From IMG/VR virus record IMGVR_UViG_3300020195_000009, positions 186,001-250,000 of that record: a DNA stretch of 64,000 nt. One strand, 5' to 3'. Positions 1 through 64,000 of this stretch are shown one piece after another. Each line of letters opens with the position of its first letter. Positions within the stretch are counted from its first letter, which is position 1. The notes below the pieces were generated by a model, which worked only from the letters and a program-made list of their open reading frames with translations, did not search any database and was not told the DNA's origin. The translations under genes and the position numbers were made by a program.

Positions 1-241
1 AGCCGTCACGGGTGAAGACGTTGATGCGGGAGAACTTGACACCCTTCTTGAAACCGCGAACCTGCTCTTTGAGCTGGAGTACGGCGGGGATGAAATACGA
101 GGTCGACGGAGAACTGACCGTCTCTTCGTAATCCTCCAACACGGTGGCCTTCTCCTGGTACATGAGGCAGATCGCCTCCTCCCAGTTCAGGATCGCGTGG
201 GGGAGTCCCCAGGAATTCAGAAGCAGTGTACGAGTCTCCAT
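1..241 (-). CDS. HNH endonuclease, N-terminal part (runs off window)
   Basis: Manual translation METRTLLLNSWGLPHAILNWEEAICLMYQEKATVLEDY...VKFSRINVFTRDG matches the LLLN..P...W..A / FSR.NVF.RD pattern of small McrA-like HNH proteins. Confidence 0.75.
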   Translation of the reverse strand, partial: METRTLLLNSWGLPHAILNWEEAICLMYQEKATVLEDYEETVSSPSTSYFIPAVLQLKEQVRGFKKGVKFSRINVFTRDG

Positions 242-350
242 GACACACCTACCTTCGCCTTCTCTTCCTCATGACAGGCCTTCTTTCTGTTCGATGGCCA
301 CCGAATTGAAGACGCTCACCATGAGCGTCTTCTGACATTGAAGGGGGCGT

Positions 351-560
351 CTAGGACGCTCGACCACTTGTCTGCTTACCCCTCGGGCGTCGGTACCAGA
401 CAAAGAGCGCCTGACCGTAGGGGGTAGGGACCACATCCCTACCTAAGACCCTCACGCGGGTCTTCTTCTTCCAGTCAGCGTAGGCCCGGAACAGGTCCGG
501 GGTCACCGGGAAGGGCTCCATCCCATCCGCAGGAGGGTTGAAGGAGGAGAGCAGTTTCAT
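351..560 (-). CDS. hypothetical protein
   Basis: ORF MKLLSSFNPP... starting just downstream of the tmRNA 3' end. Confidence 0.5.
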   Translation of the reverse strand: MKLLSSFNPPADGMEPFPVTPDLFRAYADWKKKTRVRVLGRDVVPTPYGQALFVWYRRPRGKQTSGRAS

Positions 561-578
561 GACTTTAGACCTAATTTG

Positions 579-925
579 TGGAGCTGCGGGGTACTGCCCC
601 CCGGTCCTCCAGAAGTCCGATGACGCCTTCATTCACGTACGTAGTCGAAGTATCCCCCTCGACTGAGTTCGTAGATTCGGCCACGACCTATTCCCGCTGT
701 TCCTCTCGACCTTTGCACCGCAAGACACGTGCTCGGTCCAGCCCTAGTGGTTGACAGGCTCTCCGCTACCAGGACGATCTGGCGGGAACCCGGCCTTCAG
801 GCCGCCTTGAGAGCGGTGAAAGCGAAAGCGTTGTCGTTGGCGACTAGCTTGTGCTCGATTGAACAGGTCGAGCGCTGTTGTACGCAGATGTCACTTCTTT
901 CCAGAGTCGAATCTATTTCAGCCCC
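579..925 (-). ncRNA. ssrA: tmRNA, tag peptide ANDNAFAFTALKAA* (841-797)
   Basis: 5' end GGGGCUGAAAUAGAUUCGAC pairs with 3' CAGCUCC-A (G3:U Ala identity); internal frame GCC AAC GAC AAC ... GCG GCC TGA; variant T-loop GGCAGUA. Confidence 0.93.
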
Positions 926-973
926 TTTCGTACTCCTACCCTACACCAAGAAGCATCGAAGAGCTAGTGCTAG

Positions 974-1058
974 TACCCGTAGAGGGAGTCGAACCCTCAG
1001 CGCCCACAAGGAGCCGCGAATTTTAAATTCACTGCGTCTGCCATTCCGCCACACGGGC
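974..1058 (-). tRNA. tRNA-Leu(UAA)
   Basis: Cloverleaf, gtgaa-tt-TAA-aa-ttcgc, long variable arm. Confidence 0.93.
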
Positions 1059-1062
1059 CTAG

Positions 1063-1143
1063 TACTCAGGAAGGGGATCGAACCCTCACGGTTTTACCCG
1101 GTGGATTTTGAATCCACTGCGTCTGCCATTCCGCCACCTGAGC
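1063..1143 (-). tRNA. tRNA-Leu(CAA)
   Basis: gtgga-tt-CAA-aa-tccac, long variable arm. Confidence 0.93.
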
Positions 1144-1152
1144 AAGAAACAG

Positions 1153-1224
1153 TGCGCCATCTAGGAGTTGAACCTAGCCACCCCGCATATCAGACGGGGC
1201 CGTTCACCGGAAACATCATGGCGC
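1153..1224 (-). tRNA. tRNA-Ile(GAU), atypical D arm
   Basis: cccgt-ct-GAT-at-gcggg; T arm ctagg-ttcaact-cctag. Confidence 0.8.
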
Positions 1225-1422
1225 AAACGGGAAGGGAACAGGAGCAAGAACAACTCTGCCCGACGTGACTTGCCTTGTTCGCCGATGCTTGGGAGAACCC
1301 AAGAACTCACGGAGAGCTAAGCCGGCCGTCACGTGACGGAGTGAGTCGGCCAACGGTTTTACCCGTTCCAGGTAGGCCCCTTCCCGAAACGAGGCTCCAG
1401 AAGAAGCCTCGTCCTAGACCCA

Positions 1423-1941
1423 TCACTCGAAGAGCGACGGATCCAAGTCTTCTACCTCGATCTCCCTGCCGTTGGCGACTGCAATAGCCGCCCTCAGCGA
1501 GCCGGCCTTCTTGCCGGTCTGGATGGCGAGCTTCACCGCATCTGCGGCGGTGATGGTGCGGATCGCACGGATCTGGTTTGGATCCCGCGTATCCACATCG
1601 TCCATATAGGACGGACGGCTGTTCTTCTCACTGACGGTGCTCTTCCACATCTTCTCGATGCGACCGACACCACCGATGCGCTTGATGGCCTCAGCGAGAG
1701 ACATCCTCTCCCCGTTCGCCTCAACCTGCACAGCGAGGTTGTACCTCATTTGAACGACCTGGAGCTTGGCCAAGGCCGCTTCCGCCTTGGCAAAGGTCTC
1801 GATCACCTCTTGAGGTGTCTCCTTTTGCTCGTCGGGGAACTTCTTGAGAGACTGATTGAAGGTCCCGGACGCCGTATCCCTTCTCAGCTCGTACTGTTTG
1901 ATCGCCTCTCTCAAGGCGTACCCTGACGTTTTCATCTTCAT
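1423..1941 (-). CDS. helical hypothetical protein (possibly DIP1984-like)
   Basis: 172-aa ORF with SD GGAG and upstream GGTGTA motif; family call is tentative. Confidence 0.7.
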   Translation of the reverse strand: MKMKTSGYALREAIKQYELRRDTASGTFNQSLKKFPDEQKETPQEVIETFAKAEAALAKLQVVQMRYNLAVQVEANGERMSLAEAIKRIGGVGRIEKMWKSTVSEKNSRPSYMDDVDTRDPNQIRAIRTITAADAVKLAIQTGKKAGSLRAAIAVANGREIEVEDLDPSLFE

Positions 1942-1967
1942 CTCTCCGTTCCAAGTTACTACACCAG

Positions 1968-2039
1968 TACGAGGTGCGGGACTCGAACCCGCCTGGTCTA
2001 CCGTGTCACAGTAGTGTTCTCCCCGAGAACGAACCTCGC
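1968..2039 (-). tRNA. tRNA-Val(GAC)
   Basis: ctact-gt-GAC-ac-ggtag; T arm gcggg-ttcgagt-cccgc. Confidence 0.85.
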
Positions 2040-2040
2040 G

Positions 2041-2370
2041 TCACTCACGCAAAAGCATTGAAACTACGTCGCCAACTCGATCCTCTCGGTCCATCCAGCC
2101 GGTGAACTGTAACTTCACCCAGGCCAGGCTCTTTGAACGCGTGGGGTCCAAGCCCAACATCCTGGTGAAGCGTGTCGGAGCAGGGTGCTCTTCGAGTTGA
2201 GCCCCGATCTCCTGGATCAACGCCGTGAGCTTAGGTAGGCCCGAGACCGCATGCGGGTTGAAACCGTTCGCTCGGGCGAAGCAGGCCAGCGTGTAGGCGA
2301 CCTGATCCAGCTCCAGAGGTGGAGATTTTTCTTCGGCGTCTTCCAGGACGCCCAACATTCGAGGGTGCAT
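2041..2370 (-). CDS. hypothetical protein
   Basis: MHPRMLGV...; ATG 8 nt after GGTGTA; the longer ORF-track version overlaps tRNAs. Confidence 0.65.
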   Translation of the reverse strand: MHPRMLGVLEDAEEKSPPLELDQVAYTLACFARANGFNPHAVSGLPKLTALIQEIGAQLEEHPAPTRFTRMLGLDPTRSKSLAWVKLQFTGWMDREDRVGDVVSMLLRE

Positions 2371-2393
2371 GCGAAACGTACACCGCGACGAGG

Positions 2394-2472
2394 TAGGCCG
2401 ACGGAGAGTTGAACTCCCAAGCCTCACGCTTATAAGACGTGTTACTGCGACCGGCAGCTTAGGCGACGGCCC
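2394..2472 (-). tRNA. tRNA-Ile(UAU), irregular D arm
   Basis: cacgt-ct-TAT-aa-gcgtg; acceptor gggccgt/tcggcct; T-loop ttcaact. Confidence 0.72.
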
Positions 2473-2523
2473 GAATTTATCGGGACCCGCCGCTGTATCT
2501 TGAACTTCATGGTACCTCTTTCG

Positions 2524-2604
2524 TGCTCGTGAAGGGAGTCGAACCCCCACGGTTTTACCCGCTCGACCCTAAATCGAGTGCGTCTGCCATTCCGCCACAC
2601 GAGC
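2524..2604 (-). tRNA. tRNA-Leu(UAG)
   Basis: ctcga-tt-TAG-gg-tcgag, long variable arm. Confidence 0.93.
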
Positions 2605-2608
2605 CTAG

Positions 2609-2680
2609 TACGGGGTAAGGGAATCGGACCCTTCTGAAACTCCTTGTAAAAGAGCTGCCTCGCCAGTCGGCCTACCCCGC
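2609..2680 (-). tRNA. tRNA-Val(UAC)
   Basis: gctct-tt-TAC-aa-ggagt. Confidence 0.85.
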
Positions 2681-2884
2681 ATGTTGTGCAAATCTCTTAG
2701 TAGTTAGCATGTTTCGGAAGATTCGCATGGGTTGTCCATCGATCTCTTCGTCCCATACGTAACGATAAGCGTCAAGATTTTCATCAAGAATCTTACAAGC
2801 AACCCAAGGCTCACCAAACGAAACCCGCGTAAGAGCAGGACCCGGTTTGATGTGAGGCTCAACCACCACCGTCAGCTCCAGCAT
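2672..2884 (-). CDS. hypothetical protein
   Basis: 70-aa ORF coupled to upstream gene. Confidence 0.55.
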   Translation of the reverse strand: MLELTVVVEPHIKPGPALTRVSFGEPWVACKILDENLDAYRYVWDEEIDGQPMRIFRNMLTTKRFAQHAG

Positions 2885-3800
2885 CGGGAGGTATCTCCCA
2901 TGGCTGAGGGCCGCTCTCGGGGAAGTCTTCGCTCACCTCCCAGACCTCATCGGTCGGAGGGTAGACCGTCCTGAAGGTCTTGAGGACCCCACCATCAACC
3001 TTGAGCCAGGACTTGACGATCAACCCATTCGATCCTGGCTGGAGCTGCTTCATGTAACCAGAAGGCTTGTCGATCTTCTTGACTTTTCGCTCGAACTCCC
3101 CGTTCTTCTCGGTACCAAACGTGTAGCTTGGCCTCGGGGGCAGATCCCCTCGACCCTGGACCTCGACCCTAAGCGTCGCCTCCCCCCACTTCTTCTTGGG
3201 CGGGATGGTTGAGACGACGATCTGAACGGGGAAGCCAAGGTTGTTCCGCAACCGGAGGTCCGGGGCGTAACACTTCTTGTTCTTGTAGTCCCCCTTGCAG
3301 TCCTCAGGGAACCCAACGGTCGCATCGAGGCCGGGGGGCATGTACTTCGACGGCCTTGAGTGTGGCGTGTGGAGAGTCACCTCCAAGCCAGCCATCAAGG
3401 CCGCAGCGTGGATGGTCGAGCTGACCTGGCAAACCCCACCTCCGATGCCCTTGTCCAGCTCCCCTTTATTGATGACCGGAGCATCAAAGAACCCGTTTTC
3501 CTTGGTCCTTGGCCCCACCGTCAAGTTGAAACTGAACTCATCACCGAGGCCAAGACGGACCAGAGAGGCTCGATTCTTGGCTTGCTCGATGTTCTTGCCT
3601 CGATCGATCTCGGAGGCGTACCTAGTCTCGTAGTACCCAAGGACGACCGAGTAGTCATCGGGCTCTGGTTCGGAGGTTGCGTCGAAAATCTCTACGCCAG
3701 CTTCAGGTACTCCCGTCACTTCAACGACGGTAGGTTCGGCCGGGAGGGGATCCGGTACCCGACAAGAAGAGAACACCAGAAGGGCAACGATGAAACGCAT
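2859..3800 (-). CDS. VanW-like domain lipoprotein
   Basis: Signal peptide MRFIVALLVFSSC; motifs FSFNLTVGPRT, GGGVCQVSST, PHSRPSKYMPPGLDATV. Confidence 0.85.
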   Translation of the reverse strand: MRFIVALLVFSSCRVPDPLPAEPTVVEVTGVPEAGVEIFDATSEPEPDDYSVVLGYYETRYASEIDRGKNIEQAKNRASLVRLGLGDEFSFNLTVGPRTKENGFFDAPVINKGELDKGIGGGVCQVSSTIHAAALMAGLEVTLHTPHSRPSKYMPPGLDATVGFPEDCKGDYKNKKCYAPDLRLRNNLGFPVQIVVSTIPPKKKWGEATLRVEVQGRGDLPPRPSYTFGTEKNGEFERKVKKIDKPSGYMKQLQPGSNGLIVKSWLKVDGGVLKTFRTVYPPTDEVWEVSEDFPESGPQPWEIPPDAGADGGG

Positions 3801-3824
3801 GAGGTGGCTCTTGATACACCCCGG

Positions 3825-3896
3825 TCGCTGGGAAGGGAATCGAACCCTCTTAAGGCTGCGTATGAAACAGCTACCAATCCATTTGATTTCCCAGCG
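3825..3896 (-). tRNA. tRNA-Met/Ile2(CAU)
   Basis: gctgt-tt-CAT-ac-gcagc; acceptor cgctggg/cccagcg. Confidence 0.8.
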
Positions 3897-3899
3897 ATA

Positions 3900-4027
3900 T
3901 GCCGACAAGTTGTAGAGCTAAGATGGTTTATCTAGGCACCAGCCACGCCCCCCATTGTGGACGTACAGGGAGTTGAACCCTGGTCGATCGATTCATAGTC
4001 GATGTAATCCTAGCAAGTCATCCGGCA
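3900..4027 (-). ncRNA. Y-RNA-like module #1 (cargo: anticodon-like hairpin plus T arm)
   Basis: UGCCGGAUG...AGGAUUACA...CUUGUCGGCA terminal stem; internal aucga-CUAUGAA-ucgau and caggg-UUCAACU-cccug. Confidence 0.65.
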
Positions 4028-4030
4028 CGG

Positions 4031-4103
4031 TACCCCTGGTAGGAATCGAACCCACGTTGCTGGTTCCGAAGACCAGTGCCTAATTCCGCTAGGCTACAGG
4101 GGC
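4031..4103 (-). tRNA. tRNA-Arg(UCG)
   Basis: ctggt-ct-TCG-ga-accag. Confidence 0.92.
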
Positions 4104-4138
4104 AAAATTGAGAACTCTTTGATGCGAAGGGCGAGGGC

Positions 4139-4456
4139 ATGAAGACCCCCATCCTTGTTACCCTCTCGATTCTCGCGGTTGCTGCTTGCGGCGAGGCGAA
4201 GGCACCTGAGAACACCATCAACGACGGTGGCAGCGCAGAAGCTTCCACTGAAGCCCCGAAGGCAGCGGCTCCGGTTGCGGACGCAGCTTCGGCTCCGTTG
4301 GCCCCAGACCCGCCCAAGGCGGCGGCTCCGGTTGCGGCAGCTTCAACAGCCGTTGTAAGCGCTACAGCTCCAGTTGATGCCGGACCGCCCGTGAAGGCGG
4401 AAGGTGGTGCTGCAAAGCCCGCACCCAAGGCCGACGCTGGCGCACCGAAGAAGTGA
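4139..4456 (+). CDS. Ala/Pro-rich lipoprotein
   Basis: Lipobox LAVAAC, low-complexity body with DAG motifs. Confidence 0.8.
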   Translation: MKTPILVTLSILAVAACGEAKAPENTINDGGSAEASTEAPKAAAPVADAASAPLAPDPPKAAAPVAAASTAVVSATAPVDAGPPVKAEGGAAKPAPKADAGAPKK

Positions 4457-4517
4457 AGAAGTGAGCGTCAAACGCCCATCATGGAATTGAAAGACTCTTT
4501 GATGGGCGCTTTTGGTC

Positions 4518-4679
4518 ATGAGAACCAAGATGTATTTTGTTCTCGTGATCATCGCCGGCTGCAAGTCGACAGCGCTCCCGGAGGAGCCTGCCTTCGTTGA
4601 AGTCGTAACGAAGTTCCGAGCTGACGCAGGCGAAACCCCTCCCTTGGTTCTCGCGACGCAAGATCCGCTCAGACGGTAG
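4518..4679 (+). CDS. small lipoprotein
   Basis: MRTKMYFVLVIIAGC...(53 aa); shares upstream AATTGA..ACTCTTTGATG motif with the 4139 gene. Confidence 0.6.
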   Translation: MRTKMYFVLVIIAGCKSTALPEEPAFVEVVTKFRADAGETPPLVLATQDPLRR

Positions 4680-4751
4680 CGTCCCCGGTTGGAATCGAAC
4701 CAACGTAACAGGCTTCGGAAACCTGGGCCTCATCCGCTAGGCTACGGGGAC
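4680..4751 (-). tRNA. tRNA-Arg(CCG)
   Basis: caggt-tt-CCG-aa-gcctg. Confidence 0.9.
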
Positions 4752-4774
4752 ATGGGGGCCGTGAGGCCCCTCCC

Positions 4775-4963
4775 TCAGAGAACATCCCAGAGGATGCTTT
4801 TAGGGTGAACGATCTGGAGATCGTCGAACCGATCCTTGACCATGAGGGTCTTGGCTCTGGCTCTCTCTTTGCTCCAGTAGCTCTGTTTCCACCAGTGAAG
4901 CGAGTACCTCCAACGGGGTCGGAAGTTCTTTACGTGGTTCTTTCGTCTGTGGTTCTTGTGCAT
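4775..4963 (-). CDS. small basic hypothetical protein
   Basis: SD GGAGG upstream, hairpin downstream. Confidence 0.65.
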   Translation of the reverse strand: MHKNHRRKNHVKNFRPRWRYSLHWWKQSYWSKERARAKTLMVKDRFDDLQIVHPKSILWDVL

Positions 4964-5047
4964 GGGTACCTCCCGGAAGCTAATCCGGTGGCACCCACCT
5001 CTCGTCGTATCGCAGCATTTGTAGTCCTTTCAGAGTTGAAGGATACG

Positions 5048-5122
5048 TGGCCTCTCTGCCAAGAGTCGAACTTGGGCAACGGGTTTCGTAGACCCGTGTG
5101 TGGAATCCGCCACAACAGAGAG
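5048..5122 (-). tRNA. tRNA-Arg(ACG)
   Basis: cgggt-ct-ACG-aa-acccg, CCA encoded. Confidence 0.85.
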
Positions 5123-5127
5123 ATTAG

Positions 5128-5200
5128 CGTGCCCGGCAGGACTCGAACCTGCATGAACCAGCTCCGCAAGCTGGTGCCTGATCCGTTAGGCTACGGGCAC
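5128..5200 (-). tRNA. tRNA-Arg(GCG)
   Basis: ccagc-tt-GCG-ga-gctgg. Confidence 0.88.
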
Positions 5201-5235
5201 ATTGTCTTTGATTTCAGAGGCCTTGCTTTACCTCT

Positions 5236-5298
5236 TGGCGTCCCCAACGCGAATCGAACGCGTGTTCCCACCTTGAGAGGGTAGTGTCCTGGGGGGAC
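5236..5298 (-). pseudogene. tRNA-Glu(CUC) lacking most of the D arm
   Basis: Acceptor, ctacc-ct-CTC-aa-ggtgg, T arm and CCA intact; only caggac remains of the D region. Confidence 0.75.
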
Positions 5299-5336
5299 AG
5301 AAATACAAAAGCTCCTATGGGCCATCTTCGATCAAG

Positions 5337-5525
5337 ATGGCCAGAAAATTCAACATCACGTACGTCGAAGCTGACGGCCAGTGGATGGCCAGTATCTACA
5401 CGGTTCCGGGTTGTCACGCAGAGGGAACAACCAAGGATGAGGCACGAGCGAACATCAAAAGGTCGCTCTTGTACTTCTTTGACGACGTGGACGTAGAGTT
5501 TACGGAAGAGTCCTTGAGAGGGTGA
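5337..5525 (+). CDS. HicB-like antitoxin (solo)
   Basis: DGQWMAS...PGCHAEGTTKDEARANIK HicB N-terminal signature. Confidence 0.8.
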   Translation: MARKFNITYVEADGQWMASIYTVPGCHAEGTTKDEARANIKRSLLYFFDDVDVEFTEESLRG

Positions 5526-5528
5526 GCT

Positions 5529-6278
5529 TCATCGGGAGATTTCCCTCATCCCTTGCTGAGCAACCTTCTCAATCCGCTGAGCATCTTCGATCTCTTTGAG
5601 GATTGCCTGAGCTGTCACCACAGGGTCGTTGGCATCCCGGATGGGACGGCCGATGACAACGAGGTCGGCGCCGTCGATGACAGCCCCGCCCGGCGTACCC
5701 GTCCGCCGTTGGTCTCCGACCTCTGCGCCGAGGGGTCGTACTCCGGGAACGAGGTAGAAGGCGTCCGGGTGCTTCGTGTGGAGAGCACCGACTTCCTGTG
5801 GAGAACAGACGAAGCCGCGAAGCCCATGAGAGTACGCAAACGAGGCCAGATTCAAGGCTCGAAGACCGGGATCATACGAGGGCTGAGACCAGGCTCGGGT
5901 GACCAGGCTCGGAAGCATGAGAGCTTCGCAATCCTGCTCCGTCATCGACGTGAGAACGGTCACCCCGAGGAGGGTGATACCGAAGGGCTCCGCCGCCTTG
6001 ACGGCCTCTTCCAGCGTTTTGCGCTGCTGGATGTGGAGCGTCATGTACTTCACCCCGAGGTCCCCACCCGCCTTGACGGCTCGGGTCACAGTCTCCGGGA
6101 TGTCGTGGAGCTTCAAGTCGAGGACGACCGGCTTCTTCGTCAAGGGCATCGCCCCGGAGGCGATGAACATCTCCAGCCCGACCTTGAACGCCCCGACGTG
6201 CTCTTCGAGCCGGTCTACAAAGCCTTGAGCTGTTGAGAGCTTGGGGACATCGAGGGCGAAGCAGATCGGATTGCTCAT
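5529..6278 (-). CDS. pyrF: orotidine-5'-phosphate decarboxylase
   Basis: ALD, FKVG, LDLKLHDIPETV, VTVLTS, PGVRP, VIGRPI motifs. Confidence 0.97.
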   Translation of the reverse strand: MSNPICFALDVPKLSTAQGFVDRLEEHVGAFKVGLEMFIASGAMPLTKKPVVLDLKLHDIPETVTRAVKAGGDLGVKYMTLHIQQRKTLEEAVKAAEPFGITLLGVTVLTSMTEQDCEALMLPSLVTRAWSQPSYDPGLRALNLASFAYSHGLRGFVCSPQEVGALHTKHPDAFYLVPGVRPLGAEVGDQRRTGTPGGAVIDGADLVVIGRPIRDANDPVVTAQAILKEIEDAQRIEKVAQQGMREISR

Positions 6279-6295
6279 GTCCCGACATTACACCG

Positions 6296-6580
6296 TCATC
6301 CGAGCCGGATAACGCCCGTAGGTTGAGAGTCCGTCATGTCATCGAGAGCCGCTCGTTGAAGCCGGCTCCTAGGAGCTACCATGGCATCCTTCAACATCTC
6401 GATGTGATCGTAGAGCTTACCCCGACGTTCCACAAGGTCCGGTTCCAAGAAGAAGAGGTTCACACACCCCTCTTCCCCTTCGAGCTTTTTGTTGATGTCC
6501 GCGACGCACGAGACTGCCGTGAAATACAAGCGCTCCAAGAGCGCCATCGGCATCTCGTCCATTTTCTCACGAGTCAGCAT
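6296..6580 (-). CDS. hypothetical protein
   Basis: ORF between tRNA-Arg and pyrF. Confidence 0.6.
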   Translation of the reverse strand: MLTREKMDEMPMALLERLYFTAVSCVADINKKLEGEEGCVNLFFLEPDLVERRGKLYDHIEMLKDAMVAPRSRLQRAALDDMTDSQPTGVIRLG

Positions 6581-6586
6581 CCTTAG

Positions 6587-6659
6587 CACCCCTGGCAGGA
6601 CTCGAACCTGCGTAGTACGATTTAGAAAATCGTCGCCTATTCCGCTAGACTACAGGGGC
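6587..6659 (-). tRNA. tRNA-Arg(UCU)
   Basis: acgat-tt-TCT-aa-atcgt. Confidence 0.92.
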
Positions 6660-6662
6660 AAA

Positions 6663-7208
6663 TCATACGACGAAGCCTCCGAGCTGGCCCGCCATCAAAT
6701 CAGTGTAGTTGAACTCTTTCCCGAGGCACTCTTGAATGGTCGCCTCACCAGGGGCGAACCCGTGGTGCTTCCGGTTGTAGACCAGGGCCACTTTCGGGAT
6801 CTTGATCTCCCCTTTGGCGAACTGGTGACCCTTCTCGGTCATCCGGTAGAAGCCAACCCGCTTGCTTCCGTCCTTCCTCTTCTCTTTGGCCTTGGCGTCC
6901 TGCTTGGCTTCCAGGAGGCCCCAGTAGCGGAGCTTGGCGAAGTCCCCCCCTCGGACCGCAGACCCTATGGCGCTCATCTGAGAGAGGAACTTAGGGACGT
7001 GGAGCCAGTCCTTGTTGGTCGAGAAGTGTCGGTGCAGGATGATGAGGGTGTACGCCATCGTGGAGGTGATCTCCCTCGGGTACATCCGAACCTCTTGCCG
7101 ACAACAAGGGCAGATAGCCCCCTTCAACGCATGGTCTTTCAAGACCGCTTGGGCCTTGGCGAGCGTCGTTGTGTTAGGGTCGAACTTAGGATCGAAGGGC
7201 TTGGTCAT
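6663..7208 (-). CDS. hypothetical protein (CPCC, possible winged helix)
   Basis: MTKPFDPKF..., ATG 11 nt after GGTGTA. Confidence 0.75.
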   Translation of the reverse strand: MTKPFDPKFDPNTTTLAKAQAVLKDHALKGAICPCCRQEVRMYPREITSTMAYTLIILHRHFSTNKDWLHVPKFLSQMSAIGSAVRGGDFAKLRYWGLLEAKQDAKAKEKRKDGSKRVGFYRMTEKGHQFAKGEIKIPKVALVYNRKHHGFAPGEATIQECLGKEFNYTDLMAGQLGGFVV

Positions 7209-7225
7209 CGCCCCTTCGATACACC

Positions 7226-7297
7226 TGGAGAGCCCGGAGGGAATCGAACCCTCGTCCACGATTTTGCAGACCGCGTACCGCTCCAGCGAACGGGCTC
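7226..7297 (-). tRNA. tRNA-Cys(GCA)
   Basis: gcggt-ct-GCA-aa-atcgt, U73 and CCA. Confidence 0.88.
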
Positions 7298-7476
7298 AAA
7301 ATTGCGATGCTTTCCACCCGTCGCTCTTCCATGGAGAACACGACGGATGGTTCAGAGGTGGCCGAAGCACCAAACCAAGGCCATCGGCTTTTCAGCCGGG
7401 GCTTTAGGTCAGGTTGGGTTGCGTAAACCCCTTGGGCCGCAAGGGCACAAGCCGCCTGACTCCTCCTACGATACAG

Positions 7477-7548
7477 AGCGGGTAGTCGGGATCGAACCGA
7501 CGACAACTTGGATGGGAACCAAGAACTCTACCACTGAGCTACACCCGC
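7477..7548 (-). tRNA. tRNA-Gly(CCC)
   Basis: cttgg-tt-CCC-at-ccaag. Confidence 0.93.
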
Positions 7549-7577
7549 AATTTGTGGCCACGTGAAGGCCACCCGTG

Positions 7578-8204
7578 TCATTTACAGTAGGTGAACACCA
7601 AGTTGAGATAGACATCCGGATCGTACTTCAACTTGTAGTTACGCAGAATTTCAAGACGCCGCTTCAGGTACTCGCAGCGGTAGGCCACATTTGGCGGCAT
7701 CCACTCGGGTGGGGGGCGTGAACCTTTCGACGTGTTCGACTTCACGCTGGCTGCTTGAAGGTGGTGGGGGTTGGCGAGGTCGTTGGCGTAGGCCTTCTTC
7801 TGCTCAAGCGTCCACTGCCACCCGCCCGCCAGATGAGCCTCTTCAAGAGCCACCACATGATCTATTTGGAGGTCGGCCGGATCCGAGAAGGTCATTCCCG
7901 AATAGGGATCGGTCCACTTTCCGGTCAACACCCGACACGGCTTGAGGGGGTCCACGAACGTCACAGGAACCTCGCTCTCATGAACGAGGACCTCTTGGCG
8001 GGTGTCCTGGCAGTCCTTGTCAGCATCGAACCAACGACCCCACTCGTCCCGGTTGTACGGGGGGATCGCCCCGGCGTCTGTAACCAGGGTGGGCGTCCCG
8101 GCATCGACCGTGATCACACCTACCGTTCGCTTCGGCTCCGGGGTCGGCTTGTTGAAGCACGAACACCCAGAGGCGAGAACCAACACGACGCCAAAACAAC
8201 GCAT
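7578..8204 (-). CDS. exported HNH / DUF1524-type nuclease
   Basis: Signal peptide; YNRDEW, CQDTRQEVL, GKWTDPYSG, IDHVVAL, NTSKG..PPEWMP. Confidence 0.88.
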   Translation of the reverse strand: MRCFGVVLVLASGCSCFNKPTPEPKRTVGVITVDAGTPTLVTDAGAIPPYNRDEWGRWFDADKDCQDTRQEVLVHESEVPVTFVDPLKPCRVLTGKWTDPYSGMTFSDPADLQIDHVVALEEAHLAGGWQWTLEQKKAYANDLANPHHLQAASVKSNTSKGSRPPPEWMPPNVAYRCEYLKRRLEILRNYKLKYDPDVYLNLVFTYCK

Positions 8205-8226
8205 CAACCTAAAGTACACCGACTAG

Positions 8227-8299
8227 AGCCCGCGATGGGAGTCGAACCCACTGAATTTCCCATACCAAGGGAACGCCCCTCCACAGGAGCCTCACGGGC
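8227..8299 (-). tRNA. tRNA-Thr(GGU)
   Basis: ttccc-tt-GGT-at-gggaa. Confidence 0.88.
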
Positions 8300-8421
8300 A
8301 AAACATTCATGAGCCCCTGTAGTTGTGAGGCGACCAGACGTGACCTTCTGGATGATGCTGATCGTGGTTTTCATCCCGATCAGCATGCTCGCCTTCAACT
8401 TCTGCGTTGAACGACATTGAA

Positions 8422-8452
8422 TGGAGCGGACGACGGGAATCGAACCCGACCC
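8422..8452 (-). pseudogene. 3' fragment of a tRNA-Gly (T arm, acceptor, CCA)
   Basis: cggg-ttcgatt-cccgtcgtccgc-tcca, close to the 3' end of tRNA-Gly(GCC); no 5' half. Confidence 0.7.
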
Positions 8453-8506
8453 GGAAGAATTGAACCTGAGTTACTGGTTGGATTCTTTTGATACTCCAAC
8501 CAGGGC

Positions 8507-8980
8507 ATGACCAAGACCTGCATCGGGTGCCGGACAGCAAAGGCGCTGGACGACTTCCACCAGAACTCTGCGAAATCAGACGGACGTAGGGACATCTGCA
8601 AGGCATGCGCAAAGTTGTACCACCGCGAGCACTACCTCAAGAACAGGAGCACCTACATCACGAAGAACTCCGAGAGACGAATACGCTGGAAGCTGGAACT
8701 CCGGAGCCGGGTGGCTGCTTTAAAGGACGTACCGTGTGCGGACTGCGGGAACCGTTTTCCAACATGCGTGATGGACTTCGACCATCTCGATGCCGACGAG
8801 AAGATCGATAGCCTTGCCCGCATGCAGGGTAACGGCCTACCTTGGCGAACCGTTATCGCTGAAATTCAAAAGTGTGAGGTGGTTTGCGCAAACTGTCACC
8901 GCCTCCGAACGTGGCGGCGATGGCAGACAGTTGGAGCGGGTGGGGAGAATCGAACTCCCATTACTAGCTTGGAAGGCTAG
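8507..8980 (+). CDS. HNH homing-type endonuclease
   Basis: CxxC...CKAC zinc finger; PCADCG, MDFDH, KCEVVCANCHRLRT. Confidence 0.9.
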   Translation: MTKTCIGCRTAKALDDFHQNSAKSDGRRDICKACAKLYHREHYLKNRSTYITKNSERRIRWKLELRSRVAALKDVPCADCGNRFPTCVMDFDHLDADEKIDSLARMQGNGLPWRTVIAEIQKCEVVCANCHRLRTWRRWQTVGAGGENRTPITSLEG

Positions 8981-9005
8981 AGCCCTGCCTTTAGACGACA
9001 CCCGC
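8932..9005 (-). tRNA. tRNA-Gly(UCC)
   Basis: ctagc-ct-TCC-aa-gctag, CCA. Confidence 0.93.
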
Positions 9006-9103
9006 AAGTGCTGGTACGGGCACGGCTCCAGCAGCCGGTTGACTTCTCGACACCCGCTGTGAGTCAACAGACCTTCTGTGGACTCACGAAGTCACGTTCG
9101 CAG

Positions 9104-9171
9104 AGCCGCCTACGAGAGTCGAACTCGTCCACTCCGAGTACAAAACGGAGGCGCCCCCAGGGCAAAGCGGC
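9104..9171 (-). tRNA. tRNA-Thr(UGU), short D arm
   Basis: tccgt-tt-TGT-ac-tcgga; acceptor gccgctt/aggcggc. Confidence 0.75.
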
Positions 9172-9176
9172 CAGAA

Positions 9177-9425
9177 TCACTTACCGACGTTGGTGAACAA
9201 GTCCCCGTAGGCCGGGTCACGAACAAGACCGTACGGCGTCTTCTCGTTCCCACATTCACACGGAGGAGCCTGGAGTCCTCGAAGCTGCCCTTGGGCGAAG
9301 GGGATCGAGGTCGTCAGAATCCGGCCACACTCGAAGCAGGGGTGGCTGAAAGCCTCGACACCGTAACGGGCGGACCACGCTTCGGCGGTCACTCCGTAAA
9401 TAAGGAACCGGACCTTATCGTTCAC
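9177..9425 (-). CDS. small zinc-finger protein
   Basis: CFECG ... CECG. Confidence 0.7.
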   Translation of the reverse strand: MNDKVRFLIYGVTAEAWSARYGVEAFSHPCFECGRILTTSIPFAQGQLRGLQAPPCECGNEKTPYGLVRDPAYGDLFTNVGK

Positions 9426-9429
9426 GGAC

Positions 9430-9765
9430 CTACTTGGCGTCTTTCCAGTCCGTCAGCTCTTTCTTGAGCTTCTCGGCGTGGGCATCGTCTTCCTTCTTGC
9501 CCTTCTCTTCTTTGCGCTCAGCTTTGCCCTTGTCGGACTTCTGCTGACCCTTCTGGATGTCCTGAGTGGGCTTCAGTTCCTTCTTGATCCGCTCCATGTC
9601 CTCGTCGACTTCAACGACCTTGTGCTTGGATTTGTCGGCACCTGGGTGCTTCGACAGGTAATCCTTGAGGGCCTTGTCGTTGGGGAAGTTCTTGGCGAAC
9701 TTCACGTGAGCCACCACGTTGCGGACGAGGACGGCGTTCTGGAAGTCTCGGAGCGGGTGACCCAT
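9430..9765 (-). CDS. charged hypothetical protein
   Basis: 111-aa ORF with N-terminal VRNVVAHVKFA motif. Confidence 0.75.
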   Translation of the reverse strand: MGHPLRDFQNAVLVRNVVAHVKFAKNFPNDKALKDYLSKHPGADKSKHKVVEVDEDMERIKKELKPTQDIQKGQQKSDKGKAERKEEKGKKEDDAHAEKLKKELTDWKDAK

Positions 9766-9788
9766 ACCCCCACGGGGTTACAAGAGCT

Positions 9789-10082
9789 TCACCGATTGTG
9801 GTTCTTCATGTCCTCGATGCTGTAAAAGCCCTGGGACCAAAGACCACCTTGGATGAACCCGAACCAGCGCATCGCCTTCTCACGGTCACCTCGGTCATCC
9901 TGATCCCCTGCAAGCCTCCCGAGGATGTTCCGGGTCTCCCCGACCATCCACAGCAGGTGGTCCCGTTGTCTCTTGCCCGCGGGGTGGATGGCGTTCAAGT
10001 CGGCACGGACCGGCTCCGCCTCTTCCCCCTTGAGGGCCTTCTCGTAGATATTGAGCGCGTCACGTACCTGCTGAGGCGTCAT
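9789..10082 (-). CDS. hypothetical phage protein
   Basis: HLLWM...EKAMRWFGFIQG; ATG 8 nt after GGTGTA. Confidence 0.8.
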   Translation of the reverse strand: MTPQQVRDALNIYEKALKGEEAEPVRADLNAIHPAGKRQRDHLLWMVGETRNILGRLAGDQDDRGDREKAMRWFGFIQGGLWSQGFYSIEDMKNHNR

Positions 10083-10102
10083 GTCCCTCGTACACCGTTC
10101 GT

Positions 10103-10174
10103 TGGTGGAGCTGTCGGGAGTCGAACCCGCGAAGTTTGCTTGCAAAGCAAACCAGTGACCCGTCACACAACCCC
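10103..10174 (-). tRNA. tRNA-Ala(UGC)
   Basis: tttgc-tt-TGC-aa-gcaaa, G3:U70, CCA. Confidence 0.88.
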
Positions 10175-10178
10175 GTAG

Positions 10179-10251
10179 TGGAACCGAGGAGACTCGAACT
10201 CCCCGCCTCTCCGATGCGAACGGAGCGCTCTCCCAGATGAGCTACGGTCCC
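10179..10251 (-). tRNA. tRNA-Ala(CGC)
   Basis: ctccg-tt-CGC-at-cggag. Confidence 0.93.
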
Positions 10252-10258
10252 GAAATTA

Positions 10259-10321
10259 GGTCAACAAGTTGATGCCGAAGTCGTTTCATTTTCGAGATGT
10301 AGACCTCGACGGCATTTGACC
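10259..10321 (-). ncRNA. Y-RNA-like module #2 (minimal)
   Basis: GGUCAAAUG-CCGUCGAGGUC-UACA...GACUUCGGC...CUUGUUGACC. Confidence 0.65.
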
Positions 10322-10323
10322 AG

Positions 10324-10394
10324 TGGAGTCGAGGGGAATCGAACCCCTATTCTGAGACTGCCAGCCTCATGTCCTCCCGTTGGACGACGACCCC
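10324..10394 (-). tRNA. tRNA-Ala(GGC)
   Basis: tgagg-ct-GGC-ag-tctca. Confidence 0.92.
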
Positions 10395-10449
10395 AAAAAA
10401 CTCCGGCGTGTTCTGTTGAAGACCCCGGAGGGGTTAGACGATACAAGAG

Positions 10450-11022
10450 TTACGTTATGGCACCGGGTGAAGGAATCGAACCCTCATGGCGGGGATCAAA
10501 ACCCCGTGTCTTGCCGTTAGACGAACCCGGCTTGTTGTCTTTTTGACGCCAGCCTCGACTGCGGCCGGCAAAAGTTGGAGTTTGAGAGTGACAGTTAGGG
10601 CATAACCACCGGAGGTTTTCTGGGCGGTTATCATTACCTACCCCACTCCGATGATCCAACTGAAGTACAAGGGGAGACCCGTGGTGTACTCCAGTATTAC
10701 CACAGATTTCACATTCGTAAGCTCCCAACAGGTTGGACTTCCGAACAAGTGCTGCCACCTTGGCGCTCTTGACGTGGCTTCCTTTGCAGAAGATTTGGGC
10801 GTCGGTAAGGCGTCGGTCGTCAACACTCTTTCCAAGAGCTTCAATTCTACGCCGCCTTCCAAAGTGCAAGGTACTCAGTCCCAGACGAAGCACATGCTTT
10901 TGGATTGACTTGAAGTTACCTCCCGCGGCAACTAGACCTAACGAGCGGAGAACATCCATCCAAGAATCTCCTTGCGTCACAGCTCGTACGAGGTCGGTAT
11001 CTTCCCATGATCGTAGTCCCAT
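10450..11022 (-). CDS. HNH homing-type endonuclease
   Basis: YECEICG, LQLDH, DNRPENLRWLCPNCHSQT; C-terminus reads through tRNA-Gln. Confidence 0.9.
   Translation of the reverse strand: MGLRSWEDTDLVRAVTQGDSWMDVLRSLGLVAAGGNFKSIQKHVLRLGLSTLHFGRRRRIEALGKSVDDRRLTDAQIFCKGSHVKSAKVAALVRKSNLLGAYECEICGNTGVHHGSPLVLQLDHRSGVGNDNRPENLRWLCPNCHSQTPTFAGRSRGWRQKDNKPGSSNGKTRGFDPRHEGSIPSPGAIT
10458..10531 (-). tRNA. tRNA-Gln(UUG)
   Basis: cgggg-tt-TTG-at-ccccg, CCA. Confidence 0.92.
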
Positions 11023-11050
11023 GCAAAACGGTAACACGAAGGGTTGCAAG

Positions 11051-11082
11051 AAGCTACCGTCCTGCCATTAGACGACACCCCA
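11051..11082 (-). pseudogene. 5' half of a tRNA-Gln truncated at the anticodon loop
   Basis: tggggtgtcgtctaatggcaggacggtagctt, closely resembling the 5' half of the adjacent tRNA-Gln(CUG). Confidence 0.75.
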
Positions 11083-11094
11083 ATGATTACTGAG

Positions 11095-11165
11095 CTGGAG
11101 AGTAGGGACTCGAACCCCAATAGATGGCTCCAGAGGCCATCGTCCTGCCATTAGACGACTCTCCA
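11095..11165 (-). tRNA. tRNA-Gln(CUG)
   Basis: atggc-ct-CTG-ga-gccat. Confidence 0.93.
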
Positions 11166-11170
11166 AAAAA

Positions 11171-11752
11171 CTACTCGGTCCCGGTCTTGTCCTCGGTCAC
11201 CAGAAGCACGGCCGCAACCTCAACCCTCTCTTCAGGGGCCGGGAGTCTAGCGAGGATCTCCCCCAGGATCTCCATGATTGCCGGAATCTTGGCCGTGTGC
11301 TCTTTGATGAAGTGTACGTCGACCTGTGTACCTTGGAGGGCTTTCTTCATCTCGCGGAAGTCTATTGCAAGATCCGCGACACCCTGGTCCACCTTATCGA
11401 TAGCTGTAGCGTTGGACTCCGTCTTGGCAACGATGACCCCAATTCGATCGAAGGCGACTTGAAAAGGTCCAACGACCTTCTTCAAATCGGAGGCCATCTT
11501 GATGCCCCCCTCGATTGCTGCTTCGGAAATCTTGGAGACTGAGATCAATCCCTTGCGAAGTCCTTCGAGCGTCGGAGTTTCCTCCGTCTTCCACCCGTGG
11601 ACCTGGTCTTCCAAAGACTCCGGGGTTGGGTCGGTAGGTTCATGAGACTCTTCCTCAGCGACCAACGAGAGCCTTTCAGCAACCTCTTCCAAAGCCGACG
11701 AATCCCTTTGGGGGCGGTCACTGCCGTTTTTGTGGTCGCCGTTGGTTGTCAT
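11171..11752 (-). CDS. coiled-coil hypothetical protein
   Basis: 193-aa ORF filling the inter-tRNA gap. Confidence 0.75.
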   Translation of the reverse strand: MTTNGDHKNGSDRPQRDSSALEEVAERLSLVAEEESHEPTDPTPESLEDQVHGWKTEETPTLEGLRKGLISVSKISEAAIEGGIKMASDLKKVVGPFQVAFDRIGVIVAKTESNATAIDKVDQGVADLAIDFREMKKALQGTQVDVHFIKEHTAKIPAIMEILGEILARLPAPEERVEVAAVLLVTEDKTGTE

Positions 11753-11788
11753 CTTCTTCTTGGTTGAGCGTACAAGAAGAAGACTAAG

Positions 11789-11861
11789 CGCCCTCGAAGG
11801 GGATCGAACCCTCCTCGGCTGGTCGACAACCAGCTCGCCTCAACCAGATGCGTACGAGGGC
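11789..11861 (-). tRNA. tRNA-Asp(GUC)
   Basis: gctgg-tt-GTC-ga-ccagc. Confidence 0.88.
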
Positions 11862-12368
11862 TTAGTAATCGTAATACGTGCGGTCTCTCGGGGGTTCCAT
11901 CTTGTAACTCTTGAGCCACTCGCGGTTCTGCTCCGAGTGTGTGAACGGGGAGAACATCTCCCAGGCGTCATCTCTGCCACACCCAGGATGCTTCTTGGGT
12001 CTCTTCTCCCCATCCCCAACGGCCCGCTCAAGACGAGTAGGCGGTGGAAGATGGTCTTCCGTGATGGCGATCAACTTGGAGGGTCCGGTCCCAGGGTAGG
12101 GCTCATGCTCGTAGACGTGCATCCCATACCCACCAAACATGTTTGAGCTAAACATCGAGGTCAGAAGCTTGTGCTCTCTCACGAGGTCGAGGATGCGATC
12201 CAGCTCCTCTTGGGTGAGCAGCTCTTTAGGGGGCTTTGGCTCCGGGGTCTTCCGTGACTCAGGGAAGAAATGATCCCGTACCTTCTCACCCTTGGTTCTG
12301 CGGTCGGGCTCAGGCCATAGGTCGAGATGAAGCGTCTTTAGCCACGCTCTATCTTCGTCTTGTAGCAT
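11862..12368 (-). CDS. hypothetical protein
   Basis: ATG 9 nt after GGTGTA. Confidence 0.75.
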
Positions 12369-12377
12369 GGTGTGTAC

Positions 12378-12390
12378 TACACCTGGTGTA
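12378..12390. promoter_or_regulatory. back-to-back GGTGTA promoter-like motifs (TACACC-T-GGTGTA)
   Basis: Palindrome between two divergent genes, 9 and 12 nt from each ATG. Confidence 0.65.
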
Positions 12391-12402
12391 CCAGAGACCG
12401 CG

Positions 12403-12771
12403 ATGCAAGCTCTCCTCCCTGTCCTTCAAGACCCACCCGTAAAGCGGGGGGATTGCCTTGCTGGCGGCTCCAACACCCAAAGGCCGTGCCCTTGGGTCTC
12501 CTGCAAGTACCACCTAGCGGTGGAGATCGGCGTAGAGGAAGAGACTGAGAGTTGCACCCTCGACATCGCCGAACGGGGCGGCCTCACGCTGGAGGAGGTT
12601 GGGGACATCATGGGCTTGACCCGTGAGCGCATCCGCCAGATCGAACAGAGAGCCGAGTGGAAGCTCCTCCGGTTGGCAAAGCTTAGACCGGATCTCTTTG
12701 ACGGAACGGACATCGATCCACGAGAAGTGAAGCGTCGTCTGTTCCGAGGTCTTCGCGACTATCAACCTTAG
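12403..12771 (+). CDS. sigma-70 region-4 type HTH protein with Cys/His cluster
   Basis: [12 protein letters not shown]...SCTLD...[22 protein letters not shown]. Confidence 0.88.
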
Positions 12772-12844
12772 TATCCCCGGCAGGAATCGGACCTGCGACA
12801 TTCGCTTTAGGAAAACGACGTTCTATCCACTGAACTACGGGGAC
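12772..12844 (-). tRNA. tRNA-Arg(CCU)
   Basis: tcgtt-tt-CCT-aa-agcga. Confidence 0.9.
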
Positions 12845-12849
12845 AAGTG

Positions 12850-12983
12850 GCGGCAACAAGTGGTCGTAGGGACATTGGGACTAGGGCTCTGCCGACTGAG
12901 CTACCGCCAGGTCTTGCGACCCAACGGGCGGGGCTCGAACCCGCGACCACCAGTTTGATTGTAGTCTCTACTATATTTGCCGC
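12850..12983 (-). ncRNA. Y-RNA-like module #3 (YrlA-like permuted tRNA domain)
   Basis: GCGGCAAAU...GAGACUACA, T arm gcggg-UUCGAGC-cccgc, closed acceptor with GCAA loop, D arm UAGCUCAGUCGGCAGAGC, ...CUUGUUGCCGC. Confidence 0.8.
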
Positions 12984-12987
12984 TTAG

Positions 12988-13061
12988 GGTGACGTACGGG
13001 GATCGAACCCGCCTGAGATTGTTCCACAAACAACCGCCATCACCAGATGGCTAACATCACC
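12988..13061 (-). tRNA. tRNA-His(GUG)
   Basis: gttgt-tt-GTG-ga-acaat, G-1:C73. Confidence 0.9.
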
Positions 13062-13087
13062 ATGAATGAAGCCTCCTTGAGAGGCGG

Positions 13088-13171
13088 CGGAAAGAACTGG
13101 AGTCGAACCAGATGCCTTGCGGCACAATCCGTTTAGCAAACGGTTGAGCGACCACTCACTCTTTACTTTCC
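13088..13171 (-). tRNA. tRNA-Ser(GCU)
   Basis: accgt-tt-GCT-aa-acgga, long variable arm. Confidence 0.88.
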
Positions 13172-13240
13172 TTGGTTTTCAGACCTGAAACTATCACCCA
13201 ACTTGTTCATAGCCGCATCGGTACAACTATAGCCGAACAG

Positions 13241-13325
13241 CGGAGAACGAGGTACTCGAAACCCACACCCTTTCGGGTGCCATTTGCTTTCCAAGCAACG
13301 CTCGCCCCCGGCGAGTTCATTCTCC
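13241..13325 (-). tRNA. tRNA-Ser(GGA)
   Basis: gttgc-tt-GGA-aa-gcaaa, long variable arm. Confidence 0.88.
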
Positions 13326-13330
13326 AACAG

Positions 13331-13415
13331 CGGAAAGAGGTAGAGTCGAACTACTGCGCCTTGCGACGCCTCCGGTTTTCGAGGCCGGTGTCCCACCACT
13401 GAGACTTCACTTTCC
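13331..13415 (-). tRNA. tRNA-Ser(CGA)
   Basis: ccggc-ct-CGA-aa-accgg, long variable arm. Confidence 0.9.
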
Positions 13416-13481
13416 AAGAACTAGCAGATGGGGGGCTTTCCATTACCCACGGCCCGAATTGAACGGGCTCCCCCACCCTCG

Positions 13482-13553
13482 TCGGGGTGACAGGACTCGA
13501 ACCTGCGAAAACTTGGACCCAAACCAAGCGCCCTACCACTAGGCGACACCCCG
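13482..13553 (-). tRNA. tRNA-Pro(UGG)
   Basis: cttgg-tt-TGG-gt-ccaag. Confidence 0.93.
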
Positions 13554-13558
13554 AAATT

Positions 13559-13714
13559 CGTCGTGACAAGTAGTGCGAAGACGGACAGCCTTTCGGCCCC
13601 GGTGCGTATACTCTTCCGCCACTCAGCCATATCAGTAGGCTGAGGAGGGGCGTTACTCCCCCATGTCCTTACGGACGCCGGTTTTCAATGTAGTCCTCAC
13701 GGTCATTCACGACG
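13559..13714 (-). ncRNA. Y-RNA-like module #4 (permuted class-II tRNA-Ser(UGA)-like cargo)
   Basis: CGUCGUGAAUG-ACCGUGAGGACUACA-U-UGA-AA-ACCGG, variable arm, T-like arm, cucagcc-loop-ggcugag, D arm, accgg, ...CUUGUCACGACG. Confidence 0.75.
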
Positions 13715-13715
13715 G

Positions 13716-13800
13716 TGCTCAGAGGGGGAATCGAACCCCCACACCTTTTACGGCGTCGGATCCTGAATCCGATGCGTCTGCCTAGTTCCGCCACCTGAGC
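13716..13800 (-). tRNA. tRNA-Leu(CAG)
   Basis: tcgga-tt-CAG-ga-tccga. Confidence 0.93.
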
Positions 13801-13805
13801 AAGAA

Positions 13806-13908
13806 GAGACGACAAGTGGCCGCGAAGACGTTTTTGCCACCAGACCTTGCGGTCCAGCTCGGGGTCCGAGCCCCAGGCTACCTTGTAGTCCTCACATTCA
13901 TTCGTCTC
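13806..13908 (-). ncRNA. Y-RNA-like module #5
   Basis: GAGACGAAUG-AAUGUGAGGACUACA...CGUCUUCGC...CUUGUCGUCUC with two internal hairpins. Confidence 0.72.
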
Positions 13909-13910
13909 AG

Positions 13911-13993
13911 TGCGATCGGAAGGACTCGAACCTTCAAACCTTTTCAGGCATCAGCACCTCAAGCTGACGTGTTTGCCTTTTCACCACGATCGC
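13911..13993 (-). tRNA. tRNA-Leu(GAG)
   Basis: tcagc-tt-GAG-gt-gctga. Confidence 0.92.
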
Positions 13994-14020
13994 ATGCGTT
14001 CCCAAACGTACTACTGTCAA

Positions 14021-14097
14021 TGGTCGGAGTGAGAGGATTTGAACCTCCAGCCTTTCCGTCCCGAACGGAACGCTCTACCAGGTTGAGCCACACTCCG
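14021..14097 (-). tRNA. tRNA-Pro(CGG)
   Basis: ttccg-tt-CGG-ga-cggaa, CCA. Confidence 0.95.
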
Positions 14098-14116
14098 ATG
14101 TTTCAAAATTCAACAA

Positions 14117-14293
14117 GATCGACAAGGAAACGAGAGTCAAGGGCACCAGCCCATGATACCATCGAAGCCGATGGTGCCCGTGACATCCGTTGTCCCAAAC
14201 CCTCTCGTTTGAAAGGGCTTGGTGACGGCGACGGGGAATCGAACCCCGCGACCTCCTCGTTATGAGCGATGTAGTCCTCACGGTCATTCGTCG
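14117..14293 (-). ncRNA. Y-RNA-like module #6 (cargo: tRNA-Met-like 3' half)
   Basis: CGACGAAUG-ACCGUGAGGACUACA-ucg-CUCAUAA-cga, T arm cgggg-UUCGAUU-ccccg, ...ucacca, ...CUUGUCGA. Confidence 0.65.
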
Positions 14294-14369
14294 TGGTGGG
14301 TCCCCTCGGGATCGAACCGAGTTGTCTGGCTCTTCAGACCAGCGCATTGACCACAATTGCTTGAGACCC
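14294..14369 (-). tRNA. tRNA-Phe(GAA)
   Basis: ctggt-ct-GAA-ga-gccag, CCA. Confidence 0.9.
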
Positions 14370-14384
14370 AGTTGAAAATGTTAG

Positions 14385-14453
14385 CAGGCCGGGAGGGAAT
14401 CGAACCCGTCTTTTGGAGATTTGGAGGCTCCATCGCGTCCTACGCTCCGACCT
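14385..14453 (-). tRNA. tRNA-Trp(CCA), short D arm
   Basis: ggagc-ct-CCA-aa-tctcc. Confidence 0.8.
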
Positions 14454-14721
14454 ATAATTCGTTTTTGAAACCTCTCAATTAAGATGTCCGCAGTAGCCGC
14501 TCTTCAATGCAAAGTCTGCGGTTGGTGGTGGTTTTTTCATGACAACCACCCTAACTCACCGTTCACTTGTAAATGCTGCCTTGAGGGTCGGTCGTTGTGG
14601 GACGACGTTATCGAATGCCCACCTTCGAGCATCCGCCTCAAGACAACCAAGTAATTGGAGCGGACTCCGGCTGTCGGCGGTACCTGGACCGACGGGCTAT
14701 CAACCCTGCCTTCATCCGCAG

Positions 14722-14793
14722 CGGGATCGAGGGGAATCGAACCCCCCTCGTCGGCGTGACAAGCCGATCGCCTCACCAGATGCGTACGACCCC
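14722..14793 (-). tRNA. tRNA-Asp(GUC)
   Basis: tcggc-tt-GTC-ac-gccga. Confidence 0.9.
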
Positions 14794-14797
14794 ATTT

Positions 14798-14944
14798 GAC
14801 ACCGACAAGAAAATGCTGAGACGTTTTCAGCACGGAGATGGTTCCGCCTTTGGAGGACGGCCACAACCGTAGCCCCCCAGGAAGCTCGGAACGAGGGCTC
14901 CGGGATTCATGGCGGGGGTTGTAGTCCCGACGACATTCGGTGTC
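14798..14944 (-). ncRNA. Y-RNA-like module #7 (contains a Trp-like anticodon hairpin)
   Basis: GACACCGAAUG-UCGUCGGGACUACA...ccguc-CUCCAAA-ggcgg...CGUCUC...CUUGUCGGUGUC. Confidence 0.72.
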
Positions 14945-15022
14945 CGCGTCCGGGAAAACCTCTTGGTGATCGATCGCCAGGGCTCCAATGACCCGAGGAC
15001 CCGCCAAGACCCGAACCGCTAG

Positions 15023-15095
<73 letters not shown>

Positions 15096-15099
15096 ATGA

Positions 15100-15252
15100 T
15101 GCGACGACAAGGTGACGGAGGAGACGGCCAGCATAGGAGCCCTTCTAAGTGCCGGTCTTGAAGGCTTGCGTCTTCAAGGCGGGATCTGCCCCCGCAAAGC
15201 TCCGGGCCTGGCTTGCCCTTGGTCGATGTAGTCCCTTCCTTCATTCGTCGCA
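15100..15252 (-). ncRNA. Y-RNA-like module #8 (degenerate permuted tRNA cargo)
   Basis: UGCGACGAAUG-AAGGAAGGGACUACA...gcggg-GGCAGAU-cccgc, cuugaag/cuucaag...CGUCUC...CUUGUCGUCGCA. Confidence 0.72.
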
Positions 15253-15253
15253 G

Positions 15254-15318
15254 TGCTTGAGGTTGGAATCGAACCAACTACGCACGGTGCTTCAAACCGT
15301 CGCTCTAGCTACTCAAGC
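15254..15318 (-). tRNA. tRNA-Phe(GAA) with D-loop deletion
   Basis: acggt-tt-GAA-gc-accgt; D region reduced to tagctagagc. Confidence 0.7.
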
Positions 15319-15461
15319 ATGGTGGGTCGTGTTCGCCTCTTGGTGCGTCGGCTTACCGATCGTCCAAGAGGCTCGGGCCTTCCCTTTGCCCGATGCGAGA
15401 GCTACCCCGGCTGCGTTGCCTTTACCGCCCGCAACTTCCGGTTCTACTATTCGCGAGTTTG

Positions 15462-15533
15462 TGACCCCAGCCGGATTTGAACCGAGCGTGAACCCCTTGA
15501 AAGGGGGCTATCCTGCCTTTAGATGATGGGGCC
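15462..15533 (-). tRNA. tRNA-Glu(UUC)
   Basis: gcccc-ct-TTC-aa-ggggt. Confidence 0.88.
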
Positions 15534-15795
15534 TAACATATAACCGACGAAAAATACGTCTTTGACTCGCATTCCCTCTGTTCTTGGACTTGTAAGTGGG
15601 GGTTTGAGCGTGACAATTAGGGCAAAGCAGACGTAAATTCTCACTAGTGTTGGAATCCGAATTTCCGTCTACATGGTCAAGCTCGATGGGGATTGGATGA
15701 TCACACCACATGGTTAATCCACACCCCTCGCAGGATCTCCCACGCTCACGAATCAGAATCCTCTTCCGTGTGGGATCGCTTTGAGCCAAGTCCAA
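15508..15795 (-). CDS. HNH endonuclease (N-terminal zinc finger apparently frameshifted upstream)
   Basis: CEGCG, IELDHVDGNS, ENLRLLCPNCHAQT; upstream frame reads RCEACG...FCSPC. Confidence 0.82.
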   Translation of the reverse strand: MDLAQSDPTRKRILIRERGRSCEGCGLTMWCDHPIPIELDHVDGNSDSNTSENLRLLCPNCHAQTPTYKSKNRGNASQRRIFRRLYVRPHHLKAG

Positions 15796-15892
15796 ACTCC
15801 ACCGCCTAGCCTCTCGGCACGGCGAACAAAACTTGAGCTTAGACCCTATTTTTTGGCCACACGCTTCACACCGACCACCAAGCCTCTCACGG

Positions 15893-15912
15893 TACCGTTA
15901 GGCGATGGGGCC
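15893..15912 (-). pseudogene. 5' fragment of a tRNA-Glu
   Basis: ggccccatcgcctaacggta resembles the 5' end of tRNA-Glu at 15533; directly upstream of the HNH gene. Confidence 0.55.
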
Positions 15913-15921
15913 GTTCCTTTG

Positions 15922-15993
15922 TGACCCTGGCGGGAGTTGAACCCAGCGTCCCCAGATTGAGAATCTGGTTGCCTACCGTTAGCAGACAGGGCC
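15922..15993 (-). tRNA. tRNA-Glu(CUC)
   Basis: ccaga-tt-CTC-aa-tctgg. Confidence 0.88.
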
Positions 15994-16000
15994 GTTGAAA

Positions 16001-16066
16001 TGGGTCAACAAGGGGACGGACGAGACGTCATGAAATGGTATGTAGTCCCGTCCAGCATTTGACCCA
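16001..16066 (-). ncRNA. Y-RNA-like module #9 (minimal)
   Basis: UGGGUCAAAUG-CUGGACGGGACUACA...CGUCUCGUCC...CUUGUUGACCCA. Confidence 0.7.
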
Positions 16067-16109
16067 AACTTACAGACGCACGAGAGCGTCCTGATCTGAC
16101 AGGACGCGG

Positions 16110-16183
<74 letters not shown>

Positions 16184-16186
16184 ACG

Positions 16187-16264
16187 TGGTTGCGGGAAGC
16201 CGTGTTGCACCGGCCATGGCGAGGGTTATGAGCCGTCGTCGGGACTATGTCTACCCTTCCCGCG
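16187..16264 (-). tRNA. tRNA-fMet-like (CAU), divergent
   Basis: C1:A72 mismatch, ct-CAT-aa loop, CCA; atypical T-loop tgcaaca. Confidence 0.72.
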
Positions 16265-16265
16265 G

Positions 16266-16337
16266 AGCGGATGACGGGAATCGAACCCGCCGAATCTAGC
16301 TTGGCAAGCTAGCTCTCCACCTTGGAGAATCATCCGC
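16266..16337 (-). tRNA. tRNA-Gly(GCC)
   Basis: ctagc-tt-GCC-aa-gctag. Confidence 0.88.
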
Positions 16338-16400
16338 ACTCCTACGCTGTTCTCAGCCGGACCTTCAAAGACGGCCGGAGAAAGAAGCAACGCAGAATAG

Positions 16401-16473
16401 AGCTGGTGGCGAGAGTCGAACTCGCTAGGTCCCGATTACGAAACGGGTACTCGTCCACACGAGAATCACCAGC
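16401..16473 (-). tRNA. tRNA-Thr(CGU)
   Basis: cccgt-tt-CGT-aa-tcggg. Confidence 0.85.
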
Positions 16474-16557
16474 AGATGCCAACTTTGCGTGAGTGGGTCA
16501 CTCTTGCGTGCCCTCTCACACGAAGTCTGTTGAAATCATTACGCTAATCGGAGCACG

Positions 16558-16761
16558 ATGCTTGCATACCTCTACCTCATGCAAGCCCTACAGACTGTCA
16601 TTCAGATCCTCTTCGTCACGGGAATCACGGGAGCCTTTTTCTACCGGCTGAAATACAAGATCCCGATGAGTCTCGAAGGAAAGACCTTCCTCGGTCTCAT
16701 CGCTGGAGGGGCCGCTGCCCACCTGGAACTTCAGGCGATGGGCTTGATTCAGTACTCTTGA
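16558..16761 (+). CDS. small membrane protein
   Basis: Two hydrophobic segments; SD GGAG. Confidence 0.65.
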   Translation: MLAYLYLMQALQTVIQILFVTGITGAFFYRLKYKIPMSLEGKTFLGLIAGGAAAHLELQAMGLIQYS

Positions 16762-16952
16762 GGCTGGAAGAATCGAACCAGAGCGTGTTGCAACACACCT
16801 CAGACAGAGGTTGGGGCCTCACCGGAATTGGACCGGATCACGATCCATCGAGGATCGCTGCCACTAGGCGTACACCAACGTGTCGCCGGTCTCCTAACCG
16901 GGACTCTCTAGTTCTAAGGAGGGACGGGCGCTAGCAGCCTACCTCTCCTTTG

Positions 16953-17023
16953 CGTAACCGGAAGGAATCGAACCTTCTTACCCCAGGTTAACGGCCTGGT
17001 GCTGGCCATTCAGCTTCGGTCAC
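16953..17023 (-). tRNA. tRNA-Asn(GUU), C33 variant
   Basis: ccagg-cc-GTT-aa-cctgg. Confidence 0.78.
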
Positions 17024-17081
17024 ATTGACCCGACAGATGGGCGAAGTCTGGCCGTTAGGGGACCTTGCTTCCGTCAGGCGG

Positions 17082-17153
17082 CTCCGGGGGCACGAATCGA
17101 ACGTACATAGTACGAGTTAACAGCTCGCCTCATTACCGTTATGATACCCCGGA
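17082..17153 (-). tRNA. tRNA-Asn(GUU)
   Basis: gcgag-ct-GTT-aa-ctcgt. Confidence 0.88.
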
Positions 17154-17158
17154 AAAAA

Positions 17159-17370
17159 GAGGCGTGTTTCCACGACCTCCCCCGAGTCGGGCTTGCGCCC
17201 TTCCCGTAGGCTCGACTTCCCCTTGCGGGGTTGTCTTGCCTTACTTCTCTAGCAGGAGAGCACGCGCACCACAGTCCTCGGTCGCTGGAGCCCCCCTGTA
17301 TCATCGGGGGTCGATCACGGCACGAGCTGCGTCACCCCGTGAGGGCGATGCTGACGTACAAGTCCTGTTG
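17159..17370 (-). ncRNA. unassigned structured RNA candidate
   Basis: GNRA-capped hairpins cccc-GCAA-gggg, gggc-GCAA-gccc, cgtg-GAAA-cacg; no credible ORF. Confidence 0.45.
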
Positions 17371-17407
17371 AATTGTCAAAGGTCGAGGCCCACTCAAGTG
17401 AGTGGGT

Positions 17408-17481
17408 TGGTTCCGGTCTAGGGAGTCGAACCCCAATTAACGGCTTCAGAAACCGCTGTCTTGCCTTTGGACGAGACCGGA
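17408..17481 (-). tRNA. tRNA-Gln(CUG)
   Basis: gcggt-tt-CTG-aa-gccgt, CCA. Confidence 0.9.
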
Positions 17482-17499
17482 ATGAGAGTCTTTCCTTCG

Positions 17500-17573
17500 T
17501 GCATCCGGTGGGCAATGATCCCACAAACCTTCCGGGTAAGAGCCGGCTGCTCCGCCAATTGAGCTACGGATGC
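17500..17573 (-). tRNA. tRNA-Lys(CUU), atypical T-loop
   Basis: gccgg-ct-CTT-ac-ccgga; T-loop atcattg. Confidence 0.82.
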
Positions 17574-17598
17574 GTCACGTCGAGACCGTAGGTCTCGG

Positions 17599-17670
17599 TG
17601 GGACGCACCGGAATTGAACCGGCCCCTTGAGGATTAAAAGTCCCCTGCACCGCCTTGGTGCTAACGTCCC
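17599..17670 (-). tRNA. tRNA-Lys(UUU)
   Basis: gggga-ct-TTT-aa-tcctc. Confidence 0.9.
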
Positions 17671-17746
17671 TCGCTTTCTTTGGGCCCGGCTTTACCGGGC
17701 TTGGGCTTTTTGAGTTTCATGACCGTTGGAATCCTTCTTGAATCAG

Positions 17747-17829
17747 TGGGGCCGTCTGGAGTCGAACCAGCTAGCATTAAGCCCGTCGTTTACAGCGACA
17801 GTAGCCTTCCGAGGACTAACCCCGACCCC
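17747..17829 (-). tRNA. tRNA-Tyr(GUA)
   Basis: tgtcg-ct-GTA-aa-cgacg, long variable arm. Confidence 0.85.
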
Positions 17830-17970
17830 ATGAGATATGGAGAGTCGGAGCTACGATAGCTTTCACGGTTCATTGGATACACGTCTCCTGTGCGAGCGGG
17901 TTAGGCTCACGGAACACTTGTCTAGAACACCTCGGGTCCTTGGTCGGACCGGGCGAAATTCAAAAACCCT

Positions 17971-18009
17971 AAAACGCCGAAAGGCCGCTTGGTTTCCCAG
18001 GCGGCCTTC
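17971..18009 (-). terminator. intrinsic terminator / attenuator hairpin at the head of the RNA array
   Basis: gaaggccgcctgg-GAAA-ccaagcggcctttc followed by ggcgtttt; 5' strand can alternatively pair with aggcggcc at 18052-18045. Confidence 0.72.
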
Positions 18010-18050
18010 AGAAGAGTCGGGAGTTACCCCGTTCTAGCTTCTTTGGCCGC

Positions 18051-18230
18051 CTATCTACCCACCTCATTCGCATTTGCATGACGCTTTGAGGTGGGATACC
18101 AGGGGGTCGGGATCTGGGCCGTCGCGAGAGCAAAAAGTCCACAATCCAAACTTGTACCCTGGACGCACGAATCCACCGACGCTTTTAGCGTCCTGGCAGA
18201 TTGTGATTTGAGGGGGAGTCTGGAAGACAC
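18051..18230 (-). CDS. putative attenuator leader peptide (59 aa)
   Basis: AAGGA SD, GTG start, MSSRLPLKSQSARTLKASVDSCVQGTSLDCGLFALATAQIPTPWYPTSKRHANANEVGR, TAG overlapping the antiterminator. Confidence 0.62.
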   Translation of the reverse strand: MSSRLPLKSQSARTLKASVDSCVQGTSLDCGLFALATAQIPTPWYPTSKRHANANEVGR

Positions 18231-18263
18231 GGGGTTCCTTTTGGTACGGACGTTGACTCTTGC

Positions 18264-18293
18264 ACCCTAAGCCCTAGGGTGGGGGTCGGTCAA
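18264..18293 (-). promoter_or_regulatory. sigma70-type promoter of the RNA array
   Basis: TTGACC-N18-TAGGGT upstream of the leader ORF. Confidence 0.55.
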
Positions 18294-18359
18294 GGTCTTT
18301 TTTCTGAGGCCTGTCGATTTCTCAGCCACCCGAGAATCACCTTGTAAACCAGCTCAGAC

Positions 18360-18971
18360 GTGACTCTCCCCGCGAAGGCTCAGAGCTACCTCCGAACCGC
18401 CTCCCTGAAGTCGGCCCAAGGTCCCACCTTCCGGTGCGAGGTCTTCGGATCCGAGTGGGATCAGTTCGTGGAGTCCTGGCTCCCCCGCGTCTACACCTTC
18501 GTCGCCCAAGCTCTAGGGCCGTATGGTCGAGAGCCGCTGCCAACCATCTTGAAGCTACCCGACGGGATGCACATGAGCGGGGCAACGGCCAGCTTCGACA
18601 TGAGCACGGGTCAGGTCCGCATCTGTACCTCGGTTGAGGGGAACCCAGGTCAAACCCTGGAGAAGCTCACCCACGAATTCCTTCACGGCTCGTTGGCCTT
18701 GTTTCCTTCAGAAGACTGTTTTTATGATGAAGGTTTCGTAGACTATTCCACGTGGATACTTGCTCACGCTCCGGTCTACGGCGAGCACAAGCAAGGGATG
18801 ATTGACGCTGCGGCCTTCAACATCAAGATGCGCCGTGAGAGAGCCATGAGGGACCTCTCCGACTATGACCGGAAGCGGTGGGCCGGGGGCACCTTCGCTT
18901 CCCTTTGCCTCGGACCGATGATCCTCCACAAACTTAGGATGAAAAAGGCCGAGGGAGACTTCACGTGGTGA
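18360..18971 (+). CDS. HExxH zinc metallopeptidase-like protein
   Basis: LTHEFLH plus downstream DEG. Confidence 0.7.
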   Translation: MTLPAKAQSYLRTASLKSAQGPTFRCEVFGSEWDQFVESWLPRVYTFVAQALGPYGREPLPTILKLPDGMHMSGATASFDMSTGQVRICTSVEGNPGQTLEKLTHEFLHGSLALFPSEDCFYDEGFVDYSTWILAHAPVYGEHKQGMIDAAAFNIKMRRERAMRDLSDYDRKRWAGGTFASLCLGPMILHKLRMKKAEGDFTW

Positions 18972-19159
18972 AAAACGAAGGTGCTTTGATTCATCGCGTT
19001 GCAACGAAGTTTGCAGCTAAAGACCAGGCCGGGCTGTACCACGACGCGAAGAAGACCTACCAGAAGCTCACCGAGCTTATGAGCAGCTTCGACATCGAGG
19101 AGCCAGCGGGACGAGTTGAAGCTCATGCACCGCAAACTCAATGAGTGGGCCAAGAAGTT

Positions 19160-19729
19160 CTAATCTTCTTCGAGAAGATCCATCGCCCGGTCAAACACAC
19201 TCTGAGGCTTCTCTTCAAACGAGAAGAACTGGTCCGGTTCGTCACCCTCTTCAAGAGGTTCATCGGGGTCACGGTCCACACCACCGAGGACGATCCGCCA
19301 GTCATCACCCCCAAGACCGATACAGCGGACGCCAACCTTCGTGGAGTCCCACATTTTGACTGTCTCGCACGTGACGGGTTCAAGAAGGCAAGCGAGCCGC
19401 TTCAAGTTGACGATGACTCGGAAGAAGACACCTTGCCGTTGCTCTTCCTGGTCGAACTCCCGAAGCTCTGGGATCGGACCGACCCACTCCTTCAAACGAG
19501 GTAGCCCGACGACCTGAGACTCCCCCTTGAATTGGAGGTAAGCGAGGACCCGGTCCTTGTAGCCGGTGTCTACGGGAGGGAACCCGAGGTCCTTTTTTAC
19601 CGCCAAGATCCAAGCACCATCGGTGGCCACACTCCAGATGAAGCGACCTGACTTGACAGAGAACGGCTTGGCTCTCCAGGCTTCAGAGGCTGACGAGAAC
19701 GAAGGCAGACTCTTGACCAAGCTATCCAT
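19160..19729 (-). CDS. hypothetical protein
   Basis: 189 aa; VATDG motif, acidic C-terminus. Confidence 0.75.
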   Translation of the reverse strand: MDSLVKSLPSFSSASEAWRAKPFSVKSGRFIWSVATDGAWILAVKKDLGFPPVDTGYKDRVLAYLQFKGESQVVGLPRLKEWVGPIPELREFDQEEQRQGVFFRVIVNLKRLACLLEPVTCETVKMWDSTKVGVRCIGLGGDDWRIVLGGVDRDPDEPLEEGDEPDQFFSFEEKPQSVFDRAMDLLEED

Positions 19730-19970
19730 GTGGTACGTCTACATCCTCAGAAGCTCTATCACCAACAGGCTCTACACCGGGATCGCCTTAGACCCCAAAG
19801 CAAGACTCACCAAGCATAACGCCGGCAAGGGGGCGAAGTTCACCCGGACAGGACGACCTTGGGAGATTGTCTACATCGAGCCCGCTGAGTCCCAGGGGGA
19901 CGCCCTACGTAGGGAGCTGGCGATCAAGGCAATGAGCCGAGAGGCCAAGCTCCGACTCGCTATGGGGTGA
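19728..19970 (+). CDS. GIY-YIG nuclease (UPF0213-like)
   Basis: WYVYIL...LYTGIA..R...HNAGKGAKFTR..RPW...ALRRE..IK. Confidence 0.9.
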   Translation: MWYVYILRSSITNRLYTGIALDPKARLTKHNAGKGAKFTRTGRPWEIVYIEPAESQGDALRRELAIKAMSREAKLRLAMG

Positions 19971-21579
19971 TGGCTTCATCATCATTGGGGAGGGCGAACG
20001 CAAGACGGTGGACTTCTTGCTGGTGCTTGAAGTCCCGAACCTCTGTTAACGTCTTGTCGGTTCTAGCCCGTGCTGTCACCACGGATGGCTCTTCTTTCTC
20101 GATACCGATAAAATTGAAACCCTCTTCGGTGGCCGCCACACAAGTCGTACCAGAACCGCAGTAAGGGTCCAAAACTAGACCCTCCTTGGGAGTTACCATC
20201 CGAACGAGGTAGCGCATGAGCTTCACGGGTTTAACTGTGACGTGCTCGTTCTCCTCACCTGGCTCTAACCCCGCGTTCTTCTCCCCAGCATTGGGCTTCG
20301 GGACGTATTGAAACAGAGCGTCGGGCTCAAAATTGGGGAAGTAGCGGCTAGCGCCCCCTGAGTCTTTGATATTGGAGGGTCTCCTTTTGAAGCGCCACCC
20401 CATTCCTCGTGTGTCTTGCTTGTCCCCGGACCTTAAGTCCGGTCTGCTCGTTGTGGTCCCACTTTGCTCATTGAGAATACGGATGGGGCAGGCCGGGTGA
20501 CAATCCCAGGTCTCAATCTCCTCTTCTCCGTTTTCATCACCCATCGGGGTCGTTGTGTATTGGTGACCGGCGCCGTTACCAAACGGCTTAGCGCCGTCAT
20601 CGAAGCGATTGATAACGTGCGCCGGGACCTTCAGGGTCCCCGTCTTTTCACAAGCGTCCGAGTGGACGAAGATGACGTTGGGTGGGTAACGGCCCGATGT
20701 TGTGACCTCGTTGGCCCCAGACAAGTCTGAGCTGTTCTTCCATGAGTTGGCCATCGAGCCCCCACGAGCCTTGATGGCATCGACCCCCGCCTTGTGCTTC
20801 TCGAAGTCCTCTTTGCTGGAATGCTTGATCCTGGAGGCCTCGATGTTGATGCCCCCGGTCCCCGTCTTCAAGACCTGCTCAGCCACGGTCCCTTCGTCGA
20901 TGGGTTTGCGAAACATCAAAATGGGCTCCCAATAAGGCTTGAGGGCTGTCCCCCACCCATCCCATTCAGCAGCCTCAGGTGAGCCTGGAGTCGTCACAGG
21001 AAGGTCCACGTCCACCTGTTTGGCTCCGGCCCCGTAAGCCCCAACCCCCTTCGCCTCTTCCGTGTCGCCTTTCCCAGGTCGAGCAATCTTGTTCAGATTC
21101 TCTCCCCCTTTTCCCCGTTTGGTTCCAACAATAGGACGCTCGACCCCGAGCTTCTTGTCGATGGCCTTCCCGATGTCCGTAGACTTCGGCATTCCCTGAG
21201 CCCGGATCCAACGGAAGACAGGTGGGCCGAACTCCGCGTCAATCTCATCCCGCTTCTCAAAGCCAGCAGCCCGGAGCCCGATCGAGATGATGTCTTGCGT
21301 TTTTGTAGCAGCAAAGGAAAGTAGGTGGCCGCCTGGCTTGAGGACCCTGAAGCATTCTCTCCACACGGGAACCGAGGGGATCTCCCAGTCCTTATTCATG
21401 AACTCCCCAAGATCGAGGTTTGCCCCTTGGAGGTAGGCAATCATCTCTTCGATGGTCGGCTCCCGCGTACCGAGCCCGTACGGAGGATCGGTCACGATCG
21501 CGTCGACCGAGGCGTCAGGGAGGGTTCGGAGAACGTCCAGGCACTTGCCGTGGATGATGGTGTTGACGGGTAATTCCAC
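19960..21579 (-). CDS. N4/N6 DNA methyltransferase (beta class)
   Basis: TDPPY, RVLKPGG, HVTVKP, LVLDPYCGSGTT. Confidence 0.95.
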   Translation of the reverse strand: MELPVNTIIHGKCLDVLRTLPDASVDAIVTDPPYGLGTREPTIEEMIAYLQGANLDLGEFMNKDWEIPSVPVWRECFRVLKPGGHLLSFAATKTQDIISIGLRAAGFEKRDEIDAEFGPPVFRWIRAQGMPKSTDIGKAIDKKLGVERPIVGTKRGKGGENLNKIARPGKGDTEEAKGVGAYGAGAKQVDVDLPVTTPGSPEAAEWDGWGTALKPYWEPILMFRKPIDEGTVAEQVLKTGTGGINIEASRIKHSSKEDFEKHKAGVDAIKARGGSMANSWKNSSDLSGANEVTTSGRYPPNVIFVHSDACEKTGTLKVPAHVINRFDDGAKPFGNGAGHQYTTTPMGDENGEEEIETWDCHPACPIRILNEQSGTTTSRPDLRSGDKQDTRGMGWRFKRRPSNIKDSGGASRYFPNFEPDALFQYVPKPNAGEKNAGLEPGEENEHVTVKPVKLMRYLVRMVTPKEGLVLDPYCGSGTTCVAATEEGFNFIGIEKEEPSVVTARARTDKTLTEVRDFKHQQEVHRLAFALPNDDEAITP

Positions 21580-21605
21580 GAGGAGACCCTACACCAATCA
21601 GCGAG

Positions 21606-22412
21606 TCAGTTGTCAGCGATGTACTTCTTGAGAACCTTCGTCAAGGACTTCTGGATCTTTGACGTATAAGTCTTCTGCCAGTTTGCGTAGCTCATCCCAG
21701 TCTCTTCGAGAAATGGGAGCATCCGGCCCCGTACAATCTCGGCGGGCTTGAGGCCATCCTCTATCAGGAGCTTGAAGTAGAGAGGCAGGTCCGGGAGAAG
21801 CCTGGGATCCACGGAGGTGGCGAGGTCTCGTTCGACGTCCTTGAGGACCGACTCCGGGATTTCTTTCCCCAGCTCATCCCAAACGTCGGGGTTCTCAACC
21901 TTGTCTTCGAGGATCTTCTCTATCCCCTCTTCATCCGTAAGGGATACCTCACGACCTTTGCTTCTCACCATGTTGAGACCAATGCGGTACACGGCGGTGA
22001 AGAAAATCTTTCGAGCCTCCACTAGGGTCTTCCCCTCAAGGCTTTTACCTAACGTTGCGTTGGTGGTGAGCTTGAGAACCCCCTCCATCATCACATCGGA
22101 AACGAAGTCCACGTTCTTGAACTTGCTCAAGAGGGTCTTGTAGATCAGGCTCCCGTAGTCAGAGCCATACCCGTGAGGGATCTTTCTGTCGATCTCTTTG
22201 GGAGACTTTGGCTTGTGGTTCTCTGCCGGCCCCCCTTTGATGGGGGGCATGTCCATGACACCGTACATCAAAAACAACCCGTAGACGGCCTTCCCAAACC
22301 CATCACTCTCCACCGAGGCGAGTGTGGTGAGAAACCCCGCAAGCCTGAAGCCCCAGGGAAGGTTGGCGTAGACCTTACGACGAAGGGCGAGAGCAGCGGT
22401 GATGAGACTCAT
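21606..22412 (-). CDS. hypothetical protein
   Basis: Long ORF with phage-like codon usage. Confidence 0.75.
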   Translation of the reverse strand: MSLITAALALRRKVYANLPWGFRLAGFLTTLASVESDGFGKAVYGLFLMYGVMDMPPIKGGPAENHKPKSPKEIDRKIPHGYGSDYGSLIYKTLLSKFKNVDFVSDVMMEGVLKLTTNATLGKSLEGKTLVEARKIFFTAVYRIGLNMVRSKGREVSLTDEEGIEKILEDKVENPDVWDELGKEIPESVLKDVERDLATSVDPRLLPDLPLYFKLLIEDGLKPAEIVRGRMLPFLEETGMSYANWQKTYTSKIQKSLTKVLKKYIADN

Positions 22413-22444
22413 CACCCCCATCAAAGGACAAGTAGATTCTGAGG

Positions 22445-23683
22445 TCAGGCCGTGAGGAGGTGGAGCAGTGACTGTGGGAGCGAGAGCTTCTGCACAACCT
22501 CGGGGAGCGTGTAGCCGTCTGCGAGGAGGGAGAGGATCTTCTCCTGGGTCTTGTCCGTGTCCTTGTCCGAGAAGTCCACGTCCCGGATGTCTTCCTCTCC
22601 CGAAGCGATGAGCTTGCTCGTGTGGTAGAGGTCGACCATATCATCGGGACGGCAACGGCTATCCTCAAGGAACGAATCCCAGGAGGTCCCATCCTCGTTG
22701 TTGCCGTGGTACTCTTCCTTGTATCGACGAGACCTCGTACGGCACCAGTTGGCGTAGATGTTGTGGACCGATCGAGCCAAGTAGAGCTTGAAGATGGGTC
22801 CGTTCTTAGAGACGAACGGAACCATCACCGTCGTTTGCTTCTTGCAACGCTTTTCTCGTTCGGGATCCTCACGGTAAGCCTTGAATTGCTCGATGTCTTT
22901 GCTGAGGTAGACGGCCTTCTGCGACGTGTACCCGCCTTCGATAGGCCGAAGTGCTCCCGTTGACTTGCGACGAACTCTGGACTCCGGGGGGTTCATCATG
23001 TGGACGCAACAGAGGCAGGTGGTCCGGTAGTTGTCGACCGAAGCTTGAAACTGCCCTGGCACCCGCTCCGCGATCCAGAAGACTCGATGCCTAATGGAAA
23101 TCCCGAAGCGATCCTTCATTTGCTGGCGGATCGCCTTCCACTTGGACTCCTTCGGTTTCAGGGAGACCTTCACGGTCTCATCTCCGAAATACACGAGAAG
23201 CTGCTGGAACTCGGCAACCCCATCAGTCTTGGTCGCCTCCTTCTTTTTCAGGACCACCAGGTTCTTTTGGAGTCGATCCATATCCTTGCCGCAACGCCAG
23301 CAGATCCCACGATCCCGCTCGAATACAAGCTTGATGATTTTTGAGGGTGCCCGCATCGCGTCAGCCACGCGATCATCTCCGATCTTGAATCGCCAGATCG
23401 CAGTCTTGAAGGCAGGGAAATTCATCTGGAGGTAGGCGCACGCCTGAGGAGCAGTCATGGTCTTCGGGAGGGTGCCCCCGGCCCGATGGTACTTCTCGAT
23501 GAGCTTGGCCTCAAAAATCTTGAGCCAGACATGCTGGAGCAAGTCTTTGAAGTTCGTACTCACCCGATTGTACCGGGTGACGAGCCTGGTGACGTACGGC
23601 TCGTAGTGACGAACAAGGTCGTTATTGTCCGTCGGGACATAATCGACCAGGATACCGCTGTTTTTTGAAAGTCCTCTTGCCAT
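22445..23683 (-). CDS. sigma-factor-like protein with internal HNH-like insertion
   Basis: Region 2-like YEPYVTRLV...KDLLQHVWLK and FKLYLARSVHNIYANWCR; VFERDRGICWRCG insert; C-terminal HTH LLADGYTLPEVVQKL. Confidence 0.65.
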   Translation of the reverse strand: MARGLSKNSGILVDYVPTDNNDLVRHYEPYVTRLVTRYNRVSTNFKDLLQHVWLKIFEAKLIEKYHRAGGTLPKTMTAPQACAYLQMNFPAFKTAIWRFKIGDDRVADAMRAPSKIIKLVFERDRGICWRCGKDMDRLQKNLVVLKKKEATKTDGVAEFQQLLVYFGDETVKVSLKPKESKWKAIRQQMKDRFGISIRHRVFWIAERVPGQFQASVDNYRTTCLCCVHMMNPPESRVRRKSTGALRPIEGGYTSQKAVYLSKDIEQFKAYREDPEREKRCKKQTTVMVPFVSKNGPIFKLYLARSVHNIYANWCRTRSRRYKEEYHGNNEDGTSWDSFLEDSRCRPDDMVDLYHTSKLIASGEEDIRDVDFSDKDTDKTQEKILSLLADGYTLPEVVQKLSLPQSLLHLLTA

Positions 23684-23811
23684 AGTGCCCCTCCCCACTA
23701 GGACACTTGAGGGGCCTTGATTATCAACTCGGGTTGTCAAATGGGTCGTCATACGTGAGCCCTGGTCTTACCCGGCACAGCTAAGTAGTGTCAAGGGAAG
23801 AAGTGACAAAA

Positions 23812-23865
23812 TTACCCACATAACCTGTGGAAAACACGGGGACATTGGGGACACCCTGTGGGTAA
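23812..23865. promoter_or_regulatory. three DnaA-box-like motifs
   Basis: TTACCCACA (23812), TGTGGAAAA (23826), TGTGGGTAA (23857) in a divergent intergenic region. Confidence 0.45.
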
Positions 23866-23925
23866 CCTGGGTGTGGTTTTCGCGTCTCGTTCGAGACCCC
23901 CTGGTAAGTTGAGGCGGATTGCTGC

Positions 23926-24519
23926 ATGATGAACTTCGACGTGATCGAAAACGACGAAGAAAACGCCCTATCCGACGAGGAGTTGGAGGACACCCCTTCG
24001 ATTCTCGCAGAGATGGAAGCGCTCCAGGCTATCTTTGACGTCGATTTCAACGCAGGCCCAAAAGATAGAGCTTTGGCGCTCGCACGACAAGCATTGGATC
24101 TGAAGCAAACTCCTTCAAATACAGAAGGGCGGCTCACTGTTGTAGCGCTATCCCACTGTTTAGGGGCTCCCCGAGAGGATCTTGTTTTAGTTCCGCCTGT
24201 TCCTGGAGAATCTTGGACACGTAGGACCTTTGAGGCTCTAGCGTCGGGCTGGATGAGGTGGTTGACGCTTGCTGACACGGAGGTTCTCCGAACGATTGCC
24301 AACATGCACCCCGAAGAGGACGGGAGTGAGGATGATGGTGCCGCAGAGACCCTTTGTCTGAACTTCTGGGCGAGGGCCATCGAGCTACTGGTTCAGGGTC
24401 AACCTGAGGAAGCCAAGAGGTTCTTCGAGAGGGCTACGGAAGTAGGCTCTCAGTTTGGGACCAGGACCAACCCTTCGGTCTGTTGGTCCTACGCGGCTAG
24501 CTTCTTCCCTAGAGGGTAG
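23926..24519 (+). CDS. hypothetical protein
   Basis: 197-aa ORF. Confidence 0.7.
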   Translation: MMNFDVIENDEENALSDEELEDTPSILAEMEALQAIFDVDFNAGPKDRALALARQALDLKQTPSNTEGRLTVVALSHCLGAPREDLVLVPPVPGESWTRRTFEALASGWMRWLTLADTEVLRTIANMHPEEDGSEDDGAAETLCLNFWARAIELLVQGQPEEAKRFFERATEVGSQFGTRTNPSVCWSYAASFFPRG

Positions 24520-24868
24520 AGCGCCCGTACCTAGCGGCCACCCCAAGAACAACCGAGAGGGCTATTTCTATCCGACGTACTTGCGGCTCGGGGAGGAACT
24601 CAAAGGGCGTCAGGTACGGGTGCCCTATCGACCACCCAAGCTTCATCATCGCTCGGACCCAAGATCCATGAAGGTTGGGGAGGTTTCGTTCCCCCTGGAG
24701 GACCCAGAGGACGAAGCTCCGCTCAACCTCTTGAAGAGGGTCATCTAATTCATCCCAAGCTAAGTCCAAGACATTAGGGGTCCCGGTCCCTAATGCGTAG
24801 CTATATATCCTTGTTACCTCGTGCTTTGCTCTCGCACAGCGGTCAACAAGTTCCTCTTCTGCCAGCAT
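24509..24868 (-). CDS. hypothetical protein
   Basis: 119-aa ORF. Confidence 0.6.
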   Translation of the reverse strand: MLAEEELVDRCARAKHEVTRIYSYALGTGTPNVLDLAWDELDDPLQEVERSFVLWVLQGERNLPNLHGSWVRAMMKLGWSIGHPYLTPFEFLPEPQVRRIEIALSVVLGVAARYGRSTL

Positions 24869-25497
24869 CCTGATTGAGGCAAGTCATCGATTCTTCTTCG
24901 AGGTCATCTTCGTTGTCTTCTTCTTCTAGGTGGGGTGGGTTGATGTTATCGAGGTGGGTGTTGATCTCGTTGTTGTTGTTTTTGGTTTCGGCTTCGCCAA
25001 CCAAGTAGGTGGATCAATTTAATGATCATGATCTACTAGGAAGAGGATCGTGAATCAGGATGGATCCTCTAAGGGTCTACTGAGCCCCAGCCCTCTTGGA
25101 GACAGAGGGGCTCTTTGGTCCATGGGGGAGTCAAAGGGGATCCCGCCCCTCCTATGCCCTTCCTTCGAGATCAGCCCCAGGGTCGAGTAGCTTCTTCCCA
25201 GAGCTGGAGCAATCCATCCTCGCAGGCAGGAAAGACCCCTCGTTGGCCACAAGAGCCTCAGAGGTCGAAGAGAACCTTCCGCAGAGAAAGACAGATGACC
25301 CTCTGCGAACCGAACAACGGAGCTTTGCGGTTGGTGTTCTCAGAAGCATGAGACCAACCGACTCCCTCATGGGGGAGCACGGAGCCCTATAACCTTGCCC
25401 CCGGTCATCTCGGGGCGGGTCTCCATACACCAAAAGATCCGGCTCCACCAAACCGCTCTTGATTAGTCTTCTTTTATACCCCTTCCAAGGAGAAACG

Positions 25498-25824
25498 ATG
25501 TCCCACTTTCCCAGCATCGTGGAATTTGCCGACGTAAAAGATAGCCCAAAGGTCCGAATGACCCTCCCTGGACCTCTTCTGATTGGGACGAAGCTCCTGC
25601 TGAATCTCGTTGTCCGCCGAAAGAACGGATCTCGCTCAGAGGAGCTTCACGTTCAAGGTGAATTTAGAGTCAAGGCGAGTGCCTTTGACGCGACGGGTCC
25701 TGTTCGTCAGGTTGTCTCAGTAGAGGCGACCAAAATCGCCCCGACTTGGAGGTCGGTAAAGAACGCTCTTGGTACAAAGCGGAAGCCTCCGCCGGCCAGA
25801 GCGCCTCGAACCGTCATTGCATGA
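25498..25824 (+). CDS. hypothetical protein
   Basis: SD AAGGAG, ATGA-coupled to next gene. Confidence 0.7.
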   Translation: MSHFPSIVEFADVKDSPKVRMTLPGPLLIGTKLLLNLVVRRKNGSRSEELHVQGEFRVKASAFDATGPVRQVVSVEATKIAPTWRSVKNALGTKRKPPPARAPRTVIA

Positions 25825-26123
25825 TCCCTTCGACTGGACCTTTCCGACTGCCGACAAACCTTCCCAAGGCCATCTGGGTGCCGAGTGGGAGCCTGATGGT
25901 TTATCGCGGCTCTCCAGTTGAGATTGTAAGGCAGATGGTGGCCGTTGGGCCTCACCCCCCACCCCAACTCCGTGAGTCCCTTCAGAGGCTTACCAGAGAG
26001 CTGGCAACAGCCCGTCGGGTCTTCATCCAGCTACCATGGGATCAAGACGAAGAAGTCTTATCCTCCCTTTTCCTACATGCGCTCCTTCAGATCGGCATCG
26101 GGAAGCCGGTCCCTAAGGCTTGA
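25821..26123 (+). CDS. hypothetical protein
   Basis: MIPSTGPF..., coupled start. Confidence 0.65.
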   Translation: MIPSTGPFRLPTNLPKAIWVPSGSLMVYRGSPVEIVRQMVAVGPHPPPQLRESLQRLTRELATARRVFIQLPWDQDEEVLSSLFLHALLQIGIGKPVPKA

Positions 26124-26156
26124 AAAAGGTACCGCCCCATTTCCAAAGAAGCCCCC

Positions 26157-26585
26157 ATGTCCCGCAACAGAGTCATCCCCAACGCCGGCTTCGTTTCCGG
26201 GCGCCTAACAGCGTGTAGGTGGTGTGGTGGTCCGCTGCCCAAGAAACGCCGGACATTTTGCAGCGGAGCCCGAACCGTAAGAGGCCGGGACCTCAAGGTC
26301 ATCACACCAGGCCATGGGTGTGTTCACGAACACTGCCTTCGCAGCCAGCCCGTATACATGAGGCAAGCGGTCCGAGACCGGGACCACGGCATCTGTGCCG
26401 TCGGTGGGCTTGCGTGTGGTGACGGGTCAGGTGATTGGCAGGCCGATCACATTCTTCCAGTCTCCGAGGGTGGTGGAGAGTGCGGTATTGAAAACATGAG
26501 GACCTTGTGTACCGCACACCACCAAGAGGCGACGAAAGCCTTGGCTGGTAGACGAGCCGCCGCTGCTAAACTACTAAAAGCTTGA
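26157..26585 (+). CDS. HNH endonuclease
   Basis: CRWCG..RRTFCS; RDHGIC, WQADHILPVSEGGG, ENMRTLCTAHH. Confidence 0.9.
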   Translation: MSRNRVIPNAGFVSGRLTACRWCGGPLPKKRRTFCSGARTVRGRDLKVITPGHGCVHEHCLRSQPVYMRQAVRDRDHGICAVGGLACGDGSGDWQADHILPVSEGGGECGIENMRTLCTAHHQEATKALAGRRAAAAKLLKA

Positions 26586-26594
26586 AAGGTACCC

Positions 26595-26777
26595 ATGAAG
26601 CTAAGTCAGATCCTCACCCTCATCTTGTTTGCAATCACCATCCTCGCCACAGGCTTCGGGATCTACCTGAAGATCAACGGTACTTTGACGTGGGGGCATT
26701 TCGCCGGTTGGGAAGCTTCGACGGTTGCCCTTGCGGCGATCTTCGGCCGAATGGTCTTGTTTGACCTCAAGAAGTGA
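26595..26777 (+). CDS. small membrane protein
   Basis: Two hydrophobic helices. Confidence 0.65.
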   Translation: MKLSQILTLILFAITILATGFGIYLKINGTLTWGHFAGWEASTVALAAIFGRMVLFDLKK

Positions 26778-27410
26778 TCAGCGGCGACAGAATCTCCCGT
26801 ACCTCGCTCCGTAGCTCAGGTCGAAGGCGTCGGATTCGCACCAACTTCCTATCCAACCCCCGGCCTTCAGGTACTTCTTGAAACGGGACTTGAGGGCCTT
26901 CATCTCGTCGTAGTTGTCGCCGCAGATGGTGGGCCAGATGTCGAAATAAATGGTGTTGAAGCTCCAGCTCGGGTCGGGCTCCCACGTGAGGATGTCCCCA
27001 CGCATGACGAAAAGTCGTTCTTCGTTATCCTTCAAGAAGTGAGGGGCAACGAGGTCGATGACGTCCTGGCTCTTCTCGATGATCAGGACCGTGTCGACCT
27101 TCTCACGCTTCAGGATCGGGGGTAAAACCATCCCGATACCAAGTCCGGCAATGAGAACGTTTCCCTTCGTTTGAGCGACGAAGAGCCGGTTCGTATCTTG
27201 CTCCATCTGAGTGTCGGTCATCATGAGCTGACCGTCCACGATGAGCTTGGCATACTTCCCTGGTTTGACGGCTTGCTCTCGACCGTTCGTGACGGCTGCT
27301 CGCATTCGAGTGTAGGAGGCCTCCTCCTCGCTCATCTCGAAGTGCTCAATCTCCACACTGCCCTTACGGCCGGGGGGTATAATATCGGTCATTTTCGCAA
27401 ACGAGATCAC
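26778..27410 (-). CDS. class I SAM-dependent methyltransferase / spermidine-synthase-like
   Basis: VLIAGLGIG, IIEKSQDVI, GDI, IYFDIW. Confidence 0.85.
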   Translation of the reverse strand: MISFAKMTDIIPPGRKGSVEIEHFEMSEEEASYTRMRAAVTNGREQAVKPGKYAKLIVDGQLMMTDTQMEQDTNRLFVAQTKGNVLIAGLGIGMVLPPILKREKVDTVLIIEKSQDVIDLVAPHFLKDNEERLFVMRGDILTWEPDPSWSFNTIYFDIWPTICGDNYDEMKALKSRFKKYLKAGGWIGSWCESDAFDLSYGARYGRFCRR

Positions 27411-27609
27411 GGTTTCTTCTCCGGTTTCAAGTTCAAACGGCTCTCGTCGGTTGTGACGAGCTTTTCAGCACTCCACTGAAGAGACCCACAACGAGCAGCC
27501 TTGCGGACCTTGCTGGCGGTCTGAGCATCGTCATCAGTTCGGCCACCGTCAGCGTTTTGTCCTTGTTGACCATGAAGACACTCTACCTCGGTTGGGGAGA
27601 GAAACGAAC

Positions 27610-27819
27610 CTACTTGAAAACAACTGAGAGACGCACGTCAAACCGGTCTTCATTTAGGATGACGTACCGCTCTAGACCCCTGGCGACGGTCAGGAACTGG
27701 CTCTGCTCCTCGTCAGAGAACGTGCCACCGAACGGGTCGTGCCACAGATGCTCATCCGGGTAGAGGTAGGCGACCACGCAGCCGTTTTTGTCGAGGATCT
27801 GAAGCTTGAAAATGTTCAT
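27610..27819 (-). CDS. hypothetical protein
   Basis: SD GGAG, 69 aa. Confidence 0.6.
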   Translation of the reverse strand: MNIFKLQILDKNGCVVAYLYPDEHLWHDPFGGTFSDEEQSQFLTVARGLERYVILNEDRFDVRLSVVFK

Positions 27820-27906
27820 GCTTGCTCCGCCCAGTAGTGGTAGTTGATGCCCATCGACTCGCGCGACTTGCGGATCTCAGGGATGGGTTTGGTACCCACT
27901 CCTCGG

Positions 27907-28095
27907 TCAGTAACCGCACCCTTCGGCCCGGTCGGCACACTCATCACACTGATACCCCTGCCGAGCGTCCTTGGGGGTCAGCCGGTTGGGCTGCTTGCAG
28001 GTCGGGCACGGGAGATTCCTGGGGTTACTCTTGGTGGCCCGGCGAAGAGCTGAGCGTCCACCGGGGTCCTGAAACATGTTGCGAGCGTCGTCCAT
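27907..28095 (-). CDS. small zinc-finger protein
   Basis: CPTC...CDEC; leaderless-type promoter upstream. Confidence 0.75.
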   Translation of the reverse strand: MDDARNMFQDPGGRSALRRATKSNPRNLPCPTCKQPNRLTPKDARQGYQCDECADRAEGCGY

Positions 28096-28271
28096 GTTGA
28101 GAGAACAATCCGAGCAGGGAAGTTTTCAACTACGAACCGTAAATAAGTACACCGGAACAGCGATAGGACCATAAACCTATGAAACCACACCAGATCCTAA
28201 GTGGCGCCAAGAGTCGGCCAAAAATGTGATACTTTGAGTTGAATCCGAAACCACTCAGGTGTTCTTCCAAC

Positions 28272-29048
28272 ATGAGCGCACGATCCATCCTCTCCGCAAC
28301 CATCACGTTTGGCCTAGTTTCCGTCCCGGTGAAGGTCTACACGGCCGCCTCACCGGAGAGCGTCAGCTTCAATATGCTGACTCCAGGTGGGAACCGAGTG
28401 AAACAGCACTACACGGACGCCATCACAAATACCCCCATTGAGCAGAGAGACTGCCACAAGGGCTACGAAATCGCGAAGGATCAGTACGTCAGCTTCACGG
28501 CGGACGAGATCAAGGCCCTCGAAGCCGAGAAAGACAAGTGCATCAACATTCTGGAGTTCGTTGATGCTTCGAGCATCGACCTCATCCAGGTGGAGAAGAG
28601 CTACTACCTCGGCCCGGACAAGGGCGGGGACCGGGGCTACCTCCTCCTCTCAGAGACCATGAAGGGCATGGGTAAGGTCGCCGTGGCTCAGTGGGCAGCT
28701 CGGGGTAAAGAGCAGCTCGTGGTCGTTCGCCCCTACAAGGGTGGGCTCATCGTCCACCAGATGTTCTACGCAGCCGAAGTCCGGGACTTCGATGAGGTAG
28801 CCTGCAAGCCGATCGCAATCAGCGATGCGGAGCGTGAGATGGCCTCCCTCCTGATCAACGCTCTCACGACGGGAGCCTTCGAGCCCTCCAAGTACGAGGA
28901 CGGTTACGTCAAGCGGGTTCAAGCAGCGGTGGACCGCAAGGTCGCCGGGGTGACTACCCCCGCCGTCAAGGAAGCCCCGGCTCCCCAGATCATCGACCTC
29001 CTCGCTGCCCTCAAGGCGAGTATCGAACAAGCGAAGCCCAAGAAGTGA
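28272..29048 (+). CDS. ku: Ku DNA-end-binding protein
   Basis: ITFGLVSVPVKVYTA, KGYE, EKSYYLGP, IIDLLAALKAS. Confidence 0.96.
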   Translation: MSARSILSATITFGLVSVPVKVYTAASPESVSFNMLTPGGNRVKQHYTDAITNTPIEQRDCHKGYEIAKDQYVSFTADEIKALEAEKDKCINILEFVDASSIDLIQVEKSYYLGPDKGGDRGYLLLSETMKGMGKVAVAQWAARGKEQLVVVRPYKGGLIVHQMFYAAEVRDFDEVACKPIAISDAEREMASLLINALTTGAFEPSKYEDGYVKRVQAAVDRKVAGVTTPAVKEAPAPQIIDLLAALKASIEQAKPKK

Positions 29049-29191
29049 AGCTCGTATGGGTCCGTCAGCCGAAGGGGGCCGTACCCGAATGGAAAACGGC
29101 CGAGTGGGCGTCGCGAAGATGCTGTGCGAAGAACACGCAGAGAGGATGAAGAAGTGAGTCGGTTTTTCATTGTTGGGGGGCCAAAGTCACC

Positions 29192-29767
29192 ATGAGTGAT
29201 CCCGTTCGAGACTTTGCTGACGCCTTGATTGCTCACAACGTCGCCACGAGGTTCGCTGCCCGGTCCGTCCAGGGCAACAGCTACGGCAAACCTCTCTACG
29301 GGCACAAGGATGAGAACTCCGCCTACTTGGTGGAGGATTACCCGTACGGGGCTCGTGCTCGATGTCGGATCCGGTACTGGTTGGAGTCGAGCCCCTCAAA
29401 AGGGTTCCGCTTCGTTGCCCAGACGGAAGACCCCAAGAAGCTCCGTTGGAACAACCCCAAGAAGTCCACGTACACGGAGTGGGGTGGGGCGATGTACCTC
29501 GACCACCAGGATCACGTCCAGTGGGTCGGGGTCGGCCAGTACACGAACGATGAGAAGATGCTGGAGTTCGTCAAGGCCTTCCCGGACTCGGACATGAGCG
29601 TCCTCAAGAAGGTCGTCCCTGCTAAGATGAAGTACCTGCTCATGAGGATCAGTGGGAGTAGCGGCCTGACCATGAATGGCCAGAAGGTCGAGATGTCCGA
29701 AGAGGACATCGGCCGGGCTCGTCAAGAGCTGGAAATCTGGAAGGACATCGCGAAGTACGTCCACTGA
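29192..29767 (+). CDS. hypothetical phage protein
   Basis: YLVEDYPYG..RC.IRYWLE...WNNPKKSTY. Confidence 0.8.
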   Translation: MSDPVRDFADALIAHNVATRFAARSVQGNSYGKPLYGHKDENSAYLVEDYPYGARARCRIRYWLESSPSKGFRFVAQTEDPKKLRWNNPKKSTYTEWGGAMYLDHQDHVQWVGVGQYTNDEKMLEFVKAFPDSDMSVLKKVVPAKMKYLLMRISGSSGLTMNGQKVEMSEEDIGRARQELEIWKDIAKYVH

Positions 29768-29768
29768 G

Positions 29769-30926
29769 ATGGTGAACGATCCCCTACTTCGTCGGGTTGT
29801 GGATGGTTACCTTGCGGTAAAGGTGGCTCGTCGACTCATGGCCGCAGGTCTCACCGAAGAGAAAATGAAGCTTCTCCTCCTGAAGCTCAGGAAGGGGGCG
29901 GACTCATCCGTCTCAATGAAGGCCCTCATCGAGGCACTCAGCTACCTTGGTGGTTGGAAGGTAGAGCAGGTCGTCGGACTCGTGCAGATGCACGGGTACC
30001 AAGGGAAGCCTGACGCCCCAGAGAGCGAAGCCGAAGACGATGCCGAACAGGTCCAACGCCTGTGGGAAAAGGCCAAGGCGGACGAGGTCCAGAATATCCC
30101 CAAGAGCCCAAAGCACGGCCAGCGGTACACGATGGACGTGACGGAGCCCACAGCCGAAGGGTACGCCAGCTACGGGGGCAAACAGCTCTCCGGGTTCAAG
30201 TATCTATGTTGGACCGGCTGGAACGGTATCCGCTTCACCTCCCCTGAGGGTAAGGTCTTCGAGCTTCTCCCGAGCAAGTTCGAGGTGAAGGATGGCCGCT
30301 ACCCTAACCCCATGAAGATGCCGATTTGGGACGTGAAGACGTGGCTCAGAAAGGAAACGAAGTTCCTGGAGCAGGTCTCCAACAACCTCGGCCTGGCTAC
30401 GTTTGAAGATGAGCGCCGGGAGAAGACGGCGCCCAGAACTCGTGAAAACACGGGTACATGCCCTTGCTGTTTCAGGAATATAAAGCTCAAATCCAGGAGC
30501 GGCAACCAACACCCAATCATTGTCCTCCACGGCTATCAGAGGCCCGGCTGGGGTTCGATTCAGGGCTCCTGCATCGGCGTCGACTTTCCCCCGTTCGAGC
30601 TGAGCCCCGAGGGAACCAAGCACCTCGTGAAGCTCCTTGAGCAAACTGTGGACAATCAGGAGAGCTACTTGCGGCGGCTCAAGAACGGGGAAGTCAATGA
30701 GATCAACGAGCAAAAAGGAAGGACCCTCGTAAAGAAGTCCCTGGTCGAAGAGGGTGAGGCCAAGTGGAAGGTTATCATTGACAAGAAAATCGACGATACG
30801 GAGGAGATGATCAAGCACTTGGAGAGTGACATCAAGATGCTGAGTCATCTCATCACCAACTGGAAGTTGGAGCCCCTCCCCATGGAAGGGGCGAAGGCCA
30901 AGCCACCTCCGTCGTTCCTCCGTTGA
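29769..30926 (+). CDS. hypothetical phage protein
   Basis: GTCPCC...HGYQRPGWG...GSC.G domain shared with the 45614 gene. Confidence 0.8.
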   Translation: MVNDPLLRRVVDGYLAVKVARRLMAAGLTEEKMKLLLLKLRKGADSSVSMKALIEALSYLGGWKVEQVVGLVQMHGYQGKPDAPESEAEDDAEQVQRLWEKAKADEVQNIPKSPKHGQRYTMDVTEPTAEGYASYGGKQLSGFKYLCWTGWNGIRFTSPEGKVFELLPSKFEVKDGRYPNPMKMPIWDVKTWLRKETKFLEQVSNNLGLATFEDERREKTAPRTRENTGTCPCCFRNIKLKSRSGNQHPIIVLHGYQRPGWGSIQGSCIGVDFPPFELSPEGTKHLVKLLEQTVDNQESYLRRLKNGEVNEINEQKGRTLVKKSLVEEGEAKWKVIIDKKIDDTEEMIKHLESDIKMLSHLITNWKLEPLPMEGAKAKPPPSFLR

Positions 30927-30967
30927 TTTGAGTTGAAAAAGACCCCTCGCCCCGTGTCCTTAGTGGT

Positions 30968-31264
30968 ATGGGACCCGAGTACGAGTCAGTCGAGACCTTC
31001 GCAGATTTCCTCATGGCTGACGAGCGCACGTCCTTCACGCTGGCAGATGTCGTTCTTCTTGCCAAGAACACCCAGACGTCGGACCCCAAGGTCATCGACG
31101 AATTGAAGAGCTACGGTTTCGCCATGGTGAAGAGGGAGCCTGAGAAGCAGGTCCGTGGCTTCCAGTCCAACTCTCATGATCGCTGGAGTGGCCCAGGGTC
31201 ATCACCCTCACACGGGGGTTCCGGTTGGGAGCAGATCAGCGGGTTCGCCGGCCAAGAGGGCTGA
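30968..31264 (+). CDS. hypothetical protein
   Basis: 98 aa; leaderless-type promoter upstream. Confidence 0.75.
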   Translation: MGPEYESVETFADFLMADERTSFTLADVVLLAKNTQTSDPKVIDELKSYGFAMVKREPEKQVRGFQSNSHDRWSGPGSSPSHGGSGWEQISGFAGQEG

Positions 31265-31279
31265 CGGTGTAGAGACGGG

Positions 31280-31906
31280 ATGGAAGGCATCCTGACCGAC
31301 ACGATGATCGCCCAAGGCGTCAAAGACGGGGTGATCAGGATCGACCCCTACGAACCCAACCACCTGAACCCTGCGAGCTACGACCTCACCCTAGGTGACG
31401 AGGTGACCGTCTACAAGCAGTGGGTGGAATGCTTTCAGTCTAGCTCACAGCCTCATGCGAGCTACGGAGAGGACGGCCGCCACTTCCTGGCTCGCGACTC
31501 CGTTCTTGATGTGAAGCGGGAGCCAGAGGTCCAGAAGTTCAAGATTGACAAGGATCATGGCTGGATCCTTAAACCCGGAATCGGGTACTTAATGCACACC
31601 CGAGAGCGCATCTGGACCGAGAAGTACGTTCCCATCGTGGACGGTAAGTCGAGCATCGGCCGACTCTTCATCCAGGTGCATTGCACTGCGGGTTTTGGGG
31701 ATCCTGGGTACGACGGTCAGTATACGCTGGAAGTCATCGTCCAACATCCCGTGAAGGTCTACCCAGGGATGCGCATCGGGCAGATCCGATTCCACACGAT
31801 GCACGGGGATCTGGCGATGGCGTACGACAAAAGAGACAGCAACTACAAGGGGGTCCTAGCCAAGGGAGCCGTCCCCTCCCGAGCCTGGAAGCAGTTCAAA
31901 CGATGA
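31280..31906 (+). CDS. dcd: dCTP deaminase
   Basis: LNPASYDLTLG, DGKSSIGRL, AGFGDPGYDGQYTLE, YPGMRIGQ. Confidence 0.95.
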   Translation: MEGILTDTMIAQGVKDGVIRIDPYEPNHLNPASYDLTLGDEVTVYKQWVECFQSSSQPHASYGEDGRHFLARDSVLDVKREPEVQKFKIDKDHGWILKPGIGYLMHTRERIWTEKYVPIVDGKSSIGRLFIQVHCTAGFGDPGYDGQYTLEVIVQHPVKVYPGMRIGQIRFHTMHGDLAMAYDKRDSNYKGVLAKGAVPSRAWKQFKR

Positions 31907-32430
31907 GTGTCCCCAAGGTCCTCCCCCTCCGGTACTTCCCCGATCCTATCTTGCAGGTCAAGTGCAAGCCTGTTGTGGAGGTCGGGCCAGAGATCAAGCA
32001 GCTCGCCTACGACATGCTCCTCACCATGATGAAGAACGACGGGCTTGGGTTAGCAGCCCCGCAGGTAGGTCACCCGATTCGGATGATCGTCGTGGATGTC
32101 GAATGGCCAGAGAAGAAGGTTGACTCTCAATCGTTCGTCCTCATCAACCCCATTATGAAAGTTGAAGGGGAGCCCACCGTCAAGTCCGTAGAGGGCTGCC
32201 TCTCCTTTCCTGGGGAACGCTTCGACCGGGTTAGAGCCCCAAAGGTTCACGTGCTCTCAACGGATCTCGACGGCAGCCCATTCACAATGGAGGCGACGGG
32301 GCTCCTTGCCGTTGTCATTCAACACGAAATGGATCATCTTGAAGGGAAGACGGTCGCAAGCGGACTCTCGTGGATGAAGCGGGACCTGCTCAGGAAGGCC
32401 ATCACGAAGAGACTCAAGGGCAAGCGCTAG
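31903..32430 (+). CDS. def: peptide deformylase
   Basis: GLGLAAPQVG, EGCLSFP, QHEMDHLEG. Confidence 0.97.
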   Translation: MSVPKVLPLRYFPDPILQVKCKPVVEVGPEIKQLAYDMLLTMMKNDGLGLAAPQVGHPIRMIVVDVEWPEKKVDSQSFVLINPIMKVEGEPTVKSVEGCLSFPGERFDRVRAPKVHVLSTDLDGSPFTMEATGLLAVVIQHEMDHLEGKTVASGLSWMKRDLLRKAITKRLKGKR

Positions 32431-32444
32431 GCTGCCCTTGAGTC

Positions 32445-32852
32445 TCAGTTCGGCTTACGTCTCTGAAGGATGGAGACGTTGGACTTCGAGACCCCCAGCG
32501 TCTCTCTCAAGATAGAGAGGGCGAGGTCGGCGTTGTAGTCCTTGCACGAGAACACGTCCATACTGAAGAACTTCTGAAGTGGCCAGCAGTGGCAAGCGAT
32601 GTGGCTTGTCGAGATCACGCAGATAGCTGTGATCCCACCCTCGTCCTCAAAGGTCCCAGTTTGTTGGACCCGTCGAAGTACCTCCGGGTCTACGGGGACA
32701 TCGTAGACGTGGGGTTTGTCCAAGGCCTTCATTCCAAGGGCGGAGATGATCTGAGCGAATAGAGCTTCGATCTTCTCTCGCGTGAAGACCGCAGAATCAG
32801 ACACTTCCCCGTCAACGATCAAGTGCGTTCCCGCACTCGCCAGCTTTCCCAT
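32445..32852 (-). CDS. speD: S-adenosylmethionine decarboxylase proenzyme
   Basis: GTHLIVD, GGIT...STSHIACHCWP...SMDVFSC. Confidence 0.88.
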   Translation of the reverse strand: MGKLASAGTHLIVDGEVSDSAVFTREKIEALFAQIISALGMKALDKPHVYDVPVDPEVLRRVQQTGTFEDEGGITAICVISTSHIACHCWPLQKFFSMDVFSCKDYNADLALSILRETLGVSKSNVSILQRRKPN

Positions 32853-32878
32853 TTCAACCTCGTTACACCTTGTGTGAA

Positions 32879-33094
32879 CTATGTGAGAGAGTGAAGGTCT
32901 CGTACAAGAACTTCATTCATCTCGGTCAGCGAGGACCCGCCCGACGACACGGGCGACCAAGGGGGCATCAAGCTCCTCAAGCTTCCGAAGGTTACGATAT
33001 CACCAACGTTGAAATAAGAAGCGGCTACGTACCGTGCTGCGACTCGGTACGCAAGCCTAAATCGGGCGACGACGCGGTCAACGACAGGATCCAT
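32879..33094 (-). pseudogene. internally deleted or frameshifted gene
   Basis: MDPVVDRVVARF...YFNVGDIVTFG switches to a frame reading KLEELDAPLVARVVGRVLADRDE*. Confidence 0.5.
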
Positions 33095-33097
33095 CGT

Positions 33098-33949
33098 TCA
33101 CCGGAATACAGTTCCCAACGTGGGCACCCATATATCCCACGTATTGACCCACTTCATGTACTCGGGGGAGAAGAGGCAGAAGCCGTTATCACGCCAACCT
33201 TTACCCCATGAATTTTTCACGAGGAAATTACCTCCCACGTACCCCACGCAAAGCATGGCGTGCCCACCGATGGTCGCCCCAGTCGGGGGCATGACGACAG
33301 CCGGCCCGTTGAGAGCTTGGAAGGCAGCGTCGATGAGGGTTCCGAAGACGACCGGGTGCTTGGCTCGAAGGGCGGAGACCATTGCATCGAGGCGATCATC
33401 CGCGTTCCCCGTGTCCTTGATCCGGTAGTACGAGTGGATGCGGTGACCCACGGCCTGGCGTAGAGCTTTGATGCTCGGGGCCGTGTAGACCTTCGCTTCG
33501 TCGTACGGCCAAACGGTCTCATCGCAGACACCAAACCGAGAGAGAATCTCGAAGCAAAGACGGATGAACGTACCCTCGTCCTTGCCGATGTCCCCTTGAC
33601 CGTCCCCATCGTCGTCCATGAGCGACCGAGCCATCGAGTAGACGAACAGACGGGAGACTTGAACGGGGGGCTTAGGATCACGCCCCTCAACGGCGGCTGT
33701 CTCCTTTTCGGAGATGTCGTTGAGGACCTCGACCCCATCCCCAGTGGCGTTGCCGGCACAAGCGGAGAGCCCGAACTGGTTCGACTCCGTAGTATAGCCG
33801 CTGAGATCCACGTCACCTGGAGTCAGGGTGAGCTTCGGGAGAAGCTCCAGTTTGAAATCCTTGTCCTTCTCAACCCAATCGAACTCGGTGCCGTCTGGGT
33901 TGGTTCCGACGAGAGGGTCCCGCTTGTAGCCGAAGGTCACCATTGCCAA
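33098..33949 (-). CDS. papain-like (C1) cysteine peptidase
   Basis: NQFGLSACAG (Gln, Cys), GGHAM (His), VKNSWG (Asn). Confidence 0.93.
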   Translation of the reverse strand: MAMVTFGYKRDPLVGTNPDGTEFDWVEKDKDFKLELLPKLTLTPGDVDLSGYTTESNQFGLSACAGNATGDGVEVLNDISEKETAAVEGRDPKPPVQVSRLFVYSMARSLMDDDGDGQGDIGKDEGTFIRLCFEILSRFGVCDETVWPYDEAKVYTAPSIKALRQAVGHRIHSYYRIKDTGNADDRLDAMVSALRAKHPVVFGTLIDAAFQALNGPAVVMPPTGATIGGHAMLCVGYVGGNFLVKNSWGKGWRDNGFCLFSPEYMKWVNTWDIWVPTLGTVFR

Positions 33950-34015
33950 GACGATGGCATAGAAACTTTCGCCTCACCGACGATCCGTTAAGGCTCTCAT
34001 GCGGAGGGCTTGGTC

Positions 34016-34366
34016 ATGAGGTTCAAGTTCCTCCTTGTCGTCGGGCTCCTGGCTCTCTCGGGTTGCCCCAAGACAGTCGACCGGGAAGCTCCTGGTCCGA
34101 GCCCTATCAAACCCCCGGACACGGACCTTTGCGGGAAGATGTGCGCAAAGATCGGCCCCAAGGGACTCAAGTGCGAGGAGGGGGCTTCGGTTTACGACTC
34201 GGACAAGCCAGGCCCCCCGGACGTCCCCAATACAACCTGCGAAGACTTCTGCCGGACGACACAAAACCGGGGAGCCTTCTTGAATCCAAAATGCGTGGCC
34301 CTCGTGAAGTCATGCGCCGAGATCGAACCGGCTCGCAAGAAGAAGCCAGAGACTTGCACGGAGTGA
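34016..34366 (+). CDS. Cys-rich lipoprotein
   Basis: Lipobox LALSGC plus multiple Cys. Confidence 0.78.
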   Translation: MRFKFLLVVGLLALSGCPKTVDREAPGPSPIKPPDTDLCGKMCAKIGPKGLKCEEGASVYDSDKPGPPDVPNTTCEDFCRTTQNRGAFLNPKCVALVKSCAEIEPARKKKPETCTE

Positions 34367-34370
34367 ACTG

Positions 34371-35933
34371 ATGCCTTCTTCTCCGATTGTACTGGTTCAA
34401 GATGGCGCTGGGCCGTTCCTTGGAACGGTCGGGGGTAACAACGTTACCCCCGGCAATACGATCTCCATCAAGCTCCAGACCCCTGGTCCCGTTGCCGCCT
34501 GGTACTTGGAGATATTCGGAGTTGATGAAGTCACGGTAACAGCCCCAACTCTCGTTGGGGTGAACCCTTCGACTCATCTTGTTGCAACCCCGGCCACTAT
34601 CGTGACCTTCGTGATGCCAGCGGGCGTTGGCATTGGGCGAGCAATTGTCCTCCGGTCTTGGGTAGATGGGGGAGGGTCTGGGCTCACCACCACATTCGGG
34701 ATCTATGTCCTCACCTCGGCACCGGCTCGCGTCGGAGCAGCTGGGGAGAAGTTTGAGGGGGACCCCATTTTCGGATGGGCTACGAAAGTCAACCCGCTCA
34801 TCCGAACGGGGGCAAGCGCTCCGACCGGCCCCGCTGGAAACGACCTTGGGGGTGCGTACCCCAACCCCGATGTTCTCCGCATCCACGGCACATCCGTTCC
34901 GATAGCGGGGGCCCCAGAAATCGGCAAGGTCCTGACTGTCTTTGCTTCAGGGGTGGCCACCTGGCAAACCTCCTCAGGTTTTACGGCCGGGGGCGATCTA
35001 TCTGGCACCCCTTCAAGTCAGACAGTCATTAAGATCAACGGGACCACGGTTCCCGTTTCTCTCGTTGGAGACATTGGGAAGGCCCTATTTGTTACAGCGG
35101 CTGGGGTTTCCGCCTGGCAAACCGTCACCCAAGGGGTCGTCGTTAAAGACGAGGGCTCAACTGTTACAGGCGGACCCCACACCGCTCTAAACTTTATTGG
35201 CCCAGGGATCGCCGCCACGGATGCAGGTGGCGGTCAAGCTAACATCACGGTTACAGGAACTATCGACGTTCAAGACGAAGGATCTACGGTCACCGGAGGG
35301 CCCCATACCACCGTTAATTTCGCTGGTGCCGGAGTTACTGCTACGGACGCAGGCGGTGGTGTGGCCCTGGTCACCATTCCTCAGGGCGCCCCGACCATCC
35401 AGGAGGAGGGTGTTCCCCTTGCGGGTGGGCCTCACTCCACACTGAATTTCACCGGAGCCTCCGTTACCGCCGCAGATGCAGGCGGAGGGGTTGCGAACAT
35501 TACAGTCGCCGGAGTAACGGCGCTTCCCGAGGTTGAAGTCTCGCTTGAAGCTGGAGTCTTCAGTACGGCCAACGCCGCCTTCACACGAGCAGGCAGCCGA
35601 ACCCTCGATCCCTTGTATTGGCCTGCCGCGATTGGAGCGCTGACCCGCTCGGTTTATTTCAAAGCTGACATCGAGGTCTCCACGGGCGGAACAACCGCCA
35701 ATGTTCGACTTCAAAACATCACGGACAATGAGACGGTCACGGGTACAGCCTTGAGTACAGGCCTGCTCGTGAACACCGAGGTCACTTCGGTTGCCCTTAC
35801 CGTTGGCGTAGCGGTCGGCGACCTGAAGTCCGGCACTCCCAAACAGTATGAAGTCCAAGTCTCCCTCACGGGAGGGGGGGCCGGTGATACGGTCACTATC
35901 ACTAACGCCCGTCTTTGTATAAGGTACGCCTGA
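34371..35933 (+). CDS. tail-fibre-like structural protein
   Basis: G/T/A/V-rich; AGNDLGGAYPNP / AGGDLSGTP motifs; three EG..GGPH..NF.G...DAGGG repeats. Confidence 0.75.
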   Translation: MPSSPIVLVQDGAGPFLGTVGGNNVTPGNTISIKLQTPGPVAAWYLEIFGVDEVTVTAPTLVGVNPSTHLVATPATIVTFVMPAGVGIGRAIVLRSWVDGGGSGLTTTFGIYVLTSAPARVGAAGEKFEGDPIFGWATKVNPLIRTGASAPTGPAGNDLGGAYPNPDVLRIHGTSVPIAGAPEIGKVLTVFASGVATWQTSSGFTAGGDLSGTPSSQTVIKINGTTVPVSLVGDIGKALFVTAAGVSAWQTVTQGVVVKDEGSTVTGGPHTALNFIGPGIAATDAGGGQANITVTGTIDVQDEGSTVTGGPHTTVNFAGAGVTATDAGGGVALVTIPQGAPTIQEEGVPLAGGPHSTLNFTGASVTAADAGGGVANITVAGVTALPEVEVSLEAGVFSTANAAFTRAGSRTLDPLYWPAAIGALTRSVYFKADIEVSTGGTTANVRLQNITDNETVTGTALSTGLLVNTEVTSVALTVGVAVGDLKSGTPKQYEVQVSLTGGGAGDTVTITNARLCIRYA

Positions 35934-35947
35934 AAGGCCGATGAACG

Positions 35948-37903
35948 ATGCACGCCCAGGTCGCAAATTACGTCCCCCGTTTCAACTCCGATTGGATCAA
36001 CCACTGGTGGAAGATCACCCGCGTCATGTTGGCGGCGGGGTGGAAGTACAAGGCCAGTGGGGATACGGCCGTCAAGGAGAGTGCAGGCGTCTCCACCGAT
36101 GATCGCTGGGCGATCGGTGGAATTACCAATCACGTTCAGGTTGGGGCTCAAGGCGGAACATCTCCGATCATCACGACGGGAGCGAGCGGTGTCATCACCC
36201 TCACAGGCATCTCGGGCTTTGTGGCCGCATCGGTAGGTCGCTACATCAGACTCACTGGGTTCGGTGATGCCAACGACGGCCTGTTTCGCATTCTCTCGCA
36301 GGGTGGTACAACGCTTACGTACTTCAACCCGAACTGCCCGGGCTCAGCAACGGGGGGTGTAAGCCAGACGTGGTCTGAGCGTCAGGGCGGAACAGCGGCA
36401 AGCTCCGGTTTGTCAGGCTCGGCCCCTGCAACACCGGGACGGCAAAACATCACGGGCCTGACTGGGATGGTTCTGGCCACGTCGTTCATGCGTGGTTCGG
36501 TAGGAAACCGCCTGACGATCAGTGGTGCAGCGACAGGTGCGAACAACGGTACCTTCATGATCACTCGTGTCTTGTCCGCGACTTCCGTAGAGGTCGACAA
36601 CGCCGCGGGGGTTGTGGACGCCAACAACGGAGCAATCCTCTGGTCCGAAGTAGACCCCCTTCAACAAGTTTTCCCTGTGGGTACTATCGGAGGCGCAACA
36701 GCAGGACAGTGGATCTGTCTCCAAGGCCCCTCAACGATCAAAGTCCCGATCGGTGCGGGTGTTCCAACCGGCACGTTCCGAAAGGGAGAGAACGTCACGC
36801 AGGCGACGTCCCTAGCTGAAGGTGAAGTCATCGGCGTCCAAGTCGATACCGGAGGAGGTCTCGGCTATCTCGTCATCATGCCCCGCCTGAACGGCATTGG
36901 AGCTGGTGTTCGAGGCTGGAGTAACACTGCGGTCATCACCGGCTCTATTTCGGGAGCTACGGCCACGCCAACGGCAACACTGATCGAGTACGTGCGTGAG
37001 TGCGTTTGGACGAAAGGCGTCAACAATACTTCAGGTTACAGTGGCCACTGGTTTCAGCAGTGCGTGGATTCTGTCGGGGAGTCGGCGCAGCGTTTCTCGG
37101 TACTAGCTACGGCAGGGGCGGTCACTGCGTCTCTGATGCCGGGGTTGCCCACGGGAACGTTCCCTACCCTTGGAACCTACGCGGTACTTGGGACGGGCGG
37201 GGCCAACGCCGCAACGACAGGAGTAAGCAACTTCTATGACGCCAACAATGGCACCGCGAATCTGGGTGTGGTCCAGATGATGTGTGCAAACTGCATTGGC
37301 ACCTCCGGGATTTCCGAAGACGGTAGCTGGCTCTTGTGTCCTGGGGTGCCAGTCAACGGTGTCAACGGTTGGTTTGGGTTTCAGTACTGTGAGAATTCCG
37401 AAGATGGTGATGTAGACCCCTACGTCACGAATCCGCAGAGCAACTCCACTTCATACGGAGGCGTCCGTACGTCTGGCGCTGTGTCTCACGGCCAGTTCAG
37501 GGCAGATTGGTTCAATCAGTTCGCTTCCGCATCCACGCCTTGGCGTGGATACCGTCGTCGAGGAATGGCGTCAGGGGACGCTTTCCAAGAATTCGGCTGC
37601 GCGATCCTCGGGAACGCCAGCGCTAACGTGGGTGCGAACAACCCGAACAGCCAAGAGCGAGTGGCGTGTGTTCCAACGCAGCTCACAGTGGTGAAGGATC
37701 AACTCTGGGTGATCTCGACGCAGTCCAGCCAGAAGATGCGCAAGGGAAGTCTGCGTTGGATGGTCTCGATCGCCTTCGTTACGCCTGGCGGTCTCTACGA
37801 CAACGGCCGTTTTGTCGGGATCGGCTTGGGTCTGTACGGGACAGCCTTCTCTAGCTACGCGGTTGGTCCGTGGGACGGCGTAACGCCTGGCGGATACTCC
37901 TGA
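35948..37903 (+). CDS. virion structural protein (paralogue A)
   Basis: 651 aa, G/T-rich, aligns with the next gene along its length. Confidence 0.75.
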   Translation: MHAQVANYVPRFNSDWINHWWKITRVMLAAGWKYKASGDTAVKESAGVSTDDRWAIGGITNHVQVGAQGGTSPIITTGASGVITLTGISGFVAASVGRYIRLTGFGDANDGLFRILSQGGTTLTYFNPNCPGSATGGVSQTWSERQGGTAASSGLSGSAPATPGRQNITGLTGMVLATSFMRGSVGNRLTISGAATGANNGTFMITRVLSATSVEVDNAAGVVDANNGAILWSEVDPLQQVFPVGTIGGATAGQWICLQGPSTIKVPIGAGVPTGTFRKGENVTQATSLAEGEVIGVQVDTGGGLGYLVIMPRLNGIGAGVRGWSNTAVITGSISGATATPTATLIEYVRECVWTKGVNNTSGYSGHWFQQCVDSVGESAQRFSVLATAGAVTASLMPGLPTGTFPTLGTYAVLGTGGANAATTGVSNFYDANNGTANLGVVQMMCANCIGTSGISEDGSWLLCPGVPVNGVNGWFGFQYCENSEDGDVDPYVTNPQSNSTSYGGVRTSGAVSHGQFRADWFNQFASASTPWRGYRRRGMASGDAFQEFGCAILGNASANVGANNPNSQERVACVPTQLTVVKDQLWVISTQSSQKMRKGSLRWMVSIAFVTPGGLYDNGRFVGIGLGLYGTAFSSYAVGPWDGVTPGGYS

Positions 37904-37918
37904 AGGAAGAAGAAGACC

Positions 37919-39655
37919 ATGCCTAACGTAACTATCCCCAACGCGTCCCTCATCTCAGGCTCTTCGGACTTCATCAGCTCGTGGTGGCGCCTCACACGTG
38001 GCCTGAAGGCCTCGGGCTGGCGGTACAAGGCCAGTTCAGACGGTGCAGCGAAGGAGACCACGGGCAACCCCTCCCTCGACAAATGGGGCGGCGGTGTTCA
38101 GGTCGGATCGCAGACGGCGACCGTGTCGTTCGTCATCGGAGCCCCGACGACGACGGCCAAAGGCGGTCGTTCGATCATCACTGGGCTGACGGGTTTCACG
38201 GCGACGACGCCTACTGGTGGATCACCTGGGCGCTTCCTGGTGATCACTGGAGCGACAAACGCCGCGAACAACGGAACTTGGTTGATCACCAAGTTCATCT
38301 CGGCCACTTCGGTGGAGATCGAGAACCCCGCGGCGATTGCGGAGACAACACCGGGTACGGCGACATGGACCGAGAAGTCCGCGGTCACGGACACGATGCC
38401 TGCCGCGTTCCAAGGAACGGCGGGGTCGGGAGCTTGGTGGTGTGCTGAAGGCCCTTCGACGATGAAGATCCCCATCGGAGCTGGGGTTCCCACGGGCACC
38501 TTCATTCGAGGAGAGAACGTCGTTCAGACAACCAGCGGAGCCACTGGCGAGTTGCTCGGTGTCATGACCGATGCTGCGGGGGGCGCCGGGCATCTGGTCA
38601 TCGCTCCGCGGGCAAGCGGCACAGGAGCTGCCGTTCGAGGGTGGGGCTCCGCGAACACGATCACAGGCTCAACTTCGGGCGCCACGATTGTGTCGGCAGG
38701 AACCCCTATCGAGTACGTGCGGGAGCTTGTGATCTGGAAAGGCAGTTCCACGGCCACGCACGGCCACATGTACTTCCAGTGCATCGACAGCGTGAACGAA
38801 AGTACGCCCGCAACTACGGTCGGCCGATTCTCGCAGATGGCTACTCTCGGCGGTTGCACTGCAACGGTGGCTCCTGGTGGTGTGACAGCAGCAGCTCCTA
38901 GTGCGAACGGTTTTCCAGTCGTCGGCACCTATGTCATCTGTGGACAGGGCGGCCCTGCAACGCTTGGTACAAACCAGACCCGGCTCTTCAGTGGCTCTTC
39001 AAACACGGACGCCTATGGTGTCTGCAACGCGATGTGCGCGAACTGCATCGAGGACGTGGGCGTCTCGCAAGACGGTAGCTACATCTTGTCGATCAGCGTG
39101 AGCGCTAGCTCCGCGTACATCGGATCGGCCTTCCAGCGCTGCGATGATGGAGAAGAGGGTGATGTAGACCCGTATGTCCACTGGCAGCAAGGCGCAGCCA
39201 ACTACGATTCGGCGCCGACGACGACAGCCAGAACGATCCGAAACGTGGAGACAGGATCTACTCCCGATACCTTCCGTTCCGGGTTTATTGCTGCGAACGC
39301 CTACACGCCATTTCTAGGTTCGCGGCGTAGGGGCTTCCCGACACAAGATGCCTACCAAGTCTTCCAGGGAGGGTTCTTGATCTTCTCTCCGGGTACGGGC
39401 ACGATTGCTCAGAACCTCGGCACTGTAGATCGAGTAGCGACAGCTCCGGTCAACACCGCCGTGCGGGAACCTATTTGGGTTCACTCCGTGCAGTACAACC
39501 AGAAAATGCGCAAAGGCACTTTGCGCTGGATGTTCTGGATCATGGGCGGTGTCGCCACGGACACCTACGACACCAAGAGTTATGTGCAGATGGCCACGAC
39601 GATCTTCGCCACCGTTGCTGGTCCATGGGATCAGTCCACAGTTCCTACGCTCTGA
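37919..39655 (+). CDS. virion structural protein (paralogue B)
   Basis: Shares WW..TR...GW.YKAS, GPST.K.PIGAGVPTGTF, ANCI, GDVDPYV, QKMRKG.LRW, GPWD with paralogue A. Confidence 0.75.
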   Translation: MPNVTIPNASLISGSSDFISSWWRLTRGLKASGWRYKASSDGAAKETTGNPSLDKWGGGVQVGSQTATVSFVIGAPTTTAKGGRSIITGLTGFTATTPTGGSPGRFLVITGATNAANNGTWLITKFISATSVEIENPAAIAETTPGTATWTEKSAVTDTMPAAFQGTAGSGAWWCAEGPSTMKIPIGAGVPTGTFIRGENVVQTTSGATGELLGVMTDAAGGAGHLVIAPRASGTGAAVRGWGSANTITGSTSGATIVSAGTPIEYVRELVIWKGSSTATHGHMYFQCIDSVNESTPATTVGRFSQMATLGGCTATVAPGGVTAAAPSANGFPVVGTYVICGQGGPATLGTNQTRLFSGSSNTDAYGVCNAMCANCIEDVGVSQDGSYILSISVSASSAYIGSAFQRCDDGEEGDVDPYVHWQQGAANYDSAPTTTARTIRNVETGSTPDTFRSGFIAANAYTPFLGSRRRGFPTQDAYQVFQGGFLIFSPGTGTIAQNLGTVDRVATAPVNTAVREPIWVHSVQYNQKMRKGTLRWMFWIMGGVATDTYDTKSYVQMATTIFATVAGPWDQSTVPTL

Positions 39656-39662
39656 TTGACCA

Positions 39663-40067
39663 ATGGCTGATCAAGGAGCTTCTCAGGCAAGGAGCAACGA
39701 GACGCTCAATCGCGCCTCCTCGTTTCAGGGGCGAGATGGGGCGGCTGCGGTCAGTCGTTCGGTAACGTCATCCGCGAACTATCTGGGTCAAGATCGACGC
39801 TCGGTGGAGTCAACCGTAGTAGCAGTCGGGTCAACTTTCGATGGTGCGGACCGCGCTGCTGCAAGACGTTCAAGTGCTGGCGTGCCTCGTGGGACAAGAG
39901 ACGGTCTTGTTCGGACGTACGTGCTCCGAAGGTTCCTCGGTTGGAATGGAGGCACGCCCGTTCGTTGGGTCAGTGCTACGGACACACCCCCACAACCAGG
40001 ACTCACCAACATCACTATCGAAGACGAGGCTCTGGTGCGCTTTCCGGTAGGGGGACGGGTTCGATGA
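39663..40067 (+). CDS. small structural protein (paralogue of 41605)
   Basis: MADQGASQAR...LGW.G.TPVRW.S...LTNIT.EDE. Confidence 0.72.
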   Translation: MADQGASQARSNETLNRASSFQGRDGAAAVSRSVTSSANYLGQDRRSVESTVVAVGSTFDGADRAAARRSSAGVPRGTRDGLVRTYVLRRFLGWNGGTPVRWVSATDTPPQPGLTNITIEDEALVRFPVGGRVR

Positions 40068-41596
40068 GGAAAGTCCTTCGCCTCCATGACTCCTTCCGTT
40101 TCGTTGCGCCGGTCATCTTCGGGGCAAGGCCGAGCCCGACCGCGAACAATGGTCTCCGTCCCATCACGGTGCTTGGGAAGAACTTCGTCAACGCGCCGGT
40201 CGTTACGGTGTCTGGGGTTCCCGCTACGAGTGTGTGGCGTTTGTCAGACTCCTTGCTCACGTGCTTGCCCCCGGCTGGTGCGGTGGGGGTGAAGAATCTG
40301 GTTGTCACGAATCCCGATGGGCAGCACAGCGGCACGAGCGGCAACGGTCTCCTTGAATTTGTTTTGTGGCCGCACATCACCTCGATCACGCCCAATACAG
40401 GCACTGCCGATGGTGGCACAGCGATCACCAATCTCGCTGGGTCAGGGTTCGTTAGTGGTTGCACGGTTACGATCGGTGGTGCGCCTGCGCCCAGCGTCGT
40501 TTTCGTTTCGTCTTCCCAGCTGACGTGCGTGACTCCGTTACGCACGATAGGAGCGAAGGATGTAGTCGTAACGAATCCGGACGGGTCGACGTCAGGTACG
40601 GCAGGGAACGGGTTGTTCACGTACACGTTGCCGTTCGATCCGACGACTCTAGTGTTGTCGTCTTACCAGCGAGACTACACGGATGCCGATGCGAGTAGCC
40701 TTACTTGGCTAGGTACTGCCAGCGCAGGAATCAGTGCTCAGCACAAAGAAGGCCAGCTCTCCGCTATGCCGCTCGCAACGGCTCCGTTGAATGGTTTCAA
40801 GGGGGCTGGATACACGCGAGCGTCAGGAAGGAATACGGCGACAAGGAGAGTGTCTGATAACGGGGCTGTCCTGATGGATCCTACGCTGGTCACAAATACA
40901 GCATACACCGCCTCATTTTTCCTGGATCTCATGGAGGCGAGAAAAGGGAATGCGACGATCTACCTCAACTCCAGCGTGTTCCAAGCGGATGCGCACTGGG
41001 GGTGGATGTTCAAGTCCACGGCGTCACTTACGACGCAGGTTGCCATCACGATCACTGCGAGCACGCGGACAATCGATCGCGCGAATGGCAGTTGGATTAC
41101 AGACGGCTTTGTAACAGGCCAGACGGTCTACATTCGACGGTCAGTTTTCAACGATGGTTTCGTCTCAACGACACTGCTTAGTGTTTCCGCCCTTACGCTC
41201 ACTTTCAACGTTGGAAGTAACCTCGTTGATGAGGTCAGCCTCTTTAGCGATGACATCGCGATCTCCGCGGGTCCTTACGCCTTCATGGTGTTCAATTACA
41301 CCGGGTCGTTCCCCTTCGTTGAGGTGGTCACAACTCCAGGACTTCATTGGTACTACGTGCGGCGTACAGCTTCTGGCACCATCCAGATTGATATCGACGG
41401 AGTAGCAGGAACGCCGACTGCTCTTGTAGATCACATCGGTGCCAGCGGCATTGGAGCCCAAACAAACACAAGCTATGGAGGTGCTCAGTGTTCGTTCGTG
41501 CTGTATGAGCGCTTCACTGCGCTTGTCTCTCAGTCCACGACGGAGCGAACCGACTACAAGCGGTACCTGAACGCCAAGTACGGCACGGCCTACTGA
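40064..41596 (+). CDS. IPT/TIG-domain structural or adhesion protein
   Basis: Two IPT repeats (PHITSITPNTG..DGGT; VVTNPDG) then a lectin-like beta region. Confidence 0.82.
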   Translation: MRKVLRLHDSFRFVAPVIFGARPSPTANNGLRPITVLGKNFVNAPVVTVSGVPATSVWRLSDSLLTCLPPAGAVGVKNLVVTNPDGQHSGTSGNGLLEFVLWPHITSITPNTGTADGGTAITNLAGSGFVSGCTVTIGGAPAPSVVFVSSSQLTCVTPLRTIGAKDVVVTNPDGSTSGTAGNGLFTYTLPFDPTTLVLSSYQRDYTDADASSLTWLGTASAGISAQHKEGQLSAMPLATAPLNGFKGAGYTRASGRNTATRRVSDNGAVLMDPTLVTNTAYTASFFLDLMEARKGNATIYLNSSVFQADAHWGWMFKSTASLTTQVAITITASTRTIDRANGSWITDGFVTGQTVYIRRSVFNDGFVSTTLLSVSALTLTFNVGSNLVDEVSLFSDDIAISAGPYAFMVFNYTGSFPFVEVVTTPGLHWYYVRRTASGTIQIDIDGVAGTPTALVDHIGASGIGAQTNTSYGGAQCSFVLYERFTALVSQSTTERTDYKRYLNAKYGTAY

Positions 41597-41604
41597 GATG
41601 AACC

Positions 41605-41889
41605 ATGGCTGATCAAGGAGCGTCACAAGCAAGAGGGATCTCCGTACCGACTTCGAGCACAGCTACGTTTAGTGGTCACAACCACGCCGCAGCTGCTAAG
41701 CAGGCGCCGTTCGTGCGAGCAGGAATACTAGATGGACTAGATCACAAGCAGTTGCCACTAGTGAGCTTCAAGCTCCTGGGGTGGGACGGTGCAACGCCTG
41801 TTCGGTGGATCTCCCGTAGCTACGTTTCAGCCAGAGACAACCTCACGAACATCACGGTCGAAGACGAGTGGGAAGTCGCAGACGAGTGA
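41605..41889 (+). CDS. small structural protein (paralogue of 39663)
   Basis: Identical N-terminal decapeptide MADQGASQAR. Confidence 0.72.
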   Translation: MADQGASQARGISVPTSSTATFSGHNHAAAAKQAPFVRAGILDGLDHKQLPLVSFKLLGWDGATPVRWISRSYVSARDNLTNITVEDEWEVADE

Positions 41890-41913
41890 CTTGACGCCAA
41901 ACCGGAGACATCC

Positions 41914-42111
41914 ATGACGCTCACTGAACGCAACCATATCGAGGCGCTGTTTCACATCCCCTCGAACAACATCATTGATCTGACCACCCAGCAGGACATC
42001 AACGATCCCGACGTGTGGACCGGCTACGTTCGCATCTGGCCGGATAGCCCCGTGTTTGATGAGTTCACGGCTCTCGAAGGGTCTGGCCTCACACTCAAGC
42101 CAGGTCCGTAG
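41914..42111 (+). CDS. hypothetical protein
   Basis: SD GGAG, 65 aa. Confidence 0.65.
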   Translation: MTLTERNHIEALFHIPSNNIIDLTTQQDINDPDVWTGYVRIWPDSPVFDEFTALEGSGLTLKPGP

Positions 42112-42118
42112 TCCTAAA

Positions 42119-42662
42119 ATGAAATTAGACGCAAACCAGGTCTACCCAGGGATCTGGCAAGGCTCAATCCCACCCGAAGGCTACACCCTCCACAAGTTTG
42201 GGTTTCGTGGGCTCGTCCTTTGCGCTCAAGAACACCAACCCAAGACTGAGCGGTTCCCAGGGATCAACGTCATCCACTCCCCCAACGATGACGACTTCAC
42301 CCGGCTCCCAACTAGGGAAGAACTACAGATGGCCCTCCAGAGCGCCAGGAAGGTCGCTGCAATGGTCTCGGGGGGGTGAGTCTGTCCTTGTGACCTGCCG
42401 GATGGGAAAGAACCGCTCAGGGCTTGTCAGCGCCTTGGCGCTTCATCTCCTGACCGGCCAAGAGGGGTTGGCTTGTATCCAGCACATCCAAAGTCGACGT
42501 AAAGGCGCCCTTCGGAACTCTGGGTTCAACCAGTGCCTTGTGAAGCTGCAATCAGTCAGCGCGGGGGGTCTCACTGGCAAAGACGTAAGCCGACCCATCC
42601 CACTTGTAGGTGCGAGTAATCGAACCCGCAGGGCCCCCAGCCGAGCCCCTCAGCACGACTGA
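42119..42662 (+). pseudogene. dual-specificity phosphatase split by a frameshift in a G7 run
   Basis: N-terminal half ends ...MVSGG* at 42379; catalytic VLVTCRMGKNRSG continues in another frame; removing one G at 42370-42376 rejoins them. Confidence 0.82.
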
Positions 42663-42926
42663 CACCTTGAGAATTGACGACGTGGATATCGTGACTCGAC
42701 CCTCACCCGTCCAAACCACCTGCTTTTTCTGGTCCTTCGACACCCGGTAAGCCGTCACATCCGGGGAATAACAAGCACAATCAGGGTCCTCAACCGTGTG
42801 GATACAGTTGGGGCCAACAAGGGCGTCCCCCACATCACACACGGACTTGGGCTCTGCGGCAGCAAGGCCTGAAACCGAGAGGGTAGCAACCGCGACGAGT
42901 CCAGCGAGGATGTTTCGGAGGCCCAT
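42552..42926 (-). CDS. secreted hypothetical protein
   Basis: Signal peptide; leaderless-type promoter upstream. Confidence 0.72.
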   Translation of the reverse strand: MGLRNILAGLVAVATLSVSGLAAAEPKSVCDVGDALVGPNCIHTVEDPDCACYSPDVTAYRVSKDQKKQVVWTGEGRVTISTSSILKVSVVLRGSAGGPAGSITRTYKWDGSAYVFASETPRAD

Positions 42927-42973
42927 GTATCTAGGACACCCGAAAGTGGGTCTGATTCAACCAAAATAGACAA

Positions 42974-43273
42974 CTAGGGCTTCTTTTCGAGAGGCCGCTC
43001 TGTAGGTGTAGGGGCACCCTTGTAGAGCCCTGCGCCGGGGGGCAGTCTCTTTTTGATAGCCGGGGGCGGATCACTCTTCACACGATCGATAAACGCCTTC
43101 GTAACTTCGAGGATCTGCCTAGCCTCCTCGGTGACCGCCTGAATTTGACCCGACTCACGCCGGAAGAGTTTCGGAGCCGTATCGCTCACGGCGTTTGGTT
43201 TGACCTCTTCAGTCCCACCTTCTTGAATTTGGTCAGGTTTGAGCATAAAGAGCCTCGGTGCTGTTCCGCCCAT
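42974..43273 (-). CDS. hypothetical protein
   Basis: Strong SD TAAGGAGG. Confidence 0.7.
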   Translation of the reverse strand: MGGTAPRLFMLKPDQIQEGGTEEVKPNAVSDTAPKLFRRESGQIQAVTEEARQILEVTKAFIDRVKSDPPPAIKKRLPPGAGLYKGAPTPTERPLEKKP

Positions 43274-43327
43274 GGTGCTCCTCCTTACCTAACAGGATCG
43301 TTCGATAAGTCAAAATGAGGGCACCTT

Positions 43328-43843
43328 TCAACGGGATGGTTTGATCAAACCTAGCGCAGATTGAAGCCCTTGAAGCAAACCCCGAACCTCAGCCATTGTA
43401 TTTTTGACCTGAGCAATCTCCTCGGCTCGCTGACGGTCCGCCTGCTCAAAGTCCTCTTCGGGGACACACCTCTTGATCTTGCTTTCAAGCCTTTCGTGGC
43501 ACTCCTCGATGTCTTTGAACTGACCCTCCAGCTTACGAAGGCGCTCTTCAAAACCAACGCTCTCCAAGTTGGTGAACGAGCCGGGTCTCCGACGTGGCCA
43601 GCTCTCATCCCCCTGCTGTTCTCGCTGGTAGTGCTCACGAACACTCTTGAGCCCCTCCTCCATGAGGTGAATGGAGTACACGAGGCCTGTCTTGCTATCG
43701 ATTGAGCCGATCTTCTTCTCCAGCTCTTCCACTCGCTTTTTGATATCGCGGAAAAAGGCGAGGATCGTAGAAAGAGCCGTACCGCCACCTGAGATGACCG
43801 CAGGTACAACACTCTCTAGGAGGTGGTCGAGAGAGAAAGCCAT
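43328..43843 (-). CDS. membrane-anchored coiled-coil protein
   Basis: SD GGAGG, N-terminal hydrophobic segment, heptads. Confidence 0.75.
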   Translation of the reverse strand: MAFSLDHLLESVVPAVISGGGTALSTILAFFRDIKKRVEELEKKIGSIDSKTGLVYSIHLMEEGLKSVREHYQREQQGDESWPRRRPGSFTNLESVGFEERLRKLEGQFKDIEECHERLESKIKRCVPEEDFEQADRQRAEEIAQVKNTMAEVRGLLQGLQSALGLIKPSR

Positions 43844-43947
43844 GATCCTCCGGTTGGACCTTCCAGAAGGCCTAATCTAGCCAAACCATAAGGCAAAAAC
43901 CGTGGTAGGTGAGAAGGGGCCCTTGTCTAAAGGTAACCCATAAATTG

Positions 43948-43986
43948 AAAAAGGCCGGCAGGAGTTTTGAACCCCTGCCGGCCTCT
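43948..43986 (-). terminator. intrinsic terminator
   Basis: aggccggcagg...cctgccggcct hairpin followed by a U-run on the minus strand. Confidence 0.75.
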
Positions 43987-44006
43987 TGACGTGTTGGAAG
44001 GTCTAC

Positions 44007-44375
44007 TTACAGTTCGACCTTCTCGATTACATCGACCCAGTGGTCCTTCGTGGCACCCTTGGTGAAGGCCGACACAACCTCGAACACGGTGTCCGAGAAA
44101 CCACCCACGTTGAGAATGTTACCGTCCTGATCAGGGACCTGAACGGTACTGTGTGGCGTCAAGTCGATGCAGACCAACTTGGCGTTGGGGCAGCGGCGCT
44201 TGAGGATGAGCCACTGCTCCATCATCGCCGTTCCACGACCCCCGGCCCCAATAGGGTGCGCCCAGGACTCGTAGTCGGAGACGAAAACCACGAGGTCTAC
44301 ATGAGCCCGCTCCGCATTGAGAGCCCGGAGCGGCGCATCGCAGTTCGTGGCCCCACCCCGGAACGAAGCGAGCCT
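44007..44375 (-). pseudogene. C-terminal (vWA) remnant of Ro60/TROVE protein
   Basis: GGATNCDAPL..LN...DLVVFVSDYESW...MMEQW..LK.R.PNAKLVCIDL.P....Q...NILNVGGFSD.VF...HWV; the TROVE ring domain is missing. Confidence 0.88.
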
Positions 44376-44523
44376 CGTAGGCCTCCACACGAGCCGGCAG
44401 GTTGCCTTCGATCGGGAAGACCTCCTCCCCGAACTTCGCCGCCGTCTTCCCAATGAGGTAGGCGTGAAGAGCCGAACGAACCTTGGTCTTGAGGTTGGGG
44501 GTTAGTTACATCATAAGGACGAA

Positions 44524-45237
44524 CTAGGCACGCTTTTTCTGACGGCGGCTCGTCCGAGAGGCCACATAGGCCTTCGCAACCCTCTTGAATTTCGGGAACT
44601 TCGCCCCGAAGAGTGAATGTTCTTTCCCAGCCGTCCTGTAGATCGTGTACCCACCCTTCGCGATCGTGAAGGGTTTCTTGAGGACACTCATCTGGTCGAA
44701 CCGTCGAAGCGAGTCAGACCCAGGGTCGTTCGAGTCGAACCACTCGGGGAAGAGGAAGTTCGACACGGACACGCTCTTCTTTCCGACCTTGATCGGGTAG
44801 GCGTCCCCCTCGACAGCATCGCAAAGCTCCCAAGCGTGGCTCTTGCCATCCGGGGCATCCCCCCACTTGTTGCAGTTGGGGTCACCCCAAAGCTCCAGGA
44901 TCTCGTGGGAGAGGACACAAGAGAGAGAGTTGGGCCCTTCAAACTTGGTGCCTCCGTTGTCGAGGATGACGCCCACGAAGACCTTGCCGTACTCCCTCCC
45001 CTCAGGATCCTCGAAATGGTACCCAAGAGCATCCGCCTCATCCGCTTCGTCAAAGAAGTAGATAGGGCACGCCTCATCCGGCACCTGCCGTGGGTCCTCG
45101 TAGAAGATGACCGGGGCTACCCTAGCATCCCAGGCCGGGGCAGCATGCCGACGCATCTGAGAGGCACACGCCTTCGTCATCAGTAGAACTTCGTCGTTCG
45201 TGACCCTTTTGGACTTGTTTACGATGGCGATGAGCAT
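44524..45237 (-). CDS. zinc metalloprotease-like protein
   Basis: ALGYH, LSHEILE..GDP, ELCDAVE, VSNF..P.WF. Confidence 0.78.
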   Translation of the reverse strand: MLIAIVNKSKRVTNDEVLLMTKACASQMRRHAAPAWDARVAPVIFYEDPRQVPDEACPIYFFDEADEADALGYHFEDPEGREYGKVFVGVILDNGGTKFEGPNSLSCVLSHEILELWGDPNCNKWGDAPDGKSHAWELCDAVEGDAYPIKVGKKSVSVSNFLFPEWFDSNDPGSDSLRRFDQMSVLKKPFTIAKGGYTIYRTAGKEHSLFGAKFPKFKRVAKAYVASRTSRRQKKRA

Positions 45238-45271
45238 GCTGGCCTCCGTGGAAGCCAGCGAACAAGTAGGA

Positions 45272-45568
45272 TCACACTGCTACGAAGCTGGGACCCCGGT
45301 AGGTCGCCAGGACTGCACCCGTCTGCTGATCCTTGATGAAAGCCGAGAAGACAACCTGCACCCCGAGGTGCTCATTGCAACCACCCGACTTCGAGGAAGC
45401 CTCGAAGTGCTCGATGTACGCCTTGAGGTTCTCCTCAGTCGGCTTCCCATGTGCCGGGATCTGCCCCTGCTTGCGGGTCCGCCACTCAGCGGGGGTACAA
45501 CGGGCCGTCCCGTTGTACCCCGTGATCGTCATCTCCACCGTGACCGGAATCATTCGGCTGCGTCCCAT
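45272..45568 (-). CDS. hypothetical protein
   Basis: Leaderless-type promoter upstream. Confidence 0.72.
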   Translation of the reverse strand: MGRSRMIPVTVEMTITGYNGTARCTPAEWRTRKQGQIPAHGKPTEENLKAYIEHFEASSKSGGCNEHLGVQVVFSAFIKDQQTGAVLATYRGPSFVAV

Positions 45569-45613
45569 ACTGAGAGAACACGCAGCTCCCCTCTGGATTC
45601 AACTTTAATCGTC

Positions 45614-46411
45614 TCATGGGATGAGATATTTGACCCAACCCGAATCCGTACGCTCAGCCAGCCCGAGCGTGATGAAAACCTCGTCCATCTTCAACTCTTG
45701 TGCGTAGAAGAAGCTGTATTTCTTCTTGCTCATCTCGACGTACAGTGTCCTGGCCTCCGTCTTGTCACCCGTCGCCGCCAAGGTGATGAACTTGTCCGCA
45801 AAGTCCTTCTTGATGGCCTCACGCTTGGCCGACAAGGCAGCCTGCTTCGCTTTGGTGGCCGCCACCTTATCGGCCTTTACCTGACGGGCTGCGGCCCGCT
45901 CAGCAGCTCGTACGTCCTTGGCCGCCTTCTCCTCGGCCATACGCTCCTCGATGGTGCGAATGGGGGCGAGTTTCCAAGCCAAGATACGATTCACCAGGCG
46001 GAGAACTTCGGCCGTGAGCTGGCGAACCATGTACTTGACTTCGTGGGTGGCGCTCTCAAGCTGACGGGTCCAGGTCCAAAGCTCAGTAACGCCGCAGATG
46101 TACTCCGTGGTCTCGATGCTGTAGAAGGAGGCCTTCGACACCGAGAGGTGGGTCACGGCACCGGGGGTCTGGAGCTGAGTAAGGCGCTCCTGCTTGTGTA
46201 CCAGCTCCTCTTCGACACTGACCAGATACGACCTCACCAGCTCGCAGGAAACCTCGTAGGGGTCCGCCTTGACGCCGTAGCAGTCACCGACGATCTCCCC
46301 GTGACCCGGCCTCTTGTAGCCGTGGTGGACAAGCTTACCGTCGTGGAGCTTCTGCTCCTGCTCGCAAATCTGGCAGCAACCGAGGAACCGAGTCTTGAGG
46401 TTGGCGTCCAT
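45614..46411 (-). CDS. hypothetical phage protein
   Basis: GCCQIC...HHGYKRPGHG..VGDCYG domain shared with the 29769 gene. Confidence 0.8.
   Translation of the reverse strand: MDANLKTRFLGCCQICEQEQKLHDGKLVHHGYKRPGHGEIVGDCYGVKADPYEVSCELVRSYLVSVEEELVHKQERLTQLQTPGAVTHLSVSKASFYSIETTEYICGVTELWTWTRQLESATHEVKYMVRQLTAEVLRLVNRILAWKLAPIRTIEERMAEEKAAKDVRAAERAAARQVKADKVAATKAKQAALSAKREAIKKDFADKFITLAATGDKTEARTLYVEMSKKKYSFFYAQELKMDEVFITLGLAERTDSGWVKYLIP

Positions 46412-64000: not shown

What the first reader, a model, noticed from the sequence alone, without database searches (positions are those of the whole stretch)
13559..13714. Circularly permuted tRNA-Ser(UGA)-like body inside a Y-like stem, while a normal Ser(UGA) gene is absent
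Seen: after the conserved UACA come U-UGA-AA-ACCGG, a long variable arm, a T-like arm, acceptor CUCAGCC, a 9-nt loop, GGCUGAG, a D arm and CCGG. This is a class-II tRNA opened at the anticodon loop and joined at the acceptor end. The array has Ser GCU, GGA and CGA nearby but I found no UGA gene. Inference: either a tRNA captured as Y-RNA cargo or decoy, or a permuted precursor that could mature by cleavage and RtcB-type ligation. The degenerate T-loop favours the mimic reading.
Basis: partly seen in the sequence, partly recalled or inferred. Interest (0 to 1): 0.68.

Follow-up and report, generated by a model that had tools for sequence, protein, structure and literature searches.

The report
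Phage Y-like RNA with tRNA-Leu core
This 154-base stretch in a giant phage's tRNA gene cluster encodes a small structured RNA of the known "Y RNA-like" (YrlA) kind, built around a leucine-type tRNA lookalike, and is not a hidden or permuted serine tRNA gene.

Summary
The structure is real. On the minus strand, window 13560-13713 folds into a long closing stem around a four-armed tRNA cloverleaf. The acceptor end is closed by a loop and the anticodon loop is open. Five orthologues from related giant-phage contigs support 41 base pairs, 17 with compensatory changes.

This layout is the defining architecture of YrlA-type Y RNAs (Chen 2014). At least nine Y-like units are interleaved with the tRNA genes here.

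The body is not serine-type. Its D arm matches the arrays' tRNA-Leu genes (19/19 in two orthologues, 15/19 here; best tRNA-Ser 12/19). It usually sits right after a tRNA-Leu gene. "UGA" is one reading of a 6-8-nt linker that varies between orthologues.

Rejoined in silico, four orthologues pass as tRNAs and the window's copy does not. It alone has lost the T-loop/D-loop elbow signature. The phage's Ro60 gene is a remnant, while RtcB is intact. A complete relative keeps an intact unit, has Ro60 and no RtcB, and has its own unusual tRNA-Ser(UGA).

Verdict: a class-II (Leu-type) variant of a known tRNA-mimic Y RNA, missed by Rfam. The permuted pre-tRNA reading is unsupported. No expression data could be obtained.

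The parts
13560..13713 (-). Whole Y-like unit (154 nt RNA, 5' end at 13713): a closing stem around a class-II tRNA-like cloverleaf
   Evidence: Sequence; fold z = -3.4; five-way covariation
13689..13713 (-). 5' strand of the Y-type stem: outer helix P1 (13707-13713), internal loop with AAUG, inner helix P2 (13693-13700), and the conserved YUAY motif (CUAC, 13690-13693)
   Evidence: A 12-nt block is identical in three units of the array. It corresponds to the 5' module of the Rfam YrlA consensus. P1 is invariant in 4 of 5 orthologues, with one compensatory pair in L140.
13683..13688 (-). Open linker, a remnant of an anticodon loop (6 nt here, 7-8 nt in orthologues). This is the source of the 'U-UGA-AA' reading.
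   Evidence: Structural table; comparison with the arrays' real anticodon loops
13678..13682 (-). 3' strand of the anticodon-like stem; pairs with 13598-13602 (4 base pairs plus one purine-purine mismatch)
   Evidence: 3 of 5 pairs are compensatory across orthologues
13663..13677 (-). Long variable arm (4-bp stem, 4-nt loop): the class-II feature
   Evidence: 2 of 4 pairs compensatory
13645..13662 (-). T arm: the 5-bp stem is kept, but the loop (13650-13657) is 8 nt and lacks the UUCGA signature
   Evidence: Four orthologues have a canonical 7-nt T loop; only this copy differs
13622..13644 (-). Acceptor-like stem, 7 bp, closed by a 9-nt loop (13629-13637)
   Evidence: 6 of 7 pairs compensatory. 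Orthologues have 8-9 bp capped by a UUCG or GNRA tetraloop.
13603..13621 (-). Positions 8-9, D arm (3-bp stem, 10-nt loop) and position 26: a tRNA-Leu-type block, with the first of the two elbow G residues lost
   Evidence: 15/19 identical to the array's tRNA-Leu genes, with the 4 differences in the D loop. 19/19 in the L088 and L125 orthologues. Best tRNA-Ser is 12/19.
13598..13602 (-). 5' strand of the anticodon-like stem
13588..13597 (-). Extra 3-bp hairpin with a GNRA loop, invariant in all five orthologues; role unknown
13554..13587 (-). 3' strand of the Y-type stem (P2 13575-13582, the ACUUGU-type internal loop, P1 13560-13566) and a 6-nt tail reaching the next tRNA
   Evidence: Matches the 3' module of the Rfam YrlA consensus
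13714..13800 (-). tRNA-Leu(CAG), ending one base before the unit. Its 3' processing would create the unit's 5' end.
   Evidence: ARAGORN and Rfam. It is among the tRNAs closest to the unit's body.
13481..13553 (-). tRNA-Pro(UGG), starting 6 nt after the unit's closing stem. RNase P cleavage here would create the unit's 3' end.
   Evidence: No promoter-like site in 12700-14500, and no terminator-like site next to the unit.
44010..44490 (-). Remnant of the phage's Ro60/Rsr gene. Only residues 448-566 (62% identity to the relative's Ro60) and about 40 residues of the middle, in another frame, survive. The ring-forming TROVE part is missing.
   Evidence: The intact 566-aa orthologue is in relative G001.

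Best explanation
The stretch encodes a Y RNA-like small RNA of the YrlA class. A long stem of the type that binds Ro60/Rsr encloses a tRNA mimic. Here the mimic is a whole class-II, leucine-type tRNA body, closed at the acceptor end and opened at the anticodon loop.

Steps shown:
- The fold is conserved and covaries in five related giant-phage contigs.
- The body is tRNA-Leu-like.
- The unit is one of at least nine Y-like units interleaved with the tRNA genes.
- It has no promoter of its own.

Steps inferred:
- It is transcribed with the array.
- It is released by the enzymes that trim the flanking tRNA-Leu and tRNA-Pro.
- Its stem binds a Ro60 protein (the host's here, since the phage copy is broken).
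- Its tRNA-like part engages a tRNA-binding partner, or competes with real tRNAs for one.

The window's copy has specifically lost the T-loop/D-loop elbow that the other four orthologues conserve. So it is an elbow-less, probably weakened or repurposed member. It is not a source of tRNA-Ser(UGA).
For: - **Topology:** identical to the YrlA definition and to the Rfam consensus.
- **Shared modules:** the 5' and 3' stem modules are shared with sister units, which hit Rfam YrlA or YrlB in this array (43.5 and 35.9 bits) and in relatives (up to 57.6 bits).
- **Fold:** z = -3.4.
- **Covariation:** 17 of 41 pairs compensatory, 97% of cells paired.
- **Ro60 in relatives:** the complete relative G001 encodes an intact Ro60 on the same strand as its array. 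Myxococcus phage Mx1, the closest isolated phage by Ro60, has Y-like units inside its tRNA array.
- **Leu identity:** D-arm block 19/19.
- **Elbow:** conserved in four orthologues (0-3 differences in 17 nt) but diverged here (7 of 18, against 19 of 128 elsewhere; Fisher p = 0.02).
- **No independent gene signals:** no credible ORF, and no promoter or terminator of its own.
Against: - Rfam's YrlA model gives no match at this unit even at E = 10, nor at its intact orthologues.
- The 5' GNCGAA-type motif is met only in a variant form with two extra bases.
- Ro60 is not adjacent. It lies about 30 kb away and is broken in this phage.
- No RNA or binding data could be obtained.
- All five orthologues keep U-NGA-AA in the linker, which a plain mimic reading does not explain.
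Confidence: 0.72

Rival explanations
1. Permuted pre-tRNA: the RNA is cut on both sides of the Y-type stem, the anticodon loop is sealed by the phage RtcB ligase, and the acceptor end is opened. This would yield a working tRNA-Ser(UGA) that the array lacks.
For: - The 3' half precedes the 5' half.
- RtcB is intact, about 3 kb beyond the array.
- No Ser(UGA) gene exists in the contig.
- Four orthologous bodies pass ARAGORN once rejoined.
- All five keep U-NGA-AA.
Against: - The window's rejoined body is not called as a tRNA in either register. Its T loop is 8 nt without UUCGA, and one elbow G is lost.
- The body is Leu-type, so a serine triplet would not match it.
- In the normal register the orthologues read GGA, GGA, GAA and GAA. 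In L088 this duplicates a canonical Ser(GGA) gene.
- G001 keeps an intact unit with no RtcB and has its own tRNA-Ser(UGA).
- Orthologue acceptor stems are sealed by stable tetraloops on 8-9 bp.
- No splicing endonuclease is found.
Confidence: 0.03
2. Acceptor-opened two-piece RNA. As in Mycobacterium smegmatis YrlA, RNase P cuts at the 7-bp acceptor-like stem and CCA is added, giving two halves held together by the stems, possibly chargeable. This can coexist with the best explanation.
For: - The window's copy has exactly 7 bp and a 9-nt loop rather than a tetraloop.
- Chen 2014 showed this processing for a 7-bp YrlA.
- Sister units at about 14115-14293, and in L088 and L125, encode ACCA after the acceptor strand.
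Against: - The elbow, which is recognised by many tRNA-binding enzymes, is degenerate in this copy.
- No CCA is encoded here, and the base after the acceptor strand is U.
- Orthologues are tetraloop-capped.
Confidence: 0.1
3. Decaying relic: after the phage lost its Ro60, this unit lost function and is drifting.
For: - The Ro60 gene is a remnant.
- The elbow loops are lost, and the linker is shorter than in the orthologues.
Against: - All stems remain intact, with compensatory changes relative to the closest orthologue. Divergence outside the two loops is only 15%.
- Other tRNA-like units in the same array keep canonical T loops.
Confidence: 0.12
4. Processing spacer: a structured spacer that only guides or paces cleavage of the polycistronic tRNA transcript, with no Ro60 link.
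For: - It fills the whole gap between two tRNAs and has no promoter of its own.
Against: - The stem modules are shared with units that match the YrlA and YrlB models.
- The arrays co-occur with Ro60 in G001 and Mx1.
- A spacer would not need conserved tRNA elbow loops, as the four orthologues have.
Confidence: 0.05

Closest known systems
YrlA, the tRNA-mimicking bacterial/phage Y RNA (Rfam RF02553; Chen et al. 2014, PMC4201824; structure in bioRxiv 10.1101/312249)
   Same: - A long stem with an AAUG-type internal loop, then YUAY, variable region, T arm, loop-closed acceptor-like stem and D arm, and back through a short anticodon-like stem.
- The 3' ACUUGU-type module.
- Occurs in phages that encode Ro60.
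   Different: - The body is class II (15-nt variable arm, 3-bp D stem) and leucine-type.
- Anticodon-loop nucleotides are retained, whereas YrlA is described as lacking the loop.
- An extra invariant hairpin is present.
- The 5' motif has two extra bases.
- It is not next to Ro60.
- The Rfam model does not detect it.
- In this copy the elbow loops, YrlA's most conserved feature, are lost.
Mycobacterium smegmatis YrlA
   Same: A 7-bp acceptor-like stem, the feature that makes that RNA an RNase P substrate with CCA addition in vivo.
   Different: The M. smegmatis RNA has a canonical elbow and sits beside rsr. Processing of the unit here is untested.
Phage Y RNA-like RNAs with phage Ro60 (mycobacteriophages, CcrColossus, Bacillus phage G; Thermus phage phiLo Yrl1/Yrl2, PMC12135203)
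   Same: Phage-encoded Y-like RNAs partnered with a phage Ro60. For phiLo, binding and a complex with host PNPase were shown.
   Different: Those RNAs lie next to the Ro60 gene and number one or two. Here at least nine units are interleaved with tRNA genes, tens of kb from a broken Ro60.
Permuted tRNA genes of the red alga Cyanidioschyzon merolae (from my own knowledge, not tested here)
   Same: The 3' half is encoded before the 5' half, with a linker at the acceptor end.
   Different: Those genes mature through a bulge-helix-bulge site, a splicing endonuclease and a circular intermediate, and yield canonical tRNAs. Here there is no endonuclease and no valid tRNA after rejoining.
tRNA-Leu genes of the same arrays
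   Same: The D-arm block is identical (19/19) in two orthologues. In L125 the anticodon stem and T arm nearly copy the adjacent tRNA-Leu(CAG).
   Different: The order is permuted, the acceptor is closed, there is no A73 or CCA, and there is no leucine anticodon.

Membership tests
YrlA-type Y RNA | Closing stem plus a tRNA-like domain in the order V, T, loop-closed acceptor-like stem, D | tested here: met
   Fold; structural table and covariation; same order as the Rfam consensus
YrlA-type Y RNA | Conserved YUAY just before the variable region | tested here: met
   CUAC at 13690-13693; invariant in all five orthologues
YrlA-type Y RNA | GNCGAAN0-1G near the 5' end (the proposed Ro60 contact) | tested here: not met
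   The unit has a variant with two extra bases before AAUG, found in 4 of 5 orthologues. Sister units at 13806-13908, about 14115-14293 and 15101-15251 carry the exact motif.
YrlA-type Y RNA | Nearly invariant T-loop and D-loop elbow nucleotides | tested here: not met
   The window's copy has an 8-nt T loop without UUCGA and has lost one elbow G. The feature is met in the four orthologues.
YrlA-type Y RNA | Reaches the Rfam RF02553 gathering score (69 bits) | tested here: not met
   No match at E up to 10 at the unit or at its orthologues. Sister units score 25-58 bits.
YrlA-type Y RNA | Encoded within about 4 kb of Ro60/Rsr on the same strand | tested here: not met
   Same strand, but about 30 kb away, and the gene is a remnant. 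In G001 the distance is about 27 kb, with an intact gene.
YrlA-type Y RNA | Bound by Ro60/Rsr | not testable with these tools
   Needs a pull-down.
Permuted tRNA gene | 3' half encoded upstream of the 5' half | tested here: met
Permuted tRNA gene | The rejoined halves make a valid tRNA | tested here: not met
   ARAGORN calls nothing for the window's copy. It-nt tRNAs for the four orthologues.
Permuted tRNA gene | Splicing endonuclease available to cut at the anticodon side | tested here: not met
   PF01974 is absent from the contig, while the controls gave hits. The contig is incomplete, and a formal bulge-helix-bulge search was not done.
Permuted tRNA gene | Circular or anticodon-ligated intermediates | not testable with these tools
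   No reads available
tRNA-Ser(UGA) | D arm of the type used by this phage group's tRNA-Ser genes | tested here: not met
   Best tRNA-Ser match is 12/19, against 15/19 for tRNA-Leu. Orthologues score 11-12 against 16-19.
tRNA-Ser(UGA) | A seven-base anticodon loop with U33 and UGA | tested here: not met
   The linker is 6 nt and open. UGA appears only if a base of the UACA motif is borrowed.
Class-II tRNA-Leu derivative | Leu-type D-arm block and a long variable arm | tested here: met
Class-II tRNA-Leu derivative | A73 discriminator and a leucine anticodon | tested here: not met
   The base after the acceptor strand is U here and C or G in the orthologues. No leucine triplet is present.

The most novel reading that the evidence does not exclude
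The Leu-type unit is a separate, conserved subclass of phage Y RNA. It keeps an entire class-II tRNA, including the anticodon-loop bases (U-NGA-AA in all five orthologues). It acts as bait or competitive inhibitor for host anticodon nucleases or other tRNA-directed defence enzymes, working alongside the phage's tRNA set and either Ro60 or RtcB. It would also be a living intermediate for the proposed origin of Y RNAs from tandem tRNA transcripts.
Probability: 0.2. Interest if true: 0.65.

Novelty: new variant of a known kind. Interest (0 to 1): 0.42.

Why it matters
- **Gap in annotation:** giant phages can carry many Y RNA-like genes hidden between their tRNA genes. In Mx1, one overlaps an annotated "hypothetical protein". 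The curated YrlA model misses a whole class-II subclass.
- **Origin of Y RNAs:** the unit keeps parts of a tRNA that YrlA is described as lacking. It therefore bears directly on the proposal that Y RNAs arose from tRNA dimers.
- **Possible counter-defence role:** Y-like RNAs, a near-complete tRNA set, tmRNA, and either Ro60 or RtcB occur together. This fits the idea that these RNAs belong to a phage answer to host attacks on tRNA. That idea becomes testable in Myxococcus phage Mx1.
- **For the scan itself:** the apparent "missing Ser(UGA) replaced by a permuted gene" is not real.

Tried and rejected
- **Serine identity.** I accepted it until. I rejected it when the D arm and the whole body proved Leu-like.
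- **Private deletion idea.** After I suggested that 'UGA' arose by a private one-base deletion from GGA. I withdrew this when L140 showed a similar linker.
- **Hairpin motif.** The invariant hairpin contains a string that fits GNCGAA. I rejected it as that motif because it is a GNRA loop in the 3' half, not near the 5' end.
- **Rfam at the unit.** Only a spurious 9-bit match.
- **BLAST against isolated phages.** No match, near or distant.
- **First exact-pattern scan.** Nothing.
- **Broad pattern scans.** These gave mostly chance hits. L126, L141, L142, L185 and L188 were examined and discarded. No bacterial genome carries the unit by this pattern, but the pattern's sensitivity is low.
- **ARAGORN at a relaxed threshold on the whole contig.** 430 calls, uninformative.
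- **BLAST of the relative's odd tRNA-Ser(UGA) against this contig.** Nothing.
- **ORF upstream of the Ro60 remnant.** It is not its N-terminus.
- **Sequencing runs.** I did not seek them another way.
- I redid it with segment lengths only.
- **Off-by-one error.** One L140 parse was off by one base and was corrected.
- **Neighbouring proteins.** Pfam on RtcB's neighbours and the ORFs inside the array showed no further RNA-repair genes.

Full report
**Context.** The window is bases 186001-250000 of a 286,005-bp viral contig, judged about 60% complete. The same contig appears in the metagenome collection as Ga0163150_10000022. Its minus strand carries a tmRNA gene and 45 tRNA genes between window 576 and 17829. 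Two more tRNA(CUA) genes lie near 54-55 kb. No tRNAs lie elsewhere on the contig. The finding fills the 160-nt gap between tRNA-Leu(CAG) (13714-13800) and tRNA-Pro(UGG) (13481-13553).

**The observation.** The minimum-energy fold is a long two-part stem that encloses a junction. The junction has a short stem, a long variable arm, a T-like arm, a 7-bp stem closed by a 9-nt loop, a D-like arm and one extra hairpin. The energy is -61.7 kcal/mol, z = -3.4, and none of 200 shuffles folds as well. No credible ORF overlaps it. The surrounding 1.8 kb has no promoter-like site, and no terminator-like site lies next to the unit.

**It is one of a set.** A 12-nt block from the 5' side of the stem occurs three times exactly in the array. 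Folding all mid-sized gaps shows the same frame around different inserts: closing helix, AAUG-type internal loop, inner helix, YUAY, insert, ACUUGU-type loop, closing helix. A strict pattern with a perfect 6-bp closing helix finds six units. Three more are seen by Rfam or inspection, giving at least nine. Rfam scores one as YrlA (12847-12983, 43.5 bits) and one as YrlB (15999-16070, 35.9 bits), both below the curated thresholds. The aligned YrlA consensus has the same order of parts as the finding.

**What is known.** Chen et al. 2014 defined YrlA RNAs by a 5' GNCGAA-type motif, a YUAY before a variable region, a T arm, a loop-closed acceptor-like stem and a D arm. They found them in more than 250 bacteria and 22 phages. 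They also showed that the M. smegmatis RNA, which has a 7-bp acceptor-like stem, is cut by RNase P and receives CCA. The crystal-structure paper states that YrlA lacks an anticodon loop and a free CCA. It says the D/T elbow is the most conserved part and the likely effector site. It also cites a model in which YrlA arose from a tRNA dimer. So the 'permuted tRNA inside a Y-like stem' is the known architecture, not an oddity of this locus.

**Relatives.** Pattern scans of viral and metagenome contigs gave four further distinct orthologues of this particular unit, all in syntenic tRNA arrays:
- L088:3822-3973, from a complete 407-kb phage genome with terminal repeats (handle G001)
- L125:6033-6182
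- L127:5561-5712
- L140:6409-6559

 A structure-based table of the five gives 41 base pairs, 17 with compensatory double changes, and 199 of 205 cells paired. Compensatory pairs occur in every arm: 6 of 7 in the acceptor-like stem. The fold is therefore real and under selection.

**The body is Leu-type, not Ser-type.** ARAGORN names a tRNA only by its anticodon triplet.
- The 19-nt block from position 8 to 26 is 19/19 identical to tRNA-Leu genes of these arrays in the L088 and L125 orthologues. It is 16/19 in L127 and L140.
- In the window it is 15/19, and the four differences are in the D loop. The best tRNA-Ser reaches only 11-12/19.
- Whole rejoined bodies are closer to tRNA-Leu than to tRNA-Ser.
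- The L125 body nearly copies the anticodon stem and T arm of the tRNA-Leu(CAG) just upstream.
- The phages' tRNA-Ser genes have a different, extended D arm.
- The unit directly follows a tRNA-Leu gene in four of the five arrays. In L140 one tRNA intervenes.

**The 'anticodon'.** The linker between UACA and the short stem is 6 nt in the window, 7 nt in three orthologues and 8 nt in L140.
- In the normal register the orthologues read GGA, GGA, GAA and GAA. The window reads UGA only by borrowing a base of UACA.
- Anchored on the 5' side, all five read U-NGA-AA, with N = U, U, C, G, G. I cannot explain this conservation, and five sequences are too few to tell selection from shared descent.
- The linker in the window and L140 is also one base from the Leu(UAA) and Leu(CAA) loops and from the Phe(GAA) loop of these arrays. 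So it carries no clear identity.

**Test of the maturation idea.**
- I rejoined each body in silico, in a script only. ARAGORN-nt tRNAs for all four orthologues, and nothing for the window's copy in either register.
- In L088 the triplet duplicates a canonical Ser(GGA) gene 600 nt away.
- G001 has no RtcB, yet keeps an intact unit. It also has its own unusual tRNA-Ser(UGA) with an encoded CCA, 3.3 kb beyond its tmRNA.
- The window's contig has no such gene. It has an intact 468-aa RtcB about 3 kb beyond the array and no tRNA-splicing endonuclease.
- The orthologues' acceptor-like stems are 8-9 bp capped by UUCG or GNRA tetraloops. This argues for a permanently closed end.

**What is special about the window's copy.** In the four other orthologues the T and D loops are the most conserved parts: 0-3 differences in 17 nt, against 16-33% divergence elsewhere. 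In the window they are the most diverged: 7 of 18 against 19 of 128 when compared with L125 (Fisher p = 0.02). The T loop is 8 nt without UUCGA, and the first elbow G is gone. Meanwhile all stems stay intact through compensatory changes. So constraint on the tRNA elbow was lifted, or reversed, in this copy only. Other tRNA-like units in the same array keep canonical T loops.

**Ro60.** Pfam's TROVE model finds nothing in the contig.
- G001 has a 566-aa Ro60 with TROVE and Ro60-vWA domains on the same strand as its array, about 27 kb upstream of its unit.
- Used as a query, that protein finds only a remnant at the syntenic place here (window 44010-44490). Residues 448-566 match at 62% identity, and about 40 residues of the middle match in another frame. 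Some 212 residues between them are missing, and there is no N-terminus. The phage therefore appears to have lost its own Ro60, unless another copy lies in the missing 40% of the genome.
- The closest Ro60 in an isolated phage is that of Myxococcus phage Mx1 (41% identity). Its tRNA array on the same strand also holds unannotated Y-like units. One of them lies under an annotated hypothetical CDS.

**Mechanism.**
- *Shown:* a conserved, covarying fold with YrlA topology; a Leu-type body; membership in a multi-copy set within a tRNA array; no promoter of its own.
- *Inferred from established tRNA processing:* the RNA is co-transcribed with the array. Its 5' end is made when tRNA-Leu(CAG) is trimmed, and its 3' end when RNase P cuts before tRNA-Pro.
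- *Inferred by homology with YrlA and phage Yrl RNAs:* the stem binds a Ro60 protein, and the cloverleaf engages a tRNA-binding partner. Hughes et al. 2020 suggested that YrlA's tRNA-like domain may competitively inhibit an anticodon nuclease. A survey of jumbo phages places RtcB, other RNA ligases and TROVE proteins among tRNA-repair counter-defences.
- In this phage the elbow-less copy probably binds its partner weakly, binds a different one, or is on the way to being lost.

**Novelty.** The paper searches found no description of a class-II tRNA body in a Y RNA, of retained anticodon-loop bases in one, of many Y-like units interleaved in a phage tRNA array, or of permuted tRNA genes in phages. 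The library is incomplete, so this is not proof. I rate it a new variant of a known kind.

**Limits.** There are only five orthologues. The contig is incomplete. Pattern-based searches find only close relatives.

Noticed in passing
window 13241-13325 (-); L088:4166-4252; G001:C1:82634-82719 (L139:11035-11120): A group of non-canonical tRNA-Ser genes with a 6-bp hairpin D arm and a 3-nt loop, which resembles a tRNA-Sec D arm. The anticodon differs between phages: GGA here, CGA in L088, UGA in G001 (the last followed by CCA). ARAGORN misses them at its default threshold.
   Followed up: partly
window 44010-44490 (-): The phage's Ro60/Rsr gene is a remnant: the C-terminal half of the vWA domain plus a short out-of-frame middle piece. 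The complete relative G001 has an intact 566-aa gene. G001 in turn lacks RtcB, which this phage has.
   Followed up: yes
window 3899-4028, 10252-10322, 12847-12983, 13806-13908, ~14115-14293, 14799-14943, 15101-15251, 16002-16065 (all -): Eight further Y-like units are interleaved with the tRNA genes. Some have tRNA-like bodies. The one at about 14115-14293 has a Met-type anticodon loop, a canonical T loop and an encoded ACCA. Others have no tRNA-like insert or are short (YrlB-like).
   Followed up: partly
window 53885-53962 and 55106-55182 (-): Two tRNA genes with anticodon CUA (amber-suppressor type; ARAGORN labels them Pyl) lie far from the main array. They could point to TAG recoding in part of the genome.
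   Followed up: no
window 15254-15318 (-): A 65-nt tRNA match (Rfam 47.7 bits) that ARAGORN does not call, directly upstream of a Y-like unit.
   Followed up: no
window 5532-6278 (-) and 7581-8219 (-): Protein genes sit inside the tRNA array: an OMP decarboxylase (138 bits) and a protein with a GmrSD C-terminal nuclease domain (26.6 bits).
   Followed up: no
L143:8264-8392 and L143:8616-8719 (Myxococcus phage Mx1, OR576727.2): An isolated, culturable phage has unannotated Y-like units in its tRNA array, upstream of its TROVE gene. One unit lies under an annotated 'hypothetical protein' CDS (locus 8619-8741).
   Followed up: partly
window 13588-13597 (-) and the same place in four orthologues: A 3-bp hairpin with a GNRA loop, between the body and the 3' strand of the stem, has an invariant stem in all five orthologues while the surrounding sequence varies. 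Its role is unknown. It might be a leftover of a second tRNA's variable arm.
   Followed up: no

Follow-up and report, generated by a model that had tools for sequence, protein, structure and literature searches.

The window analysed here, a 64-kb stretch of DNA, carries a tRNA array on its minus strand and, 221 nt upstream of the tRNA-Tyr gene that opens the array, a short leader ORF preceded by a Shine-Dalgarno (SD) sequence, AAGGAA, on the same strand as the operon (Table 1). The initial annotation had described at this position a sigma70-type promoter, an SD, a 59-codon ORF, an octamer overlapping its stop codon and a GAAA-capped terminator, and all of these elements are present where it placed them, on the minus strand of 17960-18305; its counts of 19 non-Met amino acids and 39 distinct codons in the leader are exact. 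The -35 element is conserved in relatives as TTGAC or TTGCA, 63-85 nt 5' of the start codon, and in the clade of the window the A-rich tract reads AAAAAAGnCC before TTGAC, with a T-rich equivalent in other clades. The -10-like element is poor, with only 3/6 matches to TATAAT (the region reads TAGGCT, TAGGGT or TGTAGA in relatives), so that a simple consensus scan did not call the promoter. The promoter motif claimed initially thus exists, with a weak -10, and its use as a sigma-70-like promoter is inferred from sequence alone. SD-like sequences (GGAG, AGGA or AAGG) occupy the same position in most homologues. Since the promoter motif and the 24-nt terminator hairpin are each unique in the 64-kb window, and 37 distinct homologues show the same overall arrangement, we regard it as more than a chance occurrence.

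The spacer between the U-rich tail and tRNA-Tyr is missing from compact relatives, in which tRNA-Tyr begins 2-37 nt after the CGUUU of the tail, leaving no room there for another promoter. The mini-ORF of this spacer, with an invariant TAT, was found in about 20 homologues. No RNA run is listed for this sequence, which occurs in two DNA runs only (microbial mat and sediment).

Table 1. Features of the leader locus and of the downstream tRNA array, in window coordinates; the regulatory roles implied by feature names are putative.
Feature	Coordinates	Strand	Remarks
A-rich tract, UP-element-like	18294-18305	-	directly upstream of -35 element
-35 hexamer TTGACC	18288-18293	-	
-10-like hexamer TAGGGT	18264-18269	-	18-nt spacer from -35
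Shine-Dalgarno AAGGAA	18235-18240	-	4 nt 5' of GTG
Leader ORF	18051-18230	-	GTG start 18228-18230; 59 codons 18054-18230; TAG stop 18051-18053
Long irregular hairpin, first two thirds of ORF	18145-18224	-	base reaches start-codon region
Long hairpin, outer helix	18217-18224 with 18145-18152	-	
Long hairpin, middle helix	18195-18202 with 18170-18177	-	
Long hairpin, apical hairpin	18178-18192	-	
Only Tyr codon of leader (UAU)	18096-18098	-	15 codons before stop
Helix A, ORF end	18058-18095	-	CCCACCUC (18088-18095) pairs with GAGGUGGG (18058-18065)
Strand (1) AGGCGGCC, antiterminator 5' arm	18045-18052	-	overlaps AG of TAG stop
Inner hairpin between (1) and (2)	18011-18041	-	extends antiterminator stem-loop
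Strand (2) GGCCGCCUGG	17997-18006	-	common to antiterminator and terminator
Octamer GGCCGCCU	17999-18006	-	5' strand of terminator hairpin 17983-18006
GAAA loop of terminator hairpin	17993-17996	-	
Strand (3) CCAAGCGGCC, terminator 3' arm	17983-17992	-	one C.A mismatch
U-rich tail UUUCGGCGUUUUAGGGUUUUUG	17961-17982	-	after terminator hairpin
Spacer, tail to tRNA-Tyr	17830-17960	-	small hairpins and second mini-ORF
Second mini-ORF, MNRESYRSSD...	within 17830-17960	-	ATG 17871-17873; runs into tRNA-Tyr
tRNA-Tyr(GUA), first array gene	17746-17829	-	
tRNA array	576-17829	-	45 tRNA genes (ARAGORN); tmRNA 576-925
Additional Rfam tRNA match	15254-15318	-	

All 37 homologues lie in related huge-phage contigs, each directly upstream of the first tRNA of an array on the same strand, and this first tRNA is Tyr or Lys in every homologue with enough flanking sequence. 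The comparison thus shows that the leader stands at the head of tRNA arrays. Control of the whole 17-kb array is an inference that remains untested beyond the first tRNAs, and internal promoters are not excluded, because the consensus scan that could have revealed them also misses the promoter of the leader itself. The homologues are phylogenetically related, so that counts over them overstate independence, and the 14 clusters formed at 50% identity are the conservative figure. Outside this group, GenBank phages yielded matches to tRNAs and methylases only and no leader homologue, a pattern search of one genome per GTDB species gave seven matches, all due to chance, and a search that ignored the stop codon gained no new members. 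Twelve pattern matches from scans of viral and metagenome sequences were dropped as chance occurrences inside coding regions.

The leader ORF is 47-64 codons long in the homologues and keeps a single frame in 37/37, with no in-frame stop in the whole set (70 and 51 stops in the other two frames). Indels are of 3 or 6 nt only in every pair with 67% identity or more, as scored pairwise with strict gap settings (lenient penalties over-gapped the alignments and were uninformative). Substitution rates in well-aligned pairs are 0.215, 0.213 and 0.234 at codon positions 1, 2 and 3, which we treat as equal, and the peptide is barely conserved (25% column identity), its only near-invariant residues being E, V and G, whose codons form an RNA helix strand. 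No Pfam or PHROG family matched the leader peptide; its sole database relatives are seven unnamed peptides among 5.8 billion clusters, and a few gene callers predict the ORF as a hypothetical protein. From frame, indels, substitution rates and peptide identity, i.e. from sequence alone, we infer that the ORF is maintained by selection for its translation and not for its product.

What the leaders share is amino acid coverage. All 20 amino acids are encoded in 30 of the 37 leaders and at least 19 in every one of them, also when counted as 14 clusters, compared with null rates of 2.6% (all 20) and 14% (at least 19) in gene windows and with 0/74 for the other frames of the same DNA. The database peptides P0001, P0003 and P0007 and the divergent leaders of L014, L016, L020 and L028 are pangrams too. 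Leaders contain on average 39.9 distinct codons, where gene usage predicts 35.8 and a uniform choice among synonymous codons 37.9, and the leader of the window covers 35 of the 40 phage anticodons (29.1 +/- 2.9 in gene windows); the last 27 codons are the most diverse part. The leaders strongly favour codons ending in U, which account for 89% of the codons for Tyr, 93% for Asp, 74% for Asn, 73% for His and 62% for Phe, against 25-42% in the ORFs of the family. No tandem regulatory codons were found in the leaders, which have all 20 amino acids instead, the rare ones once: Tyr occurs exactly once in 37/37, 8-29 codons before the stop (UAU in 33/37) and at a position relative to helix A that shifts between clades, Trp occurs once in 36/37, and Asn, Asp and Cys each do so in the majority. 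These pangram and codon statistics are established by sequence comparison. Each codon is sampled only once or twice per leader, and whether this suffices for sensitivity is not established.

In the window, three strands with overlapping complementarity lie downstream of the sense codons. Strand (1) is conserved as AGGGCGGC and its partner, strand (2), as GCCGCCCU; (2) can alternatively pair with (3). Canonical pairs make up 89% of (1):(2), 90% of (2):(3) and 95.5% of helix A (36 sequences), with 26-61% in slid controls. A G>A change in strand (1) of L021 is compensated by C>U in strand (2), pairs 411:443 and 413:441 at the base of the terminator alternate between AU and GC, and L014 alters the three strands in concert (GGCGGUUU, AAACCGCC and GCGGUUU), while helix A pair 312:352 is seen as AU, UA, CG and GC. 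The mutually exclusive pairings and the covariation of (1), (2) and (3) are therefore shown by the comparison. The stop codon overlaps strand (1) in 35/37 aligned leaders, and in L007 and L008 it comes 3-7 codons later, beyond (1); the distance from the stop to the end of the hairpin is 54-72 nt. The spacer between (1) and (2) folds on itself in most homologues from unrelated sequences (mean z -1.7; z < -1 in 29/37). In the window, the antiterminator has a computed energy of -29.3 kcal/mol and the terminator one of -21.2 kcal/mol, and across the family the two states differ little in energy (means -25.9 and -25.2 kcal/mol). The terminator combined with the inner hairpin is more stable at equilibrium (mean -33.4 kcal/mol), so that read-through must rest on kinetics, which are not computable here.

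The terminator hairpin is strong across the family (-19 to -32 kcal/mol), with loops of GNRA type in most homologues, and is followed by a tail with the consensus YUU..GUCGUUUY AGGGG. Most members have a weak U-tract (family means of 3.3 U over the first 8 nt and 6.4 over 12; 5/8 U or more in 4/37 only), and that of the window has 3 U in the 8 nt directly after the stem, which is why a simple terminator scan missed the hairpin. Canonical U runs occur in L022 (UUUUUUCGUUUC), L008, L162, L017 and L014 (UUUUUUUCGUUUU). Termination at 17961-17982 is thus an inference, there being no transcript data for the start site or for a 3' end near 17975. A closing helix of CCCUGG, upstream of helix A, with YAGGG of the tail was considered and rejected as not conserved (L001 and L006).

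The ORF is itself highly structured. The architecture of the long hairpin is predicted in 20/20 diverse homologues with differing apical-stem sequences (z mostly -1.6 to -5.6), and the whole leader is more stably folded than shuffled sequences (z -3.55). Helix A, at the end of the ORF, is a candidate RNA polymerase pause hairpin, a role that we only infer. The Rfam scan of the window gave no match in the leader at the gathering threshold, and cmscan of 17600-18500 with E up to 10 returned only tRNA and chance-level matches; T-box elements, other riboswitches and sRNA families were ruled out by this absence.

Taken together, it is likely that the locus encodes a ribosome-mediated transcription attenuator that heads a phage tRNA operon, with a near-minimal pangram as its leader peptide; termination and ribosome masking are among the inferred parts of this reading. 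The presence of all 20 amino acids in place of a run of regulatory codons makes it a variant of the leader-peptide attenuator and not a plain member of that class. RNA polymerase would start at the sigma-70-like promoter and transcribe the SD, the start codon and an ORF of roughly 55 codons. The antiterminator would be the long stem-loop (1):(2) with its inner hairpin and with the stop codon on (1), and the terminator the (2):(3) pairing, a GNRA-capped, G+C-rich hairpin with a U-rich tail just before tRNA-Tyr. A pioneer ribosome that keeps in step would stand on the stop codon as (2) and (3) emerge, masking (1), so that the terminator forms and the array stays off; a ribosome delayed anywhere, or never loaded, would let (1):(2) form first and the polymerase enter the tRNA genes. 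Since the leader has all 20 amino acids and about 40 codons, prefers wobble-read NAU codons and is most diverse in its final 27 codons, the ribosome would be delayed when nearly any charged tRNA runs short. The phage would in this way regulate its tRNA supply in a closed loop and could also react when host tRNAs are depleted or cleaved; the 5' hairpin would restrict initiation to the co-transcriptional window. Masking of (1) by the terminating ribosome is inferred from the known ribosome footprint, and the timing, the role of the 5' hairpin and the physiological trigger are likewise inferences.

A bolder reading, which we think could as easily prove wrong as right, is that the leader is a universal sensor reporting both translation capacity and the supply of charged tRNAs, any delay or lack of translation opening the tRNA/tmRNA operon; it would then let the virus respond automatically when host tRNAs are depleted or when an anticodon-nuclease defence acts. 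Of the interpretations offered by the initial annotation, ribosome-mediated attenuation is supported, with termination itself inferred and the U-tract weak in most members. The alternative structures that it proposed fold as three mutually complementary strands with compensatory changes, and the comparison that it suggested, for a codon-diverse upstream ORF with a conserved stop/antiterminator overlap and a divergent peptide in relatives, was run, and the 37 homologues bear it out. Its general tRNA-pool sensor gained support from the near-perfect 20-amino-acid pangrams, the Tyr/NAU reading discussed below not being excluded, and gating of the whole array is the part not shown.

In a narrower version of the attenuator, which we hold to be unlikely but cannot exclude, the leader responds chiefly to tRNA-Tyr, or to tRNAs of the G34/queuosine family (Tyr, His, Asn and Asp) at NAU codons, and not to all tRNAs. 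A stall at the single Tyr codon, which lies in the decision zone, would melt helix A, free strand (1) and turn on the operon headed by tRNA-Tyr. In its favour, the lone Tyr codon, usually UAU, is always present yet moves relative to helix A, which suggests selection and not descent; tRNA-Tyr heads most arrays, the preference for U-ending codons is strong for Tyr, Asp, Asn and His, and the mini-ORF with its invariant TAT lies just 5' of tRNA-Tyr. In addition, some phages are reported to escape retrons and other defences by making specific tRNAs, with tRNA-Tyr prominent in the text of that report (PMC11555353). Against it, a single codon makes a weak sensor beside the tandem codons that known attenuators use, Trp too is single, as are Asn, Asp and Cys in most leaders, the first tRNA is Lys in some members, and sensing of Tyr only leaves the retention of all 20 amino acids unexplained. 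We give very little credence to the idea that the structured 5' domain drives the switch by binding a ligand, protein or tRNA and so controls leader translation or RNA folding, the ORF being a transducer of secondary codon content. The long hairpin over the start-codon region, with its covarying apical stem in 20/20 homologues, and the stable fold of the whole leader would fit this idea; no Rfam family, T-box included, matches, no conserved loop or bulge sequence of the ligand-pocket type was seen, the 5' part aligns poorly, and neither the pangram nor the NAU bias is accounted for.

It is also very improbable that (2):(3) is not a terminator and that the switch instead governs processing or stability of the tRNA-Tyr precursor (access of RNase P, RNase E or RNase III) or polymerase pausing. 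The weak, interrupted U-tract of most members would agree with this, as would the conserved GUCGUUUY AGGGG, which abuts the 5' end of tRNA-Tyr in compact relatives and would there be the RNase P leader. However, canonical U runs exist in several members (L022 and L014), the stem base has A-U pairs, an A-tract standing opposite a U-tract, as is typical of intrinsic terminators, and the hairpin lies 143 nt from the tRNA in the window. That the locus is a conventional gene for a small protein, equipped with a terminator of its own, and that the (1)/(2) complementarity has no regulatory meaning, finds support in the conserved ORF with SD and in the hypothetical-protein calls, but scarcely survives the equal substitution at all codon positions, the low peptide identity, the lack of a Pfam or PHROG family, near-invariant residues (E, V and G) whose codons belong to an RNA helix strand, the conserved and covarying three-way complementarity and an all-20 composition unlike that of natural proteins of 55 residues. 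A further remote possibility is that the leader senses termination at UAG (RF1 activity or phage amber-suppressor-like tRNAs) and not elongation. Of 18 members identified independently of the stop codon, 16 have TAG at the same place, although ORFs of the window most often end in TGA (30 TGA, 9 TAG and 5 TAA), and two tRNA(CUA) genes are present (53885-53962 and 55106-55182). Conversely, A and G of UAG are base-paired in strand (1), which explains their conservation, the divergent members L007, L014 and L028 use TAA or stop a few codons later, and read-through in the window would add only eight codons before a TAA. Genome-wide recoding of TAG was rejected within the window, on the basis of the stop counts and of the little coding density gained with TAG as a sense codon.

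The pangram attenuator that we favour resembles the enterobacterial trpL, hisL, leuL, thrL, ilvL and pheL leaders in its promoter, SD and short ORF, in the overlap of the ORF end with an antiterminator arm, in a strand shared with a G+C-rich hairpin followed by a U-rich tail, in that the position of the ribosome would choose the structure, and in an ORF-end hairpin that could synchronise polymerase and ribosome. The 54-72 nt from stop to hairpin end are of the order seen in trpL. Unlike those leaders, that of the phage has no run of one or two regulatory codons and encodes every amino acid about once or more; it is phage-borne, long and highly structured itself, and it would regulate tRNAs and tmRNA instead of biosynthetic enzymes. 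It also lacks a 'protector' 1:2 pairing, so that read-through is expected when the leader is not translated or the ribosome stalls early, and the default state is ON. The pheM leader of pheST provides attenuation control of phenylalanyl-tRNA synthetase in Escherichia coli; like the phage leader it acts on a component of the translation apparatus and not on a biosynthetic pathway, but it senses Phe codons only, serves a protein-coding operon and has no known sequence relationship to the phage leader. T-box riboswitches similarly report tRNA status through a terminator/antiterminator decision in a leader, but they bind uncharged tRNA directly and without an ORF, whereas the ORF is conserved here. 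The pyrBI and pyrE attenuators rely on UTP-sensitive coupling of transcription and translation. As proposed for the phage leader, their output is set by the closeness of ribosome and polymerase and not by a specific codon run; their polarity is opposite, a close ribosome preventing the terminator, and the signal is polymerase speed (UTP) instead of ribosome speed.

To our knowledge, no attenuator senses more than one to three amino acids; we found none, nor any prior description of the system. If the proposal is correct, the leader would be without natural precedent as a translation sensor covering all amino acids, would bring tRNA genes and viruses within the reach of leader-peptide attenuation, and would offer a compact, portable part of about 300 nt that reports global translation capacity. 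The timing and dosing of phage tRNA gene expression have been little studied. Phage tRNAs counter tRNA-targeting defences (PMC11555353, PMC11464382, PMC10264068), which gives a rationale for their expression upon depletion or cleavage of host tRNAs, and the leader, if it works as proposed, would link viral tRNA arrays mechanistically to such events, e.g. tRNA-targeting defence. The titles and abstracts of these three reports, whose subject is tRNA function, do not mention a regulatory leader. Tyr and Lys tRNAs feature in these reports, and these are also the tRNAs that head the phage arrays described here.

The leader at the head of the tRNA array encodes a pangram, which is the new result of this analysis and is shown by composition statistics: all 20 amino acids occurred in 30 of the 37 leaders analysed and at least 19 in every one. 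Equal-length windows from the long ORFs of these phages reached the same levels at frequencies of only 0.026 (all 20) and 0.14 (≥ 19), drawing residues independently at the leaders' own composition gave 0.023 for all 20, and the same DNA read in its two other frames never did so (0/74). At least 19 types were found in 14 of 14 clusters at 50% peptide identity (binomial probability ~1e-12). Rare residues appeared once, i.e. Tyr exactly once in 37/37 and Trp once in 36/37, the sole Tyr always lying 8–29 codons before the stop at a shifting position. The initial annotation had counted 39 codons in the window's leader, together with all 19 amino acids other than Met, and both counts were exact.

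Codon choice was also diverse, with a mean of 39.9 distinct codons against 35.8 expected from the amino acid sequence and gene codon usage and 37.9 from uniform synonymous choice. Of the 40 distinct phage anticodons, 35 can read the window leader (29.1 ± 2.9 in windows taken from genes), and diversity was greatest in the last 27 codons (16.4 versus 13.2 types). U-ending, wobble-read codons were preferred for Tyr (89%), Asp (93%), Asn (74%), His (73%) and Phe (62%), compared with 25–42% in ORFs of the family; Lys, Glu, Gln and Cys showed this shift weakly or not at all.

Relatives were sought with the 203-aa neighbour protein as query, which retrieved 32 loci in huge-phage contigs of 150–450 kb, most with the same divergent layout and a minus-strand array beginning Tyr-Lys-Lys-Gln-Asn. 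An intergenic-region profile, DNA patterns (viral and metagenome collections) and nhmmer yielded 40 distinct sequences, of which three near-duplicates were removed; chance pattern matches were recognised and left out. Each of the 37 immediately precedes, and shares a strand with, the first tRNA. The family extends further: nhmmer missed divergent leaders upstream of the first tRNA at loci L014, L016, L020 and L028/L029 (peptide tails ...NLEAEA, ...SQEMGT, ...NPEADS and ...RPEADHRAVLD respectively), which carry 19–20 amino acid types and in some cases a TAA stop. Three further database peptides (45–55 aa) are likewise pangrams or near-pangrams. Nothing comparable was found in GenBank phages, one genome per GTDB species, Rfam, Pfam or PHROGs, nor any account of such a leader in the literature searched.

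The putative promoter, ribosome-binding site, ORF and pairing strands listed from sequence alone in the initial annotation were all found on the minus strand, in the 530-nt gap separating tRNA-Tyr from the divergent 203-aa gene. Simple scans called neither the leader promoter nor the terminator, because the -10 element matches consensus at only 3/6 positions and only three U occur among the first 8 nt past the stem. Promoter-like motifs recur in all clades (A/T-rich tract, TTGAC or TTGCA, ~17 nt, TAGGnT or TGTAGA).

Features of the leader, the tRNA array and nearby genes in the window
Feature	Position	Strand	Remark
A-rich tract	18294-18305	-	
TTGACC (-35)	18288-18293	-	18-nt spacer to TAGGGT
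TAGGGT (-10-like)	18264-18269	-	
AAGGAA (SD)	18235-18240	-	
GTG start	18228-18230	-	
TAG stop	18051-18053	-	ends 59-codon ORF
Strand (1)	18045-18052	-	AGGCGGCC
Inner hairpin	18011-18041	-	
Strand (2)	17997-18006	-	GGCCGCCUGG
GAAA	17993-17996	-	
Strand (3)	17983-17992	-	CCAAGCGGCC
Tail	17961-17982	-	UUUCGGCGUUUUAGGGUUUUUG
Second mini-ORF	17790-17882	-	ATG 17871-17873
tRNA-Tyr	17746-17829	-	first gene of array in transcription order
45 tRNA genes	973-17829	-	ARAGORN
Extra tRNA match	15254-15318	-	Rfam, 47.7 bits; unreported by ARAGORN
tmRNA	576-925	-	Rfam, 76.9 bits; distal array end; missed by ARAGORN
95-aa ORF	15508-15795	-	
203-aa gene	18360-18971		unknown family; divergent to tRNA-Tyr
134-aa ORF	19566-19970	+	
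435-aa ORF	22445-23752	-	
CUA-anticodon tRNA	53885-53962	-	ARAGORN label Pyl
Amidohydrolase-family gene	53999-55075		
CUA-anticodon tRNA	55106-55182	-	ARAGORN label Pyl

The frame reading GAG-GUG-GG is open for 47–64 codons from the same start position in all homologues, with no stops against 70 and 51 in the other two frames, and indels are all of 3 or 6 nt in every pair with ≥ 67% identity. Substitutions nevertheless fall evenly across codon positions (0.215, 0.213 and 0.234), mean column identity of the peptide alignment is 25%, and the only near-invariant residues (E, V and G) have their codons within one strand of an RNA helix. Selection thus very probably acts on translation of the ORF and not on its product, this being the conservation pattern expected in that case.

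Within the last 17 codons, helix A (CCCACCUC with GAGGUGGG) is 95.5% canonical, one pair being seen as AU, UA, CG and GC; its role as a pause hairpin is possible by inference only. The alternative pairings were canonical at 89% for (1):(2), the antiterminator, and 90% for (2):(3), the putative terminator, versus 26–61% in partner-slid controls, and most exceptions were one-column alignment shifts. The terminator base alternates between A-U and G-C pairs; in locus L021 a G>A change in (1) is matched by C>U in (2), with a G.U pair retained by (3), and in divergent L014 all three strands are altered in concert (GGCGGUUU, AAACCGCC and GCGGUUU) ahead of a canonical U7 tract. The (1)–(2) spacer forms its own hairpin (mean z -1.7; z < -1 in 29/37) from sequences unrelated between clades, so the whole stem-loop is under selection. 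Among the 37 aligned leaders, 35 have their stop on strand (1), the exceptions (L007 and L008) stopping 3–7 codons downstream, past (1); stop and stem end are 54–72 nt apart.

Folded alone, window 17955-18065 adopts the (1):(2) stem-loop as its minimum-energy structure (antiterminator -29.3 kcal/mol, terminator -21.2 kcal/mol in isolation), and the two states are nearly isoenergetic on average (-25.9 and -25.2 kcal/mol). Equilibrium favours the terminator plus inner hairpin (-33.4 kcal/mol), so kinetics must determine the outcome, as they do in known attenuators. In 20/20 homologues the ORF, apart from its final third, is predicted to form a long hairpin that takes in the start-codon region at its base and shows covariation in its apical stem. 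We infer that ribosomes may load only during RNA synthesis, which would mean one measurement per transcript.

In the proposed mechanism, a ribosome reaching the stop in time would mask (1), allowing (2):(3) to form and transcription to stop before tRNA-Tyr (termination is inferred, without RNA data), whereas delay at any codon, or absence of translation, would let (1):(2) form and the array be transcribed, control of the entire 17-kb array being likewise inferred. Unlike trp-type attenuators, the leader has no protector pairing, so early stalls would also give read-through, as a general sensor, the role advanced in the initial annotation, requires. A sensor focused on Tyr or NAU codons remains a serious possibility, resting on the single Tyr codon, a TAT-containing mini-ORF and the NAU codon bias. 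The leader would work like leader-peptide attenuators and meets their structural criteria, but it lacks their defining codon run and its targets are tRNA genes in a virus; we therefore class it as a variant of them.

Most members have a weak tail, and the conserved GUCGUUUY AGGGG may have a role in tRNA-Tyr processing, either in addition or instead. The conserved AGGGG(U)C that follows CGUUUY (window 17961-17975, minus strand) resembles the tRNA-Tyr 5' end GGGGUC.... Five compact relatives (L188, L192, L174, L030 and L176) have tRNA-Tyr 2–37 nt past the tail, leaving no room for a separate promoter, and there the tRNA truly begins at AGGGG(U)C, so that the 143-nt spacer of the window clade looks like an insertion between terminator and tRNA. 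Between the tail and tRNA-Tyr, and extending into the latter, sits the second mini-ORF (MNRESYRSSDSPY...), which is preceded by an AGGAG motif. Equivalents in ~20 homologues share the motif [DE][RS]-Y-[RCQ] with an invariant TAT codon and often end ...Y-G-V-stop on the tRNA-Tyr acceptor stem; this may be a Tyr-specific second control or a processing element.

The window belongs to a 286-kb IMG/VR huge-phage contig, and the same sequence is present in a microbial-mat metagenome run. The extra Rfam match is likely a 46th tRNA or tRNA-like gene of the array, and with a tmRNA the operon may supply ribosome rescue besides tRNAs. Two tRNA genes of amber-suppressor type flank the amidohydrolase-family gene, and the leader's own stop is TAG; no sign of genome-wide TAG recoding was seen in the window, where TAG is still a normal stop in 9/44 long ORFs. 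Judged by eye and without a Pfam check, the 95-aa ORF within the array has an HNH-like Cys/His pattern and the 134-aa ORF adjoining the leader region a GIY-YIG-like start (YVYILRS...LYTG), and both might be homing endonucleases. The 435-aa ORF matched sigma-70 region 2 only weakly and below threshold (E 3.4e-4, 20.8 bits versus a cut-off of 24); it may encode a sigma factor of the phage, and this would be relevant to the choice of promoters driving the array late in infection.
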